Virus genome (UHGV): UHGV-0180032
Direction: 5' to 3' (one strand)
DNA from: a virus
Length of the DNA stretch: 64,000 nucleotides
Shown: positions 1 to 64,000 of the stretch, one piece after another
Position numbering within the stretch: the first letter of the stretch is position 1
Layout: every line of letters begins with the position of its first letter
Made by a program: the position numbers and the translations under genes
The notes under the pieces: model-generated
Told to the model about the DNA's origin: nothing
What the model saw: the letters and a program-made list of their open reading frames with translations, nothing else
Databases searched by the model: none

Positions 1-2
1 CG

Positions 3-254
3 CTACATCAAGCCACGCCGGTAAGATTGTTGTACGACCACACTGACACATCGGAGTTAGCGTTTACCATTGAGACGCTCTCAGTGCGTAAAGATTTAGA
101 TAACGTAGGTAAAGGGAAGTGGTCGATTGAGCGCGTAGAGGAAATTCTCAGCCACTTTAAAGCCAACAACCGATTTAAACGCTGGTGTACATTACCTGAG
201 TTAGTAGAGGAGTTGAAAAAGCGGGATTGCAAGCCGCTACCTTTTAATCCGTAA
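3..254 (+). CDS. hypothetical protein, probably 5'-truncated by window edge
   Basis: Frame open to window start with no ATG; track ORF 27..254 begins at TTG; same strand as downstream operon. Confidence 0.35.
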   Translation, partial: LHQATPVRLLYDHTDTSELAFTIETLSVRKDLDNVGKGKWSIERVEEILSHFKANNRFKRWCTLPELVEELKKRDCKPLPFNP

Positions 255-298
255 CTTTTTACGAATGCAGCTATTTTAATGATTAGGAGAATATAGAG

Positions 299-694
299 AT
301 GACAGCAATACTAGGTGTAATGGCAAGAAAAGCCGACATCATTGAAACGTTTATTGAACAATACAACAATTCACCGTATACGCGTTTTAGATTACATAAA
401 CCGAAGAATAGTACAGAATGGGTTCGTTGGTTTAGGATTTGGGATAAAACAATAAGTAAAATTGATCCGTTATTTAGAATAACGGTTGAACCTGCTTATT
501 GGATTGTAATGGAAATTTCGCTATTACGTATTATCGAAAAACGTCCGATTGACACAATGACGATGTTTGGGAAAGATACGTATAAAATGTTGACCAACGG
601 TTTTGTGGGTAATGGGGAACACACGTTGTATCAAGCGATGCTGGAAATGTGTTTGTTCGATTTAGTTACTTACGAATTGGGGATTTCAAAATGA
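299..694 (+). CDS. hypothetical protein (131 aa)
   Basis: Track ORF; SD-like aggaga upstream of ATG; stop overlaps next start (ATGA). Confidence 0.55.
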   Translation: MTAILGVMARKADIIETFIEQYNNSPYTRFRLHKPKNSTEWVRWFRIWDKTISKIDPLFRITVEPAYWIVMEISLLRIIEKRPIDTMTMFGKDTYKMLTNGFVGNGEHTLYQAMLEMCLFDLVTYELGISK

Positions 695-1155
695 ATTGCT
701 TCGAATCTAAAGAAATTGTTGAGTTGTTTAAGCAGCGTGAGAAAACAACATTCCGTGACCTGTACGATTCCGATTATCGTCCTCTGTTTGCGGTATTGTT
801 GAAACTGGATAAAGAACCCGAAATCGCATTAGCAGAAGTTCAGCATCATCACATCAGTTTCGTGTTAACTGAAAACAAGGAACGTTGGGTAGATGACATA
901 CTGGGTCGTATTGCGCTTTTGGAAACACCGCATCGTTGGGAAGTGGTTATTCAGAAATCGTTGTTCCCACGGGAAGACATTTTCAACAACTATCGGCCGA
1001 AACAGTATTACAACCACGACGGGTCGCCAAAACGTGCTTTCCTGGCACCGCAACACTTCGTAACTTACGTAACGTTGCGTTATAAAGACACCGTGGTACC
1101 GTTTGACACCTACCTGGAAATGCGCGAGATAATTTTAGGGAAGAATCCAACATGA
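691..1155 (+). CDS. hypothetical protein
   Basis: Track ORF 649..1155 trimmed to internal ATG at 691 that forms ATGA overlap with upstream stop. Confidence 0.55.
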   Translation: MNCFESKEIVELFKQREKTTFRDLYDSDYRPLFAVLLKLDKEPEIALAEVQHHHISFVLTENKERWVDDILGRIALLETPHRWEVVIQKSLFPREDIFNNYRPKQYYNHDGSPKRAFLAPQHFVTYVTLRYKDTVVPFDTYLEMREIILGKNPT

Positions 1156-1634
1156 TTCAATTTTCTGTTGACGCAGAAAGACTGGCGTCATTTAAAGAGC
1201 GTGCTCAGTCTGCAACTAAAAACGGTTACATTGAGAAAGGTGTTCGTGATACCTGTAAACTAATCAACGACCATCCGCACCTGGCGACAATGTGGAGCTG
1301 TGAAGGTCACGGTATGTATTCTAAGTCACCTGGAAATCTGCATATCGTTTTTGCAACAGACGCTATTGGAAGTCAGATTCCAATGCAGGTTATGTCCGAA
1401 CTTGCAAAATCGGATTTACCTAATTTTTGGAATCTTAGTTTGTGTCGTCTTTATATACCAGATTCATACACGGATTTGGTATATCTTGAACCTGACTATG
1501 GATTAAATACCGACGACACGTCTTACTGGTCTTGGAAAATCGGATACATGTGCTTGATTAATCGGCCAGTATTAATTGAAGCACGTCAAGCTCTTTACAA
1601 AGCATTTCACACAGTATTAGTTGAGAATAAATAA
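1152..1634 (+). CDS. hypothetical protein (160 aa)
   Basis: Track ORF; ATGA overlap with upstream gene. Confidence 0.55.
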   Translation: MIQFSVDAERLASFKERAQSATKNGYIEKGVRDTCKLINDHPHLATMWSCEGHGMYSKSPGNLHIVFATDAIGSQIPMQVMSELAKSDLPNFWNLSLCRLYIPDSYTDLVYLEPDYGLNTDDTSYWSWKIGYMCLINRPVLIEARQALYKAFHTVLVENK

Positions 1635-2326
1635 TGGCTACCAAACAAAAGAAACCTCGTAACAAAAAGTATAACCCGAAAGCGGCTGCTAACCGTACTG
1701 CGCACACCATTGCTGAAAATGCGTTAAACCGCATTACTTTCGTCGGTAGCTCTATTCGTCCTATCGGCCCGTACGCGGGTCGTGGTTTCCAGTTTACAAC
1801 GTCACCGCGTATGCGCATGGCAGCAACTGATATGTTAATCGGTGGTCTGTTTGACGAACCACGTAACTGGAAACTCTGGGTTGCGCATCTGTACGAAACG
1901 GATAACGGTGTACAGGCAGAAACCGTCGTGGCAACTCTTGACGACTACACGTTAAGTGATTTCTGTCAACACGGCGACAAAATCATCAAGTCGTTACGTG
2001 AGACAGAAGAAAACTACTTCGGTTATGCTTTCGTTGCTGCACCTAACGAACGTTATGATTTCGACCAGGGAGAAGAACGCTTACTGGAAAACTTCATGCA
2101 TTCTGGACTGTTAGACAAATCCTTACACTTACCTGAAGAAGAACTGATGGTTACGCGTAAAGATATGGTAACGTTGCTGTTAGCCGACCGTGGTCGTTTT
2201 GATATCACCGAGCCACATGTACGTAAGGTACAGAAACTCGTGGATAAGGTAGACGAAACTGACCTGGACACTAATGAAGTCGCAACACGTATTCAAAGTG
2301 TAGTAAATCAGATTGAGGATTACTAA
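1634..2326 (+). CDS. hypothetical protein with very basic N-terminus (KQKKPRNKKYNPK)
   Basis: Track ORF; start overlaps upstream stop by 1 nt. Confidence 0.55.
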   Translation: MATKQKKPRNKKYNPKAAANRTAHTIAENALNRITFVGSSIRPIGPYAGRGFQFTTSPRMRMAATDMLIGGLFDEPRNWKLWVAHLYETDNGVQAETVVATLDDYTLSDFCQHGDKIIKSLRETEENYFGYAFVAAPNERYDFDQGEERLLENFMHSGLLDKSLHLPEEELMVTRKDMVTLLLADRGRFDITEPHVRKVQKLVDKVDETDLDTNEVATRIQSVVNQIEDY

Positions 2327-2328
2327 AC

Positions 2329-2859
2329 GTGATAGCACGACTTGTGGGTTGGTTTAAGCAACGTCGTGCAAAGGCGGTCGAATGGCCGCCTATTACGCAT
2401 GACGAGAAAGTGGCTCTTTTTTTGGGGTATAACAAAGACTTGGGGAGATTAGGCGAGTTAATGCACTTAACGGAACGCCAGGTTTTTGCTAAGATTTCGA
2501 GCAGCGAGTTGCGTAAAGAAGTAATTCCGCACCTATCCTTTTTAGGGCAGGTTTATGCAATGACGACAGAGGAATTTTTATCAACCCAAGGTAGCGAACG
2601 GCCACATATTCGGTTTTCCGTCGTAGGTGAACCTGATACGGTAGGTGAAATCGATTTTAAGATGCTGTATCGCAGAATAAAAGATGATGGGTTTATACAT
2701 GTTAAACGACTATCAAAAACTTCCGTGGTGATTTATCATCGCACTGATCAGGATTTGTTAGGGTGTGTTATAACGTTAACAAATTTACATAGTTTTTACG
2801 TTGATTTACTTACAGACTTTTATCCAGAACCTTGGTGCTTTATAGATGAAAATAAATGA
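2329..2859 (+). CDS. hypothetical protein (176 aa)
   Basis: Track ORF, GTG start immediately after upstream stop. Confidence 0.45.
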   Translation: MIARLVGWFKQRRAKAVEWPPITHDEKVALFLGYNKDLGRLGELMHLTERQVFAKISSSELRKEVIPHLSFLGQVYAMTTEEFLSTQGSERPHIRFSVVGEPDTVGEIDFKMLYRRIKDDGFIHVKRLSKTSVVIYHRTDQDLLGCVITLTNLHSFYVDLLTDFYPEPWCFIDENK

Positions 2860-3058
2860 CGGGTATATCATTTCAGCAATCGTTTCAACTGCGTTGATTG
2901 TAGCGATGTTGATGTTCTACGTTAAGACGTCTGACGAATCACGTAAAGAGTCCCTTTATCGTGAATGTATGTCAGGCACTACTGTAGATAGCCCACGTTA
3001 TGCTGAAATAGTAATGGCGTGTACGGAATACGCTAATCGAATGGGAGGAGGGAAATGA
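2846..3058 (+). CDS. small membrane-anchored protein
   Basis: Track ORF; single N-terminal hydrophobic helix; paralogous to next ORF. Confidence 0.45.
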   Translation: MKINDGYIISAIVSTALIVAMLMFYVKTSDESRKESLYRECMSGTTVDSPRYAEIVMACTEYANRMGGGK

Positions 3059-3252
3059 AAATTTGGTTGCCGATTCTAGTTTTTATCGTTATTGCAGGTG
3101 CACTAGCAACTGCTGAGTACGACTCTCGTACGTTAGAAACGAAACGTGAGTTGTATCAGGACTGTATAAAGGATTATACGCCGGGTACAGAGCTTCATGC
3201 ACAAGCTGTAAAAAGCTGTGCGTTGATGGCTGAATCACAGACTCGGTCCTGA
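3055..3252 (+). CDS. small membrane-anchored protein (paralog of 2846..3058)
   Basis: Track ORF; N-terminal hydrophobic helix; shared R-E-(S/L)-Y-(R/Q)-(E/D)-C motif; ATGA overlap. Confidence 0.45.
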   Translation: MKIWLPILVFIVIAGALATAEYDSRTLETKRELYQDCIKDYTPGTELHAQAVKSCALMAESQTRS

Positions 3253-3626
3253 TGCGTATCTGGACGCTACAACTCGCTAAGTGGCGGTTAGCTAAGCAGA
3301 AAGGGTTTCACGCAATGGATATCACCGTGAAGTCAGGGCGAAAGGAACTCGCCCCCGACTGGGATTTCCTAATGGCGTATAAATCTTCTGCCAAGGACGC
3401 TGTCGCTGAACGTGAGTACACGATAAAGTATTTGTACAAACTCGAACGACTGTTAGATACTGACGCCGAAGTTTTAGTGTCGTTACTCAGACACGATGAC
3501 TTGGTTTTGATGTGTTACTGTCCCGCAGGTAAGTTTTGTCATCGCCACCTACTGGCGAACAAACTTCAAGAAGTGGGAATGATGTTCGGTATCGATGTTG
3601 AGTTGTGTGGAGAATTAACCGAATGA
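3252..3626 (+). CDS. hypothetical protein with Cys/His motif (CYCPAGKFCHRH), possible zinc site
   Basis: Track ORF; start may be an internal ATG. Confidence 0.45.
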   Translation: MRIWTLQLAKWRLAKQKGFHAMDITVKSGRKELAPDWDFLMAYKSSAKDAVAEREYTIKYLYKLERLLDTDAEVLVSLLRHDDLVLMCYCPAGKFCHRHLLANKLQEVGMMFGIDVELCGELTE

Positions 3627-4060
3627 AAGTAAAAGCGGAAATTGTTAAAACATCAGCAGGGTTAATGATGTCAGCTGAAGGTTTGTTGTTGAAACTACCT
3701 TGTTCTGATTTCCGAGACCCAAATAATCCAGGGGCAGCTTTTGCACGTTTGCTGAAACGACGTATGACCGTTTGCGAGGTCTCTAAACCCCTTCTTTTAG
3801 ACGACTTACAAGAACCTACGCTACACAAAATTTTATTTAGTGCTGGGCATCTAACTAACACCAAATTGTTAGTCGTTGATGGTTCGGTCGAGTTTTACGG
3901 TAAAATTACCCCAGGAGGTTTTAACAACGAGCCTGTAAGGATGTTTATTCAAGAGAACGGCTATTTAGATGTAACACCAAAAATAGTTTATTATAATGAT
4001 AAAATCTCTCTTATCCCTACTTTTCTACTCGACGTATCAAAACCTTCCGAAAAACACTAA
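3623..4060 (+). CDS. hypothetical protein
   Basis: Track ORF 3605..4060 trimmed to ATG 3623 (ggag SD, ATGA overlap with upstream stop). Confidence 0.5.
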   Translation: MKVKAEIVKTSAGLMMSAEGLLLKLPCSDFRDPNNPGAAFARLLKRRMTVCEVSKPLLLDDLQEPTLHKILFSAGHLTNTKLLVVDGSVEFYGKITPGGFNNEPVRMFIQENGYLDVTPKIVYYNDKISLIPTFLLDVSKPSEKH

Positions 4061-4091
4061 CCGTTCTTGATTTTTAACTACAGAATAGTTT

Positions 4092-4134
4092 CCTACCGCC
4101 CGATTCTATGGGCGGTAGGTGTTTTATTTTTTTT
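4092..4134 (+). terminator. intrinsic terminator
   Basis: 10-bp perfect stem cctaccgccc/gggcggtagg, 8-nt loop, then T-rich run tgttttatttttttt. Confidence 0.65.
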
Positions 4135-4150
4135 GATCTTGGAGGGTTAA

Positions 4151-4714
4151 GTGGCCACATCTTACGTACCTGATTTGAGTCTGACCTCAGCAGAGCTAGT
4201 GGTCGCTTTAATCAATCATGATAACGGGTTACAGCTTACACTAAACGAAATCCGTATTAGCGGAACTGTAACAAACCCATCCCCAACAACTTCGCGACGT
4301 AACACTATCACCGAAATCAGTAAAATCAGAAAACCGGATGGTGCGACTGTTGTGGTTTACTACGACAGACTCGATGCCGATGAGGTATTAACGTCCGAAC
4401 CTATTTTGATTTCGTTAGACGGTACCGAAGCGAACATTCGTGATGTTCTTAGTGTTGTAAATGAATACTGCGGTACGAACTTACAACCTGAGGACTTACG
4501 TGCCTCAGATATTACTTCAGGTAATGATCCTATTGCTATTAACGTTGCTGACGATTCTCCTGCCTGGATGAATGCGTTTATGGTGACGTTGTTTGATAAA
4601 ACCGAACGTGCGTTAGCGAACGAAGAAGATGAAATCTTCTGCATCGGTGACGATAGCGTTCTTACATTCGAGGTTACAGATGGCGACAGCACTGAAGAAG
4701 ACGAGACTCCATGA
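4151..4714 (+). CDS. hypothetical protein, member of an intragenomic paralog family (YYDRL...NLQPEDL motif)
   Basis: Track ORF, GTG start after ggaggg SD; clear similarity to 14372..14884 product. Confidence 0.55.
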   Translation: MATSYVPDLSLTSAELVVALINHDNGLQLTLNEIRISGTVTNPSPTTSRRNTITEISKIRKPDGATVVVYYDRLDADEVLTSEPILISLDGTEANIRDVLSVVNEYCGTNLQPEDLRASDITSGNDPIAINVADDSPAWMNAFMVTLFDKTERALANEEDEIFCIGDDSVLTFEVTDGDSTEEDETP

Positions 4715-5141
4715 GCTTGAAAGCTACGCAGGCACACCCCAAGGCGGGGTACTGCTGTATAGCAAAGACAATAAAGAATATAAAATTGACGTTGATAAGT
4801 TAGCCCCGGTTGCGACAGTCACCACGGTTAACGGTTCGAATAATGCCGCCACGATGGATTTCAATACCAGCACTGACATTATTCTGGTGTTAAACGATCC
4901 TAACACTACAGTGACGTTCGCAGCCCTTACCAACGTTGCGGAAAATACCCGTTTCGAAGTAATGCTAACGATTAAGCAAGGAACAGGGGCGAATAAAGTA
5001 ACTTGGCCTGAAAACGTTAAGTGGCCTCACGGTGCACAACCGGTTTTATCCTACGCGGCAAATGCGGAAGACACTCTGTCGCTTTATACCCTTGATGGGG
5101 GTGCCACCTGGAAAGGTTCTCTTCTTGCAGCGGGTTACTAA
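4680..5141 (+). CDS. small protein homologous to the N-terminal module of the long tail fibre
   Basis: Track ORF 4629..5141 trimmed to ATG 4680 (gagg SD); N-terminus MATALKKTRLHELESYAGTPQGGVLLYSKDNKEYK aligns with N-terminus of 8225..12850 product. Confidence 0.55.
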   Translation: MATALKKTRLHELESYAGTPQGGVLLYSKDNKEYKIDVDKLAPVATVTTVNGSNNAATMDFNTSTDIILVLNDPNTTVTFAALTNVAENTRFEVMLTIKQGTGANKVTWPENVKWPHGAQPVLSYAANAEDTLSLYTLDGGATWKGSLLAAGY

Positions 5142-5312
5142 ATGAGAAAACATTTTCAGCGTCACGCGATTAGCTACGCGTTATCGTTAGCTTACGGACA
5201 CCAATCCTTCGTTACCCGGAATACGGGAACGACTCACGACGCGCACAACGAACACTATATTCAAAACGAAGAAGGTGTTCTGTAGAATAACCGTCATTTC
5301 ATTGCTGACACT

Positions 5313-8147
5313 ATGGCGGAATACCAACCGAACGGGGATGCGACGACCGAGGGTCAGTCGTTACACGTTATCGGTTACTGCCACATGTATATCGCAACGA
5401 AAGACGAAAGATGGTTAGATGCGGCGAAACACGCCTGGGATGCGTACAATACGTACTTCTACGCCGGGCAGCCTATTCCAACCACACCCCAGCGTCGTAT
5501 TTGTAACTGGTTGGTAAACGGGAAAGAACCGGTATTAGCACATTACCCAATAAACCCTACGGAACCTACCCAAGGTGGGTATAAAAGCGTCCCTGTAAGG
5601 TTTACAAACGGACAGTGTAAAATACCGCATGGTGCACCGTTCTGGGGAGAGTATTTGGATACCTTTACGTTTGCGCATCGTGGTCACCCTGCCTGGGAAG
5701 CCATTAACGCAGACGTACAGATTATCAAGGAAGACAAAGAAGGGTCAATTAATTGGGAAGATGTTTTAACTCACGTTATTACCAATCCTGATAAACCCTA
5801 CGAGGCCATAGCCTGGGTCGATTGGCCTACGTTGTTAAACAACGCTACAGGGTACACCCCGCTTTGGGGTGGTAGCGCAACAAAAGGCCCTAAATACGAC
5901 GCTGACTGGATAATTGCCTGGACAGGTAACAAAATCCAGGATAGTGAGATTATTGAGACAGGATTAGCAGACGCTGATAAAGGTACCGTACAGTTAAAAG
6001 ACACGCAGTTAAACGGTGTCTATTTGATTAACTACGCGGTAAAACTGCCTGTCGAACACGGGGGTTACGAGTTTAAACGTAACGAACCGTGGCACAACCG
6101 TCCGGTCCACACACCGTTCTTAGGGACGAAAAACCAATACGGCAACGCTGCTGATGCTGAACTGTGGTTTATTGACGCCTGTTATTTGCTGTGGCGAATC
6201 ACGGGTGAAGAGAAATACAAACAAGCATTAGACTGTACTTTCTACACAGCACACGAGTACACGTATATTGATGCAGTAGATAAATTCTTCCGTCGTTCTA
6301 CCGCTGCGGAAACACCGTTTACGGATGGTATTTCGTACGACTTCAATTACCCAGACACCGTAAGTGCTACCTACGGCCGTGATGAGAATGGGGATATTAC
6401 CATCCATGTGCCTGAAGCGGCACAACACTTTATGGAGCAGAAAGCGGTTCGATTCAGGATTAACAAAGACTCCAAACTACGTGTCACGTACGGCGGGGTT
6501 TGTAAGAACGGTGATCCTGTCTACTGCAAAGCAATGGTAAACATTAACCCTGCGAAAGGTGATACCGAGGAAGTAAACTGGTACGGTTTAACCTTACCTC
6601 GGTCTACGGTAAATGCCGTTAAGCAGTACGATGTTGACTTAGGCCAACTTGCTCGTATTACCACCCCAGAAGGGGAAGATTACCTGATAGCTGATGACCG
6701 CGCGTGTTCGGACTATGGTGGTTGTACGTGGGAAGAACGTTTTGAGGACAGCATTTACGACGGTCGCGCGGGTACCGTTATAGAAGCTGAATTTCCTGAT
6801 GACAGTGCCGGGTTTATTATCGGGTTCTGGTTAACCGCTGAAGAGAAGGTAAAACCGGTTTCTATTGTCTACCGTGCGGACGCGGATTTTAACCTGCGTT
6901 TAGCTGACAGTGATAACTGGCGTTGGTGGTGGATGTTACCCAACACAAACAACGAATGGCGTCAGGTAACGTTAAATCCGGATGATGCTACACTTTCCGG
7001 TTATCAGCCAGACCACACAGACGCTGACCCTAAACCGGCAGCACCGAATTTCGATAAGGTGGATCAGGTCACGATTCTCCCTGACTCTACGGTTGACCAT
7101 GCGCACTTTGCCTACTATTGCGTTAACAATGTTCCACCGCTCTTTAATAAAGACGACGGTTATATTCTCACCTTCCGTATTGGGTTACGCGGTGGTGGAG
7201 AGTATGATGCGAAGGTCGGCGACTGTACGATCAAAGATTACCGATTAGATTCGTTAGCGTATTGTCCGGGTACGATACCGTTCTCCAACAACTATTCAGA
7301 AGGTTCAGAACAGTTAGGTGCCTGGCACGGGATGCCTTATCCGGGTTATCAGTATCCGTTTATGTACACTATCCACAAAGACGACCGGTATAAGCTGTGG
7401 TTAGATAACCAGATTCAGTTCATGTACGACTCGCAGTTGGCTTACCAACGGCAGCTCGGTGAATTAGGGCCTGGTTGTGCTGCGTATATTTGGAACCGTT
7501 GGGACAACTACACCTACGGAGAAGCGGATACCTGGACAACGTTCCATTGGAGCGACGACCATCCGTGGCCAGGGTACCAACCGCGCGCGTTTCATGCGGC
7601 GTGTCGGTGCTGGTACGAACTGAAACTGCGAGGTAAAGAGGTTCCTGAGGCGTTAACAAACTATATTGAAAACTGGGTGAATTGGCTAGGTGGGTTTGTG
7701 GATCGGTTTAACGGACACACCCCTAACGAGTTCCCTACAGCACCGAATAAACCCGTTTGGGTGGAAGATGACTTCAACGCACATATGTGTGCGTTGTGGT
7801 TAGCAGGGTGTTGTTGGGCGTTACTCGCCGGTGCAACGAATCCGAACTACGAAAAAGTGGTTAATGCGGCAATTAAGGAGTTAGGTGAAGGGTTTACGAT
7901 TACCTCAATTCCGAATAAGCCGATTAACGGGGCGTGGTCTCCAGCCGCTCGAGAGTCTTCCGATAACGGTATGGCTTTTGGGTTCTACAGTGGGGAAGCG
8001 TTCCGTGCGTTAGGTCTCTACGTTACTTACAAAACCTACGGGGCCAACGCTAATATTTATCGTGACTTAGCGATTAGTGACCACAGTCAAGCGGTCTTAG
8101 ACGTTACGTTAACGATAGAAGACGATGCATTAAAACCAGAGCAATAA
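5313..8147 (+). CDS. large protein (944 aa), possibly tail-associated; function unknown
   Basis: Long uninterrupted ORF; Trp/aromatic-rich C-terminal half; sits between fibre N-module ORF and long tail fibre gene. Confidence 0.65.
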   Translation: MAEYQPNGDATTEGQSLHVIGYCHMYIATKDERWLDAAKHAWDAYNTYFYAGQPIPTTPQRRICNWLVNGKEPVLAHYPINPTEPTQGGYKSVPVRFTNGQCKIPHGAPFWGEYLDTFTFAHRGHPAWEAINADVQIIKEDKEGSINWEDVLTHVITNPDKPYEAIAWVDWPTLLNNATGYTPLWGGSATKGPKYDADWIIAWTGNKIQDSEIIETGLADADKGTVQLKDTQLNGVYLINYAVKLPVEHGGYEFKRNEPWHNRPVHTPFLGTKNQYGNAADAELWFIDACYLLWRITGEEKYKQALDCTFYTAHEYTYIDAVDKFFRRSTAAETPFTDGISYDFNYPDTVSATYGRDENGDITIHVPEAAQHFMEQKAVRFRINKDSKLRVTYGGVCKNGDPVYCKAMVNINPAKGDTEEVNWYGLTLPRSTVNAVKQYDVDLGQLARITTPEGEDYLIADDRACSDYGGCTWEERFEDSIYDGRAGTVIEAEFPDDSAGFIIGFWLTAEEKVKPVSIVYRADADFNLRLADSDNWRWWWMLPNTNNEWRQVTLNPDDATLSGYQPDHTDADPKPAAPNFDKVDQVTILPDSTVDHAHFAYYCVNNVPPLFNKDDGYILTFRIGLRGGGEYDAKVGDCTIKDYRLDSLAYCPGTIPFSNNYSEGSEQLGAWHGMPYPGYQYPFMYTIHKDDRYKLWLDNQIQFMYDSQLAYQRQLGELGPGCAAYIWNRWDNYTYGEADTWTTFHWSDDHPWPGYQPRAFHAACRCWYELKLRGKEVPEALTNYIENWVNWLGGFVDRFNGHTPNEFPTAPNKPVWVEDDFNAHMCALWLAGCCWALLAGATNPNYEKVVNAAIKELGEGFTITSIPNKPINGAWSPAARESSDNGMAFGFYSGEAFRALGLYVTYKTYGANANIYRDLAISDHSQAVLDVTLTIEDDALKPEQ

Positions 8148-8164
8148 TAACCCGCTTATAAAAT

Positions 8165-8195
8165 ATTGGGGGGGGGGTAAGCTACTCCCCCCGAT
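8165..8195 (+). promoter_or_regulatory. G-tract hairpin element, copy 1
   Basis: att-G10-taagctact-C6-gat; 30 nt upstream of tail fibre ATG. Confidence 0.4.
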
Positions 8196-8224
8196 CTTTA
8201 GCTCCCGATAGAGAACTTAATATC

Positions 8225-11200
8225 ATGGCAAAAGCGGTAAAGAAAATACGATTACATAATCTTAGACCATATACCGGTGATATCGGTGAAGGCGTTTTAC
8301 TTTTCTCCAAGGATGAGAAAGATTATAAGTTACCAGTCCGTGAGATCATTGCGGATATTGACACCGTACGTAATGCGGTGGCTGAAGCACAAACAGCAGC
8401 AACACAATCACAAGAAGCTGCAACGCAGGCTACACAAGCAAAGAATTTAGCAGAAACCGCAAAACAACAAACTGACACCGTTGCGGCGACGGTTGCTCAA
8501 CAAGCGCAAACTGTAACCGAAAAAGCAACTGAAGTCGGTACAAAACACACTGAAGTGTTAGCCGCGAAAACGGCGGTAGATACCCAGGTTGTGTCCGTTA
8601 ATGAGAAAGCGCAAGCGGTAGCGGCAAGTGAGGCCAACGTCACACTAGCAGAGACTGCCGTTACGAAGAAAGCAGAAGCCGTCGCCACACAAGCCGGTCA
8701 AGTCGAACAGTCGCTTACAGCAGTTAACGAAGCTGTCGCGTCGGTAGAGTCGTCAAAAGCCTCTGTAGAAGCTACAGCAACGCAAGTTACCACAGACAAA
8801 GAAACCGCAGAGAATGCGGCAACGCGTTCTGAGGCAGCCGCTAAGCGCGCAGAAGAAATCGCTGCAAAAGGTAACGTTGATGCATCAACGACCAGTAAAG
8901 GTATCGTTAAGCTTAATAATACCCTAAGCAGTGACTCTGTTACTGAAGCGGCTACGCCGTCAACGGTTAAGCAGTTAAATGAAGATTTGCAGTTAAAAGC
9001 AAACCGTCACAACCCAACATTTACTGGTACGGTAAAAGCACCAACTCCTGCTTCGGATTCTAACGACACGAGTGTCTCAACGACTGCATGGGTACGACAA
9101 GCGATTGCTGAATTAGTGGATTCTTCACCCGAGACGTTAGATACGTTATCAGAAATTGCAGCTGCGTTAGGGAACGATCCTAACTTTGCGACAACGATGA
9201 CGAACCAACTCGCGGGTAAGCAGCCGTTAAGTCCGTTACTGACAGCGATTGCCGCAGTCACCACCGCTGCAAACAAACTCCCTTACTTTACCGGTAGTAA
9301 TCAGGTAGGGTTAGCGGATTTCACCTCGACTGCGCGTGATTTGTTAGCGAAAGGGTCGACGACCGATATCATTAACTTCCTGGGTTTGAAAACCACCGTC
9401 GATAAAGCTGCGGGTGCTATGCAACGCAGTTCTAACGGTGCCGATATTCCCGACAAAGTCACCTTCGCGAAGAACATCGGGTTGTCAGCAGAGACGTACC
9501 TGAAGTACAACGGCGATATGGCGATAGACGCGGACCTTAATACCTTCGGTCCAGTCGAAGCGTCTATGGGTATTTGGTCGAAAGGCACATCTACAAACGC
9601 AACGATTGCAAAGAACTTCCCGGAAGAAAACGCAGTCGGTTATTTAGAGGTTTTTAGAGCAGGTAACTACGGCGGGAGTCAGCGTTTCACTGTACGTAAC
9701 GGTAACGTCTATACACGTCATCTTACTGCTTCATGGAATGGGACAAACGGCCCTTGGTCAGAATGGCGTAATGTTGCCGGTTCCGCCAGAACGTTGAACG
9801 AACAAAATAATCTGAATGACTTAGGCGGTGAACCCGCACTGGGTGTTTGGAGAAACAGTACAAGTACGTTAGCAACAGCTGCGCTGAATTATCCTGAGGA
9901 AGGTTCCTTTGCCCAGGGTGTATTAGAGGTCCTCAAAGGTGGTAACTACAGTTACACACAACGCTACACTACCCGTAGAGGTAATGTGTACGTTCGTTGT
10001 CTACAGGCCACGTGGGACGCTTCTAATCCGCAGTGGGAAGAATGGCGCTGTGTCGGTCATCAATCTGTCAGCGCATATTTCGAAGGCGATCTCGACACGT
10101 TAACTTCGCCTAACCGTTATAGCATTACCGACAAAGCGACTAACGTTCCTTTAATCGACGGCACTAAAATTATCGGTATCTTGGATGTCAGTCGTCGTTT
10201 TGATAACGTCAGTGTCGAACAAAAATTCACCTCGTTTGGTTCCGGTAGTAAAACCACAGGTCGCGTTTTCACTCGTGTATTCTCCGGCCAATCAAACGGT
10301 AAATGGAGTGAGTGGCGAGAGGTTTTCACCTCGTATTCACTTCCGTTAGTTTTAGGCATTGGTGGTGAAGCTGCTAAGGTTGACCCGTTAGACTGGCAAA
10401 CTTACGACTTCGTTCCTGGTCAGATGCTAACGACACCGTTGAACACCATGAAAAACATTCCTGCGGGAATGGATTGGGGTGTGATTGACGGTAACTTAGT
10501 TAACATCCTTGTCGGGCCGTCTGACGACACTGGTACCGGTCGGAGTATGTTGGTTTGGCGTAGCACGGTGTCTACTGCCAACTATCGCTTCTTTGCGGTA
10601 CGTGTCGCTGGTGAGAAGGGTAGCCGTACGATTACGCCACGTCAGATGCCTGTGTTGAACGCAGCGCACACCTGGGCAGAGAAACAGACCTTTGCAAAAG
10701 GGTTAGCAGGTGAGTTAACCGGCAATGCTTCAACCGCCACTAAGCTCCAGACTGCGCGTAGAATTGGCGGGGTCGCTTTCGACGGCAGCGGTGACATTAA
10801 CCTCCCCGGTGTTAACCAACAGGGTAATCAAAACACCACGGGTAACGCCGCGACAGCCACTAAACTTCAAACCGCCAGAAATATTAACGGTGTGAGGTTC
10901 GATGGCTCTGGAGACATCAATATCAACACCTTGGTAGGTCGTGGACGGGTTACCGCTCTGACCGGGTCGAACAAGGGTACACCTGGTATCCAGATGTACG
11001 AAGTTTACAATAATGGTTATCCAACCGCTTATGGTAACTTGCTGCACTTAGGTGGTGCTAGTGCCGTAGGCGAAGGTGAACTGTTAATCGGTTGGTCTGG
11101 CACCAGCGGTGCGCACGCGCCAGTTTTTATTCGTAGTCGCCGCGATACGGCTGACGCGCCGTGGTCAGACTGGGCACAAGTTTATACTGCCCGTGACAGT

Positions 11201-12850
11201 ATTCCTGGCGTAAATGCCACCGGTAATCAAGATACGACCGGAAACGCCGCTACCGCAACCAAATTGAAAACCGCTCGCAGAATCGGTGGTGTTACCTTTG
11301 ACGGTACTGGGGATATCAATTTACCGGGCGTAAACCAGCAAGGCAACCAGAACACGACAGGTAATGCTGCAACAGCGACTAAACTTCAGACTGCCCGAAG
11401 TATCGGTGGTGTGGCTTTTGATGGTACGAAAGACATCAGTTTACCTGGGGTAAACCAAACGGGGAATCAGTCAACTACGGGGAACGCTGCTACTGCAACG
11501 AAGTTGCAGACAGCGCGTACCATTAACGGTATCGAATTTGACGGTACTAAAAATATTGAACTGACCCCAAGAGCCATAGGCACGATTAACTCAACAACCA
11601 TGTCTTTTAATGGTGGTGCCGGATGGTTCAAGCTGGCAACTGTAACCATGCCACAAGCCAGTTCCGTGGTTTACATAAGCATGATTGGTGGTGCAGGGTA
11701 TAACGTTGGCTCCCCGCAACAAGCTGGTATCTCTGAGCTGGTCCTGCGTGCAGGAAATGGGAACCCAAAAGGTATTACTGGTGCTTTATGGCGACGGACC
11801 TCTGTTGCTTTTACTAATTTTGCATGGGTGAATACATCTGGTGACACCTATGACATTTATGTAGAAATAGGTAATTACGCAACAGGTGTTAATATCCAAT
11901 GGGATTATACAAGTGACGCCACAGTACAAATCTATACATCGCCAACTTATACATCAGATAAACCAGCTGGTCTGACTGATGGAACGGTATATGTCGTTTA
12001 CAGTTCACACATTAAACCTACTGCGAATGATGTTGGGGCGTTGCCATTATCCGGCGGCCAATTGAATGGAGCTTTGGGTATTGGAACCGCCAATGCTTTA
12101 GGTGGGAACTCCATAGTTTTAGGGGATAATGACACCGGCCTTAAGCAGAACGGGGATGGCGTTCTAGATGTTTACGCCAATAATGCTCACGTTTTACGCT
12201 TTACGAGTGGGGCTGTTCAAAGCAATAAACCTCTCAACGTTACTGGGGATATAAGAACCAATACTTGGGTTTATGCAAATAGATATTCTATTAACAGCAA
12301 CTCAGGTTCTTGGATTAGCATGAGAGACCATAACGTTATTTTTGGTCTTAATGCGGTAGGAACTAGTTCTGCTCAGGCTTTGTTAAGACAAGACCATGCT
12401 GATAGGAAATATTTTGTTGGTGGTTTAGGTAACAGTCAATTCGGCTTTTACATGATAAACAACTCACGTACTGATAATGGCACCGATGCTAATGCTTATT
12501 TGCAAAATGACGGTACTTGGGTTTGTGGTGGGAACGGTAACTTTAACGACGTTTATATACGTTCAGACGCCCGGCTGAAAAGTAATTTCTCTCCAATAAC
12601 TAATGCATTGGAGAAGGTAAAGAAATTGTCAGGTTTAATATACGACAAAAAGGAGAACTTTAAATCCACTAATGTTCATCGTGAGGCTGGCGTTGTAGCA
12701 CAGACCTTACAAAAAGTGTTACCTGAAGCAGTTTCTACTTATAAAGACGCTAATGGTGAGGACGTTTTGACGGTCTCTAATTCTGCTCAAATAGCTTTAC
12801 TTATTGAGGCAATAAAGGAGTTGGCGGAGATAATTGAGACCAAGTTATAA
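8225..12850 (+). CDS. long tail fibre protein with C-terminal intramolecular-chaperone (S74-like) domain
   Basis: 1541 aa; Ala/Thr/Gln-rich N-terminal region; five copies of a ~40-aa repeat; C-terminal SDARLKSNF...LIEAIKEL motif typical of auto-cleaving fibre chaperone domains. Confidence 0.9.
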   Translation: MAKAVKKIRLHNLRPYTGDIGEGVLLFSKDEKDYKLPVREIIADIDTVRNAVAEAQTAATQSQEAATQATQAKNLAETAKQQTDTVAATVAQQAQTVTEKATEVGTKHTEVLAAKTAVDTQVVSVNEKAQAVAASEANVTLAETAVTKKAEAVATQAGQVEQSLTAVNEAVASVESSKASVEATATQVTTDKETAENAATRSEAAAKRAEEIAAKGNVDASTTSKGIVKLNNTLSSDSVTEAATPSTVKQLNEDLQLKANRHNPTFTGTVKAPTPASDSNDTSVSTTAWVRQAIAELVDSSPETLDTLSEIAAALGNDPNFATTMTNQLAGKQPLSPLLTAIAAVTTAANKLPYFTGSNQVGLADFTSTARDLLAKGSTTDIINFLGLKTTVDKAAGAMQRSSNGADIPDKVTFAKNIGLSAETYLKYNGDMAIDADLNTFGPVEASMGIWSKGTSTNATIAKNFPEENAVGYLEVFRAGNYGGSQRFTVRNGNVYTRHLTASWNGTNGPWSEWRNVAGSARTLNEQNNLNDLGGEPALGVWRNSTSTLATAALNYPEEGSFAQGVLEVLKGGNYSYTQRYTTRRGNVYVRCLQATWDASNPQWEEWRCVGHQSVSAYFEGDLDTLTSPNRYSITDKATNVPLIDGTKIIGILDVSRRFDNVSVEQKFTSFGSGSKTTGRVFTRVFSGQSNGKWSEWREVFTSYSLPLVLGIGGEAAKVDPLDWQTYDFVPGQMLTTPLNTMKNIPAGMDWGVIDGNLVNILVGPSDDTGTGRSMLVWRSTVSTANYRFFAVRVAGEKGSRTITPRQMPVLNAAHTWAEKQTFAKGLAGELTGNASTATKLQTARRIGGVAFDGSGDINLPGVNQQGNQNTTGNAATATKLQTARNINGVRFDGSGDININTLVGRGRVTALTGSNKGTPGIQMYEVYNNGYPTAYGNLLHLGGASAVGEGELLIGWSGTSGAHAPVFIRSRRDTADAPWSDWAQVYTARDSIPGVNATGNQDTTGNAATATKLKTARRIGGVTFDGTGDINLPGVNQQGNQNTTGNAATATKLQTARSIGGVAFDGTKDISLPGVNQTGNQSTTGNAATATKLQTARTINGIEFDGTKNIELTPRAIGTINSTTMSFNGGAGWFKLATVTMPQASSVVYISMIGGAGYNVGSPQQAGISELVLRAGNGNPKGITGALWRRTSVAFTNFAWVNTSGDTYDIYVEIGNYATGVNIQWDYTSDATVQIYTSPTYTSDKPAGLTDGTVYVVYSSHIKPTANDVGALPLSGGQLNGALGIGTANALGGNSIVLGDNDTGLKQNGDGVLDVYANNAHVLRFTSGAVQSNKPLNVTGDIRTNTWVYANRYSINSNSGSWISMRDHNVIFGLNAVGTSSAQALLRQDHADRKYFVGGLGNSQFGFYMINNSRTDNGTDANAYLQNDGTWVCGGNGNFNDVYIRSDARLKSNFSPITNALEKVKKLSGLIYDKKENFKSTNVHREAGVVAQTLQKVLPEAVSTYKDANGEDVLTVSNSAQIALLIEAIKELAEIIETKL
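10722..11575 (+). repeat. phage tail-fibre repeats (about five copies) inside the fibre CDS
   Basis: Repeated unit GNQ(N/D)TTGNAATATKLQTAR-I-G(V)-FDG-GDI-LPGVNQ seen directly in the translation. Confidence 0.6.
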
Positions 12851-12854
12851 TTAT

Positions 12855-12877
12855 CAGTGAGGGGGAACCCCTCACTG
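12855..12877 (+). promoter_or_regulatory. intergenic stem-loop between fibre and adhesin genes
   Basis: 10-bp perfect stem cagtgagggg/cccctcactg, loop gaa; no T-run after it. Confidence 0.35.
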
Positions 12878-12897
12878 ACTCACAAGTACGTTATAAG

Positions 12898-13689
12898 GTG
12901 GTTATTTTGTCTGTATCAGCGACTCCCGGATGGATTGGTTCTTCAGCAAAAGCTGAAGCTGGTGACGGTTGGATGTCTGGCGCGATGCGCACACTTGGTG
13001 TGCCGGTTCCAGGCTGGATGTCGCAATTGGCGGGAAAATCAAAAGAGGCTCAGTATTCGATCGGGGCTAATCACAATTACAATAAAGATACGCTTATTAA
13101 CTATTTACGTTCCATAGGCTCTACTGCTGTCGTTGTGACCATTACAGGGGATTTAGTGTCTTATAGTAGCGGGGTTCCTTGTTTAGAGTTCCCTAGCAAT
13201 CTTCCAAATTCGTATATTACCCTCATCATCAATCCTGGGGTTACAGTATACGGCAGAGGAGGCAACGGCGGTTCTAACTCACCAGGCGGTGCAGGTGGAA
13301 CCGCAATACAGAACGGAATAGGAAACAGACTGCGTATAACCAACCGTGGCGCTATTGCCGGAGGCGGTGGCGGCGGTGGCGGCGGTAACAGGGGTAGACT
13401 AGTATTTGGTGGTGGCGGTGGTCGCCCATTCGGTGCTGGTGGGTCTTCCTCTCATATGAGTTCCGGTGCGGCTGCTGGTACTATTTCCGCTCCTGGTAGA
13501 GGATCTGTTGGTGAGGGGTCTCTTAGTGCATATACAGGCGGTTCGGGTGGTAATGTCGGTGCTGGTGGAGGAAGATGTAATACTCATGGTAACGGTACAG
13601 AATATAACGGCGGAGCAGCTGGTGCAGCTGTTACTGGTAATGCGCCAAGATGGGACGCAGTAGGTGCAATATACGGTTCACGTGTTTAA
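12898..13689 (+). CDS. gp38-like tail-fibre tip adhesin (T2-type, glycine-rich)
   Basis: N-terminal PGWIGSSAKAEAGDGWMS...PGWMSQLAG; poly-Gly blocks (GGGGGGGGG, FGGGGGRPFGAGGSSSHMSSG); C-terminal TGNAPRWDAVGAIYGSRV; matches my recollection of T2/T6 gp38. Confidence 0.75.
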   Translation: MVILSVSATPGWIGSSAKAEAGDGWMSGAMRTLGVPVPGWMSQLAGKSKEAQYSIGANHNYNKDTLINYLRSIGSTAVVVTITGDLVSYSSGVPCLEFPSNLPNSYITLIINPGVTVYGRGGNGGSNSPGGAGGTAIQNGIGNRLRITNRGAIAGGGGGGGGGNRGRLVFGGGGGRPFGAGGSSSHMSSGAAAGTISAPGRGSVGEGSLSAYTGGSGGNVGAGGGRCNTHGNGTEYNGGAAGAAVTGNAPRWDAVGAIYGSRV

Positions 13690-13705
13690 TTAAAAAAGAG
13701 GGTAG

Positions 13706-14218
13706 ATGGGGGTAGCGTCAGGATGGGTCGGTTCTTCGGCCAAGAGTGAAACGGGCGAACAATGGATGAGCGCTGCTGGTAGTAAATTAGGATTGGGTAG
13801 ACCTTTTATGATGAGCCAAATGGTAGGCAGGTCTGTAGGTTGCAAAATAGCAACAGCTTATTATAAAACGTCAAATACTGATAAGGTAGAGAACTGGGGT
13901 GCTGTCGGAGCCGATTGGCCGTTGGTAGATAAGAACAAAGGAACGCTTTCTGGTGCCTCGAACTGTGGCTTAGGACGTTTAGTGGGGATCGTACTTACGC
14001 AAGCTCACTACGTTGCCGGTGTTCCGCCTACTGCCGCTTTATATATTTCTGGCGGACGGGCGAGTAACATTACGGTGACGGTTGGTGGTGTTTCGCAAGC
14101 ATTTACTTACAATAGTGTTACTAACGGTTTTCACTATTATTGGCAAGGAACACCGAGTTCGGCCTTTATAGCGGCAATGAAGAAGACGGGTGTTACACAA
14201 GATTTGAAAATTAGCTAA
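13706..14218 (+). CDS. second gp38-like protein: conserved N-terminal module with a different, non-glycine-rich C-terminal domain
   Basis: N-terminus GWVGSSAKSETGEQWMS aligns with 12898 product; remainder unrelated. Confidence 0.6.
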   Translation: MGVASGWVGSSAKSETGEQWMSAAGSKLGLGRPFMMSQMVGRSVGCKIATAYYKTSNTDKVENWGAVGADWPLVDKNKGTLSGASNCGLGRLVGIVLTQAHYVAGVPPTAALYISGGRASNITVTVGGVSQAFTYNSVTNGFHYYWQGTPSSAFIAAMKKTGVTQDLKIS

Positions 14219-14303
14219 CTAATTGGGGTAAAACGATAACCAAAATTAGTAAAATAAGAATTCGTAATTCAATAATTTTTTATAGAAAGGTTGATTTATT
14301 AGA

Positions 14304-14354
14304 ATCGGGGGGGGGGTGAAATGTTTTTAGCCAACATTTTATGTCTCCCCAATC
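14304..14354 (+). promoter_or_regulatory. G-tract hairpin element, copy 2
   Basis: atc-G10-...-CCCC-aatc with an internal sub-hairpin; just upstream of SD/GTG of 14372 gene. Confidence 0.35.
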
Positions 14355-14371
14355 ATAGGAGGTAACCATAC

Positions 14372-14884
14372 GTGGAACAATTCACGCCTGATTTGTCCTT
14401 AACTTCACTTAACATGGTTATTTCACTGGTTAACCATGACCTCCAGCTCGACTTGCAAGAGAACGAGGTTGAAGTCAGCGACGTAAAGACCAGTGACGAA
14501 ATGGATCGTGACACCACTGCTGTTGTAAAGATAAAACGTCCCGGTAACAGAACGTTACAAATCTATTACAACCGTTTAACCGCAGAACGTTGGTTAAACC
14601 AGCAACCTATTCTGGTACAAGTAGCTGGAGAGGGGTTTAACACACACGATTTAATCGACGGGATTAACGCAGCCTGTGGCAGTAACCTGCAACCTGAAGA
14701 TCTTCAGGACGATTCATTTACAGTAGGAAAAGACGCTGTAACGTTACAGGTATCACCTAACTCCCTAAGTTATAAAGGCCAATTCTCTGTTTTGGTTTTT
14801 GGTAACGGTGAAGAAGCCGCAGTAACAAAAGATGACAACCTAATCGTTACCGCAGATAATCGCGTCTTAACCTTTGGTGGTTAA
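14372..14884 (+). CDS. hypothetical protein, paralog of 4151..4714 product
   Basis: Track ORF, GTG start after aggagg SD; shared PDLSLTS...LVNHD...YY(D/N)RL...CG(T/S)NLQPEDL. Confidence 0.55.
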   Translation: MEQFTPDLSLTSLNMVISLVNHDLQLDLQENEVEVSDVKTSDEMDRDTTAVVKIKRPGNRTLQIYYNRLTAERWLNQQPILVQVAGEGFNTHDLIDGINAACGSNLQPEDLQDDSFTVGKDAVTLQVSPNSLSYKGQFSVLVFGNGEEAAVTKDDNLIVTADNRVLTFGG

Positions 14885-14981
14885 TAGTGGCTGACACGAG
14901 CTACCATCACTTTCAGAAGACATCACTATTAAGCGTCTTACAGGGACAACGCTTTCTCAGAACGGAATGAAATAAATATTA

Positions 14982-15029
14982 GGTAGTAGGGGCTAAGCCC
15001 CTACTACCTTTCTTTTTTTTTATTTTTTC
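14982..15029 (+). terminator. intrinsic terminator
   Basis: Stem ggtagtagggg/cccctactacc, loop ctaag, followed by long T-run. Confidence 0.65.
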
Positions 15030-15074
15030 TCAGATATATATTACCTAGAGGAGAGCGAAATTTACATTCGCTCT
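15028..15074 (+). promoter_or_regulatory. conserved promoter-like box plus stem-loop, copy A
   Basis: tctcagatatatattacctagaggagag followed by hairpin agagcg/cgctct; near-identical box at 18331 and 54431. Confidence 0.45.
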
Positions 15075-15182
15075 ATTAGTTATAGCCGAAAGGAGGATTA
15101 GTTCTATCACCCGCATTATCTGTTCTGGTGAATTGGGCGAAGATAAATTAGTTGAAGATTACATTAAGAAGGAAGGGCAATT

Positions 15183-15626
15183 ATGAAACCAAATACTACT
15201 AACGGCATTATGCTACTTTGTGATTCTGAAACGTTAGCAAATCGTATTCGTGGTTTGATGGAAGTACGTTGGAAGCAAAAGGTTCGCGTGGACTATGCTG
15301 CCCCGTTTGTTCACGTTACTTGGTTACCAGAAGCTGACGATTTTAGAGAAAAAATAACCACGAGAAGAATTAAAGATTGGTTATCAGCAATCATTAATAA
15401 ACAGATTACCGTTATCAATTTCCAACTTTTCGGTACCGCTGAAGAACATGAAATCTTGAAACAGTGTTTAAGAGCATTGGCTCTTTCCTTCTCTGTTCGT
15501 GGAAACTGTTACACGACTTATTTTATCGGTTCGCTTGAACTGTTTAAGAATACGCTAATGCTTCAGCTAAAAGACGACTACAAACTTTTAGATAAAATCG
15601 ATTTCGAATTCCCAGCAATGATTTAA
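15183..15626 (+). CDS. hypothetical protein (147 aa)
   Basis: Track ORF; SD aaggaagg. Confidence 0.6.
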   Translation: MKPNTTNGIMLLCDSETLANRIRGLMEVRWKQKVRVDYAAPFVHVTWLPEADDFREKITTRRIKDWLSAIINKQITVINFQLFGTAEEHEILKQCLRALALSFSVRGNCYTTYFIGSLELFKNTLMLQLKDDYKLLDKIDFEFPAMI

Positions 15627-15636
15627 GGAGTATAAA

Positions 15637-16164
15637 ATGCATCAGAAATTAATGACTAGTAACAAAGTTCTCCGTTTTAACCAACGTGAGTTAGAAATTG
15701 GCGGAGAACGAATTGGTCGAGTTCGTAATCTTTTAACTGTGTTAGGTTTGGTCGGCGTTACATTTACATACACCGGTAAAATTCTTTACGCGACCTGGGC
15801 TTCATGCGAAAGTGACGCTACCTACGATAAAATTCTCGATGGTATTAAAGACGGCTCGGTTTATTGTAATGTTTTCCGTGGCGTTTCGTACATCGCTGGC
15901 GATAAGTTAATGGATAAACTGAAAGCCAAATACGGAGACGGTATTATCACCACCATCTTCTTTGGTGGCGATATGCTAATCGTAACGAAAAAGGAAATTA
16001 GTCTGGAACTTCAAAGTGATGTAAACTACGAACTTCAGATTGGTCCACAATTTAGCTGTAGAATTAATGTTGTTGTCGGTAAAGATGATTTCTACGATGA
16101 AGACGAGTCAGTAGAAATTCGAAAAATTGCGAGTCGCTACATGGATTCTATTTTCCGTAGTTAA
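15637..16164 (+). CDS. hypothetical protein (175 aa)
   Basis: Track ORF; SD aaggag. Confidence 0.6.
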   Translation: MHQKLMTSNKVLRFNQRELEIGGERIGRVRNLLTVLGLVGVTFTYTGKILYATWASCESDATYDKILDGIKDGSVYCNVFRGVSYIAGDKLMDKLKAKYGDGIITTIFFGGDMLIVTKKEISLELQSDVNYELQIGPQFSCRINVVVGKDDFYDEDESVEIRKIASRYMDSIFRS

Positions 16165-16220
16165 TAATCAAAAAGGGCTGTAAGTCCCCCACATAGAGTA
16201 AATCCCTAAAGGAGCATTAA

Positions 16221-16736
16221 ATGTCTGTAACAATCAACATGAATCTTTATACCAAACGTGAACGTCAAATCTTGGCTAATCAGCCAGGCGTTACTACTAT
16301 TGACGGTAAACCTATCGACCCATTAAAAGTTGTCGTCGCACACAACTGTCTCGAGAAAGACTGGGACATCATGTATTTCCGTTGCCGTTCTGTCGCCAAC
16401 GCACTTACCCAGCTCTCGAATTATCATCCTGGCCCAGTATTAAAAGACTGGGTTTGGTTAGTCCCTAAAACACCTTCAGCGATTGAGTATCCGTCGGGTA
16501 TGGTCTATATTCGTCCTGTCGCTTATCCAGAACGTTTAAAAGAATATCTGGAGGTTATCTGGGACCGACCTCGTAAAGAGCTGGTGACGATTATCCGTTT
16601 ACTTCAAATGTGCGATATCCCCAATGTTTCGAATCTGAAACTTACGTCTCGCGATGTTAACCAGGCTTACTGGGAACTGGAGTGGACTGAAATGAAATTC
16701 GAAAACACTAACCGCATCTTCTTGCACCGGGGGTAA
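16221..16736 (+). CDS. hypothetical protein (171 aa)
   Basis: Track ORF; SD aaggag. Confidence 0.6.
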   Translation: MSVTINMNLYTKRERQILANQPGVTTIDGKPIDPLKVVVAHNCLEKDWDIMYFRCRSVANALTQLSNYHPGPVLKDWVWLVPKTPSAIEYPSGMVYIRPVAYPERLKEYLEVIWDRPRKELVTIIRLLQMCDIPNVSNLKLTSRDVNQAYWELEWTEMKFENTNRIFLHRG

Positions 16737-16738
16737 AA

Positions 16739-17020
16739 ATGTTAGATTGGTTGTTGGGATTAATTAACTCACGTCAACAGGAGCTTTATAAAGAAAACAT
16801 GCGATTACGGCAGGAGCTTAGTAACAATCGCCAAACCAAACGCCAATTAATTCGGATGGTAAAACAACAGGCACGTTGTATACGTGATATCGATTATCAG
16901 TATCACCGCCTGAATACCTTAGACCCAACAACAAAAGCTTTAGGCAGTACGATTGGACACGCACGGAAAGTCAGTCACGATGCGTTAGTTCGAATCGACA
17001 CAATAGAAGAGAAACTGTGA
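16739..17020 (+). CDS. hypothetical coiled-coil protein (93 aa)
   Basis: Track ORF; heptad-like Leu/Gln/Arg-rich sequence. Confidence 0.5.
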   Translation: MLDWLLGLINSRQQELYKENMRLRQELSNNRQTKRQLIRMVKQQARCIRDIDYQYHRLNTLDPTTKALGSTIGHARKVSHDALVRIDTIEEKL

Positions 17021-17025
17021 TTAGC

Positions 17026-17050
17026 TCTCCCTCGGGATTACCGAGGGAGA
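17026..17050 (+). promoter_or_regulatory. intergenic stem-loop (not followed by T-run)
   Basis: Perfect 10-bp stem tctccctcgg/ccgagggaga, loop gatta. Confidence 0.35.
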
Positions 17051-17063
17051 TAAGGCGATTTAC

Positions 17064-17453
17064 ATGATGCGTTTATCTTACATTAAAAGACGTTTGTTAC
17101 TAAAAGCTCAACTGTATGCTAACGGGAAAGTTAAAAACTGGCTATGCGGTGAAAGGGTACAACGTATCGTCAGTGAGGGCGACTGGTATACGGAAATCGT
17201 GGTTTCCCCAAATGGCGAGCTTATAAACGTTACCATTCGTGACGTTTTAGTTAAGATTGGCAGGGAAGGTGGTCTGCTGTTTGAATCGGAAACTACAAAA
17301 GTCGTTGCTAAACAATTGAAAGAAGGTCGGGTTATATTCAATATCACCGCCCAGAAATATTACGACCATTTATTCGAATGTCAACGAGCATTAGACAGAA
17401 TGACCCGTGAGATGCGAAGAATGCACATCACGGAGATCACTATAGGGGTTTAA
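17064..17453 (+). CDS. hypothetical protein (129 aa)
   Basis: Track ORF. Confidence 0.55.
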   Translation: MMRLSYIKRRLLLKAQLYANGKVKNWLCGERVQRIVSEGDWYTEIVVSPNGELINVTIRDVLVKIGREGGLLFESETTKVVAKQLKEGRVIFNITAQKYYDHLFECQRALDRMTREMRRMHITEITIGV

Positions 17454-17764
17454 TGATGGAAAGTAAAATCACGAACACAACGACACCTGAGAACATTGTC
17501 AACTACATTCTCAGTGGCGGATTGTTAGAAGACAACAAAGAAACGTGTGATAAACTCGTTTCTCAACTTCTGCCGATTCGTTCAGAATACTGCGAAGTCG
17601 TTATCCTGGGTTCGGAGTATTGCGTACGTTCTTACTGTCGTCGTTTCGAAGCCTTACGCGTTCCACGTACGTTAGGTGGTGTGATACTCTTGGTCTCTAA
17701 CTTTCACAATGCACACGTTCGTGTTGCAACCTGGATTGCCAACGGTGGTGACAATGGTTTTTAA
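17453..17764 (+). CDS. hypothetical protein (103 aa)
   Basis: Track ORF; start overlaps upstream stop. Confidence 0.55.
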   Translation: MMESKITNTTTPENIVNYILSGGLLEDNKETCDKLVSQLLPIRSEYCEVVILGSEYCVRSYCRRFEALRVPRTLGGVILLVSNFHNAHVRVATWIANGGDNGF

Positions 17765-18050
17765 ACTAATTCGGCTGTTTAAACGTAAGAAATGTCCTGT
17801 CTGCGAAGTCAATGAAAAGGTTATTGCTAAGCAAGATGAATTAATTAAAGTACAGGAAAAATCGCTCAGGGAACAGCTAGAGCTTTATTACAAGCTTTGT
17901 GCTATTACCGAGTACATCTGCGAGGAGAAATTGCCAAAAGAAGCTGGTTTTTTAATACTAGAGAAAGCCACAAAAGATTGTCGTGCTCAGGTCGATATGT
18001 ATAAACAAGTTTTACGGCGAGAATTATGGGGGAAAATCAATGAAGCGTGA
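17754..18050 (+). CDS. hypothetical protein with CPVCE motif
   Basis: Track ORF 17709..18050 trimmed to ATG 17754 (ggtggtga SD-like). Confidence 0.5.
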   Translation: MVFKLIRLFKRKKCPVCEVNEKVIAKQDELIKVQEKSLREQLELYYKLCAITEYICEEKLPKEAGFLILEKATKDCRAQVDMYKQVLRRELWGKINEA

Positions 18051-18321
18051 AACAGTTGTATTTCGTAGCAACGGTGATGTGGTTTTGTATCGTGGTAAGA
18101 AACGTATTCGTACGTTAGAATACCGTGAAGCAAAACGTTTTGTTGAAGAGTGTGCATGGTTAATGCATTACGAAGGGAACTACCGAGCTATTTTAGAAGC
18201 ACCGCGTCTAGAACGTGCGGTTGCGCAGATGGCAATAGGTAATCCTAAGAACTGTTACCTGGCACGTAAGCCAAAATACCTACAGCGGCTTTCGTTAGGC
18301 AGCTTTATTGCTGGGTTTTAA
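18040..18321 (+). CDS. hypothetical protein
   Basis: Track ORF 17983..18321 trimmed to ATG 18040 (gggga SD, overlaps upstream stop). Confidence 0.5.
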   Translation: MKRETVVFRSNGDVVLYRGKKRIRTLEYREAKRFVEECAWLMHYEGNYRAILEAPRLERAVAQMAIGNPKNCYLARKPKYLQRLSLGSFIAGF

Positions 18322-18330
18322 TAAAAATAA

Positions 18331-18373
18331 TTTCAGATATATATTACCTAGGTGAGAGTTCAGCTACTCTCAC
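18331..18373 (+). promoter_or_regulatory. conserved promoter-like box plus stem-loop, copy B
   Basis: tttcagatatatattacctaggtgagag with hairpin gtgagagt/actctcac; upstream of 18404 gene. Confidence 0.45.
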
Positions 18374-18403
18374 TTAACCAAAACCATTTTAGGAGCATAT
18401 GCC

Positions 18404-18898
18404 ATGAACTTCACAAGACTTGATTACACTAACGAATTAGTTGACAAAGAAAAATACAAATTCACTGTTGACTTGGGTTACGGATTACTGGACGTAGAAA
18501 AAGATGTTCTGCACAAAGAATTCCGTGAGCAGTTCGGTGCTCTGTTCTGCGCAGGTTTCCGCAGAAACACTATCGATATCGGTTATAGCGCAACACCACA
18601 TACCGACGAAGAAATGTTTAAGCTGGTAACACAGATTATCGGAACGCGTGGAGCTAATCGTCTTAATTATTCCAACGAACTTGTTTCGAAAGAGCATTAC
18701 AAGTTCACCGTTAGACTACCTGTACACCTCACAGAAGAAGATAAGAACATCCTCTATAAAGCCCTTCAAACCGAATTCGGTAAAACGCTCAAAGTAGGGT
18801 TCCGTAATCGTAGTATCGATATCGGAATTAGTGTGGATGTGTGTAGTGACGATGACCTTTACGAATTAGTTTCGGAAGTTATCGGAAATCATCTCTAA
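18404..18898 (+). CDS. hypothetical protein built from two tandem ~80-aa repeats
   Basis: Translation shows RLDYTNELVDKEKYKFTV...IIG and RLNYSNELVSKEHYKFTV...VIG. Confidence 0.6.
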   Translation: MNFTRLDYTNELVDKEKYKFTVDLGYGLLDVEKDVLHKEFREQFGALFCAGFRRNTIDIGYSATPHTDEEMFKLVTQIIGTRGANRLNYSNELVSKEHYKFTVRLPVHLTEEDKNILYKALQTEFGKTLKVGFRNRSIDIGISVDVCSDDDLYELVSEVIGNHL

Positions 18899-18946
18899 AC
18901 CTAAATTAACTCATTAACACTTCGACTTGTAAATAAGGAATAGAAT

Positions 18947-19420
18947 ATGTTTAGCTTAGAATTCAACAACAACGTTCATGTCGCTTTCCATTCAGTAGAA
19001 AAAACCTATAAAACTAAAGATCTGTTTACTGGCAGAAGCGATGCTTTTTCGCTGATTAAGAATGGATGGAGAAAAAGCAAAGAGCTGAAACGTGATTCAA
19101 ACCTTTACATTATTGAACGTTTAACTGTAACCGACGATCTTGTCACTGCACGTTATGACTTTGTTGTAATGGACGATTTCATCCCGTTAGACAAACTGGT
19201 TATCTTGGCTGACAATGGGGAACGCTACGAGGCGGGCGAGAACGGTGAACGTTCATTTACTAATGACGGTAAACTAAAAGTTCGCCATTCTGTAATGGCA
19301 GTTTGCTACGATGGTGAATGGCTAGGATCTCTGAATAAAGGATTGGATTTGATTGACGCCGATGATTTAGAAAATTTCGCCGATGTTTTCTCCAGCTATC
19401 TGTTTGAATATAAGTGGTGA
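18947..19420 (+). CDS. hypothetical protein (157 aa)
   Basis: Track ORF; SD aaggaa. Confidence 0.55.
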   Translation: MFSLEFNNNVHVAFHSVEKTYKTKDLFTGRSDAFSLIKNGWRKSKELKRDSNLYIIERLTVTDDLVTARYDFVVMDDFIPLDKLVILADNGERYEAGENGERSFTNDGKLKVRHSVMAVCYDGEWLGSLNKGLDLIDADDLENFADVFSSYLFEYKW

Positions 19421-19425
19421 GTTCG

Positions 19426-19857
19426 ATGAGAAAAGAACTAAAATCAGAGTTACGTGATTACATTCGTAAATACCCAGCCAGTATTCCGGTACTGGCTTCA
19501 CTCTCTTTATCGGGTATGGACCTTAATACCTTAACGGTAGAAAAATTCCACGAAGTGGTGAAGTCGTCGTATCAAATTGTTACCGATATGTCAGTGCGGA
19601 AACGTGCTGACTACCCAGACGGTGATTTCGGTACAGAGATGTTCACGGACTACGCAGTTGCGTATCTGATGGGACGTCACTTTATCGATAAACTCAATAC
19701 GGCTGTAGAAGGAGAAACCGTTACGGAAATTGTCAATGCTTGGCAACAACGTATTGTGAGTGACGCTTACTGTCGTCAAGCCTTAAAGAAAATGTCGGCA
19801 GTAGCATTAACCAATGACCAACGTGCTTTAGAGTTCCTTAAGCACAACTACGAATAA
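19426..19857 (+). CDS. hypothetical protein, paralog of 21121..21552 product
   Basis: Track ORF 19414..19857 trimmed to ATG 19426; shared LRDYIRKYP...YP-G-(D/E)-G motifs with 21121 product. Confidence 0.55.
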   Translation: MRKELKSELRDYIRKYPASIPVLASLSLSGMDLNTLTVEKFHEVVKSSYQIVTDMSVRKRADYPDGDFGTEMFTDYAVAYLMGRHFIDKLNTAVEGETVTEIVNAWQQRIVSDAYCRQALKKMSAVALTNDQRALEFLKHNYE

Positions 19858-19878
19858 TTTACCAAAAGGAAAATTGAC

Positions 19879-21051
19879 ATGTATAATATCGAGATTACCT
19901 CACTCGTTAAAACTGAAATCCGTCCGGTTCCTGAAGGACAGTTACTCGATCGACTTTATCGTATATTCCTGGATAAAGGTGTGCATTTCCGTGTAGAACA
20001 GGCCAATGTTGAAAGCATAGTGTTCTACTGGACTGACAACAGTGAGTACGTTTGGTGGAGTATTGCGGTAGAGATCGGTGAGTTACTCAATCCGGTAGCC
20101 ACGACCGCCAAGGTAGAAACGACCGAGACCGAACAACCGAAAGTCGAAGAACAGCAGTGGCCGTACACCAGCGCCGACAACCCGCTCGTCTATCGGTATG
20201 GTGCCGAAACGAACGAGAAAATTAAAGAAACATTAGAGGCTCTCTATCCCGATTATTTAACCATCAGTCAACAATGCGACGTGTTAGTTATCTGGATGAA
20301 TGATCTCGAACCCAAGCTCATTAAAGCTATTCGCATCACCGTTGCACTGATCGTCAAAGACGCCGTTCGCCTTATTTCGTTTGAAGGTATCGGTCGACGT
20401 GACGCGGATGATTTCATGCGTGATGTCGTTCACGAACACAAGGAGAAAATTCTTCGGTCTAATTATGTTGGTGACACTCTAACTGTGCTTGTTGATAATG
20501 ACCCCGTTATTATTAATCAGCTGAACATCCGTATGCGTAAGTTAACAAAGAAAATTTTTCTTAAAGGGGAGCAATCGCTTGAAGAGTCCAAAGTGTCTAA
20601 AGTCTTTACTTACACTGGTCCAGATGCCAAAGCGATTAACGATACTTTGGCAGCTTTCTATTCTAGCAAAGTAGAGACTAAACTCGAGGGCGAAGAACTC
20701 ACCATTAAATGGAAATGGTGGGACATTGCTCTTGAAGAAGAAATTCATAGTCTTATTAAAGAGATTGTTGACAACCGTCTACGTCTTCTAACGATCACTA
20801 CTATCGGGGGAGAGGATGCCGATGCGTTTATAAGCGGGGTTCTTCGTGCGTATCCTGAGAAAGTCCGTCAATGGACTTACAATGACAATACACTTATCAT
20901 CCTGCTCAACTATGAACCTGGCCTTATTGGGAAATTGAAGGATCGTCTACGTGATCTGTGGTACAAACGATTTCTTAAGGATGGGTCGAAAGAGCTCATT
21001 AAAGGATTGTTTTCTGATTGCAACTGTCCTATATGTCAGAAGCATCGCTAA
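19879..21051 (+). CDS. hypothetical protein (390 aa) with internal duplication and C-terminal CNCPICQ
   Basis: Track ORF; two related segments (GIGRRDADDFMRDV... and IGGEDADAFISGV...). Confidence 0.6.
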   Translation: MYNIEITSLVKTEIRPVPEGQLLDRLYRIFLDKGVHFRVEQANVESIVFYWTDNSEYVWWSIAVEIGELLNPVATTAKVETTETEQPKVEEQQWPYTSADNPLVYRYGAETNEKIKETLEALYPDYLTISQQCDVLVIWMNDLEPKLIKAIRITVALIVKDAVRLISFEGIGRRDADDFMRDVVHEHKEKILRSNYVGDTLTVLVDNDPVIINQLNIRMRKLTKKIFLKGEQSLEESKVSKVFTYTGPDAKAINDTLAAFYSSKVETKLEGEELTIKWKWWDIALEEEIHSLIKEIVDNRLRLLTITTIGGEDADAFISGVLRAYPEKVRQWTYNDNTLIILLNYEPGLIGKLKDRLRDLWYKRFLKDGSKELIKGLFSDCNCPICQKHR

Positions 21052-21068
21052 TTAACTAAATTCGTACA

Positions 21069-21100
21069 AGGGGTGGTAAACCACCCCTCTATTATTGTAT
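21069..21100 (+). terminator. terminator-like hairpin
   Basis: Stem aggggtgg/ccacccct, loop taaa, then T-rich tail. Confidence 0.5.
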
Positions 21101-21120
21101 TTACCTAAAGGAGTATTAAA

Positions 21121-21552
21121 ATGTTTTTCGTATTAAAAGATGATATTCGTAACTACATTCGTAACAATCCGATTGCTCTAGGCGTTTTAGCAGGTTTCTG
21201 TCGTCCAAATACTGACTTCGATTTAGTTAAGTTAGAAGAATATCAGGAAATTGTGAATACTAACTACATGCACATCTGTAGCTGGGGTAAACGTCCCCGT
21301 GAAGAGTACCCTGTAGGTGAGTTAGGTGACACCATGCACCGTGACCAGAATCTGATGCACGAATTCGTTGAATACACACTGGAAAATCTTAACTATCCAC
21401 TCCTGGTCGACACTGTACCAGAAATGGTTGACGAATGGTTAAAACGTGTTTATAGCGATCCTACCGCCAACAAGTTACTGAGCCAGATGTCACAAACTTC
21501 TCGTGACATCGACACTCGTACCTTGATGTACTTAGCACATAACGTTCGCTAA
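21121..21552 (+). CDS. hypothetical protein, paralog of 19426..19857 product
   Basis: Track ORF; SD aaggag. Confidence 0.55.
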   Translation: MFFVLKDDIRNYIRNNPIALGVLAGFCRPNTDFDLVKLEEYQEIVNTNYMHICSWGKRPREEYPVGELGDTMHRDQNLMHEFVEYTLENLNYPLLVDTVPEMVDEWLKRVYSDPTANKLLSQMSQTSRDIDTRTLMYLAHNVR

Positions 21553-21559
21553 CCTCTTT

Positions 21560-21610
21560 CCGCTATAGGCTTCGGTCTATAGCGGAATTAATTTTCTTTC
21601 CCTTTTCTTT
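21560..21610 (+). terminator. terminator-like hairpin
   Basis: Stem ccgctatag/ctatagcgg followed by T-rich region. Confidence 0.45.
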
Positions 21611-21718
21611 TTTGTTATTTTGACACCACTTTACTTACGCCCTACCCGACTATTCCTATGCTGGCTGAGGGATGTAAAACGACCTCTTAAACCTTTTTAC
21701 TTACTGTGAGTTAACGCG

Positions 21719-22567
21719 ATGTCTCTTACGTCAAAACAGAAACTGCTAAAACTCATCAACACTGAAAACAATATTAGTCCACCGTTGACTTTCAGTGATG
21801 TTGAAATCGGGGAACCTACCGGTACTGGGGTTGATACCCAGGTGGTTCTGACCTCTAAACTTAAAGGCGATGAGTCTACTACTTTAACCGTGACTTACCA
21901 CCGTCGTAATTTACCTGACTACCTAACCGGTGAGTTGGTATTCGGTAACGACAGTGTGGTAACCGCATCCGATTTGCTTAATGCGATTAACGCAAAATAC
22001 AACCTAAATATTTTACCCTCGGATATCGTTGACGCAAAAGTTGAAGGTGAAACCCATCAGCTTACGGCTAACGAGAAATCTTACGAGTGGTGCGGTGTAG
22101 TAACGCTTACGCTGCGTGATCCTATTGACCTGACCGAACTGTTACCGGTTACTCAATTAGAAAATCTGGTAGAGTATCCGTCCACGAAGAAAGGTAACGC
22201 GGCGGTTTATTCTCACCCGATTGATTTCACCGCAGAAAAAGATTACCTTGACCCGATTACTATCAACGACACTGTAGACTTAGTAGAATTAGCTACTAAA
22301 CTGGATGGTGTGGTTGACGAGAAATGGGTAAGCGTACCTAAGAACGCTGCTTACAACCTGTACGGTGCGAAAGTTATTTACGATGGCCCAACCTCAGGCT
22401 ACGAAGGCGCAAATACGAAATTCACTCGTGTGTTGGTGCTAACACTCAGCCCGCTGTGTTCTAACCTGACCGGTAACCTGTTAATTCACTTTAACGGTAC
22501 CGATCGTCCGAAGTCGAAGATTGAATTAGCACAGACTAATCCGGTCTTACCGGGATTCTTAGATTAA
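21719..22567 (+). CDS. hypothetical protein (282 aa), distant member of the YYDRL-type paralog family
   Basis: Track ORF; contains TYHRRNL...LNAINAKY...LPSD similar to family motif. Confidence 0.55.
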   Translation: MSLTSKQKLLKLINTENNISPPLTFSDVEIGEPTGTGVDTQVVLTSKLKGDESTTLTVTYHRRNLPDYLTGELVFGNDSVVTASDLLNAINAKYNLNILPSDIVDAKVEGETHQLTANEKSYEWCGVVTLTLRDPIDLTELLPVTQLENLVEYPSTKKGNAAVYSHPIDFTAEKDYLDPITINDTVDLVELATKLDGVVDEKWVSVPKNAAYNLYGAKVIYDGPTSGYEGANTKFTRVLVLTLSPLCSNLTGNLLIHFNGTDRPKSKIELAQTNPVLPGFLD

Positions 22568-22580
22568 GAGGATTACAGTA

Positions 22581-23060
22581 ATGGCCAATCAAGAAACTAT
22601 CTTCGACCTTATTAAAAAGGCTAACCCGGACGCTGAGTTCGACACCACCAAAGTCACGCTGGGTGATCCGGTTGTGGCCACCGGTACTTACAATACCGAA
22701 ATTACGGTTGCGTCAATTAAGAATCTCGGTTACACTAACGAACAAACGTTCCAGTATAACCGCATTGACGCAGGTTTATATTTCCTGAACGTATTACCGA
22801 AGCTGTTGGTAGAATCTGCAACGACTACCGCTGACTTACTGCCCGTCATTAACGAGCAGTACAGCCTAGCCCTTACAGAAGACGATGTGTGGGTAGAACA
22901 GGTTGGTGAGTTACCGTTAGACGGTAGCGCAATCGAACACGGTATTTTCTTCCGTCCTGAGTGTCTGACTTGGGTTGGCGGTTTTACAGTGCGCGTTGCG
23001 CGTAAACCGGCTGAAGCCACACCGCCAAAGGCGGCGTCTCGCGCTAAAAAGAAAAAATAA
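22581..23060 (+). CDS. hypothetical protein (159 aa), distant paralog-family member with Lys/Ala-rich tail
   Basis: Track ORF; SD aagagga; FQYNRID...LPVINEQY motif. Confidence 0.55.
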   Translation: MANQETIFDLIKKANPDAEFDTTKVTLGDPVVATGTYNTEITVASIKNLGYTNEQTFQYNRIDAGLYFLNVLPKLLVESATTTADLLPVINEQYSLALTEDDVWVEQVGELPLDGSAIEHGIFFRPECLTWVGGFTVRVARKPAEATPPKAASRAKKKK

Positions 23061-23065
23061 TCACA

Positions 23066-23100
23066 GGGTGGGGGTAATCCCCACCCTCTTTTCTTTTTTG
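23066..23100 (+). terminator. intrinsic terminator
   Basis: Stem agggtgggg/ccccaccct, loop gtaat, then T-run. Confidence 0.7.
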
Positions 23101-23123
23101 TGTAAAATAGGAGTTAAACGAAA

Positions 23124-23714
23124 ATGGCCGAACGTTGGACTAAAGAAGGTATTATTGAATCCAAAACCGATTTGGAAGGTGGGTACGTCAACGACCCTGA
23201 CGACAAAGGTGGAGAAACCTGTCACGGCGTGACTTTAACTACCGCACGCGAGTACGGTTACACAGGGAAAATGAAAGACCTCACTCGTGCACAAGCATTC
23301 GATATCTACGATCGCGGTTGGTGGAAGAAACTCAAACTCGATGAGATTTTTGCTATTTCGCCGTTACTGGCTGACAGAATGTTTGATTTCGGGATTAACG
23401 CAGGGCGTGCTAACTGTGTGAAATCACTACAACGTATTCTCAACGTTTTAAATAACGAAGGGAAACTCTACGCGGATATCGACACAGACGGTGGGATGGG
23501 GCCTAAAACGCTGGGCGCGTTGAACGCGTATCTGAAATACCGTAAAGATGAAGGGCTAAGCATTTTAATCTTTGCATTAATCTCGCACCAGGTAACTTAC
23601 TACACGGAAATCTCCGAGAAACGTAAGCGAAACGAGAAATACACTTACGGCTGGTACGGCCGTGTGTTCAGAGAAATGGCAGATTATGCGGTAAAAGCGG
23701 GGTTAGTAAAATGA
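23124..23714 (+). CDS. endolysin: GH108-type lysozyme with C-terminal peptidoglycan-binding domain
   Basis: N-terminal EGGYVNDPDDKGGETCHGVT signature of GH108 lysozymes; C-terminal region resembles PG_binding_3; SD aggag. Confidence 0.75.
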   Translation: MAERWTKEGIIESKTDLEGGYVNDPDDKGGETCHGVTLTTAREYGYTGKMKDLTRAQAFDIYDRGWWKKLKLDEIFAISPLLADRMFDFGINAGRANCVKSLQRILNVLNNEGKLYADIDTDGGMGPKTLGALNAYLKYRKDEGLSILIFALISHQVTYYTEISEKRKRNEKYTYGWYGRVFREMADYAVKAGLVK

Positions 23715-23815
23715 ACTGGTTTGCTAAACTCTTAGCGTTATTGTGGAAAGCGTTAACGTCTGGTCGAAAACGTAAAGACGAAAAACGTGGGCAAGAATTC
23801 TTCTGGTTTTTGTAA
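23711..23815 (+). CDS. small hydrophobic ORF (34 aa), possible holin or lysis accessory
   Basis: ATG overlaps lysozyme stop (ATGA); MNWFAKLLALLWKALTSGRKRKDEKRGQEFFWFL; below track size cutoff. Confidence 0.3.
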   Translation: MNWFAKLLALLWKALTSGRKRKDEKRGQEFFWFL

Positions 23816-23830
23816 GGAAAGGTGTGGGTA

Positions 23831-24496
23831 ATGGAAAAGCTTCAATATAAACGTTTAAATAATAAGTGGTTTGTATTAACGGAGGATTACCATTATCCGT
23901 TTACGTTACGTGAGATTTATCACGACCACGTACACTTAGACCGTGCGGTATATTTAACCGGTGTATTACCTGACACGCAACTGTGGTTAACCGCTCCGAA
24001 AGGGTTCGTAACGGACTTAGCGTCGATACCCGAACACTTACAGGGAATTTTCCATCCTGACGGGCCTTGGGCACCGGCTGCGTGTATTCACGATTTGCTA
24101 TACCAGAAATGCAGTACGGAACGTAGCTACCCTATGACGCCCGGTGGTAACGTTTCTCGCATTATCGATAAAGAGTTCGCTGACTTAACGTTTCTGCGTA
24201 TTATGCAGTCATTAGAAATCTCACCGTATATCTGCCAAACGTTTTATAAAGCCGTTGTAGGATTCGGTTGGGATGCTTACGTAGACCCTAACGCGAAACC
24301 GTCTTATACCACTAACGACTACCGTACGTTAGACTATAATCGAAACTATTTGTTCGTTCGCGAGTTTAAGGAGTCTGCTATTCCTGACCACGAACGAGTT
24401 GATATCACCACAGGTTGTCCCGTTAATGTCAAATACCTGAACATCAAACGGGCTTTTCTGTCTGGGAGGGAAGATGTTTCATCCAAATCCGAGTAA
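23831..24496 (+). CDS. DUF1353-like phage protein
   Basis: Track ORF 23822..24496 trimmed to ATG 23831; motif GFVTDLASIP...AACIHDLLY resembles DUF1353 signature. Confidence 0.5.
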   Translation: MEKLQYKRLNNKWFVLTEDYHYPFTLREIYHDHVHLDRAVYLTGVLPDTQLWLTAPKGFVTDLASIPEHLQGIFHPDGPWAPAACIHDLLYQKCSTERSYPMTPGGNVSRIIDKEFADLTFLRIMQSLEISPYICQTFYKAVVGFGWDAYVDPNAKPSYTTNDYRTLDYNRNYLFVREFKESAIPDHERVDITTGCPVNVKYLNIKRAFLSGREDVSSKSE

Positions 24497-24989
24497 CTTT
24501 AAACTCAAAGAGTTAGTACCACAATCGTACATCACCAAATACGGTGATTCTGCAATTCGGTTTATGAACCCGTTGTTAATGATTTCACTACAACAGATTC
24601 GTAACCGTTTCGGCAGAATGGTAATTAACTCGTCTGCTGCGCAACAGCGTGGTCTAAGAACCTTAGACTTTTTCATTAACCAAGAAAAGCCTAAGGGCGG
24701 TAACTATAAACAACGTGCGTTACAACTCTACTCCGATTCAGGAAGTCAGCACAAGTTCGGTAACGCGTTCGACGCAACACTGTTAGATTCAACGGTAAAA
24801 CAAGTCCACGATTATATCGCTGCTAATCCTGATGAGTTTCCGTTTATTCACTTTATCGAATGCGACATCAGTTGGTTGCATATCGACGTTCGTAACCAAC
24901 CGAATATCACGTTCTGGTCACCGAATCGTGGTACTGTGAAAGTCGTGAAACAAAGCCCTATCGATTGGAGCGCCTTAGTTAAAATCTAA
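24474..24989 (+). CDS. peptidase M15-family peptidoglycan hydrolase (putative endopeptidase/carboxypeptidase)
   Basis: H-x6-D (SQHKFGNAFD) and WLHID motifs typical of zinc M15 peptidases; SD gggagg. Confidence 0.6.
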   Translation: MFHPNPSNFKLKELVPQSYITKYGDSAIRFMNPLLMISLQQIRNRFGRMVINSSAAQQRGLRTLDFFINQEKPKGGNYKQRALQLYSDSGSQHKFGNAFDATLLDSTVKQVHDYIAANPDEFPFIHFIECDISWLHIDVRNQPNITFWSPNRGTVKVVKQSPIDWSALVKI

Positions 24990-25080
24990 GCGCATAATCT
25001 TTAACTTAGGGTGATTGTACCTTATTTTGTATAAACCGTCTTAGAACTCGTTCTAGCGCGTTTTACGGACAAAATAAACC

Positions 25081-25115
25081 TACCCTCCTGCTAAGCAGGA
25101 GGGTATTTATTATTC
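25081..25115. terminator. bidirectional terminator between convergent genes
   Basis: Stem taccctcctgc/gcaggagggta with T-rich flanks on both strands. Confidence 0.6.
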
Positions 25116-25589
25116 TACCGGGTGCAACATAGTGCCGGTATCTGGAATGCTACCTTCGTGACATCTGAAGAACGTTACACCTTTACCTTCACCCGTTTTG
25201 TAGTTGACAGTAGAATACGCAAACGTTGGGGTTTTCGACAGTAACCCGTTTACACGGTAATAGCGCTCACCGGTAACAACGTTTAAGTTACCGTCCACTT
25301 TACCTAACAGGTCTTTATATAGTTGCGGAGATTCAATTTTACCTTCGTCCCATGTAGCGACCCAATTCGCCCCTGTATCCATGACTAACACCGAAAGGGG
25401 CATCAGTTTTAGGCTAGACGGTACCGGTTTAAAATCAACGAATTCTTGAGAAGCACCTGTACAGGTGTAAATGACCATATCGTGTTGGTCAACAGGTACG
25501 GTGGAAAACTGACCTTCCGCGTTCGGCTGAATAGCACAACTTGCCAACGTCATTACAAAAGCAACGACCACGAGAATGCGTTTTAGCAT
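25110..25589 (-). CDS. lipoprotein (signal peptide with LASC lipobox)
   Basis: Track ORF 25110..25649 trimmed to ATG 25589; MLKRILVVVAFVMTLASC lipobox. Confidence 0.6.
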   Translation of the reverse strand: MLKRILVVVAFVMTLASCAIQPNAEGQFSTVPVDQHDMVIYTCTGASQEFVDFKPVPSSLKLMPLSVLVMDTGANWVATWDEGKIESPQLYKDLLGKVDGNLNVVTGERYYRVNGLLSKTPTFAYSTVNYKTGEGKGVTFFRCHEGSIPDTGTMLHPVE

Positions 25590-25859
25590 AAACTCACCCT
25601 TATTAAAATTAAGAAAAAATAATTTTTTCAGGTTAGCGCTTACTGCCAACCGTCATATCTATATTTTAGGAAATGTCTAAAATAACATTCTTATGCAATC
25701 CACCCCTACCACTAACGAGGTAAAAAAAGATGGCTAAAGCCTTCAAACAACAGCTCAATTCGTCTGGCTTCTCAAGACCTGATCGGTGCCAAAGCTTACG
25801 AACAAGCCGGTAGCCTCGATCTGGAAAACTCCGTCATCGTAACCAAACTGAACGAAGAA

Positions 25860-26096
25860 ATGGTTACTAAAGGTTATGTCGATGACGCATTCGCCGAAAG
25901 CGAACTGTCCATTGAGAAATCCGAAGGCGACAGCGGTGCTAAAGTCTACACTGTCAAAGTAAGCGAAGGCCACATCAAATTCCTGGCTGGTACTATTGCC
26001 GTCTTCACTTATTCCAACCCAGCTCCTGAGAAGGTAGCACTGAGCGGTCTGGAAGGTGAACTTGATGGCTTCACTGCACCGGGTGTCGGTGGCTAA
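25860..26096 (+). CDS. hypothetical protein (78 aa), C-terminal GELDGFTA motif; possibly truncated or frameshifted
   Basis: Track ORF; shares C-terminal motif with 26161 product; upstream frame stays open without a start and an SD-preceded ATG at 25730 lies in another frame. Confidence 0.4.
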   Translation: MVTKGYVDDAFAESELSIEKSEGDSGAKVYTVKVSEGHIKFLAGTIAVFTYSNPAPEKVALSGLEGELDGFTAPGVGG

Positions 26097-26100
26097 TTAA

Positions 26101-26126
26101 ATCGGGGGGGGGTGACCTCCCCCGAT
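26101..26126 (+). promoter_or_regulatory. G-tract hairpin element, copy 3
   Basis: atc-G9-tgacct-C5-gat palindrome directly after stop of 25860 ORF. Confidence 0.4.
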
Positions 26127-26160
26127 ATTTCTCTAACACGTATTATTAAGGACCTAGATA

Positions 26161-26691
26161 ATGGCCGCTACTAACCAGATGATGTTGGTCGCGCTTTATA
26201 ATGCTGCTAACGCTGAGCTACCGCATCAGATTACAGATAAAGAAGTGTCCTTTGGTCTCCCTACTGCGCTGGAAGGCGAAAGTAAGAATACCAAAGTTAC
26301 CATGACTGCACTACCGGGTTCTGAGAATTTCAAAGGCGAAATCGAACTGCATTACGATCGTCTGGAACCAGGTGTTGTAGGACGGATTGAACTAACTGAC
26401 GATCTGTCTCGCTGGGTTCAAGAAAATGAACTCCGCGCTTGGTTACAATATTACATCAACAAAGTAAAACCTGACGACGCTATCGCACCAGGCGACGTTG
26501 TGTACAACACCGAAGACCAGAAAGACGAACATGAAAACGTCACTCTGCGTACCGTGACGTGCACCGTTACTGAAAAGAACCTCCGTTATAAACCGGGCGT
26601 AATGGCAACCTTCGTAATTACACCGAAGGTTGTCGATAATCGTATTGACCTGGCCACCACCAACGGTGAGTTGGACGGTTTTACTGCTTAA
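26161..26691 (+). CDS. hypothetical protein (176 aa), paralog-family member
   Basis: Track ORF; contains HYDRL motif and C-terminal NGELDGFTA. Confidence 0.55.
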   Translation: MAATNQMMLVALYNAANAELPHQITDKEVSFGLPTALEGESKNTKVTMTALPGSENFKGEIELHYDRLEPGVVGRIELTDDLSRWVQENELRAWLQYYINKVKPDDAIAPGDVVYNTEDQKDEHENVTLRTVTCTVTEKNLRYKPGVMATFVITPKVVDNRIDLATTNGELDGFTA

Positions 26692-26729
26692 TCGCTAAGT
26701 CAACTACTATAACAAAAAATAATAAGTTT

Positions 26730-26762
26730 ACCTACCTCCTTTACGGAGGTAGGTATTTTTTT
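26730..26762. terminator. bidirectional terminator
   Basis: Stem acctacctcc/ggaggtaggt, loop tttac, T-runs on both strands. Confidence 0.65.
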
Positions 26763-27435
26763 ATTCTAATCCCATTTCCAGTGCAAGAGCACGGATCGTG
26801 TCGTAGTCACGCTGTTCAGCGTACTGACGAATTTCACGTTTCTGGGCAGACATCGCGTTGTGTAACTGTTGGTCACGCTTCACAATAGCCCCCATCAACG
26901 CTTTACATTGCTCCAGCGTAAACGGTTCTATACGTGTATTCGACGTGTCCAGCCAATAATCCGGTGCAGTTTCAGACTGGATATATTGGCCCAGCATCTG
27001 ACGAGAGGTTTCGTCAGCTTGGAAATGACGACCGTCAACTTCGATGTAGCCGTGACGCTGGTCTTCGTAACGGTGTTCAATTTCCAACATGATTTTCTGG
27101 ATATCTAAATAGATATAGCGAGACGTCGAACGCATATTCGAACGAATCTCATCCAGGTCAATCTCCAGAACGTCAGTAATGAATTCTTTTGCTTTATTCA
27201 GTGTAAACTTCGACTCGATAGGAGACATTTCGTAAGTTTGCATCTGGGCTAAAGCTTCTTCATCACTCATCCCTTCAATCAACTTGTAGTGCAGTAAAGC
27301 ACAGAACCCCGTACGTCCACGGACTTCGTTACCTACACGTTCCATGTAGTTACCGTGGCGGTCAATTGGGAGATCGTGAGCGAAATAACGCGCGCGAATC
27401 TCTTCCTTCGTTAAGCTTTTGTTAGAAGCAGACAT
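26761..27435 (-). CDS. hypothetical protein (224 aa), last gene of the radical-SAM operon
   Basis: Track ORF; co-oriented and overlapping with upstream gene. Confidence 0.55.
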   Translation of the reverse strand: MSASNKSLTKEEIRARYFAHDLPIDRHGNYMERVGNEVRGRTGFCALLHYKLIEGMSDEEALAQMQTYEMSPIESKFTLNKAKEFITDVLEIDLDEIRSNMRSTSRYIYLDIQKIMLEIEHRYEDQRHGYIEVDGRHFQADETSRQMLGQYIQSETAPDYWLDTSNTRIEPFTLEQCKALMGAIVKRDQQLHNAMSAQKREIRQYAEQRDYDTIRALALEMGLE

Positions 27436-27977
27436 TCTTCTTCTCCAACCATACCTAATTCTTGCAGCAAGCCAAAATCAATCAACTGGAAGGTTTCAGA
27501 GAGATCGTTTGACCACACCACGTTTGCAATGTCGCGTTCTTCATCCGTTAACTGCGGTAACACACTTTCGTTGAACGTCTGATGCTCTACGTAATACGCA
27601 TCGTAGATAGACGTGGAACGCAAACAACGGATGGGTAGACGCGGGAAAGACACCGCTAACGCAGCAATAGACGCGCTGCTCGGATTCTCCGCTGAATAAC
27701 GAAGCAGTTCGATTTTGTGGCGTGGGTAGTCCAGTACACGTTGTTCGAAACCCGGATTACGTTTTTCGATTTCCACAACGGACTCATGGCCTGTTTCTGT
27801 GCAGTAAACAGGAATCATCACGTTTAACCCGTACTTAATCAGCAGGGGTTTAATCTCATCTGTAAAGTCTTCACCAGGGATAATGGCGTGGACGTTATAG
27901 AGTTTGTGTTTACGCAGAAAACGCTCAACCAGGTGGAGTTTACGCTTCGTAAAATTGTGGATCAGAATTGATTTCAT
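27411..27977 (-). CDS. hypothetical protein
   Basis: Track ORF 27411..28001 trimmed to second ATG (27977) with gagg SD; overlaps end of radical-SAM gene. Confidence 0.5.
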   Translation of the reverse strand: MKSILIHNFTKRKLHLVERFLRKHKLYNVHAIIPGEDFTDEIKPLLIKYGLNVMIPVYCTETGHESVVEIEKRNPGFEQRVLDYPRHKIELLRYSAENPSSASIAALAVSFPRLPIRCLRSTSIYDAYYVEHQTFNESVLPQLTDEERDIANVVWSNDLSETFQLIDFGLLQELGMVGEEECLLLTKA

Positions 27978-29274
27978 TATTTGCCTCAGTAGGTTGTGCA
28001 TTTAACGCACGTTTAGCTTGCTCACGCTCACGCGTACATTTCGGACAGTAACAAACAGACGAATCGTGCAGTGACGACGCGTGGACGGTACCTGTACGTT
28101 GACGCCAGTATTCTGCTGCCATCAGTTTGGCGGTCGTCCAACCACATTGACGACGTTCAGCGTGGTACGCCTTACGGTCTTCCAGTGTCCCTTCACCGTT
28201 TTCGTAGGATGCGGCCGCACAGCTCCCACAACCGTGTTTCATCGGACAGCCTAAGCACGTTTCAGGATAGTTGGTGTATTGCGTCTGAATCTCTTCCAGC
28301 AGTTTCCCACCGTCTAAGCTAACAAACTCACGACCGACTAACTCAAACACCGCAGAACGTGACGTTACCGTTGACATAAACCGGTTACAACCGTACACCT
28401 TACGGTCAAAACCTAAGCAGGTCATAAACGTCAACGTCCCACAGAACGGACGTAAACGTTCAGGGTTATAACGGTGCGTGTCGTCGTACAGCAGTTTATC
28501 GCGCCAATCCGGGTCCCAAATCTGACGGAAATCCAGACCTTCAGGAATGATGTGGGACAACACGTTACGTGGGTTGGTGTGCAGTCCTTTCTCAATCCAA
28601 TAATCCATCACCTCGATCATCTGCAACGCAATATCCGTCGCCATGCTTCGTGGAAGAATATCTTCGTACGTCACGTTACCTGAAATCGTACCGCCACCGG
28701 CAATATCGATTAACGACTTCATACTCGCCGCGTAATGCGGTAAGGTTTCGGACGTAAAGGTTGCCTTAATACCCAGTTCGGCGATACCCACTTCTTTTAA
28801 GTAGTTATAGCCACGAACAGCGGCTTCGTAAGAACCCTGACGCGACGTGGTAAAGATACGATAGCGGTCATGGACTTCTGGCAACCCGTCGATAGAAACA
28901 CCGATGGAGAGTTTGTCTTTCCAACGCTCAACAATCTCACGGTTTAACGGACGGTCTAACAACGTCCCGTTCGTGGAGATACTGAACATATACGGGCGGT
29001 TATGCTCCTTACACAGCTGTTCTGCGGTTTCAAACGCCGCTAACAGCAGTTTCGGTTGCATAAAAGGTTCGCCGCCGATGATATCAATAATGACGTCGAT
29101 GTTCGGAATATCTTTGTCACGCTCAAAACAGGCGTGTAAGAAATCCACGATATCCGCCGCTTTGTTATTACGCGGATACTTACGTTCGTAACAATACTCA
29201 CAGTCTAAGTTACAAGACAGGTTCGTTACCACCTGGTAAGTACGTTGTGAACGTGGTGCTTCATTATTGCTCAT
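27940..29274 (-). CDS. radical SAM enzyme with C-terminal SPASM-type Cys cluster (peptide/protein maturase-like)
   Basis: CNLDCEYC (CxxxCxxC), IIGGEPFM SAM-binding motif, C-terminal CLGCPMKHGCGSCAA plus further Cys; 444 aa. Confidence 0.85.
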   Translation of the reverse strand: MSNNEAPRSQRTYQVVTNLSCNLDCEYCYERKYPRNNKAADIVDFLHACFERDKDIPNIDVIIDIIGGEPFMQPKLLLAAFETAEQLCKEHNRPYMFSISTNGTLLDRPLNREIVERWKDKLSIGVSIDGLPEVHDRYRIFTTSRQGSYEAAVRGYNYLKEVGIAELGIKATFTSETLPHYAASMKSLIDIAGGGTISGNVTYEDILPRSMATDIALQMIEVMDYWIEKGLHTNPRNVLSHIIPEGLDFRQIWDPDWRDKLLYDDTHRYNPERLRPFCGTLTFMTCLGFDRKVYGCNRFMSTVTSRSAVFELVGREFVSLDGGKLLEEIQTQYTNYPETCLGCPMKHGCGSCAAASYENGEGTLEDRKAYHAERRQCGWTTAKLMAAEYWRQRTGTVHASSLHDSSVCYCPKCTREREQAKRALNAQPTEANNEINSDPQFYEA

Positions 29275-30181
29275 CTTTGCTTATCCTTTTACGCTCTGCA
29301 TAAATCACGCGTTTAATGTACTCGTAAGCACCTACCCCGATAGAGCAAGCAAGCTGATTGCACCCACCCTTTAAGATAGCCGGTGCATTCTGAAGCTGAT
29401 GTTCTGTTCCATCTGCGTTCAAATACAACTCTTCGCTACAGACATTACACTCGTTTTCGAAAATCTTGCTGACAGACACACCGCACGATTCTCCAGTTTG
29501 GACGTTCAGCCGTTCCATATTCTCCTGAATCTTTAAATAACCATAAACGAAGTTCATGATGTGATCGGGAGACAACGGTTTTGGCATTTGGGCATCAAAC
29601 ATCAGAGAGAACGCACGGGGACGATAGTGGTACATTGCACGATGCAGTTCCACAATATCTTCATACCAGCGCTTATCGGCTAACTGGTCACGCGTAATCA
29701 CAGCCCAGGTTTGGAAGTTATCGAGTTCGTATAACGCTTCCAGTGCTTCGTGGCTATCCTCTTCAATAAAGCGTATAAAAGGACGCTCAGAACGCTTGTA
29801 GCCATCAATTGATACAAACACATGCTCAAAGTCTTTTAGCAGCGTAAGATGCGATTTACGCAGCTTTAATCCGTTGGTATACAAGTGATGCTCAAGATGC
29901 GGATGAGACACTTTCAATTCGTTAACGAAATCCTCAATCTTACGTTGGACGAGTAGCGGTTCTCCACCGGTCCAATGTATTTCCTTAATAGCTGGATTCT
30001 CTTGTAGTAATTCCAGGATACGTTCGCGTTGAAAAGCACGAGACGAATCTTCACGATTCATGTAGTAGGCTCCACCGCAGAAACTACAGTCTAGGTTACA
30101 CTTAGACGTCGTAACTACGGACAATATAGTGGGTTTATCGTACAACTTCGTCGAGATCCTGGATTCCACATTGTCTATCAT
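29264..30181 (-). CDS. radical SAM enzyme (second, shorter) with C-terminal auxiliary Cys motifs
   Basis: CNLDCSFC, HWTGGEPLL, C-terminal CNVCSEE...GGCNQLACS; 305 aa; stop overlaps start of 27940..29274. Confidence 0.8.
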   Translation of the reverse strand: MIDNVESRISTKLYDKPTILSVVTTSKCNLDCSFCGGAYYMNREDSSRAFQRERILELLQENPAIKEIHWTGGEPLLVQRKIEDFVNELKVSHPHLEHHLYTNGLKLRKSHLTLLKDFEHVFVSIDGYKRSERPFIRFIEEDSHEALEALYELDNFQTWAVITRDQLADKRWYEDIVELHRAMYHYRPRAFSLMFDAQMPKPLSPDHIMNFVYGYLKIQENMERLNVQTGESCGVSVSKIFENECNVCSEELYLNADGTEHQLQNAPAILKGGCNQLACSIGVGAYEYIKRVIYAERKRISKDEQ

Positions 30182-30201
30182 TGCAGGTTGCTCCAGTATT
30201 T

Positions 30202-31089
30202 TTAAATATAATCGATGGCGAATAAAGGATCTTCGTCGAAGTTAACACCGGGTTTTAAAATCAGTGGTGAATTATACGCTTCCAGTAAACGGTTAAGTTC
30301 GTTGTAGCGGCTATTCATCCGTTTGAGGTCTTCTAAGGTTACAACACGGTCCAGCATCGGCTTAACCGCTTCGGCTTCTTCGTCAGTCAGCTTAACTTTC
30401 GACAGCAAGAAACTAACGAGTTTGGAAATGTCCGCTTCGGTAGCTGGGCTCTGACCAAAACGTACCTGAACCATATGCTGCATCCACGGTTTACGAATGC
30501 GTTTCGTAATTACGTGTTCGTCAGTAATGGCTTTCCAAACCGAACGTTCACGAATCCATTCAAACTTATAGCTGTAAGCCATTAAGTCAGCCAAATGCGT
30601 AATTCCGAGTTCTTGATAACCTTCAATATCGATATACGGTTCCGTATCGAAATACTCTTTGGTATCCTTCTCGACCAACGCGTAGTAGTTAGGGAATGCA
30701 CCCAGGTAGTCTGGACTCCACCAACGACGCGCCATCGGTTTAGCATCGAGTTCTTCAAACGGTGTGAACATAAGTTCTAAGTCAACTGTATTATTTAACA
30801 CACCGTCGCTAAAGAAATATTTACCATCGATAAGTTTACCGCGTTGTGAGTTGTCACCGGTAAAGACAACGATGCTTTCGCCAACCATGTCACGAATTTT
30901 GAACGTATTCTCAACCGTAAAGTTGTCACGATTAGCGATATGACGACCACGCACTTTCGGCCATTCCCCAGGAATCATGGCAATTAAGCGTACATCATCA
31001 GCAAGATGGTGACGTACCGAATCAGGGGAAGAGATGTGAAGTGGATGATTGAACGTTGTCGTATATGCAAGATGTAGATCGTTCTTCAT
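30202..31089 (-). CDS. hypothetical protein (295 aa) between precursor-like ORFs and radical SAM genes
   Basis: Track ORF; no recognisable motif. Confidence 0.6.
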   Translation of the reverse strand: MKNDLHLAYTTTFNHPLHISSPDSVRHHLADDVRLIAMIPGEWPKVRGRHIANRDNFTVENTFKIRDMVGESIVVFTGDNSQRGKLIDGKYFFSDGVLNNTVDLELMFTPFEELDAKPMARRWWSPDYLGAFPNYYALVEKDTKEYFDTEPYIDIEGYQELGITHLADLMAYSYKFEWIRERSVWKAITDEHVITKRIRKPWMQHMVQVRFGQSPATEADISKLVSFLLSKVKLTDEEAEAVKPMLDRVVTLEDLKRMNSRYNELNRLLEAYNSPLILKPGVNFDEDPLFAIDYI

Positions 31090-31238
31090 TGATTACTCCA
31101 ATTAATTCACGGTCAAACGGACGTTCAGGGTATAGAACCCACCCCGCCATTGTCTGCCGGTAACTTGAAACTCAGCAGTAAACCCATTCGATTTACTCGA
31201 TTGTTGTGTAATAGCCGTGCTACCACCGGAGGGTTTAT

Positions 31239-31445
31239 TTACCTTCCCCCCGCTCCTTTACTACAGCTACCACTGCACGCCCAGCTACAACTACCGTTAC
31301 AGTTATAGTGAGTTAACGGTAATCCCGCCAGGTTATTCGTTGAGGACACCGTACCTTGGTTAGCGATGTAGTTATTCGCGTCTGTGGTTTTAATGTAACC
31401 TTCAACCTGACCGACTCTGTCTCGAATATTTTTGAGGGAAATCAC
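31239..31445 (-). CDS. Cys-rich precursor-like peptide 1 (68 aa)
   Basis: GTG start after aggaggtga SD; N-terminal leader-like region MISLKNIRDRV...; C-terminal NCNGSCSWACSGSCSKGAGGR. Confidence 0.6.
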   Translation of the reverse strand: MISLKNIRDRVGQVEGYIKTTDANNYIANQGTVSSTNNLAGLPLTHYNCNGSCSWACSGSCSKGAGGR

Positions 31446-31455
31446 TTCTCACCTC

Positions 31456-31851
31456 CTATCGTCCTGTACACGACGAGCAGCCACCCGTACAGCTACTGGA
31501 GCACGATGCTGTACAGCCGCCCGTACAAGTGCCCGAACACGCATTAGCGCACCCACCCGAACAACTCCCCGAACATCCTGAACAACTACTGGAACACCCT
31601 GACGTGCAGTTTGCAGAGCATGAAGAACCACAACCACCAGACGCGTTCCCTGTACAACCACCAGAGCAACTCGAGCAGGTAAAGGAACACGTGCCCGCAC
31701 AATCATAATGCGCACGATTCCGACCACCGAACAGGTCCGCGTTATTCGTGGCCTTATTGCGGATGTAGTTCTGTACACCTGTGGTGTTTTTCAGCGCGAT
31801 ACTATCGACGTTATTAAGACGTCTTACTAATTCAGCTAATCCGACTGCCAT
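31456..31851 (-). CDS. Cys-rich precursor-like protein 2 (131 aa)
   Basis: SD ggggga; leader-like MAVGLAELVRRLNNVD...; long core with Cys every 3-4 residues ending CTGR; alternative-frame ORFs over the same DNA judged spurious. Confidence 0.65.
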   Translation of the reverse strand: MAVGLAELVRRLNNVDSIALKNTTGVQNYIRNKATNNADLFGGRNRAHYDCAGTCSFTCSSCSGGCTGNASGGCGSSCSANCTSGCSSSCSGCSGSCSGGCANACSGTCTGGCTASCSSSCTGGCSSCTGR

Positions 31852-31860
31852 TTCTTCCCC

Positions 31861-32253
31861 CTATCGTCCAGAGCATCCGCCGGAGCAAGCACCCGAACAG
31901 TTATGCGAACAACGCCCAGTACAACTTCCGGTACAGGTACTTGTACAACTGCTAGAACAGGCCCCCGAGCAACCGGAGCATCCTGAACAGTTGCCCCCAC
32001 AGGACGAAGAACAGCTACCCACGCACGACGCTGAACAGTTTCCTGAACAGCTCGAGCAACCGTGAGTACATCCGTTAGAACATGTCCACGAACACGCTCC
32101 CCCGCAGTCTAAACGCGAAGGCGTCCAACCGGAAAACGAATCTGCTGCGTTATGCGCTTTCGATGCGACCTGCGCATTGACACGAGGGCCGGTAGCGACT
32201 GTATTTTCTACCGTTGTTAACCGATCGCGCATTTGTTTAACACTAATCGCCAT
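31861..32253 (-). CDS. Cys-rich precursor-like protein 3 (130 aa)
   Basis: SD aaggaag; leader-like MAISVKQMRDRLTTVEN...; Cys-periodic core ending CSGR. Confidence 0.65.
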   Translation of the reverse strand: MAISVKQMRDRLTTVENTVATGPRVNAQVASKAHNAADSFSGWTPSRLDCGGACSWTCSNGCTHGCSSCSGNCSASCVGSCSSSCGGNCSGCSGCSGACSSSCTSTCTGSCTGRCSHNCSGACSGGCSGR

Positions 32254-32318
32254 TACGCTTCCTTAAAATTAAAATAGAGGAGGAACCAGCCATAAGCATA
32301 GTTCCTCCTGTAATTAAA

Positions 32319-33524
32319 TTATTTCGTACCCGCTTCCGCCTGTACGTCATCACGAGACGTCAGGTTAGCGTTAACGTGTACAGCGGCCTGAACCACACCA
32401 CCGTATCTCTTGTGGAGATAACCGCTGTGCGGGTTATCTGCCGCGATGTGGTTTTGTAGGTTCTGGTTCGCTTGACTGATTGCGTTCGTGTTATTGTTAA
32501 CCTGCTGTTTAAGCGCATCCAGGTTCTGTTGTACCTGATCGATTTTCTGATCGGTTTCTTGACCCTGTTGCTCTAACGCGGCAACACGCTGAATAACCTG
32601 ATTCAGTTTTGTGTTTAAATCGTTGATGCTCTTTTGCAGTTGTAACACTAACGAGTTCAGGTTCGCTAACGCTAAAGCCATTTTCTGGTAGTTTTGAGCA
32701 ACCACGTTAAGTTGGTCGTTCCACGCTTCCAGAGAGTTGACAACAGCGTCAATACGTTTACCTAAAGCTTCGTCTGCTTTCTTCAGTGCATTGATTTCCG
32801 TAATCGTTGCATCGATAGCAGACTGGACGTCACGAATAAGCGCACGGATTTCCGTTTCTGTTAACCCGTTAACCTGATGGATATCAAGATGGTGAACGTT
32901 ACCGGTTGCGTTGATGTGCGCATTTAAAGCGTCTAAGAAGTCATTTTTCAGGCTTTCTAAAATCGCTTTAATGTTCTCTAACTGTACCGCGTCACCGGAA
33001 CTGATCGCGTCTTTAATCCCCGCCAATACGGTGATGATATATTCAAAACCGTAGATGTCACCCACGTCTTTATACGTCGGTGCAGACGGGAATGTATCCG
33101 GTACGTTACGCAAGTCTTTAAACGCAATCGTACGGTTATCGAGGTTTAACTCAGCAATCGCCTGTTCGATAGCCACAATGTTCGCAGACTGTGGACCACC
33201 AACGACCTGCGCAGATACCGTAATATCTGTTGGAATCGCTGTGTTAGTGACCACCACCGCCATAACAATCTCGCGGTTTTTAGTCAGCTTTTCATAAGTC
33301 GGGTGTGCAAAAATCAACTCATAATCGGTACCACGTTCGTAGGTTGCATCCGGTCGGTTAGCAACGCGTAAACGGAACGTGTCCGCAAAGAACGGACCAT
33401 CAGGAAAAGCAAAAGCACGGTTTACTTTACCTGTACCTAACGTAATCTGACGCTCCACAGCGTTAGACGTTAGCGTGCCCGTTAAATCTAAAGGATATTG
33501 ATAAACAATGGAGGCCATGGCCAC
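32319..33524 (-). CDS. fibre-like coiled-coil protein (401 aa) sharing the N-terminal module of the giant proteins
   Basis: N-terminal FPDGPFFADTFRL...GTDYEL; long Gln/Asn/Leu-rich coiled-coil segment. Confidence 0.65.
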   Translation of the reverse strand: MAMASIVYQYPLDLTGTLTSNAVERQITLGTGKVNRAFAFPDGPFFADTFRLRVANRPDATYERGTDYELIFAHPTYEKLTKNREIVMAVVVTNTAIPTDITVSAQVVGGPQSANIVAIEQAIAELNLDNRTIAFKDLRNVPDTFPSAPTYKDVGDIYGFEYIITVLAGIKDAISSGDAVQLENIKAILESLKNDFLDALNAHINATGNVHHLDIHQVNGLTETEIRALIRDVQSAIDATITEINALKKADEALGKRIDAVVNSLEAWNDQLNVVAQNYQKMALALANLNSLVLQLQKSINDLNTKLNQVIQRVAALEQQGQETDQKIDQVQQNLDALKQQVNNNTNAISQANQNLQNHIAADNPHSGYLHKRYGGVVQAAVHVNANLTSRDDVQAEAGTK

Positions 33525-33558
33525 TCTCCTTTATTCGAGACGTCCTTGTCCCGAGTCA

Positions 33559-36500
33559 TTAAGATGTAAACATAAGATTGAACTGGAGTTTGTCGATATC
33601 GCGAGTTTCTGCCGGATTCACGGCATCGTACGCGGTCGCTACGTAAACGGTTAGCGTACCGTTCGCGTAAGACGATTTCACCGGTGGGTTAGTTCCGGAC
33701 TGACCATCTCGCACAATGAGTGTAGGTTCACTTGGGAGATTGTCAAACTGACCCTTAACCGCTTTATATACCAAACCCGATTGCGCAGCCAGTTCAGTGT
33801 CCGTAAAGACAAAGAACGGTGTGTCGATATCAGCCTGTTTGATTGTAGTACCAGACTCGACGTCAATCAACTGTACCGCCCCAAACTTCGTACGATAACT
33901 TCCATACTCGTTCTTCGGAATAACGAACGTGACATGAACACGAACCTCCTCGGCGGGTTTAAACCCACTGTGCTCTTTTTCCAGGTACTGGTTGGCGGTT
34001 AACGTTACCGTTTGTTCAGTCATCGTACCACCGGCCTGGTTTATTGCATACCGAGCTTCAACAATACCGGTTGGTGCAGCAAGTCGCAGTTTCAGAGCAC
34101 GATTCGCCGTTCCTGGATTACCTGGCACCTGAACGCGCAAACTCAATGTTAGGTAAGCATTCGTTCCGGTAGTCGGTTTCGTATACGCACCAATCCATTT
34201 CATGTTCGCAGACGCTGCCTGCGTGTTCTCAGAAGCAGTGGCTGTCGCAATGTTAGCAGCTACCGCTTTCTGCCAGAATTGGTCAGCGCAGTTCTCATAC
34301 GCTACCCTGGCCACGCTCTTATAACCCGAATACGTTTCCTGAATTGGTAACTTAGGACGCGTCGTAATGCCAGACAGTGAACCCCATTTCTGACCGTCAA
34401 CATACCCTTCACCTTTTGACGCAGACGCCGTAGGTGCTTTAACAGGCTTGTTAACCAGCGTTAATAGAGGACCCGTCTTTCTGTCAAACGCTGCTGCAAC
34501 ATCATGTTGGTCGATAATCGCTGCGTGGTCTTCCAGTTCTTTCACACGGCCCAAGCGTTTTACTTTGTCGATACGGATATCCGTAATACGGTTGGAATCA
34601 GTGGTTACTGTCCCGACGAACAGTCTCGTTGAAGTATCAGCTAACTGCTCCAAACCGATACGGTATTGCGCAGTAGAACCCGACACCTCAGCGTGCACGT
34701 AGAACGTCTGGTTAGCGTGGTTAGACGGGAATTCGCTGCTTAAGTCCACAGACCACGTTGGGAGCGTGTAACTGCTGCTACCGAAGTCTAATTTGACTTC
34801 TTCCGTCAAATATAGAATCCAGCCTTCTGCTGTCTCCACACCGGCAATAATAACAGCCTGACCTTCGGTTGAGAACGTCGTGTCGTTAACAAACTCTGCG
34901 GCTGTATACGCGTTACCTGAACAGAAAACACGGTCAGCTTTAGAGTAAATCAACGCCATCTTGTCCCAATCACCGGCACCCATAAAGCAGCCTGATTCTG
35001 GTCTATGTGCAGGGGCCATCTGTCGTAACTGTGATTTACCTGCAACGCGTGTCCAACCTGAACCAGGGTCGAAGGTATATTTCGCAGCGTAGCCCAGGGC
35101 GTTTAAGTCCCCGATATTTCGGGTAGTTAACGTATAAGGTAGCCAGATACCGAAGTTAGTTCCATCCACAGATGCAAAAATAGGCTGTCCCACGCGCCGC
35201 GTTTTACCACCCCCTTCTTCCCTCAAAGACTGATAACTTAAACCATAATCGAGGTCTAAGAACCAGTCCACCAACTTAAAGGTAGCGGAGTTGAAACGTA
35301 AGTAGCCGTTCTCTTTAGATGGGCTCACCATGAAGTAATAGATGTCCAGAATTCGACGTCCGTTACTTGAGGTTTTCATGCACGAAACTTGCAACAAGTC
35401 AAATTCGCACACGGTGTTGATACCCAACATCCAAAGAGCAAACAATGCATTACCGGTTTGATGGGCAGCACTAATACGTTCGTTCGCGTATCCGTTCGCT
35501 TCACCGGAAGGCGCACCGTCGACGATCATCCGAATCATTTTCTGCCGATCGGCTTCTTCTAACGTTAAACGTTCGGAGGACAACGCGAAATTACCGTAGA
35601 TGTTGCGATACGGGAACGTTTCTGCTTTGGTCAAATACCAACCGTTTAACTGTCCATGACGCTCCTCAGGGATCATACACGCAGCCATACAGCTAAGCTG
35701 CTCGTAAAGCGTCGCATCAACTTCACGACGGTTGTTGTTCGGACCGTACCCACTATACCCAGAAACATCGTAAGGTTTGTTCGGATCAACTTCCACTTCG
35801 ATCGTGTAACGGTTACGAGGGTTCGATAACCAGACCTTATTCGAACCACCAATCCCTACTGGATAAGACAAACCGATGGTGTAAATGGAGCCACGGCCTT
35901 TATCCCAGGTAAACGTTCCTTCGCCCGAGGTGTTGTTTGGGTTATCGTAACGCAGATAATCGAAAAGCTCTCTGCCTTGTGTACTCTTAATAGAAACATT
36001 AGGCATTTGGTCCGCATCGGCAATTTGCCAACAGGAAAGCATCATTCCTGTACCGTTGGGTTTAGCATACGTCGCGAAACAACGGTTGTTTGCCTGGCCA
36101 CCACCCCACTTACGATTGGTTCCTACAGTTGAACCATCTGCGAACGAGAGTGTAGTAGTAGCATCAGCCTTGATGGGGAAGCGTTCGCGGCCTTCTAACG
36201 TAACCTTGCCCGTCAACGTATCGATTGTAAAACTTGTTGCCCATTGAAGGAAATTAATCGTCGTACCGTCGGCCGCTGCAAACCACACGGTAGGCATATG
36301 GTTCACACGAATCACGCTATCGCGCACAGCACACGCGTGGTTACATTCTGGACCGTGAACAAAGTTACGCCCGATCGTCCATTTAGCACGACCCTCCGGT
36401 GTGAGATATGTAAAGAATTGACCCGTTTGCGACTCTTCGGTTTTCTGACCAATACGCAAGCAGAGGTTATCTCCGAATTGTCCCATCTCGCCGGTTAGAG

Positions 36501-38745
36501 TTACACGTTCAAATTCTAACGTAGTGTTAGTAGACAAATCGGCCTTACGTAGACGCCAAGCTGCTACGGCGTAAGCGGAGTTATTTACCGTTGAACGGAG
36601 AAGATAAACGTAGTCCTCAACCAACACGACATCGTCAGCTTCCGGCCACGGGTTCCAGGTTTGTTCCACAGTACCACTGGGGTTGCCGTTACGGTACACG
36701 GGCATCGTAACGCGACATACCACCGTGTGCTTAGTGTGGTCCATCGAGCCATTAAACAGCACCAAATAACGGTTATTGTCAGAACCCAGGCAAATAATCG
36801 CTTCCTGGCCACCGATCAAAATAGCTTTTAGGGTCACTCCAGGATATTTACTCATCCCGGCAGGGTGATATTTCACTGAGGTCTGCTGCGGATTTACAAA
36901 CGCGTTTGACGTGTCAATGTCAGCATAGCCGTAATAAATAGCTTCCGTACCCGGCACGCCGTTAGAACCGTTACGGAGCGAATAAACCTTACCCTGCTGA
37001 TACCCAACAACCCCTTTCTGGTAAGACTGGTTTTTGGTGTAGCCTGCGTAGTTGCCTAACGCTGGGATAGGTAAGAAGTTTTTATTACCGAATTTCGCAC
37101 CGCCTACTGTCCATGCCGGTAAGATGGTATTCAGTTTATCAGAGACCTTCTTAATCTCTTTTGCGAACAACCACCCTTGACGTGACGTGACAGCTTTATC
37201 GTTAGTGGTGTCAATTGCATCCCACAGCTGTAAGATACCATCAACCGTTGCACTACCAATCGGGACGTTATCCAAGTCAGCAGTGGTGTGGGTGTGCGTC
37301 TTCAAACTCTTGTTTTTCAACACGTTCGTTAACGCTTTTGTCACAGGCTTAGCACTCGGTATGGTGTTATCCATCTTATCGATACCGAAATCGGTTTTCG
37401 TTAAGGTTAACACCATGTTGTCGCCCGTCTTAACAAACCCTTTACCGTTAACGGTATAGTCATCGTCAACGTACAAGTCCAACCGGTCTTTTAATTCAGT
37501 TACGGCTTTCTGGGAGATAGCAGTACCTAACGCCGCAGACGTAGAGATATTCGTAATCGAGAACAACCCATAAACTGATTCGGACGCTGTGGGAATATTC
37601 GCGTTTAACGTGACCGGGTTAGTCTGTTTTGCGGTACCGTACGGTTTTACTGTGTCTGACGCTTTGAAATACGCGTTTGCTTCAAGCAACGTTACTGACG
37701 TCAGATACATGTTCACCATTTCTGGTGTAACCAGGTACACAGAGTTATAAACCGGTGCTAATACGTCCTGCTCTGACCCTGAGTGAACCCAAAGTGTATT
37801 CAGACCCGCACTGAATTCAACCGCTAAACCCGATTCGTTGTTGTCCTGGTCTGCTTTAATCACTAACGGTTGTGGCGAGGTAATTAACCACTTATCACCA
37901 CGAATACTGATGATGTGACCACCTGACGTTTTAAACGTTAATTCATTACCGTTCGTGGTGCCCCATCGACCGTAAACGGTGCCGAGGGCTTCACCCATTA
38001 ACTTGTCAACGTCGGATTGCTCAATACCCGCTGACCCCATCAGCGTAGCCAATTCGTCAATCGTTAACCCAAACGCTTTTGTGGCGTCAACCGCACGTCC
38101 TAATACGGGGAGAGCAGCAACGTCATCAGTGGTATAGTGATGCGCGTTAGGATTACGGTGATGCTGGTATAATTCTTCGTCGAAAACCTTTTTCCCGTTC
38201 TCGTAAATCAGGTTAGTGACTTCACTGAACGCAGCATCTAATTCCGTAGAACGTTTGATGATTTTCTTGCGAATGTCTTCTAAAGCCTTAACGACCTCGT
38301 CCCTCAGAATCGCTTCTTCTAAGTTAGCAGGCGGGTCGATAGGCTGAATAACCGGCGCATACGCCATTAGTTCAGACCAGTCCACGTTACGTGGGTCTTT
38401 CAGGTCAGTACGAACTAAGAACTTCCCGATTTCAGATTGCGGTACACGGTATTGACGTGCTACCCCTAAAATCTCGTATTCGATTTCTGTTGCGGTAAGC
38501 AACATAAACCCGCCGTAAATCTGATCCTGCTCAGCTTCGGCGAGTTCTTTAAAGTAATAGCCTAAATAGTAGTCCAACCCCTCAATCAGAGTACGACGTC
38601 CGTTAGGCGCGGTATCGTCGGCTACTGTGAGTTTTAATCCGATACGATAAAAAGGTCCTTCGGGTGGAATGACCACGTTAAATCGGTTAGGGTACGTCGC
38701 TGTGCTTAGCGTACCGTTAAACTGCGCCGCGTCTTCTCTCGGCAT
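33559..38745 (-). CDS. giant tail-fibre/tailspike-like protein (1728 aa)
   Basis: N-terminal PPEGPFYRIGLKL...GLDYYL module shared with neighbours; long ORF. Confidence 0.7.
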   Translation of the reverse strand: MPREDAAQFNGTLSTATYPNRFNVVIPPEGPFYRIGLKLTVADDTAPNGRRTLIEGLDYYLGYYFKELAEAEQDQIYGGFMLLTATEIEYEILGVARQYRVPQSEIGKFLVRTDLKDPRNVDWSELMAYAPVIQPIDPPANLEEAILRDEVVKALEDIRKKIIKRSTELDAAFSEVTNLIYENGKKVFDEELYQHHRNPNAHHYTTDDVAALPVLGRAVDATKAFGLTIDELATLMGSAGIEQSDVDKLMGEALGTVYGRWGTTNGNELTFKTSGGHIISIRGDKWLITSPQPLVIKADQDNNESGLAVEFSAGLNTLWVHSGSEQDVLAPVYNSVYLVTPEMVNMYLTSVTLLEANAYFKASDTVKPYGTAKQTNPVTLNANIPTASESVYGLFSITNISTSAALGTAISQKAVTELKDRLDLYVDDDYTVNGKGFVKTGDNMVLTLTKTDFGIDKMDNTIPSAKPVTKALTNVLKNKSLKTHTHTTADLDNVPIGSATVDGILQLWDAIDTTNDKAVTSRQGWLFAKEIKKVSDKLNTILPAWTVGGAKFGNKNFLPIPALGNYAGYTKNQSYQKGVVGYQQGKVYSLRNGSNGVPGTEAIYYGYADIDTSNAFVNPQQTSVKYHPAGMSKYPGVTLKAILIGGQEAIICLGSDNNRYLVLFNGSMDHTKHTVVCRVTMPVYRNGNPSGTVEQTWNPWPEADDVVLVEDYVYLLRSTVNNSAYAVAAWRLRKADLSTNTTLEFERVTLTGEMGQFGDNLCLRIGQKTEESQTGQFFTYLTPEGRAKWTIGRNFVHGPECNHACAVRDSVIRVNHMPTVWFAAADGTTINFLQWATSFTIDTLTGKVTLEGRERFPIKADATTTLSFADGSTVGTNRKWGGGQANNRCFATYAKPNGTGMMLSCWQIADADQMPNVSIKSTQGRELFDYLRYDNPNNTSGEGTFTWDKGRGSIYTIGLSYPVGIGGSNKVWLSNPRNRYTIEVEVDPNKPYDVSGYSGYGPNNNRREVDATLYEQLSCMAACMIPEERHGQLNGWYLTKAETFPYRNIYGNFALSSERLTLEEADRQKMIRMIVDGAPSGEANGYANERISAAHQTGNALFALWMLGINTVCEFDLLQVSCMKTSSNGRRILDIYYFMVSPSKENGYLRFNSATFKLVDWFLDLDYGLSYQSLREEGGGKTRRVGQPIFASVDGTNFGIWLPYTLTTRNIGDLNALGYAAKYTFDPGSGWTRVAGKSQLRQMAPAHRPESGCFMGAGDWDKMALIYSKADRVFCSGNAYTAAEFVNDTTFSTEGQAVIIAGVETAEGWILYLTEEVKLDFGSSSYTLPTWSVDLSSEFPSNHANQTFYVHAEVSGSTAQYRIGLEQLADTSTRLFVGTVTTDSNRITDIRIDKVKRLGRVKELEDHAAIIDQHDVAAAFDRKTGPLLTLVNKPVKAPTASASKGEGYVDGQKWGSLSGITTRPKLPIQETYSGYKSVARVAYENCADQFWQKAVAANIATATASENTQAASANMKWIGAYTKPTTGTNAYLTLSLRVQVPGNPGTANRALKLRLAAPTGIVEARYAINQAGGTMTEQTVTLTANQYLEKEHSGFKPAEEVRVHVTFVIPKNEYGSYRTKFGAVQLIDVESGTTIKQADIDTPFFVFTDTELAAQSGLVYKAVKGQFDNLPSEPTLIVRDGQSGTNPPVKSSYANGTLTVYVATAYDAVNPAETRDIDKLQFNLMFTS

Positions 38746-38839
38746 CGTAAAGACTCCTACTTTTAAATAAAATGGATACCCCTCCCCATTACAGGGAGGG
38801 GTTACCTACGGACACACAACTGCCCGCAGGCAGCCTGTC

Positions 38840-41800
38840 CTAAGTACGATCCCCTAACTGCTTCCCGTTAAGTTCTCGTTTCAGTACAGAAAGTATCCAT
38901 TTCCACGCTTTACTCGTGATGTGGTACGGATTGCGTTTCTCCATTAAGAACTGCTTTTCACCGCTACGCAGTTCGAAGCTCTGCGCATTAAGCTGATCCT
39001 GACGAGTGCTTTGCTCATCGGTCACATCTAACGAACAGGTAAAGTTAAGCTCGTAACCTTCAGGATTATTACCCGGCGGGTCTAAGACAATATAGATGTC
39101 CTGACCTACACGTAAGTCGGTGGCCGTGATACTAATCGCTTTACCTACGTCAGCGCTGGTCGACAGAGCAAACTCCGCACTGTCCGTAGACGCTAAGAAT
39201 GGGTCTTTCCCTGCGTCACCGATAATCACCTTACCTGGCCAGTTACTTTTTATCGTTCCCGTCACTTTTGCAATTCGGTACTGTTGTTTATCGGCACCTT
39301 GTGCAAAACGGAGAATGAGTTTGTGACGATAACGACTTGCAGCAGCCTTAGTCGTACTCCACTCGTTGTTCCAGGAAGTGTGCAGTTCGTTGTTCTTCGC
39401 CATCAACGCACCGCGAGACAGCTTACGATCAAAGAACTGCGCAGGTAACTGCCCATCATGAGAAACCGCAACGCTTCCCTGACCAGTTGGCAAGGCAATG
39501 CTCTCCGTAACGCGATATTTCTGACTAATCTCATAAGTCGCAGGGTCAATCACAGACTGACTATAATCAGCGTCTTTGTTATCAGCCAAATACCCAACGG
39601 ATGAATCCAGATACGACTCAAACAGCGAACGTAAGTAATGATACTTATCAATGTTGATGTTGTTCGTAACCGGATCAATCAGCGCATGGCTAATCGTTAC
39701 TCGGCATTTCGCACTCAGTTCTTTAAACGACAACCCTATTCCGTCACCGGTGAAATAATCCACTAAGTCGAACGGGAATTGAATTTCCAACTGACGTTGT
39801 TTAACTGTCGTCGTCCCAAACTGCGAGAACGACAACGCTAAACGCAGCACACGCGTACTTACGTTATAACGGTAACGAATCATCCCACGAGGTGCATGGT
39901 TTGCAGAGATTTTATCTCGAGCGGCACCCCAGCCAATCAAATCGAGAATCGCGGGGTTGGTTTCTTCACCGTTGAACAACACGTCCTTAAACGTTGCATT
40001 CACCGCTGTTTCCCCAGACTCTTCCATTACCAACGGAATGTCAGTAACGTCTGAAACTGAACGGGAACCAATCCCCAACTTGCACGCTTTGGCCGTCAGA
40101 TCGATACGTACGTAACGGCGTTTAACACTCGCCCCTTGCGTTGACGTACACAGCACCAAATCCGGTGCAGCAGTAAGTGCTTGTGTTCCACCGACGTCGT
40201 CAACGTCAAACACAAACGAACCTTCGAATGTCGGTGCGTTGTTTTCTTTCGGGTTAAACGGTGTAAACCAGCAATACGGTGTAGCGCCTTCAGGTATCAC
40301 AACGTACTGAAGACTGGACTTCACGTTTTGGTTGTGTGCGTAAGTATAAAGACCACGACTGACAAGATGGAAAACATCACCTGTACCGGCTGCTAACGCT
40401 TTCCTAAAGATACACGCTCTCGGTTCGGCAATGGCACGGTTTAATAACGGCAACCGTGGGTTATCCGTTAACGCCCAGTCCACAGAACTGAGTCCGTGTG
40501 CTTTACGCGTGGCGATGTGTCCACTAACCTCGGCACTTTTCCCGAAATCAAACGTGGTTTCGAACCCTACCGTTTTATTCGCGTAATTCTCACCAGCAAC
40601 AATATCAACGTAACCGATATAACCGCGTTCAGGATCAACCGCGACGCTCTGAATCGGTTCAGCACGCGAATACAGAGAGCCTGTGAGCATGTTAACGTAC
40701 AGATAGTGACGAATCCCTACGTGCGTGGTAACAAACTCCTGGAGAAGCTCTACGCGCGTTTCAGGGCCACTGAAGTAAACGGGGTAATCCCCATCGTAAA
40801 CTTCAAACTGTACCGCTGCGGACTTAGCCGTATCGCTACATTCGGCTTTAACCGCTATTGTGTAGTTTTCAACGTCTGATGACGTTTCGTACACTGCAAC
40901 GAGCGGAGACTCGCCTGACGCTGCCAGGTTACCGTTAATGTAAACCGTAACCGGACCGCCGCCCGCAGCATAAACCCAGAGCTTTGATTGGTACGCCCTT
41001 ACACGCGTTTTTGCCAGTACCGTAACCACTGACTGGTCACCCATCTGAGTAGCGGTTTTACCTACCGCAACAGACTGGAATCCCATCAACGGCGGTTCTT
41101 CAATACCTGTCCAGTTGATTCCCGTACCGTTACTCACCTTACCCGTAGGCCAAGTCAGTTCAAGCTGGTTGTTAGGTGAGAACCAGTTAAACATCGGGGT
41201 GGTTTGCAGGTCAATCGCACCAGTAACGGTACTGTCGCCTTTCGTCCCGTCCAGCAAATAGAAATATTTCAAATCCTGAACAGAGATTGACGTACCCTGG
41301 CTATTAAAACGCCAGTCCGCACCTTTCACAGCAGCAAAATCGGTTACCGTACCTTCTTTCGCGTTTGCAATTGCCGCAGCGACCACATCTAAACGTGCTG
41401 AAAGCTCTTTTAGGATGTTCGGTACCACCGCTCGGTTTTCAACTAAGCCGTTCTGGTTAGTTGCGTAACGACCAATACCGTAAATCGTCTGCGAGGCTTT
41501 ATAAATGCCTAACTCTGACCAGTCGTGATGGTGACCGACATCTGCTAAACCACTAACCGAAGCATTCAGTGCGGTAGACAACGGTTTGTCAAGGTCTGCG
41601 GTGTTATCCGCTTGCCCTAATCCCAGGTCAGCTTTCGTGATTGTCCTGGAACCGTCGTTCATCGGCTTACCGTTAATCATGGTCGTTTTAGTCACGTACC
41701 CTGATAAGTCGGTTGAATACGGCGTTAATGACGCAGGAGTTGCTGCAACCCCAACCGTTTCTGTGCCTTTACCGGTTTTAAGCTTAACAACACCTTTTTC

Positions 41801-43024
41801 AGCGGTGGTCGCTTTCGTCGGGTCGATAGTCCCCACGATGGGATCGGCACGAGAACCTTTACCGGTAAAACTAATCCCGTTACGGCCTTCGATATACACT
41901 TTGGAGTCATCAGGATCGCTACCGCCACTCCCGCCAGCATCAGGGTCTTGCTGATACTCCATCAGCGCTGTGGTGGTCAACAACGGGTTACCGTTCAGGG
42001 TGAGTTTGTTCATCCCTAAAGCGTCACCGGTTGACTCGATGCGTAAGGTGTTTTTACCCGCACGCCAGTTAATGTAACGCCCCGCACCTGTGCCTTCCAG
42101 ATGCCCTACCGCTAATACCACAGAACCGTTGGATTTTAACGTAAAGCCATCATTCGCAAAAATGATTTCGGATTCACCGTTTTTCGAACGGAATTGTGCG
42201 CGGTTTCCAGACACCGTACAGTTAAACACGCCCCGTACTTCCGAAGAAATCCAGTGGGAGATATACGTGTCAATAACTGACTGTGGTAAACGAAACGCTT
42301 TCAGTTCATCCGTTAACGCTTTCAATTTTAACCCGTACGCCATAAAGGTGTCAGGTGTTTTCAGGTTAACGGGATGGGCATTAATTTGTGCGCTCGTGGT
42401 TTCGTGCGGGTTCGTCGCGGCGATATGTGCTGGGTAGTTAAACGCTTCAATTTCTTTCCCCAACGCAGTCACTAGCACTTTAACTTCGGCTATTTTATCC
42501 TTAATTAGCTGGTTAGCGTCATCGGTTTTCAACTCAATATCGTGAATCGCTGACGCTAAGTATTTTTTGTTCAGCAAATCCGCCCAGGACGTTGCCGCAG
42601 GCGTAGCTGGGTATAACGACGGTCTACCGTCTAACAACAGCCAGTCTGCACTGACTGGGTTATTCAGATATTTCACCAACTCGTCGAGCATGTCAACGAA
42701 CGGGTCGTAGAACGTACCGCCGAGCATTTGTCCTTCAAAGGTTACGATCCCTTTGATGGATGGGTTGATAAGGTGTACCCCACAATACACGTTGGCTGCT
42801 ACCGAGTCATCCAGTTCCGTCAGCTGATATTGCAGTTCGTAGTCCACCCCACGGCTCAGTGGGGTGGTTGAACCTGGTTGTCTGACGACTAAGTCTTCAA
42901 AGAACGGGCGATGGTCTAAAATCACCACCCGGTCATTGTTGTTTTCTGACCCGATGATACGCTCCTCTAAGAAGTGATTCTCGGTTTTCGTCCCCCGAGG
43001 ATCGTAAGGATACGCTTTCATCAA
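38840..43024 (-). CDS. giant tail-fibre/tailspike-like protein (1394 aa)
   Basis: N-terminal HRPFFEDLVV...GVDYEL module; long ORF. Confidence 0.7.
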   Translation of the reverse strand: MMKAYPYDPRGTKTENHFLEERIIGSENNNDRVVILDHRPFFEDLVVRQPGSTTPLSRGVDYELQYQLTELDDSVAANVYCGVHLINPSIKGIVTFEGQMLGGTFYDPFVDMLDELVKYLNNPVSADWLLLDGRPSLYPATPAATSWADLLNKKYLASAIHDIELKTDDANQLIKDKIAEVKVLVTALGKEIEAFNYPAHIAATNPHETTSAQINAHPVNLKTPDTFMAYGLKLKALTDELKAFRLPQSVIDTYISHWISSEVRGVFNCTVSGNRAQFRSKNGESEIIFANDGFTLKSNGSVVLAVGHLEGTGAGRYINWRAGKNTLRIESTGDALGMNKLTLNGNPLLTTTALMEYQQDPDAGGSGGSDPDDSKVYIEGRNGISFTGKGSRADPIVGTIDPTKATTAEKGVVKLKTGKGTETVGVAATPASLTPYSTDLSGYVTKTTMINGKPMNDGSRTITKADLGLGQADNTADLDKPLSTALNASVSGLADVGHHHDWSELGIYKASQTIYGIGRYATNQNGLVENRAVVPNILKELSARLDVVAAAIANAKEGTVTDFAAVKGADWRFNSQGTSISVQDLKYFYLLDGTKGDSTVTGAIDLQTTPMFNWFSPNNQLELTWPTGKVSNGTGINWTGIEEPPLMGFQSVAVGKTATQMGDQSVVTVLAKTRVRAYQSKLWVYAAGGGPVTVYINGNLAASGESPLVAVYETSSDVENYTIAVKAECSDTAKSAAVQFEVYDGDYPVYFSGPETRVELLQEFVTTHVGIRHYLYVNMLTGSLYSRAEPIQSVAVDPERGYIGYVDIVAGENYANKTVGFETTFDFGKSAEVSGHIATRKAHGLSSVDWALTDNPRLPLLNRAIAEPRACIFRKALAAGTGDVFHLVSRGLYTYAHNQNVKSSLQYVVIPEGATPYCWFTPFNPKENNAPTFEGSFVFDVDDVGGTQALTAAPDLVLCTSTQGASVKRRYVRIDLTAKACKLGIGSRSVSDVTDIPLVMEESGETAVNATFKDVLFNGEETNPAILDLIGWGAARDKISANHAPRGMIRYRYNVSTRVLRLALSFSQFGTTTVKQRQLEIQFPFDLVDYFTGDGIGLSFKELSAKCRVTISHALIDPVTNNINIDKYHYLRSLFESYLDSSVGYLADNKDADYSQSVIDPATYEISQKYRVTESIALPTGQGSVAVSHDGQLPAQFFDRKLSRGALMAKNNELHTSWNNEWSTTKAAASRYRHKLILRFAQGADKQQYRIAKVTGTIKSNWPGKVIIGDAGKDPFLASTDSAEFALSTSADVGKAISITATDLRVGQDIYIVLDPPGNNPEGYELNFTCSLDVTDEQSTRQDQLNAQSFELRSGEKQFLMEKRNPYHITSKAWKWILSVLKRELNGKQLGDRT

Positions 43025-43034
43025 AAAATTCTCC

Positions 43035-46000
43035 TTAATCGCGAATGATTACCGCCTGCACTTTATTGTTGGTGTCGATAAACGACATTACGCGCTCCTT
43101 GTTAAGATAAGGAGGTATCGGCAACGCAGCATAATCCGCCAGGTTGTTATTAAACTCGGTTGCCACTAACGCATTAAGCGTTTCAGGGTCTGAGCTTGTC
43201 CCGGCCAATTCCACGACGCGTACACGATTTAACGAGGAGTAGTTGCTGATATAATCCAACAGCGTACCGTAGAGTTTATTCCCGGTTATGCTGTCCGCCG
43301 TAGAGCGGATATTGGCACGCACTTCGTCCTCATAAAGTCCCCCTAATCCGTAGTAAATAGGGGTGTACGGATCGTTAACGATAGGCGCGAGGTTGAACCC
43401 GGTTAAACGGTCGGTCAGCGAGATTTTCTGCGTAGTACCACCTGCCGCCGTACAGCTTACGTATTTATCTGCCGCAGACAAATACACCACAATAGTGTAA
43501 ACAGTACCTGCTAAGGTCAGCGTTGCGTTAAACGTTAATTCGTTATTCGCACCACGCGTGTGGGTAAATGTCACATCAGGTTGTAACGTACTCCACGGTG
43601 CTGGGGTAACACGTTTGGTCGGCGTGAAGCCTAACACCACAGATCTCCCGTTACCGAAGTTTAAACCAAACCCGGCGTAACAATACTCACCGTTGCTGTC
43701 AGTTAAACGATAACCACGGGTGATAAGTAACGACAACCGCATAAACTCGTCATCGGTATTTTTCCAGCAACCCAGGATGGTTTCTAGCACCGTACCGGTT
43801 TTTGCGTTGCTTTCGGTTTCCCAACTGACTCGCATCCCCGTATTGTTAAATACTGGGAACAGGTTGTGGATAAACCCGTGAACGTTATCACTTACCCCTT
43901 TCGCATCAAACACCCACTTCGACGCAAGCTGGTCGTATTTCACACCGTCGAGTGCTTTATATCCGCCGCCAACCACATAACGCCAGTCTGCTTCACCACG
44001 CACAACCGCTTGAAGTCCAGAAGCCCAGCAGGGCGCACCTACTGTTAAATTGCTTAACCCCAGCACTGCACGTGAAGCAGAACGCTGAATGTGTGCGTTG
44101 TCATTAGCGACATGGTCTTTCAGCTCACGGAAATCCCCTAACCGTGTCACGTTACGTAGTTCAGTAACGAACACTTCAGAAAGGTCGTTAATACCGATCA
44201 ACCCCACGCGCGTCATGATATCCGTTTCAGCCTGACTGTAGCTGTCGTGAATAATGTACTTCGCTTTGTTATCGACAATGTCAACAAAAATCCCTGCGTA
44301 AACTTCCTTATTCAGATTCGGGAAACGTTCGGTAACGTTAACCGACATCAACGGTACGTTGTACGTTTCACCACCAATGAAATACGTGGAAGCAGGAAGT
44401 GTCACCAGGATTTTGTCTTTAACCGTAACGTCAATTAAGTCGTTACCGGACTTACCAAAGCGAATAATGTCAACTCGCGCACCCGAGTCAACCCCGCCGA
44501 CGGTATTCTCCAGTTTTTCAATCTGGGAAGTCTGCGCCATCACCACACTACTATCGAGTGCTAAAGTGACATCATCCACATCCAGACCGAACTTAATCAG
44601 ACCCCGTTTCGTGGTGTCTGCGTTTTCAACACCGAACACAGAAGACGGGTGTTGGTGAACCTTCGGTGAGTATTTGTCTAACTCAGTCTGCTGTGCAACA
44701 GAAATCGGCAAGTCGAGGTCCGGGGTATTCGCAACATTACCTAAACCAAAGGTAATTTTGTCGATAGTCACCGAACTGGTAAGCTGCATGTCGTTGATAT
44801 ACGACTTGGCAGCAACTAACTTACCGGTAAACTCTGCGTCTAGTTTTTCAATTAACGCGGGTGTAGCTGCAAGGTTTTCAGCCGTACCGAATTCGTCCGT
44901 TAACTGCCAGCAGGCTAACGTTGTGACGTCGTTGGCAACCGGAAGGATAAACGTTGCGACAAACGGTGATGCTTTAATCCCGCTGCCAGTAAGTTCCACG
45001 GTAGACGTCGACGCACCGTAGAACAGACCTGTACCGCCTGCGGTATTACCCGGCAAATACGGACCGACCGTAGTGGGGTCTAAGAGTTTCTTACCACGCC
45101 ACAACAGTCCACGGTCATCGGGGTATAGCACAAGCTGGTTATCGCCTGCCTGTAACGTAACAGGGTTGTTACCCGCATTAACATCGGTGGAGCCTTGACC
45201 GATAAACTTAATGGACTTCGGATCAACGACGAACTGGGCACCTAAACGTTTTTCGTCAACTACACCAGGTGCTTTCTTAATGGTAACCGTGTTACCTTTG
45301 TTTTGCGAACTAATAGAGACGCCGTCAGCAACATTATTGATCAGCGATTTAAAGTGATACCGATTCTCTAATGCTTCTAACGCAGAGTCCATGTTATCGA
45401 AGTTAATCCGGGCGCTATACGTTTTACCGTTTACGGTAATAACGGCGTCAAACACGTTCCCTGTACGCTTCAGTTGAAAACGCAGCGTAAAATCCCCATC
45501 CGGTATTGCTGGATCAGGAGCTTGAGAAATATACCGAACTGACGGTACCGGACTCCCGTAACCGTGCAACGACAGTTCGATAGTAAGAGTACCACCCCAG
45601 ACTTCACCGAAAATCTCTACGTACTTACCGGAGTTACTACCGGGATTTTCGTAGAAACGTAAACCGGCCCTACCGACTGCCTCATTACCAGACGCTGTTT
45701 TACGTCCAGTAACAATAAAGTCAATATCTTGCAGGTTAGCGGGTACCGCATTAAAAGAAGCACTAAATCCATTCTTCGTTCCTGTGTAACGAAGCGCGCC
45801 GTGATACGTGCGGCCTTGACTAACATAGCTTTCGCTAAAATAAGGACTCACGTATTTAGACATCGAAACCGGATCAACTTCTGTCGTGAACGAAGTAAAA
45901 CCGGGCAGCGTTCCAATGGTTCCGTCGGCCGTTTTCGTAGTTGACGTGCGCAGTAGTTTCTTTTGCGCAGCCAATGTTGCTTGCGTTGGATACTTAGCAT

Positions 46001-47357
46001 TAACATAATCTGTTAACTGCGGCTTCGTTTTTCCGTAAGCTAACGCTGTATCCGTCGCAATACCATTCAACTCTAACGCACGGATCGGGCCCCACGTATC
46101 GTTGTGCGGGTTGTCCTTACGTGTAACGTGTTCGTGCGCAGGTGCGTTGCGATAGAGCTGTTCTACTAACTGATGGTACTTAACGATTAGCTGATAAACG
46201 TCATTACTTACGTCTGCTTCTGGCGCACCAGGTAACGCAAGGAATTGAGCGTAATCGTTTTCAGCCGCCCACCAGTTTAAGTTAACGTTGGTTTTGTATT
46301 TCAGCCACTTCGCAACATCCGTTTTGGTGTAACCTGCTGAAAATTCGTCTGGCGGTGTGTCAACGTTAAAGGTGTAGTCCATGGACTGTTTGTTAGTCGT
46401 CACCTCGATAACGTATACACCGTTACCCGGTTGACGAACAACGCTAAACGTTAACTCGCCTTTTAATTCGTCGTCGGTCAAACCGTTGATTAACGTATAA
46501 TCATAATCGGTCGAACCGCTGCCTAACGCAACCGTCAGTCGTAGACCGATTTTACGTTGTTTTAATTGGAGACGAAGGATACTTGCACCACCGTTCGCGT
46601 AGCACAGCATCCAATCGATTTGTTCGTTCGGGTTAATACTCCCCATGTTCGGAAAAATAGCCGGGATACGGTATTTCATCGACAGGGAATATTCATTTAA
46701 CGTGGTGGTTTTGTACGTAACGGAGAAACGACGTTTAGCGGTGTTGTAAGTATACCCACCTTTGTTGTCGTACGTTGCGTACTGTTCAGATGTGATAACC
46801 GTACCATTAGCACGGTGTTCGATATCTAACGTGTTACGTGCAATCGGGTCTACCCGATTCACCACGTTACCTAACGAATCACCTAAGCCTGCAATGGCCT
46901 GCATTAATTCCAGTTCACCTTTCCAGTTTTCCCAGTCGAACTGAATGTCAACCGGTGGAAAGTAAACGTCGCCGATAACGGTATCCCATTGACACGCAGA
47001 CGGGTATTTATCTTTATTGAGTTCGCGTTCTGCGGTAATCTGTTCTTGGGTCGCTTCACCACAACCTACGGCGTGGTAATCTACCGTGAAATTCGATTTG
47101 TATTTGTCGTTAACAATCCAAATCATCCCGTGCACGAGATAGGCTGTGCGCAACATACCGGTCTCGTACGGGTGTGTAATAACGTAATCGTCGCCTAAGG
47201 TCAGTATTTTGCCGCCGCTCTTGACCACCAGGGATGTGGTGAAAAAAGGGGCGTGGGCAGGTACCAACATTCGGTACTTCGTACCAATGACGGCGACCGC
47301 TTCACCGGTTATTTTATTCCCCGGTTCTTTGAAGTGTGGGTCTAGGACGACAGCCAT
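43035..47357 (-). CDS. giant tail-fibre/tailspike-like protein (1440 aa)
   Basis: N-terminal AHAPFFTTSLVV...GDDYVI module; long ORF. Confidence 0.7.
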   Translation of the reverse strand: MAVVLDPHFKEPGNKITGEAVAVIGTKYRMLVPAHAPFFTTSLVVKSGGKILTLGDDYVITHPYETGMLRTAYLVHGMIWIVNDKYKSNFTVDYHAVGCGEATQEQITAERELNKDKYPSACQWDTVIGDVYFPPVDIQFDWENWKGELELMQAIAGLGDSLGNVVNRVDPIARNTLDIEHRANGTVITSEQYATYDNKGGYTYNTAKRRFSVTYKTTTLNEYSLSMKYRIPAIFPNMGSINPNEQIDWMLCYANGGASILRLQLKQRKIGLRLTVALGSGSTDYDYTLINGLTDDELKGELTFSVVRQPGNGVYVIEVTTNKQSMDYTFNVDTPPDEFSAGYTKTDVAKWLKYKTNVNLNWWAAENDYAQFLALPGAPEADVSNDVYQLIVKYHQLVEQLYRNAPAHEHVTRKDNPHNDTWGPIRALELNGIATDTALAYGKTKPQLTDYVNAKYPTQATLAAQKKLLRTSTTKTADGTIGTLPGFTSFTTEVDPVSMSKYVSPYFSESYVSQGRTYHGALRYTGTKNGFSASFNAVPANLQDIDFIVTGRKTASGNEAVGRAGLRFYENPGSNSGKYVEIFGEVWGGTLTIELSLHGYGSPVPSVRYISQAPDPAIPDGDFTLRFQLKRTGNVFDAVITVNGKTYSARINFDNMDSALEALENRYHFKSLINNVADGVSISSQNKGNTVTIKKAPGVVDEKRLGAQFVVDPKSIKFIGQGSTDVNAGNNPVTLQAGDNQLVLYPDDRGLLWRGKKLLDPTTVGPYLPGNTAGGTGLFYGASTSTVELTGSGIKASPFVATFILPVANDVTTLACWQLTDEFGTAENLAATPALIEKLDAEFTGKLVAAKSYINDMQLTSSVTIDKITFGLGNVANTPDLDLPISVAQQTELDKYSPKVHQHPSSVFGVENADTTKRGLIKFGLDVDDVTLALDSSVVMAQTSQIEKLENTVGGVDSGARVDIIRFGKSGNDLIDVTVKDKILVTLPASTYFIGGETYNVPLMSVNVTERFPNLNKEVYAGIFVDIVDNKAKYIIHDSYSQAETDIMTRVGLIGINDLSEVFVTELRNVTRLGDFRELKDHVANDNAHIQRSASRAVLGLSNLTVGAPCWASGLQAVVRGEADWRYVVGGGYKALDGVKYDQLASKWVFDAKGVSDNVHGFIHNLFPVFNNTGMRVSWETESNAKTGTVLETILGCWKNTDDEFMRLSLLITRGYRLTDSNGEYCYAGFGLNFGNGRSVVLGFTPTKRVTPAPWSTLQPDVTFTHTRGANNELTFNATLTLAGTVYTIVVYLSAADKYVSCTAAGGTTQKISLTDRLTGFNLAPIVNDPYTPIYYGLGGLYEDEVRANIRSTADSITGNKLYGTLLDYISNYSSLNRVRVVELAGTSSDPETLNALVATEFNNNLADYAALPIPPYLNKERVMSFIDTNNKVQAVIIRD

Positions 47358-47424
47358 TATCTACTCCTATAGTCCGTGGGCGTCGAGTTCATACTATGAC
47401 TTGAATCTATTGAGGAAAAGAGCT

Positions 47425-48687
47425 GTGACTACTGCTTATCAAGTGCGGCCTGACAGCGCTTTTGGCTTCTCTCGTGAGACCCGTACCTGGGGAGCCATCG
47501 ACGTCACGCAACCCTTAGAAACCTTGTGTTCTGATTACCATATTTTCGAAGTCGGTCTGAGTGCGCTTGGTAGAGACTATACGTTAATTAGCCAATATCA
47601 CCTCGCTGACTTACAAAACCGTACCGATACGTTACAAGACTGGCTGAATGAAAAAGCCGGTGTGGTTATCTCTGCGTTGAAAGACGGTTTACCGACGTTA
47701 GAGTTTGATTGGGCACACTACCAATCGATTAATGCCGATGTTCCAGTAGAAACCTACCTGTGCCCTCCTGGTTATCACTACAGTCAAGAATTCAGTATAG
47801 ACGATGCTGACGACGTTGTGGTGGTGTGTGAAGATAAATGGAAAGACAAGTACCGTAACGGGGTGTTGTACAACATCAACGGACAGTGGGTGCCGCATCA
47901 ATCCGATACTGTTGGTGTACGTTTACCGGGTGCAGGTAAAATAGTACGTCGCGCAGGGACACCGGATATCGGGTGTATGGTCTTTAGTAAATTGGGGAAT
48001 GTTAAAACGTACCCCATTGCTAATTTGACCTTAAACAAACTCGACACCACTCGCGACTATTACTCCACGTTAATGATTTCTTTACCGGAATCTATTACAG
48101 GTAAAACCGTGGGGTTTGTTATCGGGGGATTGATACACTGGTTACCGGTTACTGGGTACTTCTCCGACAAAGCCATTATGGTATCGCTACCGAACTTTGA
48201 CGTTGCGCGTACGGTGTTAGAAACCCGACGTTATTACGACTGGGACAGCATTGGCGTGGGTGATTTGTCATCACCGACCAACGTACAGCGTATCCGTAAC
48301 CCAGAAACGTTAAAGGCGCTTTTAACCCACGAGTCGTCGTTTATCTTTACGGTGGATAATCCGTATCTGGAAGAAGAAGTTGTGGGGGTTTCTCACAACG
48401 CTATCTGGGGGCGTTTATACCTTAAAGATCCTACTGACCCTGATGGGGAAAAACAACTGGGGTATCTGTTAAACCGCTTCGGTAAAACCGTTGCCTATTG
48501 GCCGACGTGGGAAGAAGGAGAATGGGTATTTAACACCACGGAGTTCGACAGTCAAAACTACGTGTTCCGTGAAGCCCGCTGGTATAACCAGAATAAAATT
48601 AACGATGCACAGGCAATCGTAGGGCCTTTCGGTCCCTGGGAAAAAGTCTATTTAGAAATGCATCGTTTCCGTGCAAGAAAAAAATAA
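47425..48687 (+). CDS. hypothetical protein (about 420 aa)
   Basis: Track ORF 47209..48687 trimmed to GTG 47425, because upstream part overlaps the minus-strand giant gene; gagg SD. Confidence 0.5.
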   Translation: MTTAYQVRPDSAFGFSRETRTWGAIDVTQPLETLCSDYHIFEVGLSALGRDYTLISQYHLADLQNRTDTLQDWLNEKAGVVISALKDGLPTLEFDWAHYQSINADVPVETYLCPPGYHYSQEFSIDDADDVVVVCEDKWKDKYRNGVLYNINGQWVPHQSDTVGVRLPGAGKIVRRAGTPDIGCMVFSKLGNVKTYPIANLTLNKLDTTRDYYSTLMISLPESITGKTVGFVIGGLIHWLPVTGYFSDKAIMVSLPNFDVARTVLETRRYYDWDSIGVGDLSSPTNVQRIRNPETLKALLTHESSFIFTVDNPYLEEEVVGVSHNAIWGRLYLKDPTDPDGEKQLGYLLNRFGKTVAYWPTWEEGEWVFNTTEFDSQNYVFREARWYNQNKINDAQAIVGPFGPWEKVYLEMHRFRARKK

Positions 48688-48692
48688 GTAAC

Positions 48693-48734
48693 CTCCTACC
48701 CTCTTAGAGGGTAGGAGTAGCACGTTTTTTTTTT
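48693..48734. terminator. bidirectional terminator between convergent genes
   Basis: 11-bp stem ctcctaccctc/gagggtaggag; T10 downstream on plus strand, T-run on minus strand. Confidence 0.65.
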
Positions 48735-48737
48735 CAC

Positions 48738-48947
48738 TTAGTCTTTTTTGTAGACGATCGCGTTACCGTGCAGTTTGTTGTTACCGGAAATACCGATAAC
48801 TTTAAACGCTTCACCGCCGATCTTTTCAGCTTCGACAGCCAGCTTAGCAGTAACGTCGTCTACGGTGTCACCGAAAGCGCTTACGTTACCAATTTTCTTG
48901 AACTCTTCAGGAATGTGTTCGGCAGAAGAGAATTCTTTAATAGCCAT
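48738..48947 (-). CDS. BhsA/YcfR-like DUF1471 domain protein without signal peptide
   Basis: KIGNVSAFGDTVDDVTAKLAVEAEKIGGEAFKVIGISGNNKLHGNAIVYK closely resembles recalled E. coli BhsA domain; in-frame stop right upstream of ATG; SD ggagag. Confidence 0.65.
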   Translation of the reverse strand: MAIKEFSSAEHIPEEFKKIGNVSAFGDTVDDVTAKLAVEAEKIGGEAFKVIGISGNNKLHGNAIVYKKD

Positions 48948-49147
48948 AGCTACTCTCCAGTTAAAGAAAGGAAGGACTGTATCGTGTTACAACCAAAGCA
49001 TAAGATAGCTCCTCCCGGAAGGGAGGAGTAGAGTGCGCGAAAAAAGTGGCCTGCTTAACTAAACGACGAGGTTTAAGAAAAGTGTTGATAAGAAGCTTAC
49101 CAACGTCAGGTCACAATATATAATACCAACGTAAGAAAAAGGGGAAA

Positions 49148-50113
49148 TTAGCGCGGGCCTGAAGTTGGACCATGTACACCGTCGTGGATGTGTACGCTGA
49201 AGGTAATACCGGAAATCACCGCATCCTTAACCGTAAAGACACCCACACCTTCACCCGTACCACCGTATTTGAAGTTCTTAGCAACTTCCAAATTACCGGT
49301 GAACATTGCTTCATTACCCTCTTGCTTAAAGTTCGGCGTTTTATACGTTGTGGAACCGGAGGCTTCGGTTAGCCACGTTTCTGTTTTAAAGGTAACCGAT
49401 TTCGACGCTTCGGTATTCCGAACTTCGCATTTCTCATTAATCGTTTTCGTTTCCAGGTTAATCGAACGTTTTGCGTAAATGAACGCATCCTCTTTGTTGA
49501 TGTTCACTTTCGAGAGCATCGCGTTCTCAAAACCTAAATCGTCTTCCACCGAGTTAATGTAATACTTATTCCCTTTATGGTCAACGCACTGCCACGATCC
49601 GTTAGCGTTATCGAATTGGAATAACCACGCCGCTTTCTCCCCGTTCACCATGCTTGTTCTTAGGGTAACGTGTTTGTCAATCGTTGAGACGTTTAACACA
49701 TACGCGTTCGACAAGTCATCCGCCATCTGGTTTTCAGGGTCAGCAGACCACGCGTAAACCGCATCCTCTAATCGCTTAACGTTAGCGAAATTCAAATCAA
49801 TCCAAAAATAAATATCAGTTTGCCCTAGACGTAGCAGAATAACGTAATCTTCACGCTTAACGTCTGGGGAATTAATTCGGTTGGAATTAAACTTCCACCA
49901 CTTTGCAGTAATCGTGTTACCGGTTTTAATCGTTAGGTTGTCGGTAGCACCCCCGGCTTCGTGTACCTTTTCAGCGGTTGAAGAAACGGATTGTACAACG
50001 GTAGGGTTCGCAAAGTTGGTTTCAATGGGAATAACACTCACCCGATCCGTACCACGAGGTTTATCTTCCGCGACGATACCAATCGAGAAAAAGTCAACGC
50101 TGGATTTCTCCAT
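49148..50113 (-). CDS. hypothetical protein (321 aa) with C-terminal His-rich motif (VHIHDGVHGP)
   Basis: Track ORF; possible structural protein, unverified. Confidence 0.55.
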   Translation of the reverse strand: MEKSSVDFFSIGIVAEDKPRGTDRVSVIPIETNFANPTVVQSVSSTAEKVHEAGGATDNLTIKTGNTITAKWWKFNSNRINSPDVKREDYVILLRLGQTDIYFWIDLNFANVKRLEDAVYAWSADPENQMADDLSNAYVLNVSTIDKHVTLRTSMVNGEKAAWLFQFDNANGSWQCVDHKGNKYYINSVEDDLGFENAMLSKVNINKEDAFIYAKRSINLETKTINEKCEVRNTEASKSVTFKTETWLTEASGSTTYKTPNFKQEGNEAMFTGNLEVAKNFKYGGTGEGVGVFTVKDAVISGITFSVHIHDGVHGPTSGPR

Positions 50114-50140
50114 TAGGTCGTTCCTTAGATCGGAAATGTA

Positions 50141-50193
50141 ATCAGATATATTTTACTTAGGTGAGTAGGGGCTGAACTCGCACTTCAGCCCCT
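50141..50193 (+). promoter_or_regulatory. degenerate copy (D) of promoter-like box plus stem-loop
   Basis: atcagatatattttacttaggtgag followed by perfect 10-bp hairpin aggggctgaa/ttcagcccct; lies in divergent intergenic region. Confidence 0.4.
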
Positions 50194-50245
50194 ATGGGCA
50201 CGTTTCTTTCGAAACGGAGTTACCACGTGATTAGGAGACAGACCA

Positions 50246-50323
50246 ATGTCTACTGAGAAGAAAAGCGGATTGGACGAAGTCATCGAACTGTTCAAACGCT
50301 ACAACCCGGCTATTCCTCGGTAA
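50246..50323 (+). CDS. tiny ORF (25 aa) downstream of box D
   Basis: ATG with aggag SD; MSTEKKSGLDEVIELFKRYNPAIPR. Confidence 0.25.
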   Translation: MSTEKKSGLDEVIELFKRYNPAIPR

Positions 50324-50501
50324 TCATAGTATTACTTAAAATTTACAGATTGACCCTTTATTCTGCTACTCGGGATACCGGTAGGGGGTAGGGGGCAATA
50401 TGTATACGGATATAAATAGCGGAGGTATACGTAGTATACCGACATACTCTTCCCAGAGGAACGTAGTGACTTCCTTATTCCTTTTTAGGAGAATAAACCC
50501 C

Positions 50502-51239
50502 ATGAGAGACTTAATTGACGATATCTTTACCAATACCAGTTTAGAGCTTTCTTCTACGGTGGTTAACGATCTAATAGGGCAACCGTATCCTGCTAAGTTA
50601 ATGTCAGTCGGTACCATTAAACCCGAAGATTATCCAGACAATGACATTATCGACTGTATAATTGACGAATACACGATAGCCAGTTACGCCAGCCGGGTCT
50701 TCTTTGTTCTTAATAGCGAAACCAGTGTCATTTTAATCTATAAGTTGATTAGTGGTGCTGAACTTGAAGTTGTAGCCGACCACATTCGTCTTATTGCGAG
50801 TACGATTGATGATTTCGCTGTTGCGCTTTTTGGAGACAGTTGGCCTTTGCAACCCCTGTTCGCTTACTTCCCACTGTTTAAGCATGGAATAGGGTTAATC
50901 CGACATACAGAAACCCTTCCCGATAACGTAGAGCTATCGCTGCTTGGACCCGGCATCGATCTTTATCCATTAAAAGACGAGGGCACGCTATATGGTTTGC
51001 GCATTTATGTTTCTCTGTTAGAGGGATACCGCGTTATTGAATTGATTGCATCAGATTTAGCAAAACAGATCCCTGAAGTAGAAACGATTTCTAAAGCCAC
51101 CCACCAGGTTGAGATTAACCTAGGCGATCCCTTATTGAAATATCACAAAGAAATTGACCTTCGTAAAATCGCCACAACAAGAGGGTGGGGGTGTGCTGAG
51201 GTTACGAATGGCTATCTGTTATTAATTAAAACCGCGTAA
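50502..51239 (+). CDS. hypothetical protein, member 1 of GW...LLF paralog family
   Basis: Track ORF 50400..51239 trimmed to ATG 50502 (aggag SD); C-terminus RGWGCAEVTNGYLLLIKTA. Confidence 0.5.
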   Translation: MRDLIDDIFTNTSLELSSTVVNDLIGQPYPAKLMSVGTIKPEDYPDNDIIDCIIDEYTIASYASRVFFVLNSETSVILIYKLISGAELEVVADHIRLIASTIDDFAVALFGDSWPLQPLFAYFPLFKHGIGLIRHTETLPDNVELSLLGPGIDLYPLKDEGTLYGLRIYVSLLEGYRVIELIASDLAKQIPEVETISKATHQVEINLGDPLLKYHKEIDLRKIATTRGWGCAEVTNGYLLLIKTA

Positions 51240-51264
51240 GTAAAAACCTAAAGGAGAAAATATC

Positions 51265-51804
51265 ATGATTAGTATCGAAATGAAACAACAAGTTATTGAA
51301 TTTATTAACCGGGGCGTGGGTAAACATCGTTTTGAAAACCCGTACAATATATTGTCTAACGTTATCCAACCGGGTACATTGATCACTGGTATTGAAGTAG
51401 AAAAAATCAGCGAAGATGCTGTGCTTTATTATCGCGGTTACGGGGATAGCTTTACCGAATTATTCCGTAAACTGTTTTCCGGTACCGGATGGAAAGTGAC
51501 GAGCGCGTCCTACGACGGTGGCGCGGATGTTGTTACGCTTCTAGACACGGGGAAAGCACTCTATATCGTGAACTTTACTTTCGCAAGACGCTACGCGTAT
51601 TTCCCGAACCCTCTTACGTGTACGTTAAGTAACCCAGGATTACTGTTGACAGATAAAGAAGCGGAAACACTACTTACAGAACTGAAGAAGGACGGTTGCG
51701 ACGCTGGCGATTGGGAAACATTGGTAGGGACAGCAAAAGCACACGGTTGGTATACCGTGCGTAATCTCGGTCAGCAGTTGTTGTTCTTAGCTTATAATGT
51801 TTAA
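51265..51804 (+). CDS. hypothetical protein, member 2 of GW...QLLF paralog family
   Basis: SD aaggag; C-terminus AHGWYTVRNLGQQLLFLAYNV plus internal GWKVTSASYDGGADVVTLL. Confidence 0.6.
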   Translation: MISIEMKQQVIEFINRGVGKHRFENPYNILSNVIQPGTLITGIEVEKISEDAVLYYRGYGDSFTELFRKLFSGTGWKVTSASYDGGADVVTLLDTGKALYIVNFTFARRYAYFPNPLTCTLSNPGLLLTDKEAETLLTELKKDGCDAGDWETLVGTAKAHGWYTVRNLGQQLLFLAYNV

Positions 51805-51815
51805 AGGATAATATC

Positions 51816-52943
51816 ATGCATATTTGCCATAACGCACCGTCGCACAGACTTTATCTTGAAATGCTTTTCGAGGACTACAAGAAAGGGGTGCCGAAAATAT
51901 TACTTAGCATCTCAGGTGCCACGCAAACTGAATTGTTCGGTCGTGTTTTTGGTTGTACCGTTAACGCTTTGCCAGAACCAATCTGTGCACCTGTGGATGT
52001 TTGTGTTTTCGACGAGCGAATTGAGGATTTTCAATTCACCTTTTACGTAAATGATTCTTTACCGTACGACAAACTTTACGTTCGTGAGTTGAAATCAAAT
52101 CAGCGGTTAATGTACCGCGTCTATCCACCCCACAAATGGTCGGTGCTAGAGTATAAAATCAGGCGGCTACCTTACGAGGGTGTGCAATTACTCGACCAGC
52201 AGGATATGGCTTTTCTGGAAGAACTTTGCGGATTTGAAATTGAGAAGATTCACGTAACCCAGGAAATATCCCGAAACGTACCTAGTCGTCATACCCCTAA
52301 CGGTGGATTTCCGTACGAGTTCACCGACACAGGACTAAGGCTCGTAACCGAATTTAACGACGTAATGTATTACGCAGTGTGTATTGAACGTAAAGTAGTG
52401 GAGAAAGAAATGGCAAGTACATTGAAAGAAGAATTAGCCCAATTCATTCGTGATGTTGAAGAGAAAAGCAAGAGCGATCACATATTCTCACAACGCTATC
52501 CTGAACTTATTGACGAAACCACCGATAGTGTCGTCGACGGTATACGCATTTTCCCAAGTGGTCTTGCAATCTACCGACTACCTAGCGTTAACCAGCTTAA
52601 AGTCATGGAAATGCTAAAAGACGTTTTAGCAGAAGCGGGTTGGGAATATCGCTTCGATTGCAATTTCGAAGGGATGGCGTTATTCGTTACAAAGAAAAAC
52701 TATACCTTGTCAATCGATCTACCTAAAAGTCAATATTACAGTTTCTTCCCGAAAGCGGATGACCGCACTGAAAAAGAACCTGCGATGTTACTTGATGCGG
52801 CAGAATCCAATACGTTAATGGTGCGTCTGCGGTCAATTGACAAAAAGTTAAACACCAGTCATTTAACGACGATCGGTAAAGATTACGGTTGGAAATCTGT
52901 CGAACCGTACGGCAGTCAGCTGCTGTTTGTTGCTGACCTTTAA
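51816..52943 (+). CDS. hypothetical protein, member 3 of GW...QLLF paralog family
   Basis: SD aaggat; C-terminus DYGWKSVEPYGSQLLFVADL plus internal AGWEYRFDCNFEGMALFV. Confidence 0.6.
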   Translation: MHICHNAPSHRLYLEMLFEDYKKGVPKILLSISGATQTELFGRVFGCTVNALPEPICAPVDVCVFDERIEDFQFTFYVNDSLPYDKLYVRELKSNQRLMYRVYPPHKWSVLEYKIRRLPYEGVQLLDQQDMAFLEELCGFEIEKIHVTQEISRNVPSRHTPNGGFPYEFTDTGLRLVTEFNDVMYYAVCIERKVVEKEMASTLKEELAQFIRDVEEKSKSDHIFSQRYPELIDETTDSVVDGIRIFPSGLAIYRLPSVNQLKVMEMLKDVLAEAGWEYRFDCNFEGMALFVTKKNYTLSIDLPKSQYYSFFPKADDRTEKEPAMLLDAAESNTLMVRLRSIDKKLNTSHLTTIGKDYGWKSVEPYGSQLLFVADL

Positions 52944-53010
52944 TAAGTGAAAATACACTTTCTCTAACTGCCGCGCTTTAGTCGCGGCTTTTGTTAAGAA
53001 GGAAATAGAA

Positions 53011-53784
53011 ATGAAAGTCCATTTAGACGACCTCTTTAAAACTGAACCGTATATGGTTAAAGGTTCATTGGCTTCACTGTTGTTAGATGATAGATTTCAT
53101 CGAACGCTCCAATTACAATCGGTCGAATCCGCACCAACAGAAGACGTGGGTCTTTATCAACGTATCACTTATACACGCGGAGAATATCGGCGATATAAAC
53201 CTGATACGCTAACCGTTAAGCTCTGGCAAGTGGCCACAGGCAAAGTATTAACTTATCGCACTGTTGGTCTGTACTACGTTGAACGTGCCTACGCGTGGTT
53301 AGAAGAAGTTAAAGAAATGGATTACGACCGCTTAAGCAAAAGACTGCGCGATAACAACGCCAGTTTACCGATACGCAATTATTTCTCCACAATTGAAAAT
53401 AGTCGTTGTTTCGTTTCACGCGAATCCATGATATTGCCTGGGGCTGATGTTCAGACGACACTAAAAGATGTGGTTGTGAGGAAAATCTTTCATGAATCTG
53501 AACACGTTGGATTTCGTATCTATTTAACTCACAAGAGGCCATTTACCGTGATTCATCTTGTTACCGTACCCGAAGGCTCAGCGGTCGTACGTGAACTTCC
53601 TGACGCACGTGACCGTAGTCCTAATGAGCCGCTTTACTTAATGTCAGGAACAAAATCAGAATCTTTGATGTCCCGTTACAGCATGGTTGATGTTGTTGAT
53701 ACTGCTATGAAGTTAGGTTGGAAAGAAGTACAGCAGCACGGCAAACAATTGCTGTTTATCGCAGATGTAAATCTCAATAACTAA
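53011..53784 (+). CDS. hypothetical protein, member 4 of GW...QLLF paralog family
   Basis: SD aaggaa; C-terminus LGWKEVQQHGKQLLFIADV. Confidence 0.6.
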   Translation: MKVHLDDLFKTEPYMVKGSLASLLLDDRFHRTLQLQSVESAPTEDVGLYQRITYTRGEYRRYKPDTLTVKLWQVATGKVLTYRTVGLYYVERAYAWLEEVKEMDYDRLSKRLRDNNASLPIRNYFSTIENSRCFVSRESMILPGADVQTTLKDVVVRKIFHESEHVGFRIYLTHKRPFTVIHLVTVPEGSAVVRELPDARDRSPNEPLYLMSGTKSESLMSRYSMVDVVDTAMKLGWKEVQQHGKQLLFIADVNLNN

Positions 53785-53796
53785 AGAGGTGGTACC

Positions 53797-54375
53797 GTGT
53801 ACCGATTAATAGAAATGAGAAAAGACGTTTGGTTGGAAAACCTCGTCGATGGGGAGCTCGAGGGAATAGAGCTTTCCTTACCAGAGAGAGCGGACACGGT
53901 ATTGGCCTTTCTGGTAAAACAGGCAGACCGTGAACCGGTAGGAATCTTCACTGTGGACTATAAAGATCCACGAGGAATCCATTTACGGAACATTTGCAGT
54001 GGTTTGGAAAACTTACCGGCTAATCCGTTCTTAAACTACGCAAAACGTAAACTCCAACCGGGACAACACCTCTGGGTAACGTTATCGCCTGACGTTAGGA
54101 TCATACGTGACGATTACTCGGCGTTTGTACAGGCAACGAAAGTCAGTCTGTATAACCCGAACGCAGAGCGTACCGATATGCCGTTTATAATTACCTTAGA
54201 AGACGATGGAACGCAAGAAGGTATCGAGGCAATTACGGAATTAGTAAACTCTTATCCGGTTGCCACTATGGAGTTAGAAAACCCAAGCCGACTACCGTTG
54301 GGTGACCTGCTCGAATGGATTGAACTGAATACAGAATTCTTAATCAATTCTCGTCAGTATCGATTCGATGTTTAA
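53797..54375 (+). CDS. hypothetical protein (192 aa)
   Basis: Track ORF; SD agaggtgg. Confidence 0.55.
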   Translation: MYRLIEMRKDVWLENLVDGELEGIELSLPERADTVLAFLVKQADREPVGIFTVDYKDPRGIHLRNICSGLENLPANPFLNYAKRKLQPGQHLWVTLSPDVRIIRDDYSAFVQATKVSLYNPNAERTDMPFIITLEDDGTQEGIEAITELVNSYPVATMELENPSRLPLGDLLEWIELNTEFLINSRQYRFDV

Positions 54376-54379
54376 CAAC

Positions 54380-54410
54380 GGTGGGGTGTAAGCCCCACCT
54401 TTTATTTTTT
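54380..54410 (+). terminator. intrinsic terminator
   Basis: Stem ggtgggg/ccccacc then T-run ttttattttttt. Confidence 0.65.
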
Positions 54411-54430
54411 GTTCGCTGACATTAAAAATA

Positions 54431-54473
54431 ATCTCAGATATATATTACTCAGGTGAGAGTTAAGATTAACTCT
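54431..54473 (+). promoter_or_regulatory. conserved promoter-like box plus stem-loop, copy C
   Basis: atctcagatatatattactcaggtgagag with hairpin agagtta/taactct; upstream of secreted-protein gene block. Confidence 0.45.
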
Positions 54474-54504
54474 TTTACTTGGTAACCCCACGAGGAGCAA
54501 AACA

Positions 54505-54966
54505 ATGAAAATCTTCACTTCCTTTTTAATCGCCCTTTTCGCAATCGGATTCAATACTGCACACGCCGCAATCAATAGCTGGGAACAACTACCGAACCCA
54601 GGTCAGGCTGTTTACGAAATTGAAGATACCGCCGGAAACGGACTGTCTATCAACTGTGACACTGAAACTGCGAATCGCAAATTTTACGGTCGCATGGTTT
54701 GGTATTACGGGGAACCTGTAGGTGCAACTAACGCTGAAGACAACACGTTGGATATTGTCGTAAATGGCAAAACCTACAACATCCCTACCGTGGATGGTAG
54801 TGACAAAGCAGAACTCGCTTGGGTGGCTTTCGTTAACGCTATCGGTAACGCCAAAACGTTCAGTGTGAATATCAATGGTAACGAAGCTGCTAACTTTACC
54901 GTAGAAGGCGAACGTCTGTCGGAAACTTTCTTCCAGAACTGTGGACACACCCGTCCTAACAAATAA
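54505..54966 (+). CDS. small secreted protein (cleavable signal peptide)
   Basis: N-terminal MKIFTSFLIALFAIGFNTAHA; SD aggag. Confidence 0.6.
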   Translation: MKIFTSFLIALFAIGFNTAHAAINSWEQLPNPGQAVYEIEDTAGNGLSINCDTETANRKFYGRMVWYYGEPVGATNAEDNTLDIVVNGKTYNIPTVDGSDKAELAWVAFVNAIGNAKTFSVNINGNEAANFTVEGERLSETFFQNCGHTRPNK

Positions 54967-54988
54967 GTATTAATCTTTTTTAGAGTGC

Positions 54989-55381
54989 GTGAAAATGAAT
55001 ATCAGAACTATACTTTATACAATCATTATTTTCTGTGCAATCGGCATTACTGGCACTTATGCTTTCGGTGGCTCGGATGTCAGCCATTACGAACCGGCTC
55101 CTGACTCACCGATTATCAACCCGGATGAGTCCCCTACGTTAATGCGCAGTTTCGGTAAACTGCAAGTTTATCGCTTAGTACGTGGTGAAACGTGTACCGG
55201 ATTACTCATTGCTGACACCCGTGCACAAGTCTACCAACGTCTGACGGATATCGCCTGCGAACAACCAAAAGTCATGTCGGTCAGTATTCATCCGTTAGAG
55301 GTCGGTAATTATACTGCTGTGGACTTCTTCCATAATGCAGAACTGATTGGCCGTATTACTTTAAATCGTAGCGCTGAATAA
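54989..55381 (+). CDS. small secreted protein (signal peptide); start GTG 54989 or ATG 54995
   Basis: N-terminal hydrophobic segment TILYTIIIFCAIGITGTYA. Confidence 0.5.
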   Translation: MKMNIRTILYTIIIFCAIGITGTYAFGGSDVSHYEPAPDSPIINPDESPTLMRSFGKLQVYRLVRGETCTGLLIADTRAQVYQRLTDIACEQPKVMSVSIHPLEVGNYTAVDFFHNAELIGRITLNRSAE

Positions 55382-55399
55382 TTTAATGGAGAATTTACA

Positions 55400-55888
55400 A
55401 TGAAACGTTTACACACCCTGATGTTCTTCGTGGCTATTCTTTTCACAGGCTTTACCTTTAACGCAGAAGCGGCTACCGTAAAACAAGCTCTTAGCTGTAA
55501 CCCGGAAGCCTGGGCTGAACAACCTGGTGCGTGTCCATCAACGTACGAGTTGTACGAAGGTGACGCTACCTACAAAGCCGCTATCGACAAAGCATTAAAA
55601 CCGGTCGGACTGAGCGGCATGTTCGGTAAAGGCGGCTATATGGATGGCCCTGGTGGAGGTATCACGCCAGTAAACATTAACGGTACAGTCTGGCTCCAGG
55701 GCGACGGTTGCAAAGCCAATACCTGCGGCTGGGACTTTATCGTAACACTCTATAACCCAAAAACCCATGAAGTTGTTGGCTACCGTTACTTTGGTTTAGA
55801 TGACCCGGCCTACCTGGTTTGGTTCGGTGAAATTGGCGTGCATGAATTCGCGTATCTGGTGAAAAACTACGTAGCTGCGGTTAACTAA
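55400..55888 (+). CDS. Ivy-family periplasmic lysozyme inhibitor homologue
   Basis: Signal peptide; KGGYM...GDGCKANTCGWDFIVTLYNPKTHEVVG resembles recalled Ivy CKPHDCGSQRIAVMW region; SD ggaga. Confidence 0.6.
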   Translation: MKRLHTLMFFVAILFTGFTFNAEAATVKQALSCNPEAWAEQPGACPSTYELYEGDATYKAAIDKALKPVGLSGMFGKGGYMDGPGGGITPVNINGTVWLQGDGCKANTCGWDFIVTLYNPKTHEVVGYRYFGLDDPAYLVWFGEIGVHEFAYLVKNYVAAVN

Positions 55889-55903
55889 TTTAAGGAGTCT
55901 ATC

Positions 55904-56314
55904 ATGAAAACGTTTATCAAAACTTTACTCGTTGCTGTAACTGTTCTGTTCTCTCTTAACGTGGCAGCAAAAACAGTAAAACTACCGGCGGGTATCAAAT
56001 ACGTCAACAGTACCGATGAATTCTACTGCACAGAAATTGACGGTCTGTATTGCCAGACAAAGAATTTGTTTGAATACAAAGGTAACAGATATGTTTTCGT
56101 TGTTGAGCAAGGCGGTGCCTGGTGCTACGACAGCCCTATGTCGGTACTCAACCTGGAAACTTGGAAAGCACAGAAAATTGAATACAAAGACAACCAACTG
56201 TGTTCAGGCGAAAACAAACCGTTCTTCAAAATCAAAAATGGTGTCCCGACTGTAGGTATTATCGACACCTCTGGAACACCAATCGTTGTAGCTCAGGACA
56301 AACTTAAAATCTAA
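55904..56314 (+). CDS. small secreted protein (signal peptide), Cys-containing
   Basis: N-terminal MKTFIKTLLVAVTVLFSLNVAA; SD aaggag. Confidence 0.6.
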   Translation: MKTFIKTLLVAVTVLFSLNVAAKTVKLPAGIKYVNSTDEFYCTEIDGLYCQTKNLFEYKGNRYVFVVEQGGAWCYDSPMSVLNLETWKAQKIEYKDNQLCSGENKPFFKIKNGVPTVGIIDTSGTPIVVAQDKLKI

Positions 56315-56324
56315 GGAGTAAACC

Positions 56325-56714
56325 ATGCGTCTTATCTGCGCTTTGTTGGCGTTTTTCTCAATCGGAGTTATGGCTTCTACACACATCGACGATTTATTAC
56401 TTACCCCGGCAACGAACACAGACTATCACTACAACCCACCGGGTTTTGAAGTCTGCGAAGGCGATGCAGGCGAATGCCAAGAAGTTGGCGCAGATGGACG
56501 CTATATACTCGTAAAAGCAGACGGCGGGACAACCTGTCCTGCGGGTTATTATTTCGTACTTGACTCTGTAGCAAAAGAGGTGCTTCCTGTAACGACCAAA
56601 ACGTGTGACCCCACAGTTGTACTAACGCTTGCGAAAAGCAAATCACGTGACCGTCATCTTATCGTCATCGAAGAACGCGGTGAGATGCTAGGCGCTATCG
56701 AATTAGATTACTGA
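56325..56714 (+). CDS. small secreted protein (signal peptide), Cys-containing
   Basis: N-terminal MRLICALLAFFSIGVMAS; SD aaggag. Confidence 0.6.
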   Translation: MRLICALLAFFSIGVMASTHIDDLLLTPATNTDYHYNPPGFEVCEGDAGECQEVGADGRYILVKADGGTTCPAGYYFVLDSVAKEVLPVTTKTCDPTVVLTLAKSKSRDRHLIVIEERGEMLGAIELDY

Positions 56715-56725
56715 TGTGTAGTCTT

Positions 56726-56764
56726 GACCCCGGTTCGTGCCGATTCGTCCGGGGTCCTTTTTAC
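56726..56764 (+). terminator. terminator-like hairpin
   Basis: Stem gaccccgg/ccggggtc then ctttttac. Confidence 0.5.
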
Positions 56765-56792
56765 GACTTGTTTTACCTAAAGGAGAATTAAA

Positions 56793-57269
56793 ATGCGTTT
56801 ATCTAATGTTTATCAAGCAGCCCAATTCCATCACGAACTGACGGCTAAGCCTGAGTATATTCGCCACAACTTAACGGTGGCATGGAAACTGTTAGTGATT
56901 GCTGATGCAGCACGGCACAACGACCAGGAAACCATTATCAAAACTGTGCGTACTTTACGCCCTATTGACCTGGAAACAATTTGGTCGTTTGACTTAACTC
57001 GAATTTATCATCGTCGTTTTAATGCGGCGGTGGATGCGATACGTCCTTATTTCCACTATTTGCAAGCAACATCGGACTGTGGTCCATCCTTAGAGTGGGT
57101 CTTGGTACAAAGCGTATGGAGCGATTACATTTATCTCCTATCTTTAGAGACGGGTGAATGCATTATCGCTAACGAGGTATTCTCAACCAACGCCGAAATG
57201 TATCGTTCCCACGCTACTATCCAGGGTGTCTCACAGCCTATCTTATCACTCACGCACTTAGGGCTGTGA
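56793..57269 (+). CDS. hypothetical protein (158 aa)
   Basis: Track ORF; SD aaggag. Confidence 0.55.
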   Translation: MRLSNVYQAAQFHHELTAKPEYIRHNLTVAWKLLVIADAARHNDQETIIKTVRTLRPIDLETIWSFDLTRIYHRRFNAAVDAIRPYFHYLQATSDCGPSLEWVLVQSVWSDYIYLLSLETGECIIANEVFSTNAEMYRSHATIQGVSQPILSLTHLGL

Positions 57270-57277
57270 TTAGCCCG

Positions 57278-57306
57278 GCCCCGCTGTGTACGGGGCTTCT
57301 TTTTTG
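57278..57306 (+). terminator. intrinsic terminator
   Basis: Stem gccccg/cggggc, loop ctgtgta, then T-run. Confidence 0.6.
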
Positions 57307-57323
57307 CCCAAGGAAACTGAAAC

Positions 57324-57932
57324 ATGAACGAAATTACTTTGGTTCGTTTTATCGAAGCGATGCATCGAAACGAAGCTAATCCGCACTCTCCGTTATTCAT
57401 CGATTTAATGGAGGAAGAAGTCGAAGGGTTCTTAGCGTACCCGCGTTTGAAAGCGTATTTCGAACGTAAAACACCAACCGCTTACGAGAAGTTGATGTAC
57501 GCGTTAGACAACCGTACTACGCTGAACACCACACCGTTTAAAGCGCTGGAAGCAATTGACCCTACCGGGGGCGCAGGTATCCCACAACGTGTTGTGTTCT
57601 ACTACATCGACAACGGCCGTATTAAAGCCGACGTTGTAAACTGGATCTCCGAAGGGGAAATCCCAGAAACGCGTACTTTTAACCTCTGTCCGGTGGAAGA
57701 AGGTTGGGTCGCAGGAACGCATTATTCCTATCCGTATCAAAGCATCAAATCGCCTTATCTGTATCCGGTGTATTTAGATGACGTTACGCCAGGCAAATGT
57801 ATTCCCGTTACCAATCTGATTTGCTTACTGACGATGGAAGTTGTTGCGTCAGATGCAGGCCAGGCTTGGGTTGAGCAATCGAAGAATATCCAAAACTGGC
57901 AGGAGATGGGTTACAAACTCTACCAGCCGTAA
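57324..57932 (+). CDS. hypothetical protein (202 aa)
   Basis: Track ORF; SD aaggaaa. Confidence 0.55.
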   Translation: MNEITLVRFIEAMHRNEANPHSPLFIDLMEEEVEGFLAYPRLKAYFERKTPTAYEKLMYALDNRTTLNTTPFKALEAIDPTGGAGIPQRVVFYYIDNGRIKADVVNWISEGEIPETRTFNLCPVEEGWVAGTHYSYPYQSIKSPYLYPVYLDDVTPGKCIPVTNLICLLTMEVVASDAGQAWVEQSKNIQNWQEMGYKLYQP

Positions 57933-57938
57933 TACCAC

Positions 57939-57988
57939 GAGAGAACCTTCGGGTTCTCTCCCTTCTCTTTTATTTTTTTTTCTTTTTA
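57939..57988 (+). terminator. intrinsic terminator
   Basis: Stem gagagaacc/ggttctctc then long T-run. Confidence 0.65.
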
Positions 57989-58017
57989 CACCACGCTCCG
58001 TGAATATGGAGGTGGAC

Positions 58018-60522
58018 ATGTTAAAAGTTGAACGTATTGTACTTAAAGGATTTACCGGAATGGGGTTACACGAAATCGAAACCTTCGATTTTACTATCCA
58101 TTCCCCGACCACCATTATCCTCGGTGGTAACGGCTGCGGTAAGACCAGCTTACTGTCCGTGTTTCTACCTATCGCACCTTCGAAATCCGAATTCCGTGAC
58201 GGGGGTTCTTACACCAATATCTGTTTGGTTAACGACCATCGTTACAAGTTTAAAGTTGCACGTAAAGGCAACTCACTGGTTTGCGATATCGAGAACCTGA
58301 CGACGGGTACCAAAATCGTCGAGCAAGGTAATGCGAAAGTGTACAACTCTCGCGTGGAAGAAATCACGGGTATTACAAAAGAGATTAAAGAGTTACTGAA
58401 CGGGGAAGTGCTTTTAACCGATGCAGGAACGGAACTGCGTCGTAAGTGGTTCTACCGTTTAAGTACATCAGACTTAACGTACGCGTTAGGTTTTTATCAA
58501 CGTTTACGAAAAAACCTGACGATGCTAAACGGCGGTATTGAAATCACCAGCCGTAAAATTGCAGAGTTGCGTACCCGCGTAATTGATAACGAGGAAGAAC
58601 GACAGCAGTTAGCAACACGGTTAAAAGCATTAGAAGCAGATTTACGTGAACTCAACAAACAGATCGAACAACTGCCTGGTCTGAATCGTGACGTTACGGT
58701 GGCAACGATTCAATCGCTATTGCTTAAAATCGAAGCACCGATTAATGCTATCTTGGAACACCGTGGTGGATTACCTACGGAAGAACAGGTAGAGGAAGCA
58801 CGACGCGTTGAAGCCACTGCCCGTGAAGCGGTGGTCTCTGCTGAAACAGAACTGTCTATGCTAAACAAAGATTTGTCTTTGTTGATGGACGAGTCTACCC
58901 GCCAAGATTACCTGATGCGAAATCACGAAGGGTTAAAGAACACGGTTGCGAAACTGCGCGAGTTATTAAAGCAGTGGGACACTGAGCACCTTTTCCCTGA
59001 ACTGTTTGCGGAGACCGTTAACATCGACCAGCTTAAAGCAGCGACGGATGCGCGTGTCTGGGGACAACGTTTAGGAACAACGCTGGACGCCATTAAATCA
59101 ACGGAACGGTTGAACGTACTGGAAGAGAAACTGTTGACCTTAGACCAAAACTCGTCTGGGTTGCGTGACCGACTGCAACGTGTTGAAAACGTATTGCAGA
59201 ACCTCAACCACGAACGGAATCACTATTTGGAAACCGCCGAGGTTGATTGTCCGCAGTGTCAGTTTAAATTCCGTCCGGGTGTCCGTCGTTCTTTGCCTGA
59301 ATTGGAAGAAGCCATTCGTGGGCAGATGGAGCAACGTAATACGTTACAGACTCAACTTGATTCCGTGTTGCGAGACCGTACGGAATTAGAATCGGACGTT
59401 AATTACATGCGTCAAGTACGAGAAATCGTTTTAACATACTCGAAAGACCCGGTATTGAGTTTGTTCTTTAAACGTCTCCAGGAGCGGAATGTCTTTACGG
59501 ATAACCGCAGTCAGTTCGGCAGTTTGTGCGCAGAGTTCGATCGTGAACTTTATTCCGCAATTGAGTACCACGAAACGAAACACCGTTTCGCTAAAGCGGA
59601 AAAAGAGTGGGCAAACGCAGTTGCAGCGGTAGGTAACGTTGACGGTGCACTACAGCAGAAAATTGCCTTCCAACAGGAACGTTTGGGTAAGGCAACAGAA
59701 ACGCTCTCAGAGCGCCGTAGAGAGCACGCAGTTGCTAATGATACCTTTTGTTATCTAAACGAACTTAAAGCCACTGTAGACAATTTTAATGCGGTTTTTG
59801 AGCGTTTAGAGAACGATGTTAAGGTAACATTAACCAACACGGTGGTCGAAACGTTATTAAACGCCCGAGAAAACAAGTTGGATGCGTTCACCACAGCACG
59901 AGAACGGTATCGTCAAATGGAAAACGAACTCAACCAACTTACTGCGTTAGAAAAGGAGTTATCAGATTTACAAGCGCAGCAATTCAATAACAAGCTGATG
60001 ATTCAAGCGTTCTCGCCCGAGAAAGGGGTACTACGCAAATACTTCTACAACGCTATCGTGAGAATCACGGAATTGATGACGCGGTATATCGAACAAGTCT
60101 GGACCTACCCTATGCGGGTCATGCCGTGTGACTTAACCGACGGTGACTTAGACTACACCTTCCCAGTGCAGTTGAAAACCCATCCTGAACCGGTACCTGA
60201 CGTACGGAAAGGGTCGAAAGCACAGCGAGCCATCTTTAATTTGATGTTTCGTTTAACCGCTTACAAGGCCCTGAAACTCCATCAGTATCCGCTACTGTTG
60301 GATGAACCGTCAGAAGGGATGGATGAAGAACACCGAAATAACCTCGTTGGGTTTATTAAAACCTTGGCGAATTCCGGTGAGTTCTCTCAGTTACTGGTGG
60401 TGTCTCACGAAGCAGAAATTCATTCAAAACTTAACGAAGCCGCATACTGTGTTATTGAACCTGAAGGCGTAACACTGCCTGCGGTTTACAATGAAGGAGT
60501 AAAAATTGTCTACGCAAACTGA
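58018..60522 (+). CDS. Rad50/SbcC-like recombination/repair ATPase with coiled coil and zinc hook
   Basis: Track ORF 57841..60522 trimmed to ATG 58018 (ggaggtgg SD); Walker A GGNGCGKTS, central CPQC hook within coiled coil, C-terminal LLLDEPSEGMD Walker B and SHEAE. Confidence 0.65.
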   Translation: MLKVERIVLKGFTGMGLHEIETFDFTIHSPTTIILGGNGCGKTSLLSVFLPIAPSKSEFRDGGSYTNICLVNDHRYKFKVARKGNSLVCDIENLTTGTKIVEQGNAKVYNSRVEEITGITKEIKELLNGEVLLTDAGTELRRKWFYRLSTSDLTYALGFYQRLRKNLTMLNGGIEITSRKIAELRTRVIDNEEERQQLATRLKALEADLRELNKQIEQLPGLNRDVTVATIQSLLLKIEAPINAILEHRGGLPTEEQVEEARRVEATAREAVVSAETELSMLNKDLSLLMDESTRQDYLMRNHEGLKNTVAKLRELLKQWDTEHLFPELFAETVNIDQLKAATDARVWGQRLGTTLDAIKSTERLNVLEEKLLTLDQNSSGLRDRLQRVENVLQNLNHERNHYLETAEVDCPQCQFKFRPGVRRSLPELEEAIRGQMEQRNTLQTQLDSVLRDRTELESDVNYMRQVREIVLTYSKDPVLSLFFKRLQERNVFTDNRSQFGSLCAEFDRELYSAIEYHETKHRFAKAEKEWANAVAAVGNVDGALQQKIAFQQERLGKATETLSERRREHAVANDTFCYLNELKATVDNFNAVFERLENDVKVTLTNTVVETLLNARENKLDAFTTARERYRQMENELNQLTALEKELSDLQAQQFNNKLMIQAFSPEKGVLRKYFYNAIVRITELMTRYIEQVWTYPMRVMPCDLTDGDLDYTFPVQLKTHPEPVPDVRKGSKAQRAIFNLMFRLTAYKALKLHQYPLLLDEPSEGMDEEHRNNLVGFIKTLANSGEFSQLLVVSHEAEIHSKLNEAAYCVIEPEGVTLPAVYNEGVKIVYAN

Positions 60523-60706
60523 TTGGTGGCGTCAGTTACTAAGCGTTTTAGGGTTTAGCGTCATGGTACTGGTTGCCATTCTGTACGTGCTATTTTGTAT
60601 AACGGCGATTTTATGGGTGGTCTTAGCGTACGCGATTAGACTCGCCTGGGGTTCAATTTGGCACCAACGCGAATGTGAGTGGCGGTGTGTTGGAGGGAAG
60701 TCATGA
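60506..60706 (+). CDS. small membrane protein (66 aa)
   Basis: Track ORF; two hydrophobic segments. Confidence 0.45.
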   Translation: MSTQTDWWRQLLSVLGFSVMVLVAILYVLFCITAILWVVLAYAIRLAWGSIWHQRECEWRCVGGKS

Positions 60707-60813
60707 TTGAGGGTATTCTGTTAACACTTGGGTCGTTGTGGATTATTGGGAAATCCCTCAACTGGCTGATTAATAAGTACGGATGGGCTTTCAAAGGCTC
60801 TACGCACAGTTAA
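60703..60813 (+). CDS. tiny membrane ORF (36 aa)
   Basis: ATGA overlap with upstream stop, ggaggg SD; MIEGILLTLGSLWIIGKSLNWL... Confidence 0.35.
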   Translation: MIEGILLTLGSLWIIGKSLNWLINKYGWAFKGSTHS

Positions 60814-60863
60814 GTTAGAACCCCCTCCTGGGTAACTGGGAGGGCGTTTTACGAGGGGAAACC

Positions 60864-60992
60864 ATGACTGTTGTCAATACTACCAATGCTGCAATTGGCG
60901 CTTTATACAACGCGGAACTAACATGGGGTGCGGGATTTATTACCGTACTGCTTCTCGCCGCAGCCGCTTTTATCATTGGACGTTGGTTTTAA
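60864..60992 (+). CDS. tiny membrane ORF (42 aa)
   Basis: SD gagggga; ...GFITVLLLAAAAFIIGRWF. Confidence 0.35.
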   Translation: MTVVNTTNAAIGALYNAELTWGAGFITVLLLAAAAFIIGRWF

Positions 60993-61024
60993 TTTCATCT
61001 TTTTGCGTCTGTAAGGTCTGATAA

Positions 61025-61468
61025 ATGGAAATTTATTTGTTGAACGCACTTTCTAAAATCGGTGAAGAACAAGCGAAAGATTTACTCGCGCTTCATTACC
61101 GTTACTTAGATCATCAAGCAACGATGCTGAAAATCAAAACCGCTGTACCGAAATTAAACGTGCGTCAACTGATCGAAGGCAACTGTGTTGTTCTGATTTA
61201 TATCGACGATGTTGCGGTGGGTTATTGCAGTTATCGTAATCGCAACGGGGTACTCAAAATTCGTTCGTTATACGTGCTGCCTGATTACCGTCAGCGTGGG
61301 GTAATGAAAGAAATCTTCAAAGCGATAGCCGCTGATGAAGCATTCGGTGAAATTGCCATTGGGATGTACACGAAGTGCAAAGAAGCGAAAGAGTATTTCA
61401 TTCGTCGTGGCTACAAAGCAACCTATTCTCACGATAAAGAATGGGTGGATTTCAGCAAAACTTTCTAA
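61025..61468 (+). CDS. GNAT-family N-acetyltransferase
   Basis: VAVGYCSY...LYVLPDYRQRGV motif pattern typical of GNAT motif A. Confidence 0.5.
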   Translation: MEIYLLNALSKIGEEQAKDLLALHYRYLDHQATMLKIKTAVPKLNVRQLIEGNCVVLIYIDDVAVGYCSYRNRNGVLKIRSLYVLPDYRQRGVMKEIFKAIAADEAFGEIAIGMYTKCKEAKEYFIRRGYKATYSHDKEWVDFSKTF

Positions 61469-61535
61469 AACAATAAAAGGCTCTCTTGACGTTCCTCACT
61501 ATGAGTGTGAGAATTTTACGTCAGGAGAGCTACTT

Positions 61536-61772
61536 ATGTTAAACAGTTTCGGTGTAGGTGGAATGGATACAAGCATTTGCTGGAAAGAATACGAACGCGC
61601 AAAAGCATTTCTCCAGCATCCCAACGTGGGCAAGATCGGTCAGGTGTGTTTTGGTAAACCTGCACTGACGGCCTGTATTCAAGGTGCGTTAGGAACGCTG
61701 CCACCTGAATCACCTTTCGAGCCTAAGGAGAATCCAGATGTTACCAGGAACCCAAACCCCGTATCTATTTAG
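61536..61772 (+). CDS. hypothetical protein (78 aa)
   Basis: Track ORF 61335..61772 trimmed to ATG 61536 (aggag SD), because upstream part overlaps GNAT gene in another frame. Confidence 0.45.
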   Translation: MLNSFGVGGMDTSICWKEYERAKAFLQHPNVGKIGQVCFGKPALTACIQGALGTLPPESPFEPKENPDVTRNPNPVSI

Positions 61773-62112
61773 TGAACCACTGGATAACAGCGACATCTTA
61801 CAAATCTGTTATCAGTGTCACGAAGTCGGTGGTAGTGAACTTACGCGGGTTAATAAACTACTGTGGCTGATTCCAGAAATCGAATTACCGTTCGTTAAAC
61901 CGAGTTTGTGGCGTCGTGGTGCGTGTCGTGAAGCGTATATGCTGTCAAGATTTAACATTAATCTGGAGAAGGTCTGGGAGAAAATGAATGATGCCCAAAC
62001 CCGAGAACAGATTACGCACACGCTGGAATTGCATCTTGCCATGAAACGCCTCGGTCTTGAGCATGAAGGGCTAGAGTCCGTTATCAGTCAATGGGTGAAA
62101 AGGAATCGTTAA
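61738..62112 (+). CDS. hypothetical protein (124 aa) with CYQCH motif
   Basis: Track ORF; SD aaggag. Confidence 0.5.
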   Translation: MLPGTQTPYLFSEPLDNSDILQICYQCHEVGGSELTRVNKLLWLIPEIELPFVKPSLWRRGACREAYMLSRFNINLEKVWEKMNDAQTREQITHTLELHLAMKRLGLEHEGLESVISQWVKRNR

Positions 62113-62212
62113 TGTCTAAAACGTATATAGCGATTTTGGTTGAGTTAGCAATTGGCGGTACGCGGTTTATTCCTGTGCATCAACTGCGCATAGCCCAGTC
62201 GGTAAGACCGTT

Positions 62213-62710
62213 ATGCTAACGATACTTCCAGAATCGGATATTAACAACGACCTGTTTAACGCGCCTGAACGCTTCAAGGTCGTTACGATAAATTGCGTAG
62301 GGGCAATGGGTCGGGGTATCGCTTTAGCGTGCAGAGAACGCTATCCTGGGCTTTATCAGGACTACCGAGAGCGTTGCTTCGCTAACGAAATACGAATAGG
62401 GAATGTGTACGTTTACCCCGAGGAAAACTGCATTCTCTTACCAACAAAAACACATTGGAAACTGAAATCCCAGGTTTCTTATGTTATCGCGGGTATCACC
62501 GCGTTGGCAGATGCCGCAGAAAACTTAGAGGGTGGGGTGGCTTTACCGCCGTTGGGGATGGCTAACGGTTGGTTGACAAAAGCTGAACGTCAACAAATCT
62601 TTTTGTTTATCGAAAAGAAACTCGTACCGAGGAGACAACATTACCGTTTCTATTTACCTGATACGCTTTACCAAGAAGCAAAACCTTTAATTCCAAACCT
62701 TTTTAAATAG
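62213..62710 (+). CDS. macro-domain-like protein (possible ADP-ribose binding/hydrolase)
   Basis: VVTINCVGAMGRGIALA and VALPPLGMANGW loosely resemble macro-domain Gly-rich loops; weak call. Confidence 0.35.
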   Translation: MLTILPESDINNDLFNAPERFKVVTINCVGAMGRGIALACRERYPGLYQDYRERCFANEIRIGNVYVYPEENCILLPTKTHWKLKSQVSYVIAGITALADAAENLEGGVALPPLGMANGWLTKAERQQIFLFIEKKLVPRRQHYRFYLPDTLYQEAKPLIPNLFK

Positions 62711-62810
62711 ATATTATCATTAGGGCACACAACAAAGGAGTACCAGCTGTCCGCGCCGTGATTTCGTTCTACGGAACACGGAAATGTATAAATCCAACTG
62801 GAGAACTAGT

Positions 62811-63497
62811 ATGTTTCGTATTTTCTTTCTTTTACTGGTAACACTTTTCGCGTTTAACGCATACGCATCCAAATCCGCGCCCAGTGCCAAACACCATCGT
62901 GAATTCGAAATGATTCAAGACCGTTTCGAACGTGTAAAACCGTTGATTGTGGAAATCTCCCGAAAGCAGGGCGTCGATCCTAAATTGATGACCACGCTAA
63001 TCTATCGAGAGTCACGGTTTAATCCGAAGGCGTATAATCGAACGTCTAAAGCGCACAGTCTGGTTCAGATGCTACCGAGCACAAAGCGTAATTTGCTAAA
63101 ACTCTACGGCAACGAAATCGGGCTTAGTCGTAACGCGGATTTGTACAATCCTCGCAATGCGGTGCTATTGGCTTCCGTCTACGTTAAACATTTAGAAAAG
63201 GGGTTGACTAAACGACTCAAACGCAAGCCCACTATTGCAGAAATTGCATTGGCTTATCACTGGGGTGAAAGCGGTGCACACGCCAGGATTAAAAGCAAGT
63301 CTCGGGCAGCACAACGAGAAATGGCGAGCTTTATGAAAGATGCAACGTTCTACAGTGCGAAAATCGACAAGCCTGTAGCGTCTCGTCAGCTTGCGTTTGC
63401 GAAGAAACCAGAACGCCAGATTCAGTTAGCGGAAGTTAACCGAATTTGGGATACGATAAACACCAGTTTTCCATTTAAACAAGGAGTCACCCTTTGA
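62811..63497 (+). CDS. secreted lytic transglycosylase (SLT domain)
   Basis: Track ORF 62784..63497 trimmed to ATG 62811 (ggag SD); signal peptide; ESRFNPKAYNRTSKAHSLVQMLPST matches SLT catalytic-Glu motif pattern. Confidence 0.65.
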   Translation: MFRIFFLLLVTLFAFNAYASKSAPSAKHHREFEMIQDRFERVKPLIVEISRKQGVDPKLMTTLIYRESRFNPKAYNRTSKAHSLVQMLPSTKRNLLKLYGNEIGLSRNADLYNPRNAVLLASVYVKHLEKGLTKRLKRKPTIAEIALAYHWGESGAHARIKSKSRAAQREMASFMKDATFYSAKIDKPVASRQLAFAKKPERQIQLAEVNRIWDTINTSFPFKQGVTL

Positions 63498-64000
63498 GCA
63501 TCGTTGTAACCGATTGGTATAAAGGTATCACTAAGGCTACCCAACTTACTGCCCAGGACGTATACAGCATCGTTCGTAGCAGTAGCGAAGACCAGATAAA
63601 GTCCGACGAAGACTTTGCAACGCGTCATGAGTTTTACGATGCCCTTAAAACGGCTTTCGGTGATGACGAAGAAGAAGGTTTAGAGTTTGACTGGAATGTC
63701 AACCTTGCCTTGTTGTGGATTTGCGGATTACGTCCGAGTGTGAAAGACACGGAGCAAGGGAAAGTTCTGTTGTGGCACTACACCGGTAAATACAATCCGA
63801 ACCAGGTCTTTAAAGAAGCGTATATGGAAGCCACTGTAGAGTTACAGAATCTGCTGTTGGGTGAGAACACCTACTGCCAGCGTAGCTTCCTGACGATTCT
63901 GGAGAAACTGGCGACTACGCACAAAATCTGGCGACAGGCAGATGCCCCTGAACACATCTTCGTTCTGGAATTTGCTGTGATTCCAAACCAACCGTTCTTC
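63494..64000 (+). CDS. hypothetical protein, 3'-truncated by window end
   Basis: Frame open from 63479 to window end; TTG at 63494 preceded by aaggag SD; no ATG available. Confidence 0.45.
   Translation, partial: MSIVVTDWYKGITKATQLTAQDVYSIVRSSSEDQIKSDEDFATRHEFYDALKTAFGDDEEEGLEFDWNVNLALLWICGLRPSVKDTEQGKVLLWHYTGKYNPNQVFKEAYMEATVELQNLLLGENTYCQRSFLTILEKLATTHKIWRQADAPEHIFVLEFAVIPNQPFF

Follow-up and report, generated by a model that had tools for sequence, protein, structure and literature searches.

Three intergenic G-run hairpins of an uncultured phiKZ-type jumbo phage as candidate leaky terminators or intercistronic elements

The transcripts of phiKZ-type jumbo phages offer the closest described parallels to the elements studied here. 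In phiKZ, a conserved terminator is present in 61 copies, each a C-run/G-run hairpin with a short TTAT tail (5'-BCCYCCCCHWWDGGGRRGGBYTTATKYYGT-3'; PMC10914365), and in 201phi2-1, where terminator sequence motifs recur across the genome, 52 of the 132 mapped transcript 3' ends were predicted to be canonical intrinsic terminators (PMC11512511). In this study, we have explored three intergenic hairpins that start with a run of Gs in a 64,000-nucleotide stretch of viral DNA (the window), which is, on sequence comparison, from an uncultured SPN3US/Asesino-like (phiKZ-type) jumbo phage. These hairpins share with the phiKZ and 201phi2-1 motifs the phage group, with its own multisubunit RNA polymerases, as well as C-run and G-run arms with one pyrimidine/purine interruption, a short T-containing tail and the recurrence of a sequence family. 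The key distinctions are that the polarity is reversed, with the G arm first and the C arm second, and that the copies number only 2-3 in a genome of ~225 kb, whereas phiKZ has 61. None of the three has the phiKZ-type motif itself (CCYCCCC-loop-GGGRRGG followed by YTTAT, in many copies), their tails reading GATCTTT, GATATTT and AATCAT; the window also carries C-first hairpins of the phiKZ type, for example at 38778-38802 and 25081-25105. With intrinsic terminators in general, they have in common a sense-strand G-C-rich stem-loop past a stop codon and, at sites 1 and 3, a U-containing tail, but they differ in their U-tracts, which are short and broken at sites 1 and 3 and missing at site 2, in having a homopolymeric G-run, paired through G·U wobble, as the 5' arm, and in the lack of a recognisable promoter before the next gene. 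Two more distant systems also invite comparison. The PeSLs (promoter-early stem-loops) of T4-type phages, reportedly described by Arbiol, Comeau and Krisch in 2010, are likewise small repeated intergenic stem-loops bordering variable modules, and one homology breakpoint here falls exactly at site 2; unlike PeSLs, our elements have no associated promoter, few copies and one junction, and the evidence favours an RNA role. Homopolymeric-tract contingency loci resemble them in the G9-11 tract whose length differs among related genomes, although the tract lies here outside both coding sequence and promoter spacer, has no predicted structural effect and is not conserved.

The three sites are all on the + strand, at 8165-8195 (site 1: ATT, G10 at 8168-8177, TAAGCTACT, C6 at 8187-8192, GAT), 14304-14353 (site 2: ATC, G10 at 14307-14316, TGAAATGTTTTTAGCCAACATTTTATGTCT with the middle TGAAATG...ATGTCT, C4 at 14347-14350, AAT) and 26101-26126 (site 3: ATC, G9 at 26104-26112, TGACCT, C5 at 26119-26123, GAT). 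An earlier note on this DNA had proposed such a three-site architecture, located between co-directional genes, and the sequence bears out both points, with the small deviation that site 2 ends in AAT and not in GAT: all three sites are intergenic, in the gaps 8147/8225, 14218/14372 and 26096/26161 between co-directional + strand ORFs, and the hairpins start 18, 86 and 5 nt, respectively, after the upstream stop codon. On both strands of the window, runs of at least 7 or at least 8 Gs are found at these three loci only (G10, G10 and G9). G8 has 8 overlapping matches in 3 loci against 0.65 expected, a value reached in 0 of 100 shuffles, and 28 of the 29 matches to G5-N(3-33)-C4 in the window (3.35 expected) are at the three sites, which are a real and non-random feature of this DNA. 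The same elements recur in independent assemblies from other samples (3300029126 and 3300018473), and also in other contigs of 3300045988; therefore, they are not poly-G sequencing artefacts. The caution that run lengths could be sensitive to sequencing stands for length differences of 1-2 between metagenome assemblies, which may be errors, but does not extend to the elements themselves. The family is also not spread genome-wide: our search for the strict motif, which took in whole related contigs of 151 and 225 kb plus an IMG/VR scan, found it only at sites 2 and 3 in these whole contigs. Sites 2 and 3 have 16-17 identical bases in common (AATC-Gn-TGA). Recent duplication was ruled out as the source of this likeness, the proteins encoded downstream of the two sites having no detectable similarity.

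In each case, the G-run is the 5' arm of a stable hairpin, and the 3' arm contains CUCCCC, the U of which is in a G·U wobble. At site 1, the core stem of 10 bp joins GGGGGGGGUA (8170-8179) to UACUCCCCCC (8183-8192) around the 3-nt loop AGC and ends 30 nt before the ATG at 8225, with a weak, U-containing tail, GAUCUUUAGCUCCCG, at 8193-8207. Site 2 is a composite hairpin with an outer stem of 7 bp (GGGGGGG/UCUCCCC, 14308-14314/14344-14350) and an inner stem of 10 bp closed by a 7-nt loop (14316-14325/14333-14342); it includes four G·U pairs, is not followed by a U-tract and ends 7 nt before the AGGAGG SD of the GTG at 14372. The site 3 hairpin (26101-26126) reads AUCGGGGGGGG-GUGA-CCUCCCCCGAU, with 11 bp and a 4-nt loop, and precedes the U-rich tail AUUUCUCUAA (26127-26136). 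Predicted energies in the sense and antisense orientations are -17.7 to -19.5 and -14.4 to -14.9 kcal/mol at site 1, -23.0 and -12.6 kcal/mol at site 2, and -22.4 and -17.0 kcal/mol at site 3 (folding z = -3.66). The sense RNA is thus far stabler than the antisense because of the G·U pairs, and this predicted asymmetry points to a function in the sense transcript, at the RNA level, rather than in duplex DNA. The palindromes reported previously are therefore genuine coding-strand hairpins at all three sites when folded, and the RNA-level attenuation or processing role suggested for them fits both their sense-strand location and the strand asymmetry. Rfam covariance models gave 0 matches at the gathering threshold in the whole window, and the sole match in 8000-14500 was at chance level (E = 0.41). 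Between the long-tail-fibre and the first adhesin genes, at 12854-12878, there is also a perfect 11-bp hairpin, TCAGTGAGGGG-GAA-CCCCTCACTGA, without a U-tract; it is another hairpin-only intercistronic element.

How close are these structures to intrinsic terminators? The three hairpins have stable G-C-rich stems and loops on the transcribed strand (within about 5-14 bp and loop 3-8), and all are downstream of stop codons and co-oriented with the genes of a + strand block. Site 3 was the top terminator-like match of our consensus scan of 25-45 kb and is followed by ATTTCTCT (5 T in 8). Site 1, whose tail GAUCUUUAG has 4 T of 8, falls short of the scan's U-tract rule (at least 5 U in 8 nt) and is marginal. 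Tail scores were -3.02 at site 3, -2.18 at site 1 (-2.79 with an extended stem) and -1.8 at site 2, as compared to -2.75 to -5.9 for the clear canonical terminators of the window; since 22% of random window positions score -2.5 or better, the tails are weak evidence. The statement that none of the sites precedes a clean T-run consequently holds for site 2, which has no U-tract, and for the weak tail of site 1, but not for site 3, the best match of the scan. To call them "not standard terminators" was an overstatement: site 3 conforms to the consensus of a stem and a U-rich tail, and the equivalent positions in related phages carry canonical terminators. Asesino and SPN3US have textbook intrinsic terminators after the orthologous tail-protein gene (equivalent to site 1), and Erwinia phage Caitlin has AAGGAGC-TTCG-GCTCCTT followed by a T-run between tandem GELDGF paralogs (equivalent to site 3). 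At the paralogous position of site 2, terminators lie directly upstream of the gp122 orthologues of SPN3US and Asesino, about 25 nt before the start codon, and the window's own gp122-like gene also has one upstream, at 4093-4118. In a census of gaps, a G/C-rich hairpin, with or without a U-tract, was present in almost all those of the + strand block that are longer than 60 nt, and the three G-run hairpins fill three of those gaps.

Taken with the results described below, we consider it probable that the G-run hairpins are ordinary leaky terminators/attenuators or 3'-end intercistronic hairpins in a multi-fibre locus. They would belong to the sense-strand RNA hairpins of the terminator/intercistronic class that punctuate the late structural operons of phiKZ-type (Chimalliviridae-like) jumbo phages, and would mark gene 3' ends inside a locus of multiple tail-fibre modules and virion paralogs. 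Sites 1 and 3, with a strong G-C stem and a short imperfect U-tract, could act as leaky intrinsic terminators (attenuators), such that part of the transcription would pass into the next gene. Site 2 would have lost its U-tract; its hairpin alone, which immediately precedes the next ribosome-binding site, could define a 3' end, stabilise the mRNA or direct processing. The surrounding promoters have a bearing on this proposal. A 23-nt promoter-like motif, CAGATATATATTACYYAGGTGAG, occurs in four copies (0 expected) on the + strand of the window, at 15031-15053, 18334-18356, 50143-50165 and 54435-54457; every copy directly precedes a short hairpin, two (15031 and 54435) are just past strong terminators, and a related motif, AGATAGATGTTATCTCAGTGAA, occupies the same place after terminators in SPN3US and Asesino. 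By its sequence and position, it is probably a phage-RNAP promoter with a 5' stem-loop, and we take it to resemble the phiKZ early promoter. This motif is absent from the three G-run gaps; likewise, no sigma-70-like match abuts site 1 or 2, and the only match past site 3, at 9/12, is at chance level. The next genes start 18-35 nt downstream of the G-run hairpins and, as no recognised promoter is located in between, substantial read-through would be needed to express them, unless there is an unrecognised late promoter. If the leaky-terminator reading is correct, the sites would determine how strongly successive tail-fibre modules are expressed relative to each other in a phage with several host-range cassettes, one of them borrowed from T-even phages. 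The poly-G "palindromes" would then be variants of phiKZ-type terminator/intercistronic hairpins and not a new regulatory device, and the main value of recognising them would be in annotation.

Close relatives of the phage keep the fold and not the homopolymer, a structural conservation seen in 3-5 sequences per site. Their 5' arms read GGGGGAGGU, GGGGAGGU or GGAGGGGG instead of an uninterrupted G-run, and sites 1 and 2 retain the hairpin with GGGGGAGG, GGGGAGG or GGAGGGGG arms in place of the homopolymer. Site 1 is GGGGGAGGU-GCUU-ACCUCCCCC in contig 078609 and GGGGAGGU-GCUUU-ACCUCCCC in contig 113438, so that the stem changes length on both arms in concert, from GGGGGAGGU/ACCUCCCCC to GGGGAGGU/ACCUCCCC; the tail in these relatives is AGAUCUUUUAG, an upstream AUAAAAA can pair with a downstream UCUUUUAG, and the layout is A-tract/hairpin/UCUUUU. 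At site 2, contig 113438 has another sequence with the same two-part fold (GGAGGGGGUAAGAUGUU-GCUAGA-AACAUUUCACCCCCUACC; -23.3 kcal/mol, z = -3.4), and in 078609 and 18473_104, where the site is conserved, a U to C change turns a G·U into a G-C pair. The site 3 stem is kept in three relatives with G-runs of 10, 10 and 11 and a variable loop; it is absent from a fifth relative, which has a different small hairpin in its other inter-paralog gap. Formal covariation is minimal (0-1 double changes), but these counts, from MAFFT-based RNAalifold, are uninformative for hairpin variants that differ by indels, and each variant was folded separately. Run length does differ among relatives: the counts are 9, 10, 10 and 11 Gs for site 3, whereas site 2 has 10, 9 and 10. 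When we folded the hairpins with runs of 5 to 13, stability reached a plateau at about G8-9 and was flat to G13; therefore, the observed variation from 9 to 11 would not tune the structure. From this comparison, the uninterrupted G9-10 run looks incidental and does not seem to be the functional unit. Such homopolymers could have a simple origin, in which an A to G mutation in a 5' arm of the GGGGAGG type converts the A-U pair to G·U, leaving the unchanged U as the "CUCCCC" signature; slippage would then add Gs that enlarge the loop only. We infer this order of events, A to G before slippage, from the variants described above.

These data also bear on other explanations. One is that the G-run acts as a phase-variable switch, in which slippage would alter attenuation and vary downstream fibre expression across the phage population, as implied by the previous suggestion of a slippage-prone homopolymer that tunes expression. 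Run length does vary among relatives and all three sites precede fibre-associated or virion-paralog genes, but we judge this very unlikely given that predicted energy is the same from G9 to G13, that added Gs enlarge the loop only, that the arms are interrupted in close relatives at sites 1 and 2, and that the small length differences may be sequencing error. A signal in double- or single-stranded DNA (a cruciform, a G-quadruplex, a nuclease or packaging site) seems to us scarcely credible. The elements are palindromic with ATCG...CGAT flanks, and the G11 of one relative could in principle form a two-tetrad quadruplex; against this, the G·U (G·T) pairs create a strong strand asymmetry that does not fit a symmetric cruciform, the fold is conserved and the sequence is not, and every copy is co-oriented with transcription. 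The G-quadruplex was rejected specifically, a single G9-10 run being too short for an intramolecular form and its length not being conserved. A more serious candidate is that the hairpins do not terminate at all and are purely mRNA stability or processing structures, which would block 3'-5' exonucleases or be RNase III-type sites and so segment the half-lives of a polycistronic late mRNA. This role is plausible, especially for site 2, which like the neighbouring hairpin at 12854-12878 has no U-tract, and which forms a 17-bp composite helix with a bulge, near the length that RNase III requires. It would also accommodate the missing promoter motif after the three sites, where downstream genes need read-through, and 201phi2-1 has many mapped 3' ends without a canonical terminator (PMC11512511). 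As an explanation for the whole set, we nonetheless find it unlikely, because sites 1 and 3 have retained U-rich tails and relatives carry clear intrinsic terminators at the equivalent positions.

The location of the sites raises the further idea of recombination hot-spots that, like PeSLs, would provide micro-homology as repeated intergenic hairpins for swaps of tail-fibre and adhesin modules. Site 1 precedes a 1541-aa long tail fibre (ATG at 8225), after which come two gp38-like adhesins that resemble RB49-type T-even phages at the DNA level (RB49 gp38, ~80% DNA identity), and this cassette of long tail fibre and gp38-like adhesins, which sites 1 and 2 bracket, is absent from SPN3US and Asesino. 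The G-run of site 2 is the exact point from which the window is homologous to 078609 and 18473_104; before it, the 3' half of the adhesin and the spacer are unrelated. AATC-Gn-TGA is common to sites 2 and 3. Yet no junction other than this one falls at a hairpin. No breakpoint lies at site 1: both its flanks are conserved and the left border of the cassette is inside the fibre gene, past a 41-aa anchor, and a cassette-flanking direct repeat at site 1 was rejected on the same grounds. At site 3, the upstream gene varies among relatives but is homologous. In addition, contig 113438 has the window's upstream flank at site 2 and nevertheless a diverged hairpin, there are only 2-3 copies per genome, and many phages have mosaic junctions in intergenic terminators without any special mechanism. 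We are accordingly quite sceptical of a hot-spot function. What pure structural selection does not explain is the common AATC-Gn-TGA of sites 2 and 3 in front of unrelated genes. The hairpins could form a small, sequence-specific RNA family (AAUC-Gn-UGA...CUCCCC), whose recognition by a phage factor, such as a processing protein or antiterminator, would coordinate alternative fibre modules, with the same elements serving as preferred crossover points for host-range cassettes between jumbo and T-even phages; we regard this extended scheme as doubtful.

The genes around the three sites also shed light on the evolution of this locus. The window matches IMG/VR contig UViG_3300045988_095954, with position 1 at 96016 of the contig, and position 64000 would lie ~8.4 kb past the contig's end (151,598 bp); on this alignment, another assembly of the same phage, either longer or with a different permutation, must be the source of the window. 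Upstream of site 1 is a gene for a 944-aa tail-associated protein with 76% identity to Asesino gp141 and 71% to SPN3US gp124, in a gene order syntenic with both phages. This gene (5142-8147) has an in-frame TAG at 5283-5285, which reads GVL*NNRHF where the relative 078609 has GVLSNNRHF (Ser); it splits the 1001-codon ORF of the relatives and leaves the 944-aa ORF from 5313. The TAG could be an amber mutation, a population variant or a sequencing error. The distal part of the long tail fibre resembles T-even phage counterparts, as do the adhesins, and at its N-terminus (8225-8350) there is a ~41-aa "anchor", MA..VKKIRLH.L...GVLL.SK..YKLP, which is also present in the gp123-like protein (4629-5141) and in an extra 206-aa protein of the relative 078609 (19169-19789 of its stretch). 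This common anchor suggests, from sequence, that a single attachment site takes several interchangeable fibre modules. The gp122-like gene at 4151 has a paralog, with 37% identity, in the gene after site 2 (GTG start at 14372), and site 3 separates two tandem members of a virion-paralog family ending in "GELDGF". The upstream member (25731-26096) is a pseudogene, frameshifted by an internal deletion past codon ~9, and its remaining ORF covers just the C-terminal 78 aa (25860-26096); the intact genes of relatives encode 176-190 aa.

Long G- or C-runs were also encountered outside these sites. A broader IMG/VR scan, for G9-T-N(3-33)-CTCCCC, had unrelated contigs among the matches listed. In unrelated phages of ~23-38 kb, ATCG(9/10)ATGTCTCCCCGAT is inside or at the end of a small Cys-rich ORF (e.g. 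positions 4796-4821, - strand), which adjoins DNA polymerase and primase-helicase genes; G9 and G10 there give different frames, one with a stop directly after the hairpin and the other with a ~70-aa product. Megablast of these ~30-kb phages against GenBank phages gave no match, and we judged their G9/G10 runs to be coincidental. A 238-kb jumbo phage (IMGVR_UViG_3300028886_000039) has the same palindrome, ATCG10TGAACCCTCCCCGAT, at 1441-1468 on the - strand and in the opposite orientation, 15 nt past an RNAP beta'-like gene with an ADFDGD motif, such that the C-run arm is the 3' arm relative to transcription. SPN3US has an intergenic C9 run at 87716-87724, just past a terminator and GTATTATGA and outside any hairpin. 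Finally, in the relative 078609 (18049-18060 of its stretch), the second adhesin gene starts with ATGGGGGGGGTA, a coding G8 run (MGGVASGW...), where the orthologue in the window encodes MGVASGW..., a difference of one in-frame Gly codon within the G-run.

What the first reader, a model, noticed from the sequence alone, without database searches (positions are those of the whole stretch)
8225..14218. Long tail fibre with a chaperone-like C-terminus followed by two alternative gp38-like tip adhesins
The 1541-aa fibre ends in an S74/intramolecular-chaperone-like segment (SDARLKSNF...), implying autoproteolytic trimming. Directly downstream are two ORFs with the same N-terminal module (GW(I/V)GSSAK-E-G-WMS) that in T2-type phages docks gp38 onto the fibre tip. 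One has the classic poly-Gly motifs; the other has an unrelated, non-glycine C-terminal domain. Two interchangeable tip adhesins would give dual receptor specificity or host-range switching.
Basis: partly seen in the sequence, partly recalled or inferred. Interest (0 to 1): 0.6.

Follow-up and report, generated by a model that had tools for sequence, protein, structure and literature searches.

The report
Tail fibre with two alternative adhesin caps
A jumbo phage encodes one self-trimming tail fibre followed by two different clip-on receptor-binding caps that share a docking module, an arrangement built from known parts that probably lets the phage recognise two receptors but is not proven to.

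Summary
ORF 8225-12850 is a 1541-aa fibre ending in a Pfam Peptidase_S74 intramolecular chaperone (Ser1447/Lys1452). Two adhesin genes follow. The first (12907-13689) is a classic poly-glycine gp38 that matches S16 gp38 over its full length. The second (13706-14218) has the same Gp38_N docking module but an unrelated beta-rich C-domain, and belongs to the catalogued RB43/Stx-phage class (phrog_1121).

Fibre + chaperone + gp38 is the textbook T2/S16 design. The tandem second cap is the unusual part.

For two usable caps:
- The tandem layout recurs in six related ~225-kb jumbo-phage genomes.
- Dual-adhesin loci arose independently in PEi20-like T4 phages and in a ~107-kb phage.
- Both genes are intact, apparently co-transcribed and under purifying selection.
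- All partner fibres share the pre-cleavage motif GNG(N/S)FNDV(Y/Q)IR.
- This tip type accepts docking modules only 44-51% identical to each other.

Against:
- Where the second type is the sole adhesin, the fibre always has the Q junction, not this fibre's Y junction.
- Its third docking tryptophan is methionine.
- One relative carries a broken poly-Gly copy.
- Docking could not be modelled.

Verdict: a new variant of a known kind, of moderate interest.

The parts
8225..12850 (+). Tail fibre gene, 1541 aa. The N-terminal ~40 aa look like an anchor motif. Then come an Ala/Thr/Gln-rich coiled region, a repeat-rich shaft, a distal domain like phage Mu fibre protein S, the junction motif, and the C-terminal chaperone.
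   Evidence: ORF. Many PHROG tail-fibre families match, E down to 1e-228. Matches to solved structures. Anchor motif.
12194..12562 (+). Distal domain of the mature fibre (aa 1324-1446), homologous to phage Mu tail fibre protein S residues 320-447. It ends in the conserved pre-cleavage motif GNGNFNDVYIR (aa 1436-1446, nt 12530-12562), which is the predicted docking platform for the caps.
   Evidence: PDB 5YVQ_A, E 2e-39. The motif is conserved in every fibre that precedes a Gp38_N adhesin, even where the shafts are unrelated.
12563..12847 (+). Intramolecular chaperone (Peptidase_S74), aa 1447-1541. Ser1447 and Lys1452 form the predicted catalytic pair, with cleavage predicted between Arg1446 and Ser1447.
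   Evidence: Pfam PF13884, E 4.4e-15. Alignment to the chaperone part of S16 gp37, PDB 6F45_A. Residue positions.
12854..12878 (+). Perfect 11-bp hairpin just after the fibre stop codon, with no U-tract. It may attenuate or stabilise the transcript (speculative). The stem is conserved in a relative whose loop is different.
   Evidence: RNA fold -23.8 kcal/mol, z -2.8. L233 has the same stem with loop TTC instead of GAA.
12907..13689 (+). Adhesin 1: a poly-glycine gp38, 260 aa from the TTG start (alternative GTG at 12898). The docking module is aa 1-47, with apex residues Trp, Trp, Trp. The rest is a beta-helix plus polyglycine-sandwich specificity domain.
   Evidence: Pfam GP38 E 3e-69 and Gp38_N E 1e-11. 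6F45_D E 5e-50. phrog_2056 E 7e-91. About 80% nt identity to RB49/JSE/Phi1 gp38. Apex residues.
13706..14218 (+). Adhesin 2: a 170-aa non-glycine gp38-like adhesin. The docking module is aa 1-43 (nt 13706-13834), with apex residues Trp7, Trp20, Met35. The C-domain is aa 44-170 and is predicted to be beta-rich.
   Evidence: Pfam Gp38_N E 1e-19. phrog_1121 'tail fiber adhesin' over the full length, E 1.5e-54. AF2 model with C-domain pLDDT 73-92. No convincing PDB fold match. Homologs in CMS-2020a (86%) and Stx phages (69%). Aligns with RB43 gp38 at 37% over aa 6-125.
14372..14884 (+). DUF7941 virion structural protein. It is the last gene of the apparent fibre operon and has a paralog at 4151-4714.
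   Evidence: Pfam PF25613 E 8e-16. phrog_2935/1037 'virion structural protein'. Paralog 37% identical. Syntenic in all relatives.
14981..15009 (.). Strong bidirectional intrinsic-terminator-like hairpin (13-bp stem with T-runs on both sides). It is the first such element downstream of the fibre, both adhesins and DUF7941.
   Evidence: repeat I2.

Best explanation
This is a T2/S16-type capped tail fibre in a jumbo phage, with two alternative caps.

Shown by homology:
- The 1541-aa fibre trimerises with the help of its own C-terminal S74 chaperone.
- The chaperone carries the Ser1447/Lys1452 pair that in related proteins cuts the chaperone off. That would leave a tip ending ...GNGNFNDVYIR.
- Such fibres have no receptor-binding end of their own. 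A separately encoded monomeric adhesin clips onto the trimer tip through a ~45-aa N-terminal module.
- That module is made of three pseudo-repeats, GW(I/V)GS / (G/Q)WMS / (G/F)(W/M)MSQ. In S16, the apex residue of each repeat inserts into one of three equivalent pockets on the fibre.
- The operon encodes two such adhesins: a poly-glycine gp38 (RB49/S16-like) and a small beta-rich adhesin of the RB43/Stx-phage class.

Inferred:
- Both are made from one late transcript and compete for the same tip, one cap per fibre. Virions would then carry a mixture of fibres with two receptor specificities, which widens or hedges host range.
- The conserved docking modules also serve as homologous-recombination joints, through which tips and specificity domains are shuffled between phages.
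For: Domain calls:
- S74, GP38 and Gp38_N.
- Matches to the solved S16 gp37-gp38 complex.
- The docking rule as stated by the S16 authors (PMC6851490).

Each adhesin type works alone elsewhere, behind a fibre with the same junction motif and a chaperone:
- Adhesin 2 type is the sole cap in Stx phages, CMS-2020a isolate SCU-175 and the jumbo fragment L033.
- Adhesin 1 type is the sole cap in CMS-2020a isolate SCU-107 and in T-even phages.

The tandem pair recurs:
- It is present in six related jumbo genomes (window/L005, L006, L032, L034, L233) that carry two different tip alleles.
- Dual Gp38_N loci arose independently in PEi20, L098 and L078.

Both genes look used:
- Purifying selection: adhesin 2 dN/dS 0.075 at dS 0.83 between window and L006. 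Adhesin 1 dN/dS 0.19-0.35.
- Both vary in their specificity parts within the same tip background. Adhesin 2 has alleles a and b, 55% identical in the C-domain. Adhesin 1 differs in its hypervariable segments in L233.
- No terminator lies between the genes; the first is at 14981. Both have Shine-Dalgarno sites.

The tip is promiscuous:
- The tip type WVCGGNG(N/S)FNDVYIR is directly followed, in different phages, by docking modules only 44-51% identical to each other, with W, N or S at the third apex.
- Adhesin 2's module is 60% identical to one of them.
- RB43-like phages have two different chaperone-ended fibre genes but only one adhesin gene (Trojet 2011, PMC3157838).

Non-glycine gp38 is a genuine adhesin: RB43 gp38 carries host-range mutations in its C-domain (PMC3157838), and adhesin 2 aligns with it beyond the docking module.
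Against: - No direct test of docking was possible, because no multimer modelling was available.
- In every locus where an adhesin 2-type module (apex W-W-M, 'PFMMSQMVG') is the sole adhesin, the fibre junction is NDVQIR. This fibre has NDVYIR, which otherwise pairs with W/N/S/Y-type modules.
- Trojet et al. describe lock-and-key pairing of gp37 C-terminal subtypes with gp38 N-terminal subtypes.
- The third docking Trp is Met in adhesin 2.
- In L034, which has the Q tip, adhesin 1 has a 48-aa in-frame deletion that removes the central beta-helix and glycine motif. So one of the pair can be lost.
- The Y tip + adhesin 1 block is very young (dS 0.02 between window and L032), so a passenger adhesin 2 might simply not have decayed yet.
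- Only 64 kb of a ~225-kb genome was examined for other fibres.
Confidence: 0.5

Rival explanations
1. Only one cap fits each tip (lock and key). On this Y-type, Mu-S-like tip, the poly-Gly adhesin 1 is the working cap. Adhesin 2 is the clade's ancestral cap for the Q-type tip, left behind when a tip + chaperone + adhesin 1 cassette recombined in. It persists as a still-intact passenger, or as a reserve that becomes useful when the tip is swapped back.
For: - Q junctions pair only with adhesin 2-like modules and Y junctions only with other modules. The sole exceptions are these jumbo tandem loci.
- L033 has a Q tip and adhesin 2 only.
- CMS-2020a SCU-107 has the same Y tip with adhesin 1 only.
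- In Q-tip L034, the supposedly non-cognate adhesin 1 is internally deleted.
- The Y tip + adhesin 1 block is recent: dS 0.02 and 93% nt identity, ending right after adhesin 2's docking module.
- Lock-and-key pairing was reported by Trojet 2011.
Against: - The Q junction, its chaperone and the adhesin 2 docking module are physically adjacent and travel as one cassette. Their association may therefore be linkage from one origin rather than functional fit.
- The three pockets of a homotrimer are identical and already accept Trp7 and Trp20 of adhesin 2.
- Y tips tolerate W, N, S or Y at the third apex, and docking modules only 44-51% identical to each other.
- S16 has Asn at the Y/Q position yet docks a W-W-W adhesin.
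- Adhesin 2 is intact in all six genomes, including three with Y tips.
- The dual loci in PEi20, L098 and L078 have two modules that both satisfy the rule.
Confidence: 0.3
2. Adhesin 2 caps a different chaperone-ended fibre encoded elsewhere in the ~225-kb genome. The two adhesins would then sit on two different fibres.
For: - Only 64 kb was inspected.
- The phage clearly has several receptor-binding-type proteins that share an N-terminal anchor motif.
- RB43-like phages show that fibre and adhesin gene numbers need not match.
Against: - The window has only one S74 or junction motif.
- In every other phage examined, the adhesin gene lies just downstream of its fibre.
Confidence: 0.08
3. Adhesin 2 is not a virion adhesin. 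It would be an assembly factor or chaperone for the fibre or for adhesin 1, like T4 gp38 or the Tfa proteins.
For: - T4 gene 38 at the same genomic position is a chaperone.
- Small ORFs downstream of gene 37 have been suggested to be chaperones (Trojet 2011).
- Some GenBank records label homologs 'assembly catalyst'.
Against: - Adhesin 2 has no similarity to Tfa or T4 gp38 families. Its only Pfam hit is the gp38 docking module.
- Fibres with an S74 chaperone fold without a separate chaperone.
- Adhesin 2-type proteins are the only cap candidate in Stx phages, CMS-2020a SCU-175 and L033, whose fibres end in the bare junction motif.
- RB43 gp38 of the same class carries host-range mutations.
Confidence: 0.05

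Closest known systems
T2/T6/S16-type long tail fibre tip: gp37 with a C-terminal intramolecular chaperone, plus a monomeric gp38 adhesin (PDB 6F45)
   Same: - S74 chaperone with a Ser/Lys pair at the fibre's C-terminus.
- Adhesin gene immediately downstream.
- Gp38_N docking module with three Trp apexes.
- Polyglycine specificity domain; adhesin 1 matches 6F45_D over its full length, E 5e-50.
   Different: - The host phage is a ~225-kb jumbo phage distantly related to Seoulvirus (Chimalliviridae), not a T-even phage.
- The fibre is a single 1541-aa protein with a Mu-S-like distal domain, not the gp34-37 assembly.
- A second, structurally unrelated cap gene follows the first.
RB43-type non-glycine gp38 adhesins and the 'tail fibre adhesin' of short-tailed Stx phages such as P13374 ORF66 (phrog_1121)
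   Same: - Adhesin 2 is a full-length member: a Gp38_N module plus a ~125-aa non-glycine C-domain.
- It is 69% identical to the Stx-phage protein and 86% to the CMS-2020a protein.
- It aligns with RB43 gp38 to about residue 125.
   Different: - In those phages it is the only adhesin and sits directly after the fibre. Here it is second in a tandem pair.
- Here the fibre has the Y rather than the Q junction.
- The third apex residue is Met rather than Trp, as in the Stx-phage proteins.
Edwardsiella phages PEi20/PEi26 (Kanagawavirus), annotated with two consecutive gene 38 copies
   Same: One chaperone-ended gp37 is followed by two Gp38_N adhesin genes in tandem.
   Different: - Both PEi20 adhesins are non-glycine and have near-identical W-W-W docking modules.
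- They are in a T4-like phage.
- I found no functional study of them in the searched library.
Phages with two receptor-binding proteins, or with switchable fibres (Mu G segment, P1 C segment)
   Same: The goal is the same: more than one receptor specificity from one virion design. The distal fibre domain is homologous to Mu fibre protein S.
   Different: - There is no invertible segment, inverted repeats or invertase.
- Both caps are on the same strand in one operon.
- The alternatives are separate clip-on monomers, not alternative fibre C-termini or separate fibres.

Membership tests
Fibre with C-terminal intramolecular chaperone (Peptidase_S74, PF13884) | Profile match above the curated cutoff, at the extreme C-terminus of a fibre or spike protein | tested here: met
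   56.1 bits against a cutoff of 22, aa 1447-1503 of 1541. Also aligns to the chaperone part of S16 gp37 and to MYRF.
Fibre with C-terminal intramolecular chaperone (Peptidase_S74, PF13884) | Catalytic Ser-Lys pair (S-x4-K) at the start of the domain | tested here: met
   Ser1447 and Lys1452 in SDARLK. The same S-D-x-(R/K)-x-K motif is in all 45 collected fibre ends.
Fibre with C-terminal intramolecular chaperone (Peptidase_S74, PF13884) | Autoproteolytic release of the chaperone after trimerisation | not testable with these tools
   Needs protein expression, or virion mass spectrometry showing a mature end at Arg1446.
gp38 adhesin, T2/S16 type (PF05268 + PF21721): adhesin 1 | Gp38_N docking module and glycine-rich-motif specificity domain | tested here: met
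   Gp38_N 44.9 bits and GP38 233.4 bits, both against a cutoff of 25. 6F45_D E 5e-50 over aa 8-258.
gp38 adhesin, T2/S16 type (PF05268 + PF21721): adhesin 1 | Three conserved apex tryptophans in the docking module (per PMC6851490) | tested here: met
   GWIGS, GWMSG and GWMSQ at aa 8, 21 and 36. Mapping these onto the S16 apex residues is my inference from the alignment.
gp38 adhesin, T2/S16 type (PF05268 + PF21721): adhesin 1 | Encoded just downstream of a chaperone-ended fibre gene | tested here: met
   56 nt lie between the fibre stop and the TTG start.
gp38 adhesin, T2/S16 type (PF05268): adhesin 2 | Glycine-rich-motif specificity domain | tested here: not met
   No PF05268 hit. 12% Gly. 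Only aa 1-43 match 6F45_D. Adhesin 2 is therefore not filed in this family.
Gp38_N-bearing non-glycine adhesins (RB43 / Stx-phage class, phrog_1121): adhesin 2 | Gp38_N docking module above cutoff, plus a full-length family profile match | tested here: met
   Gp38_N 70.6 bits against a cutoff of 25. phrog_1121 E 1.5e-54, aa 1-169 on profile positions 1-179 of 181. RB43 gp38 BLASTP E 7e-16.
Gp38_N-bearing non-glycine adhesins (RB43 / Stx-phage class, phrog_1121): adhesin 2 | S16-style docking through three apex tryptophans | tested here: inconclusive
   Trp7, Trp20 and Met35. Met is shared by all close homologs, including those that are the sole adhesin. Other family members have N, S or Y at this position.
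Gp38_N-bearing non-glycine adhesins (RB43 / Stx-phage class, phrog_1121): adhesin 2 | The C-domain determines receptor or host range, and the protein is present on the virion | not testable with these tools
   Known only for RB43 gp38, from the literature.
Invertible-segment fibre switch (Mu G, P1 C) | Inverted repeats flanking alternative fibre ends on opposite strands, plus an invertase | tested here: not met
   No long inverted repeats around 11500-15300, and both adhesins lie on the + strand.
Tail fibre assembly chaperones (T4 gp38, Tfa, Mu U) | Profile similarity to Tfa-type families | tested here: not met
   Gp38_N is the only Pfam hit for adhesin 2 at E <= 0.1.

The most novel reading that the evidence does not exclude
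A single self-trimming fibre is capped at random by either of two structurally unrelated monomeric adhesins that share a pseudo-threefold docking module. Each virion would then carry a mixed set of fibre tips, recognise two receptors and hedge its bets. The same docking module would act as a universal recombination joint that moves tips and caps between jumbo phages, T-even phages, ~107-kb phages, P2-like phages and Stx phages. This would be a general 'plug-and-socket' system, with multi-cap loci as a recurrent and so far undescribed strategy.
Probability: 0.45. Interest if true: 0.65.

Novelty: new variant of a known kind. Interest (0 to 1): 0.5.

Why it matters
Gp38-type caps are the main host-range determinant of T-even-like phages and a favourite target for engineering therapeutic phages.

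If one fibre tip can take either of two very different caps, three things follow:
- Host range can be doubled by adding a ~0.5-kb gene rather than a new fibre.
- The junction motif GNG(N/S)FNDV(Y/Q)IR plus Gp38_N would define a portable socket-and-plug standard, usable across unrelated phage families including jumbo phages.
- Host-range prediction from genomes would need to look for more than one cap per fibre.

The adhesin 2 class is also the presumed adhesin of the O104:H4-type Stx2 phages. Its fold has no solved relative.

Tried and rejected
- **Whole-region megablast:** it found only mosaic matches, and no sequenced phage in the collection has this locus.
- **Fold search of the adhesin 2 model:**
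  - BFVD returned only other small gp38-like phage proteins.
  - The afdb50 library was unavailable.
- **N-terminal module in AF2:** it was modelled with pLDDT below 50 as a monomer, so no structural statement about docking is made.
- **Literature searches for dual or tandem gp38, PEi20, or jumbo-phage gp38:** nothing relevant turned up. This is absence from the searched library only.
- **Sigma-70 promoter scan:** fewer hits than in shuffled sequence (6 against 10.3), which is uninformative for a phage of this type.
- **Inversion-switch idea:** rejected. There are no flanking inverted repeats.
- **Recent gene duplication as the origin of the two adhesins:** rejected. There is no nucleotide-level repeat between them and the modules are only 51% identical.
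- **Multimer modelling of tip plus cap:** not possible with the tools.
Full report
**1. What is in the sequence**

Three consecutive + strand ORFs occupy 8225-14218.

- **The fibre.** The first ORF encodes a 1541-aa protein that matches dozens of PHROG tail-fibre families.
  - Its last 95 residues are a Pfam Peptidase_S74 intramolecular chaperone (E 4.4e-15).
  - The domain starts with SDARLK, which gives Ser1447 and Lys1452 at the canonical spacing.
  - It also aligns to the chaperone portion of Salmonella phage S16 gp37 in PDB 6F45.
- **Adhesin 1.** The second ORF carries Pfam Gp38_N plus GP38 (E 3e-69).
  - It aligns over its whole length with the solved S16 gp38 (6F45_D, E 5e-50).
  - Its likeliest start is TTG 12907, five bases after AAGGTGG. 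An independent gene caller picked the same start in a relative.
- **Adhesin 2.** The third ORF (170 aa) has a stronger Gp38_N match (E 1e-19) and no other Pfam hit.
  - Only residues 1-43 match S16 gp38.
  - The rest is not glycine-rich: 12% against 27% in adhesin 1.
- A six-frame HMM scan found no other Gp38_N module or chaperone in the 64-kb window.

**2. Genomic setting**

- The window comes from a jumbo phage. Outside the fibre tip, it matches Seoulvirus/SPN3US-like phages and Erwinia phage pEa_SNUABM_29 only at ~73% nt identity. Seoulvirus belongs to the Chimalliviridae.
- The source is probably IMG/VR contig 3300045988_095954 (L005, 100% identical).
- The fibre's last third and the adhesins are mosaic. 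The distal fibre domain and adhesin 1 match a ~108-kb E. coli phage (CMS-2020a) and Yersinia P2-like phages. Adhesin 1 also matches RB49/JSE/Phi1 gp38 at ~80% nt.
- Fibre residues 1324-1452 are homologous to phage Mu fibre protein S (5YVQ, E 2e-39).
- No terminator-like element separates the fibre, the two adhesins and the downstream DUF7941 structural gene. A strong bidirectional terminator lies at 14981-15009. Both adhesins have Shine-Dalgarno sites. One late transcription unit is the simplest reading, though this is an inference.

**3. What the parts are known to do**

- The S16 authors describe the mechanism (PMC6851490). Gp37 is a homotrimeric beta-helix. One gp38 monomer attaches to its base through an N-terminal three-helix bundle. 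Three conserved apex tryptophans insert, 120 degrees apart, into equivalent hydrophobic pockets.
- Other papers state that in T2, T6, S16 and RB49, gp37 carries a self-cleaving chaperone and lacks its own receptor-binding end, which gp38 supplies.
- Fibre + chaperone + adhesin 1 is therefore the textbook design.
- Trojet et al. 2011 (PMC3157838) showed that RB43 gp38 has the conserved attachment domain plus a C-domain unrelated to the glycine type, and that this C-domain carries host-range mutations.
- Adhesin 2 belongs to that broader class.
  - It is a full-length member of phrog_1121 'tail fiber adhesin' (E 1.5e-54).
  - It aligns with RB43 gp38 (locus L089) to about residue 125.
  - It has 86% and 69% identical homologs in CMS-2020a and in the O104:H4-type Stx2 phages, where it is annotated as tail fibre adhesin.
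- Its C-domain is predicted with good confidence as a beta-rich domain (pLDDT 73-92). It has no convincing solved relative.

**4. Comparative evidence on the tandem pair**

I fetched 233 related loci.

- **Each adhesin type is a sole cap elsewhere.**
  - Adhesin 2 type alone follows the fibre in Stx phages, CMS-2020a isolate SCU-175 and the jumbo fragment L033.
  - Adhesin 1 type alone follows the fibre in CMS-2020a isolate SCU-107 and in T-even phages.
- **The tandem pair is conserved.** It is present in the window/L005, L006, L032, L034 and L233. These genomes have fibre shafts only ~75% identical and two different tip/chaperone alleles.
- **Dual Gp38_N loci arose independently** in PEi20/PEi26, in another T4-like contig (L098), and in a ~107-kb phage (L078). 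L078 has a fibre, a non-glycine adhesin, one more ORF, and then a poly-Gly gp38.
- **All fibres preceding any Gp38_N adhesin share the junction GNG(N/S)FNDV(Y/Q)IR|SD-x-(R/K)-x-K.** This holds even where the sequence just upstream is unrelated: collagen-like in Stx phages, Mu-S-like here.
- **Selection.**
  - Adhesin 2 has dN/dS 0.075 at dS 0.83 between window and L006.
  - Adhesin 1 has dN/dS 0.19-0.35.
- **Both specificity domains vary within one tip background.**
  - Adhesin 2 occurs as alleles a and b, 55% identical in the C-domain.
  - Adhesin 1 in L233 differs in the hypervariable segments between conserved glycine motifs.
- **Mosaic breakpoints fall at the docking modules** (window ~12928 and ~13858). 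The modules therefore double as recombination joints, echoing the motif-mediated shuffling described for T-even gp38.

**5. The main caveat**

- In my sample, every fibre with an adhesin 2-like module as its only cap has the NDVQIR junction. This module type reads 'PF(M/Y)MSQMVG', with apex residues W-W-M or W-S-Y.
- NDVYIR junctions, like this window's, pair with W-W-W, W-W-N, W-W-S or W-W-Y modules.
- The only exceptions are the jumbo tandem loci themselves.
- This, together with Trojet's lock-and-key statement, supports a rival reading.
- In line with this, Q-tip L034 carries an adhesin 1 that lacks 48 residues of its core.

Several points weigh against the rival:

- The Q junction, its chaperone and the adhesin 2 module are adjacent and clearly spread as one cassette, so the association may be linkage.
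- The trimer's three pockets are identical and already accommodate Trp7 and Trp20 of adhesin 2.
- The third apex is demonstrably tolerant on Y tips.
- The very tip type found here is followed in other phages by modules only 44-51% identical to each other, and adhesin 2's module is 60% identical to one of them.
- S16 has Asn at the Y/Q position with a W-W-W cap.
- RB43-like phages serve two different chaperone-ended fibres with one adhesin gene.

I therefore put dual capping at about 0.5 and the one-cognate-one-passenger reading at about 0.3.

**6. Other rivals**

- **A second fibre elsewhere in the genome.** This is not excluded. No second chaperone or junction exists in the window, and the source contig gave one hit in an incomplete scan.
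- **A chaperone role for adhesin 2.** This is unlikely. It has no Tfa-like similarity, its relatives are the only cap candidates in several phages, and fibres with an S74 chaperone do not need a separate one.
- **A regulated switch of the Mu/P1 type.** This is excluded by the absence of inverted repeats and by gene orientation.

**7. Novelty and verdict**

- Every component belongs to a catalogued family.
- New or unremarked points:
  - a T-even-style cap system on a single-protein fibre of a Chimalliviridae-related jumbo phage;
  - two structurally different caps behind one fibre;
  - the recurrence of multi-cap loci in at least three lineages.
- GenBank already annotates two gene-38 copies in PEi20. 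I found no paper discussing dual gp38-type adhesins, but this covers the searched library only.
- I rate it a new variant of a known kind, interest about 0.5. It is a clear, cheap-to-test hypothesis with engineering relevance, but it is not a new principle and the key step is not yet shown.

Noticed in passing
window 4151-5141 and 8225-8350; 14372-14884: The gene pattern is repeated. A DUF7941 structural gene (4151-4714) is followed by a small ORF (about 4677-5141) whose first ~40 residues are 47% identical to the fibre's N-terminus (MA.A.KK.RLH.L..Y.G...GVLL.SKD.K.YK). A second DUF7941 paralog (37% identical) follows the adhesins. This suggests several receptor-binding proteins share one baseplate-attachment motif, each paired with a DUF7941 protein.
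   Followed up: partly
window 14894-14927, compared with L006 8181-8801, L032 8151-8771, L033 4481-5101, L034 8115-8735 and L233 8129-8749: All five relatives encode a 206-aa protein between DUF7941 and the terminator. It carries the same N-terminal anchor motif and hits phrog_33169. The window lacks this gene (about 565 nt missing), so it has lost one putative receptor-binding or fibre-like protein.
   Followed up: partly
L034 6340-6978: The poly-Gly adhesin in this relative has a 48-aa in-frame deletion between two GGAGG-type repeats. The deletion removes the central beta-helix strands and the long glycine motif. It is either a decayed gene or an assembly collapse at glycine-codon repeats.
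   Followed up: partly
window 12854-12878; L233 about 6144-6168: The 11-bp hairpin right after the fibre stop codon keeps its stem in L233, but the loop is GAA here and TTC there. That conservation suggests a structural role. L006 and L034 lack the hairpin and instead overlap the fibre stop with the adhesin start.
   Followed up: partly
window 14307-14316: A run of ten G lies in the AT-rich spacer between adhesin 2 and the DUF7941 gene. It could be slippage-prone, part of a promoter, or a sequencing-error hotspot.
   Followed up: no
L032 6217-8151: In this relative, the DUF7941 gene is the C-terminal part of a 644-aa ORF. About 470 extra residues lie upstream, so the DUF7941 protein can exist as a larger fusion.
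   Followed up: no
L089, L090, L091, L099 (RB43-like T4-type genomes): Two consecutive fibre genes each end in a junction motif plus chaperone, about 2.5 kb apart, but only one Gp38_N adhesin gene follows. This is the inverse of the window's arrangement. It matches the gene 37 duplication noted by Trojet 2011 and implies one cap can serve two tips.
   Followed up: partly
L002 3872-6513 (Stx2 phage P13374 ORF65-ORF66): The O104:H4 outbreak-type Stx phage fibre has collagen-like G-x-y repeats running almost up to the same junction motif and chaperone. An adhesin 2-type cap follows. The receptor-binding fold of this medically relevant phage group has no solved relative.
   Followed up: partly
window about 27700-30250: Two radical-SAM genes and their neighbours are the best-conserved stretch (~75% nt) shared with Seoulvirus-like Salmonella, E. 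coli and Proteus jumbo phages.
   Followed up: no
L233 (Logan SRR1965798 contig, 171.8 kb); protein P0001: A close relative of this jumbo phage, with the same tandem adhesins, is present in a Salmonella Typhimurium isolate sequencing run and in an NCBI Salmonella assembly (a 224.8-kb contig). This hints that Salmonella is a host and that the phage can persist in cultures.
   Followed up: partly

Follow-up and report, generated by a model that had tools for sequence, protein, structure and literature searches.

A dispersed family of DUF7941 proteins beside the receptor-binding genes of a chimallivirus-like jumbo phage

Introduction

What are the small, mutually similar proteins that recur beside fibre, adhesin and lysis genes in a 64,000-nucleotide stretch of viral DNA (UHGV virus genome UHGV-0180032; the whole analysed stretch is called the window below)? 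A preliminary description singled out six loci, which we label A (4151..4714), B (14372..14884), C (21719..22567), D (22581..23060), E (26161..26691) and F (25860..26096). It took A and B for clear paralogs and C, D and E for weaker relatives, and suggested that repeated acquisition or duplication of one small domain next to receptor-binding genes had given rise to fibre chaperones or decoration proteins. We find that the loci fall within DUF7941, a family recognized as a functional entity only in 2026 and reported to be exclusive to Chimalliviridae. Where this family sits in the virion is disputed: genetics and proteomics of Salmonella phage SPN3US place it in the head, and the phiKZ structure and a model for Escherichia phage Goslar place it in filaments at the baseplate.

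Results

The paralogs are members of DUF7941

A and B align over their full length with 63 of 170 residues identical (37%; BLASTP E-value 4e-39), and share all four motifs from which their paralogy had been proposed: PDLSLTS, L(I/V)NHD, YY(D/N)RL and CG(T/S)NLQPEDL. In Pfam, all five intact proteins pass the curated gathering cut-off of 27 bits for PF25613 (DUF7941), with 73.7 bits for A, 58.8 for B, 180.2 for C, 98.1 for D and 37.0 for E, and A–E have no other Pfam match. In PHROGs, the family loci fall in phrog_1037, phrog_2935, phrog_3589 and phrog_4862, annotated "virion structural protein".

Single-sequence phmmer searches link only A to B, B to C (1e-5) and E to F (5e-5), leaving D and E unconnected to the rest of A–D, so profiles are needed, as the preliminary description had anticipated. 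A profile of 72 family sequences that left out C and E, searched against the 229 window open reading frames of at least 50 aa, recovered A, B, D, C (4.9e-33) and E (1.7e-25) and no further member beyond A–E. A profile of E orthologues aligns with one of A/B-type sequences at an E-value of 7.8e-5 (hhalign), and a jackhmmer search seeded with E picks up D-type members and multi-module proteins. The weaker relatives are thus linked both by the Pfam threshold and by the family profile. Their proposed core, (Y/H)(Y/H)(D/N)R(L/I), stands as Y-x-R across the 72 sequences (R68 invariant, Y66 nearly so), but C, which reads YHRR, departs from the literal pattern. F matches phrog_4862 and the C-terminus of SPN3US gp160 only, and is without the N-terminal module.

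We conclude with high confidence that A–E and the F locus represent a set of structural paralogs, of the DUF7941 family, in a chimallivirus-like jumbo phage. The paralog family is already known, and the loci described here are further members. DUF7941 is the same family as SPN3US paralog family B, which comprises gp83, gp138-154, gp160 and gp237 with gp122 as a candidate (PMC5694885, PMC10052503), and as the Goslar gp22/gp23 family, whose ten proteins are gp22, gp23, gp31, gp33, gp34, gp86, gp91-93 and gp161 (bioRxiv 10.64898/2026.04.21.720040); phiKZ gp127 is also included.

The window is syntenic with SPN3US and belongs to an uncultured clade

Synteny ties the window to SPN3US (genus Seoulvirus, Chimalliviridae), with gene order conserved across DUF488/gp121/gp122/gp123/gp124 and from gp156 through gp161; closest proteins and synteny both point to Seoulvirus. 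A is the syntenic orthologue of gp122 (45% identical), to which B is 32% identical. C is 46% identical to gp138, D 36% identical to the N-terminal module of gp141, its nearest match, and E 37% identical to gp160, with F reaching 49% over the C-terminal half of gp160. In Goslar, E matches gp23 (3.5e-11), C and D match gp33, gp34 and gp22, and the neighbourhood of gp22, gp23 and a GH108-like lysin mirrors that of C, D and the window endolysin.

Probable membership of this phage in the chimalliviruses rests on such orthology and synteny. A complete relative encodes a split RNA polymerase beta fragment; chimallin and PhuZ were not located in that genome, where Pfam gave RNA polymerase fragments only. 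The clade is uncultured and appears as 220–227-kb contigs in metagenomes and in assemblies of Salmonella, Shigella and E. coli isolates, and the phage collection that we searched gave only partial DNA matches to it. One member, circular and 221,873 bp long, is annotated as a plasmid of urinary E. coli 98232 (NZ_CP173450.1; p98232 below) and is 92.5% identical over window positions 13700-17700. Such occurrences suggest that a phiKZ-like jumbo phage persists here in a carrier or pseudolysogenic state.

All clade members examined have both A and B, and the complete relative has eight DUF7941 genes. We considered and rejected the idea that B is a recent tandem duplicate, since B is 37% identical to A and 32-37% identical to gp122 of other genera; we propose instead that B is an old second copy of A. 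Copy number varies among relatives through duplication, deletion and cassette exchange, in line with the earlier suggestion of repeated acquisition or duplication.

The N-terminal module has a baseplate-protein fold and is followed by a short tail

An AlphaFold2 model of B (pLDDT 87.6, pTM 0.77) gave one significant Foldseek match in the PDB, the N-terminal domain of phiKZ gp127 (9xqd_0; E-value 1.6e-9, TM 0.62/0.69), and gp127 was also the only match for the AlphaFold model of E. B and E therefore do not have distinct known folds: the N-terminal module has the fold of phiKZ gp127 residues 1-150. C finds the same PDB entry by phmmer (9xqd_0, PHIKZ127; 6.1e-5), and its Pfam alignment spans profile positions 5-275 of 276.

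Downstream of this module, distant single-module members carry a tail about 10 residues further on, typically (I/V)T.T.L(D/N)G(L/F), that is conserved in dozens of proteins. It reads TNGELDGFTA in E and TNPVLPGFLD (LPGF) in C, occurs in SPN3US gp145, gp148, gp151 and gp160, and is present in canonical form in F. A and B end instead in a subtype-specific variant, D(D/N)xVLTF, which departs from the canonical L-D/N-G-F, and the Lys-rich C-terminus of D is without the motif. The family as a whole comprises 1293 clusters (E-value at most 1e-3), and many of its proteins are chains of 2-5 tandem modules, up to 2908 aa long. Where one module of such a chain gives way to the next, the junction contains a tail with G(F/L) immediately ahead of the second module (19 of 53 junctions by the strict pattern). 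Tails so placed fit a beads-on-a-string design, and we infer that single-module proteins would make the same tail contact in trans.

The paralogs adjoin fibre, adhesin and lysis genes

The neighbours named in the preliminary description are as it said. A (4151..4714, + strand; 187 aa, tail DDSVLTF) is followed by a small gp123-like fibre protein of 153 aa (4680..5141, +), whose ATG at 4680 overlaps A by 35 nt and is the start that PGAP assigns in E. coli p98232. The next gene encodes a gp124-like tail-associated protein (5142..8147, +; phrog_2871, tail protein). It has an in-frame TAG at 5283..5285 (codon 48), with the listed reading frame restarting at 5313; the gene is intact at 1001 aa in the relative L007 and in E. 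coli p98232, and the amber codon is TCG in L007. Re-initiation after a nonsense mutation is one possible explanation, and a pseudogene is another.

Upstream of B lie a long tail fibre of 1541 aa (8225..12850, +), with an N-terminal anchor encoded at 8225..8345 and a C-terminal S74 intramolecular chaperone domain (Pfam Peptidase_S74), and two adhesin genes. The first encodes a Gp38-type tail-fibre adhesin (12898..13689, +; Pfam GP38 at 233 bits, plus Gp38_N), whose true start may be nearer 12973 and whose homologue is named "receptor-recognizing protein" by PGAP; the second, an adhesin-like protein (13706..14218, +), has the Gp38_N domain only (Pfam 70.6 bits). B itself (14372..14884, +; 170 aa) is a gp122-type protein with the gp127-like N-terminal module and the tail DNRVLTFGG, and starts with GTG, 7 nt downstream of an AGGAGGT Shine-Dalgarno site. 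Its cassette is closed by a strong terminator-like stem-loop (14981..15009, +; 13 pairs followed by a T-run).

Further along, C (21719..22567, +; 282 aa) is a full-length DUF7941 protein with N-terminal module, linker and a C-terminal domain ending LLIHFN, followed by its extra tail. D (22581..23060, +; 159 aa) consists of the N-terminal module only, and a GH108 endolysin gene lies downstream of it. E (26161..26691, +; 176 aa) is of the gp160/Goslar gp23 type. One small domain has been multiplied in this genome beside receptor-binding genes, as had been supposed.

The window has only three G-runs of at least 9 bases, at 8168-8177, 14307-14316 and 26104-26112. Each forms the 5' arm of a AUCGGGGGG...CCCCCGAU hairpin, and the three hairpins precede the start codons of the long fibre, B and E, respectively, by about 50 nt. 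The hairpin upstream of B is kept in relatives, with a run 10-11 G long or interrupted. These hairpins may be intercistronic terminators, processing sites or regulatory elements.

F and the gene after B have been lost by deletion

F had been noted for sharing the C-terminal GELDGFTA with E. The shared peptide is real, but F is the 3' remnant of a broken gene and not a free-standing one. The pseudogene (25730..26096, +) derives from a 178-aa gp160-type DUF7941 gene, and what remains open is a 78-aa reading frame (25860..26096) ending GELDGFTAPGVGG. A 172-bp frameshifting deletion at about 25756 left the original ATG at 25730 and the first nine codons; in tblastn with the intact gene from the relative L011, the match over residues 67-178 is 89% identical, with residues 1-9 read in a different frame. 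Relatives have 2-3 intact tandem copies at the gp160-type position, the intact gene encoding 178 aa.

A second deletion removed the receptor-binding gene after B. About 564 bp are missing, and the remnant (14885..14975, +), delimited by blastn against L007, translation and alignment, keeps about 90 nt and no start codon; the intact protein has 206 aa in L007 and L008. E. coli p98232 has also lost the gene after B, and the different deletion junctions indicate that this loss is recurrent. Among the accessory virion genes, the window thus has two deletions (after B and in the first gp160-type gene) and one amber codon.

gp122-type genes precede receptor-binding proteins that share an N-terminal anchor

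The small fibre at 4680 and the 1541-aa fibre start with the same motif, KK.RLH.L..Y.G....GVLL.SKD.K.YK, an instance of a common N-terminal anchor of about 40 residues, KK.R(L/I)HEL..(Y/F).G...(V/A)LL.SK.EK.YK; in the small fibre, the first ~40 residues carry it as KKTRLHELESYAG...GVLLYSKDNKEYK. In public phage genomes, the anchor occurs once per genome in the 24 records where it was detected, and it directly follows the gp122-type gene in every record with a gp122-type position listed. EC001 and pEa_SNUABM_29 have a diverged anchor at the same place. After the B orthologue, relatives encode a 706-aa SASA/DUF6645 esterase, a 206-aa protein or a 133-aa protein; their bodies are unrelated, and all are led by the anchor. 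In the complete relative, anchor-bearing proteins are confined to the region from A to B. The region of L007 that we retrieved has three anchor-bearing genes, with B the only gp122-type gene within the locus; the A orthologue probably lies just upstream. We dropped a strict 1:1 stoichiometry of adaptor and fibre, which L007 does not fit.

B itself is mosaic. Over residues 1-82, every pairwise comparison gives 83-100% identity; over residues 83-170, identity is 84-100% for pairs of one cassette type and only 52-71% between types, which indicates that the exchanged unit is the 3' half of B together with the receptor-binding gene. The conserved 5' half could be a mere recombination arm, which would explain the mosaicism within the gene. 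B is intact and under purifying selection (dN/dS 0.11-0.23), including in the two genomes that lack the downstream gene through different deletions, so its role is not limited to that one partner. We found no natural fusion of a gp122-type protein with the anchor in a search of the top 150 representatives.

Orthologues are found in virion preparations

Published proteomics bears on where these proteins would go. In SPN3US, gp138-154, gp160 and gp83 are as abundant in heads from a tail-tube amber mutant, purified on dual CsCl gradients, as in wild type (Table S2, PMC10052503), with head/wild-type peptide-spectrum match (PSM) ratios of 1.2-1.5 for gp138, gp141 and gp160 (PMC10052503). In the authors' scheme family B belongs to the head, and gp141 and gp160 bear the mark "head ejection?" (PMC5694885, PMC10052503). 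A different pattern is seen for gp122, with 7, 7 and 8 PSMs in tailed virions versus 0, 0 and 0 in tailless heads, for the tail-assigned gp123 (16, 16 and 23 versus 0), for gp124 (186, 185 and 159 versus 8, 9 and 3) and likewise for gp237 (Table S2, PMC10052503). The authors did not see gp122 in virions purified on a single gradient and gave it the label "non-virion" (PMC5694885, PMC10052503). Despite that label, the PSM pattern of gp122 is that of a low-copy tail component.

In Goslar, gp22 and gp23 are present at about 580 and about 2140 copies per virion, and purified gp22 forms filaments seen by negative-stain EM (bioRxiv 10.64898/2026.04.21.720040). AlphaFold 3 predicts that protomers associate head to tail, the linker of each docking onto its successor's N-terminal module, and the authors propose a filament "cloud" anchored at the peripheral baseplate (bioRxiv 10.64898/2026.04.21.720040). 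Their cryo-EM maps show no peripheral-baseplate density for DUF7941, and gp22 and gp23 are unmodelled; by the authors' account the preparation also captured free assemblies such as PhuZ filaments (bioRxiv 10.64898/2026.04.21.720040), so virion attachment of the bulk subunits remains putative. phiKZ gp127 caps the end of the gp139 band in the outer peripheral baseplate (PDB 9XQD; Nat Commun 2026, PMC13250141). Carrying these data over from orthologues, we propose with moderate confidence that A–E are virion-associated and chain head to tail.

Discussion

The reading that we favour, and regard as probable when taken as a whole, is that these proteins are DUF7941 accessory virion proteins of two classes, with A and B as adaptors. 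Each would consist of an N-terminal module of about 140 residues with the gp127 fold, a short linker and a hydrophobic C-terminal tail, canonically L-(D/N)-G-(F/L). Following the published model, the linker and tail of one protomer would dock on the N-terminal module of the next, and head-to-tail chaining would build flexible filaments, anchored at the peripheral baseplate, that carry host-recognition domains. The first class, C, D, E and the dead F, would supply the bulk filament subunits, as orthologues of SPN3US gp138, gp141 and gp160 and Goslar gp23. A and B, as the gp122 subtype, would form the second class, present in few copies and dependent on the tail. Their N-terminal halves would join the DUF7941/baseplate network and their C-terminal halves would hold anchor-led receptor-binding proteins, and B would head an extra, exchangeable receptor-binding cassette, whose receptor-binding gene is deleted in the window. 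For the window phage, we infer both head-to-tail docking and the A/B adaptor role. The non-canonical tails of A and B and the missing motif of D count against this reading.

The first reading proposed for A–E, as non-virion assembly chaperones for the adjacent fibres and adhesins, is now highly improbable. The genes do adjoin fibre and adhesin genes, and the absence of SPN3US gp122 from the single-gradient sample, with its "non-virion" label, would agree with such a role. Against it, gp122 is present in all three tailed-virion replicates and absent from tailless heads, and orthologues of C, D and E types are among the most abundant proteins of SPN3US and Goslar virion fractions. Pfam finds no similarity of A–E to the Gp38, Tfa, gp57A or S74 chaperone families, the fibre has its own S74 chaperone and Gp38-type partners in neighbouring genes, and the fold is that of a baseplate structural protein; the chaperone suggestion is accordingly disfavoured. 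The alternative offered beside it, decoration proteins, survives in the loose sense of accessory virion structural proteins, but nothing resembling a Hoc, Soc or gpD fold was seen, since the models of B and E match gp127 only. It is harder to place the bulk members. That C, D and E are head components, whether internal, ejected or bound to the capsid as accessories, with only A and B linked to the tail, strikes us as unlikely, but the SPN3US head data do conflict with a purely baseplate-anchored filament: the ratios for gp138, gp141 and gp160 persist after two CsCl gradients, the SPN3US authors' head class and ejection marks point the same way, and the Goslar peripheral baseplate maps lack DUF7941 density. 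Set against these are the modelling of phiKZ gp127 in the baseplate, the fusion of some members to carbohydrate-binding, glycoside hydrolase or LRR domains that make sense only outside the capsid, and the absence of any family B protein among the SPN3US proteins listed as processed by the prohead protease. Because purified gp22 self-assembles, filaments could also co-sediment with heads, and since the Goslar preparation captured free assemblies, such co-sedimentation could reconcile the SPN3US and Goslar data.

Within the favoured reading, the proposal that A and B act as adaptors or sockets, with the C-terminal half recognizing the anchor and the N-terminal module joining the DUF7941 filament or peripheral baseplate, is a tentative one, and we put it clearly below an even chance. 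Phage fibre loci commonly exchange modules at conserved gene ends. A and B might be DUF7941 chain or baseplate subunits of the usual kind that do not specifically bind the receptor-binding proteins encoded next to them, the adjacency reflecting a shared late operon and the mosaicism of B a 5' half that serves as a recombination arm. We find this rather doubtful, although it accommodates such exchange, the retention of a constrained B in two genomes that lack the downstream gene, a pairing that is not strictly 1:1 and the missing Rosetta-stone fusion among the top 150 representatives. It does less well with the anchor, which, where detected, follows the gp122-type gene across genera, stays the same on three unrelated receptor-binding bodies after B and is found nowhere else in the complete relative; nor does it account for the tail-dependent, low-copy proteomic pattern that gp122 and gp123 share.

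Among known systems, the likeness to SPN3US is one of direct orthology, conserved gene order and the same C-terminal TNGELDGF peptide. SPN3US differs in having about 21 family B members with a 17-gene array (gp138-154), of which the window has only C and D, and in having one gp122-type gene, where the window clade has two (A and B) and an extra long fibre/Gp38 module. With Goslar the window shares the Pfam family, a full-length protein (C, like gp22) and an N-terminal module with linker (E, like gp23). In Goslar gp86, gp92 and gp161, host-recognition domains are fused to the DUF7941 module; in the window, by contrast, receptor-binding proteins are separate, start with a common anchor and are encoded directly after gp122-type genes. 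Measurements of copy number and of filament formation come from Goslar only. phiKZ gp127 is the sole solved structure that matches the B and E models, and the sequence of C also resembles that of its C-terminal half, down to the closing LLIH(F/Y)N. Identity to gp127 is about 18%, and gp127 is full-length like C, whereas B and E are an N-terminal module plus tail.

In other large myoviruses, too, receptor-binding proteins are modular: a conserved anchor at the N-terminus is combined with C-terminal bodies that can be exchanged. The window clade resembles them in placing an N-terminus of about 40 residues on unrelated bodies (the small fibre, the 1541-aa fibre, the SASA esterase and the 206-aa and 133-aa proteins). 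It differs in the proposed docking partner, which would be the DUF7941 protein encoded just upstream and not a baseplate hub or another tailspike.

To what was known, the analysis adds direct orthology that cross-links SPN3US family B, DUF7941 and phiKZ gp127, and a family size that is very plastic (8 copies in the window clade, about 21 in SPN3US and about three in phiKZ). It also splits the tail-dependent gp122 subtype from the tail-independent bulk subunits, and describes the gp122/anchor cassette pattern; what is new is modest and, for the role of the cassettes, putative. If the model holds, host range in this uncultured clade of jumbo phages of enterobacteria would be rewired by swapping half of an adaptor gene together with a receptor-binding gene. 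The adaptor idea, if true, would give a rule for how receptor-binding proteins are mounted and exchanged, of use in host-range prediction and engineering; if it is false, the finding is the correct call of a known family.

Other features of the window and of SPN3US

In SPN3US (JN641803, 18519..28657), a three-gene unit occurs three times (gp145-147, gp148-150 and gp151-153), each with a DUF7941 module protein ending TNGELDGF, a protein of about 330 aa and one of about 300 aa; the window does not have this repeat. A second family of tail-protein paralogs is present in the window, where three giant proteins of 1728, 1394 and 1440 aa (33559..47357, - strand) and a 401-aa protein (32319..33524, -) have N-terminal PHROG families in common. 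These proteins correspond to SPN3US paralog family C (gp168-170, similar to phiKZ gp131). Within 27940..30181 (-) and 31456..32253 (-), two adjacent radical-SAM genes (Radical_SAM plus Fer4_12) lie near two reading frames of about 130 aa whose C-terminal halves are almost all Cys, Ser and Gly. This region resembles a peptide-modification (RiPP-like) locus within a jumbo phage.

Follow-up and report, generated by a model that had tools for sequence, protein, structure and literature searches.

A stretch of viral DNA of 64,000 nucleotides (UHGV virus genome UHGV-0180032, here called the window) contains a short conserved box whose 3' end runs into a stem-loop, and this cassette recurs upstream of several gene blocks. 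This raises the questions which polymerase would read the box and what a stem-loop could contribute that begins inside it. In the overall explanation that we consider probable the boxes are early promoters of a virion-packaged RNA polymerase (vRNAP), each coupled to a hairpin at the 5' terminus of the mRNA. Both parts of this explanation were approached by pattern and profile searches, by comparison with related phages and by folding and covariation analyses.

The pattern TCAGATATATATTACYYAGGWGAG, searched with up to three mismatches, gave four matches at 15030 (two mismatches), 18333 (none), 50142 (one) and 54434 (none), all of them on the plus strand, and 0.00 matches in 100 dinucleotide-preserving shuffles. 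In a Hamming scan of both strands four sites with 0–2 mismatches were followed by none with 3–7 mismatches and by background from 8 mismatches on. An nhmmer profile made from 28 non-redundant box instances from related phages recovered the four sites with E = 4e-13 to 3e-8, the next-best value being E = 7.9, and the loose pattern [AT]AT[AT]TTA[CT]-N6-G[AG] found only the same four sites on both strands. The recurrence claimed in the preliminary description of this DNA is thus confirmed by pattern, Hamming and profile scans for the copies at 15030, 18333 and 54434, and the supposedly degenerate copy near 50141 is genuine as well (50142, one mismatch, profile E = 3.1e-8). A possible fifth copy at 25654–25670 was missed by the Hamming, profile and loose-pattern scans and is rejected because no scan recovers it. 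Weak profile matches at 21101 and 56772 represent a recurrent ribosome-binding context, TTTACCTAAAGGAG, and are not promoters. Scans of the whole window against Rfam (gathering thresholds) and for tRNAs found nothing.

The box had been estimated at about 28 nt; it is real, but the conserved stretch is longer. Among the 28 non-redundant instances the conserved element reaches from about −35 to +6 relative to the predicted start, and an A-rich element at −34 to −23 forms part of it. Their consensus is gATTAAAAAtaATtTCAGATATATATTACYTAGGT-GAGAG, in which some positions were fixed beforehand by the search patterns. Within the window the cassette measures about 45 nt and is near-identical in the four copies, three of which have the core TATATTAC while copy C has TATTTTAC.

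Predicted early units and related phages

The four copies (A to D), their predicted starts and hairpins and the units that they head are arranged in the window as follows; promoter copies are given from −36 to −1.

14981–15009, plus strand: terminator-like GC-rich hairpin of 13 pairs (8 GC), then TTCTTTTTTT, with the T-run continuing to about 15028; it closes the upstream tail-gene block and directly precedes promoter copy A
15015–15050, plus strand: predicted promoter copy A (profile E = 8.9e-9), with box 15030–15053, TATATTAC core 15037–15044 and the variant spacer CTAGAG
15051–15074, plus strand: predicted start of copy A at G 15051, from the TATATTA(C/T)-N6-G+1 rule, and hairpin 15052–15074 (8 bp stem, 7-nt loop, −10.6 kcal/mol)
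15183–18321, plus strand: predicted operon A, with eight small ORFs of which most have no known family
18318–18353, plus strand: predicted promoter copy B (perfect consensus, profile E = 4.2e-13), with box 18333–18356 and TATATTAC core 18340–18347
18354–18371, plus strand: predicted start of copy B at G 18354 and hairpin GAGAGT-TCAGCT-ACTCTC (−8.4 kcal/mol), in a leader of 50 nt to the ATG at 18404
18404–21088, plus strand: predicted operon B, four ORFs (18404–21051) with a terminator-like hairpin (21069–21088) at the end
50127–50162, plus strand: predicted promoter copy C (profile E = 3.1e-8), with box 50142–50165 and variant core TATTTTAC 50149–50156, back to back with a baseplate gene (49148–50113, minus strand)
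50163–50195, plus strand: predicted start of copy C at G 50163 and GC-rich 12-bp hairpin 50165–50195 (−19.8 kcal/mol)
50246–54375, plus strand: predicted operon C, a 25-aa ORF and then five ORFs of unknown function, with the terminator 54380–54399 at the end
54380–54399, plus strand: terminator-like hairpin of 8 pairs (6 GC), then TTTTATTTTT with its T-run, directly before copy D
54419–54454, plus strand: predicted promoter copy D (profile E = 4.3e-11; covariance model 69.5 bits), with box 54434–54457 and TATATTAC core 54441–54448
54455–54474, plus strand: predicted start of copy D at G 54455 and hairpin GAGAGTTA-AGAT-TAACTCTT (−8.2 kcal/mol), in a leader of 50 nt to the ATG at 54505
54505–57297, plus strand: predicted operon D, small ORFs of unknown function with a terminator-like hairpin (57277–57297) at the end

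All four copies are intergenic and lie 50–132 nt before ORF blocks of the plus strand, so that the plus orientation upstream of plus-strand genes, noted at first sight, holds for every copy; the motif scan gave no random occurrence inside coding regions. The two intrinsic terminators reported immediately before copies of the box were also found as hairpins with T-runs (14981–15009 and 54380–54399). The genes downstream of the boxes are small and mostly without known families, and the first ORF of operon D has a signal-peptide-like N-terminus. Small genes of unknown function are likewise reported as early genes in such phages (PMC11512511). Between predicted start and start codon the 28 instances have a median of 51 nt with a tight spread, and a GC-rich terminator occurs just upstream of the box in 12 of them (about 40%). 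The leader of operon A is unusually long (132 nt) and still carries what is left of a first gene that was deleted. For an uncultivated jumbo phage the box provides an operon map, with four predicted early units defined by their 5' ends and three of them also by terminators.

The window belongs to an SPN3US-like, phiKZ-related jumbo phage and is identical to the 151.6-kb IMG/VR contig 3300045988_095954. Its large virion proteins have 41–50% identity to those of SPN3US (Salmonella) and of Erwinia jumbo phages, and its gene order parallels that of SPN3US at 100–172 kb, comprising a tail protein, radical SAM genes, three giant paralogous virion proteins, a baseplate protein and an SMC/SbcC-like protein. 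Uncultivated relatives with 85–95% nucleotide identity to the window carry orthologous boxes and encode a 1400-aa RNA polymerase (RNAP) subunit that is 76–77% identical to the SPN3US subunit. SPN3US itself possesses several RNAP beta and beta' genes and is described to have a virion RNAP (PMC7598289). No RNAP gene was found among the approximately 28 ORFs of the window that were scanned against protein families, and none is located in the syntenic SPN3US segment at 100–172 kb.

The box is conserved well beyond these close relatives. In a megablast search of window positions 14000–22000 against 50,697 phage records the sole match was a stretch of about 40–60 nt corresponding to box B and its hairpin, and it was found in 44 records of SPN3US-like and Erwinia jumbo phages. 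Exact-pattern scans of IMG/VR detected the box in SPN3US, phiEaH2, Huxley and others, including at least a dozen jumbo contigs of 205–246 kb; when the bare 14-mer CAGATATATATTAC was used, most matches were chance matches in unrelated contigs, and only those in jumbo contigs were kept. The complete SPN3US genome contains six strict copies, one near-strict copy and about five more of the variant class TCAGATAGATATTATCTnnGTGAG, and all copies, strict and variant, are on the plus strand and upstream of genes. In SPN3US coordinates the box of the window is found at 56292, 65411, 94237, 113984, 165685 and 223275. One of these variant boxes precedes an operon with an orthologue (same PHROG) of the phiKZ nvRNAP subunit gp55, which is an early gene in phiKZ. 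A 617-aa protein of SPN3US showed no detectable similarity to phiKZ chimallin in BLASTP and is assigned to a different PHROG; a chimallin promoter is not claimed here, orthology having been shown for the neighbouring RNAP subunit alone. In OBP the promoter consensus from the literature gave no clear matches over the first 50 kb.

At the locus of box A, which has orthologues in the relatives L018 and L029, near relatives differ in a mosaic manner in their early blocks. L018 has an intact first gene after the box, and two independent losses have removed this gene from the window and from L029, the window retaining the Shine-Dalgarno sequence and first codons of this gene without its start codon. 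Such mosaic blocks with two independent losses are what could be expected if the cassette served mainly recombination or mobility and shuffled gene cassettes in this way, a function proposed for the promoter–stem-loop cassettes (PeSLs) of T4-like phages. However, the deletion breakpoints lie in leader and coding sequence and outside the box, neither flanking repeats nor target duplications are present, and the strict co-orientation and the fixed distance of about 50 nt to the start codons point to expression. We regard a mainly recombinational role as extremely unlikely.

Promoter class and polymerase

What kind of promoter the box represents can be judged from its similarity to early promoters of other jumbo phages. 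The first 50 kb of phiKZ contain seven copies of TATATTAC, all on the plus strand and upstream of genes and each followed by N6-G, which is the same TATATTAC-N6-G arrangement as in the window. One of the phiKZ copies lies upstream of PHIKZ054, for which the early-promoter motif was reported at the primary start site (PMC8244752). The early promoters of AR9 have mapped starts of the form AAATATATATTAT-N6-G+1, and in phiKZ and phiR1-37 transcription starts 6 nt after an AT-rich element (PMC5312081); the window core is a near-match to the AR9 core TATATTAT-N6-G+1. For OBP and N1M2 a predicted early-promoter consensus was published that ends with ...TTTCARRYAKATATTATYWAAGTGWA (PMC7058600), and the window box fits TTTCARRYAKATATTATYWAAGTGWA position by position. 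At the level of sequence the G six bases past the core is conserved in 4 of 4 window sites, 12 of 12 SPN3US sites and 7 of 7 phiKZ sites. This means that a core TATATTA(C/T)-N6-G is common to enterobacterial, Pseudomonas and Bacillus jumbo phages.

Further upstream TTCAG at −22 to −18 and gATTAAAAA at −35 to −27 contribute 1–2 bits at many positions in the 28 instances. The box is thereby conserved at −10, −20 and −30, as was described for the early promoters of phiKZ and 201phi2-1 (PMC8244752, PMC11512511). The intergenic and co-oriented position at the head of operons of small, mostly uncharacterised genes is found both in the window and in SPN3US. Early promoters of the AR9 and phiKZ type are credited to the vRNAP because early genes are transcribed independently of host RNAP and of protein synthesis (PMC5312081, PMC7598289). 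We are rather confident that the four boxes of the window are phiKZ-type early promoters that would be read by a virion-packaged multisubunit RNAP. The starts are most likely the G residues seven bases after the core, namely 15051, 18354, 50163 and 54455. By analogy with the phages named above we infer the polymerase, the exact start and the early timing.

Neither a conserved −35 hexamer nor a TG extension is present in the 28 instances. The initial reading of the box as a phage-specific promoter with an AT-rich −10-like element and no −35 is hence well supported, and it may be sharpened to a phiKZ-type early promoter. The same finding argues against promoters of host sigma70 type, in which TATATT would serve as −10 element and the A-rich upstream part as UP element of a PeSL-like cassette. 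The region upstream is indeed A/T-rich, a sigma70 start would fall within 1–2 nt of the predicted one and in copy B the arrangement TTAATA-16-TATATT (18318–18345) scores 9/12, but copy B alone passes the sigma70 scan. Moreover, the best-conserved positions (TCAG, TAC and YTAGGTG) are not read by sigma70, the lineage encodes its own RNAPs, and the same core is found in phiKZ from Pseudomonas and AR9 from Bacillus, where early transcription is independent of host RNAP. Use of the boxes as host promoters is considered very improbable.

Similarly, the box could belong to a middle-class or continuously used promoter of the non-virion RNAP. The number of box copies per genome is small, and in 201phi2-1 promoter class and gene function do not always agree (PMC11512511), both of which would suit such an assignment. 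However, phiKZ-type phages have short middle and late motifs unlike the box, namely a weak AT-rich or TACT motif at about −22 and TATG at +1, and the box agrees with the extended consensus of early promoters at −10, −20 and −30. A non-virion polymerase is therefore very unlikely to be the main reader, and the vRNAP assignment is preferred. The strict box may, at the same time, mark only part of the early units, because SPN3US has 6–7 strict copies and about six variants compared with the 32 early promoters of phiKZ.

Among the papers covered by text searches the motif string was found in PMC7058600 alone.

Hairpin at the predicted start

The second part of the cassette is the stem-loop, and the claim that the 3' end of the box forms its 5' arm and that its loop is variable holds in all four copies. 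Of the 28 non-redundant instances 23 have a hairpin whose first base falls at +1 (17 instances), +2 (two) or +3 (four) when counted from the predicted start, and relative to this inferred start the same register is found in six of six strict SPN3US copies and in four of four window copies. Between three and five of the 28 instances are without a clear hairpin. The loops have 3 to 11 nt and are not conserved. Folding energies are on average −5 to −7 kcal/mol, and with z of about −1.6 against shuffles their excess is modest.

Further indications come from the relation between the arms. Native arms pair with −5.1 kcal/mol, chimeric combinations of 5' and 3' arms with −2.6 kcal/mol, and the native value was reached in 0 of 5000 permutations; since arm swapping halves the stability, the hairpin is not a mere by-product of the conserved GAGAG. 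At positions +3 to +8 several Watson-Crick pair types occur. A covariance model was built on five instances of the same geometry and 53 matches were aligned to it, which gave 89.2% paired cells versus 72.1 ± 1.5 in shuffles, compensatory (both-side) changes in seven of eight pairs and a covariation score of 0.323 versus 0.119 in shuffles (0/500 shuffles reach it; slid controls ≤0.052), all of these counts coming from an alignment fitted to the model itself. With a MAFFT alignment of 18 instances as input RNAalifold detected no hairpin, since the variable loop lengths shift the 3' arms out of register, and it was replaced by the chimera and permutation test and the covariance-model alignment. 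In 19 of 28 instances folding is better for the sense than for the antisense strand, a weak effect (p = 0.04), and 13 G-U pairs are present; a structure at the RNA level is thereby weakly favoured. We consider it likely that the hairpin forms in the RNA, at its 5' terminus.

In the first 50 kb of phiKZ the early promoters with the same core have no consistent hairpin at +1. The hairpin is therefore a lineage-specific addition, and the promoter class as a whole does not require it. RppH and RNase E depend on single-stranded 5' ends, and Escherichia coli mRNAs are stabilised by stem-loops placed there (PMC3997798), which makes a protective 5' stem-loop the simplest reading of the hairpin. Stabilisation of the mRNA is nevertheless proposed only tentatively as its role.

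In the mechanism that we propose, a multisubunit RNAP packaged in the virion and injected together with the DNA would read the four cassettes to produce the first phage messages. Its recognition element would extend from about −35 to +2 (gATTAAAAAtaATtTCAGATATATATTACYTAGGT-G(+1)A) with the core TATATTAC near −10, and transcription would start at the G seven bases after TATATTAC. The first 18–33 nt of each early mRNA would then form a hairpin that has its first base at +1 to +3 and leaves no single-stranded 5' end for RppH and RNase E, so that the first messages would be protected before phage countermeasures are made. Further on, a leader of about 50 nt would provide a strong Shine-Dalgarno sequence, and in about 40% of the units an upstream GC-rich terminator would provide insulation.

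The first bases of the 5' arm (G+1 A+2 G A G/T) belong to the conserved box, and the register of the hairpin is locked to the promoter across distant jumbo phages. From these observations it might be argued that the hairpin is part of the initiation signal, either as an element of DNA or nascent RNA that the sigma-less vRNAP would need for melting, separation of the RNA–DNA hybrid or escape, or as a tag of early RNA that would be read by a phage factor. Virion RNAPs can use hairpin promoters in N4, which offers a precedent. This reading leaves the promoter assignment unchanged, but it has to face phiKZ promoters with the same core and without a consistent hairpin, the free variation of loops and distal stems, the three to five instances of 28 without a clear hairpin and the G-U pairs and sense-over-antisense folding, which favour RNA over a DNA cruciform. 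A role in initiation appears unlikely on this balance. In a still bolder version, which we regard as improbable, the +1 hairpin would be obligatory for early expression by the vRNAP, as a cap-like identity mark or as a promoter-clearance element of the nascent RNA. If this were true, it would represent a lineage-specific extension of the phiKZ-type early promoter, and an identity mark would imply that the first phage mRNAs are preferentially handled, exported from the early infection compartment or translated.

The sequence that follows the stem suggests yet another function. After many 3' arms TTTTAC or TTTAT is found, and copies B and C are without a strong upstream terminator, as could be expected from a promoter-proximal attenuator or terminator or from an insulator against read-through. 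However, the stems are weak and rich in A and U, the U-tract after them is short and not constant (in copy B the hairpin is followed by ACTTAACC) and the genuine terminators of this genome are GC-rich with long T-runs. Furthermore, a terminator about 20 nt past every early start would defeat expression. An attenuator or insulator at this position is highly improbable, and a 5'-terminal structure of the early mRNA remains the preferred reading.

The virion RNAP of these phages had not been purified as of 2017 (PMC5312081). A near-invariant signal of about 40 nt together with a covarying +1 hairpin offers a handy substrate for biochemistry in the cultivable SPN3US. If the hairpin controls the stability or handling of early mRNA, it would help to engineer jumbo phages and to understand what happens in the first minutes of infection. 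In the literature searched no description of a +1 hairpin was found for this promoter class; probably the hairpin is the sole part of the cassette without a prior description, the promoter class itself being known.

Relation to known systems

The closest known counterparts are the early promoters of phiKZ, which Ceyssens in 2014 is said to have attributed to the virion RNAP. The same attribution is found in later work (PMC8244752, PMC10914365). Both systems have the identical TATATTAC core, the G seven bases on and conservation at −10, −20 and −30, and in both the sites lie between genes, in the orientation of the small early genes that follow. In contrast with phiKZ, the window box is much longer, with about 24 contiguous near-invariant bases and its own flanks (TCAGA... 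and YTAGGT), and it is coupled to a +1 hairpin, which phiKZ promoters do not have consistently. AR9 shares the AT-rich core except for the last base (C here, T in AR9), has a spacer of the same 6 nt and likewise starts at G, and its early genes are transcribed without a need for protein synthesis (PMC5312081). It differs in that it infects Bacillus and has uracil in its DNA, and its promoters are described without a hairpin; a relationship at the promoter level is suggested by the motif alone.

Similar considerations apply to OBP, N1M2 and 201phi2-1. The window box fits their consensus TTTCA-RRYAK-ATATTAY-YWARGTG-WA and the variant box TCAGATAGATATTATCTAAGTGAG fits it better, but theirs was published as a DNA motif only (PMC7058600, PMC11512511). 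The terms "hairpin" and "stem-loop" are absent from PMC7058600 and are used in PMC11512511 only for terminators and sRNAs.

The preliminary description had likened the cassette to the PeSLs of T4-type phages. PeSLs contain a sigma70 −35/−10 consensus and a G/C-rich stem-loop within or beside the promoter that acts as terminator (PMC2839356), and they mediate recombination and the formation of mini-circles (PMC2839356, PMC4122927). The window box is without the sigma70 −35/−10 consensus, with copy B alone reaching 9/12 in the sigma70 scan. Its hairpin starts at the predicted +1, thus downstream, and is AU-rich and weak (−5 to −10 kcal/mol), the GC-rich terminators being separate and located upstream of the boxes in 12 of 28 instances. 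In addition, PeSLs reside in the hyperplastic regions of T4-like phages, and the genome here is that of an SPN3US-like jumbo phage and not T4-like. Since sigma70 boxes, a G/C stem-loop terminator and a T4-like setting define PeSLs and all three are missing here, the cassette is not a member of this group, and the likeness is an analogy of layout.

The hairpin promoters of N4 type differ in other respects. There, a DNA hairpin with conserved stem and loop is located upstream of the start and is used by a single-subunit vRNAP. In the window the hairpin lies downstream of the box, its loop and distal stem are variable and the RNAP of the lineage is multisubunit.

With respect to the hairpin alone the best comparison is given by the 5' stabilisers of ompA and papA. 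These are likewise placed 0–2 nt from the (here predicted) 5' end, are defined by structure and have variable loops (PMC3997798). The hairpins of the window differ from them in that they appear to be fused to the promoter of a phage polymerase, and because of this fusion the first bases of the stem would double as promoter bases.

Leaders downstream of probable promoter copies A and C

The leader that follows box A, the first copy of the strict promoter-like element, contains the remnant of a deleted gene and is for this reason unusually long (132 nt). Comparison with the orthologous regions of two uncultivated relatives (L018:3590-4425 and L029:2500-2720) reveals that a gene complete in L018 survives at positions 15075-15182 of the window as its Shine-Dalgarno sequence and initial ~25 nt. 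Its start codon is changed from ATG to TTC in the window and the remainder is deleted; in L029 the same gene carries an independent, different deletion. Downstream of promoter copy C an ORF of only 25 aa (50246-50323) is the first to be preceded by a good Shine-Dalgarno sequence, and it is separated by 76 nt (50324-50399) from a 279-aa ORF that starts at 50400. This short ORF could encode a small leader peptide or be what is left of a disrupted gene.

A looser box class and a recurrent ribosome-binding context

Besides the strict box a second, looser class with the pattern TCAGATAGATATTATCTnnGTGAG was found, which fits the published consensus of predicted early promoters from phages OBP and N1M2 more closely than the strict box does. 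In most of its copies, too, a hairpin follows near +1, and the class may comprise weaker or differently timed promoters.

Copies of the looser box class
SPN3US record (L039-L043): 4425, 15612, 72682, 92538, 109891, 191600
Outside SPN3US: L004:2574
Outside SPN3US: L013:2614
Window, 62701-62721: single partial match, aaATAGATATTATCATTAGG, flanked by ORFs 62213-62710 and 62784-63497

An extended ribosome-binding context, TTTACCTAAAGGAG, recurs in the window at 21100-21113 and 56772-56785 and also at 19858 and 51243. With up to two mismatches allowed five matches were observed (0.94 expected), one of them overlapping box A, and the same leader wording was found again in related phages.

Sigma70-like promoter matches and terminator-like sites

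Between 47000 and 64000 the window has 14 sigma70-like promoter matches, below the 25.2 ± 5.5 seen in shuffled sequences, and 25 terminator-like sites, above the 17.3 expected; between 10000 and 29000 the promoter count is at expectation (33 versus 30.4). Three GC-rich hairpins with adjoining T-runs on either strand lie at gene-block borders. They scored positive as terminators in both orientations and may be bidirectional:

14981-15009, GC-rich hairpin
25081-25105, GC-rich hairpin
26729-26755, GC-rich hairpin

Tail-fibre and probable virion structural genes

8225-12850, plus strand, tail-fibre ORF (1541 aa)
33559-47357, minus strand, three giant ORFs side by side (1728, 1394 and 1440 aa)

The tail-fibre ORF has many matches to tail-fibre PHROGs, including domains resembling the distal subunit of the T4 long tail fibre. 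Because BLAST alignments with L029 break up across this gene, it may constitute a mosaic host-range module. The three giant ORFs match one another's PHROG families (7449, 8078, 7557) and appear to encode paralogous virion structural proteins; they correspond to three large minus-strand genes at 145536-158671 of the SPN3US RefSeq record.
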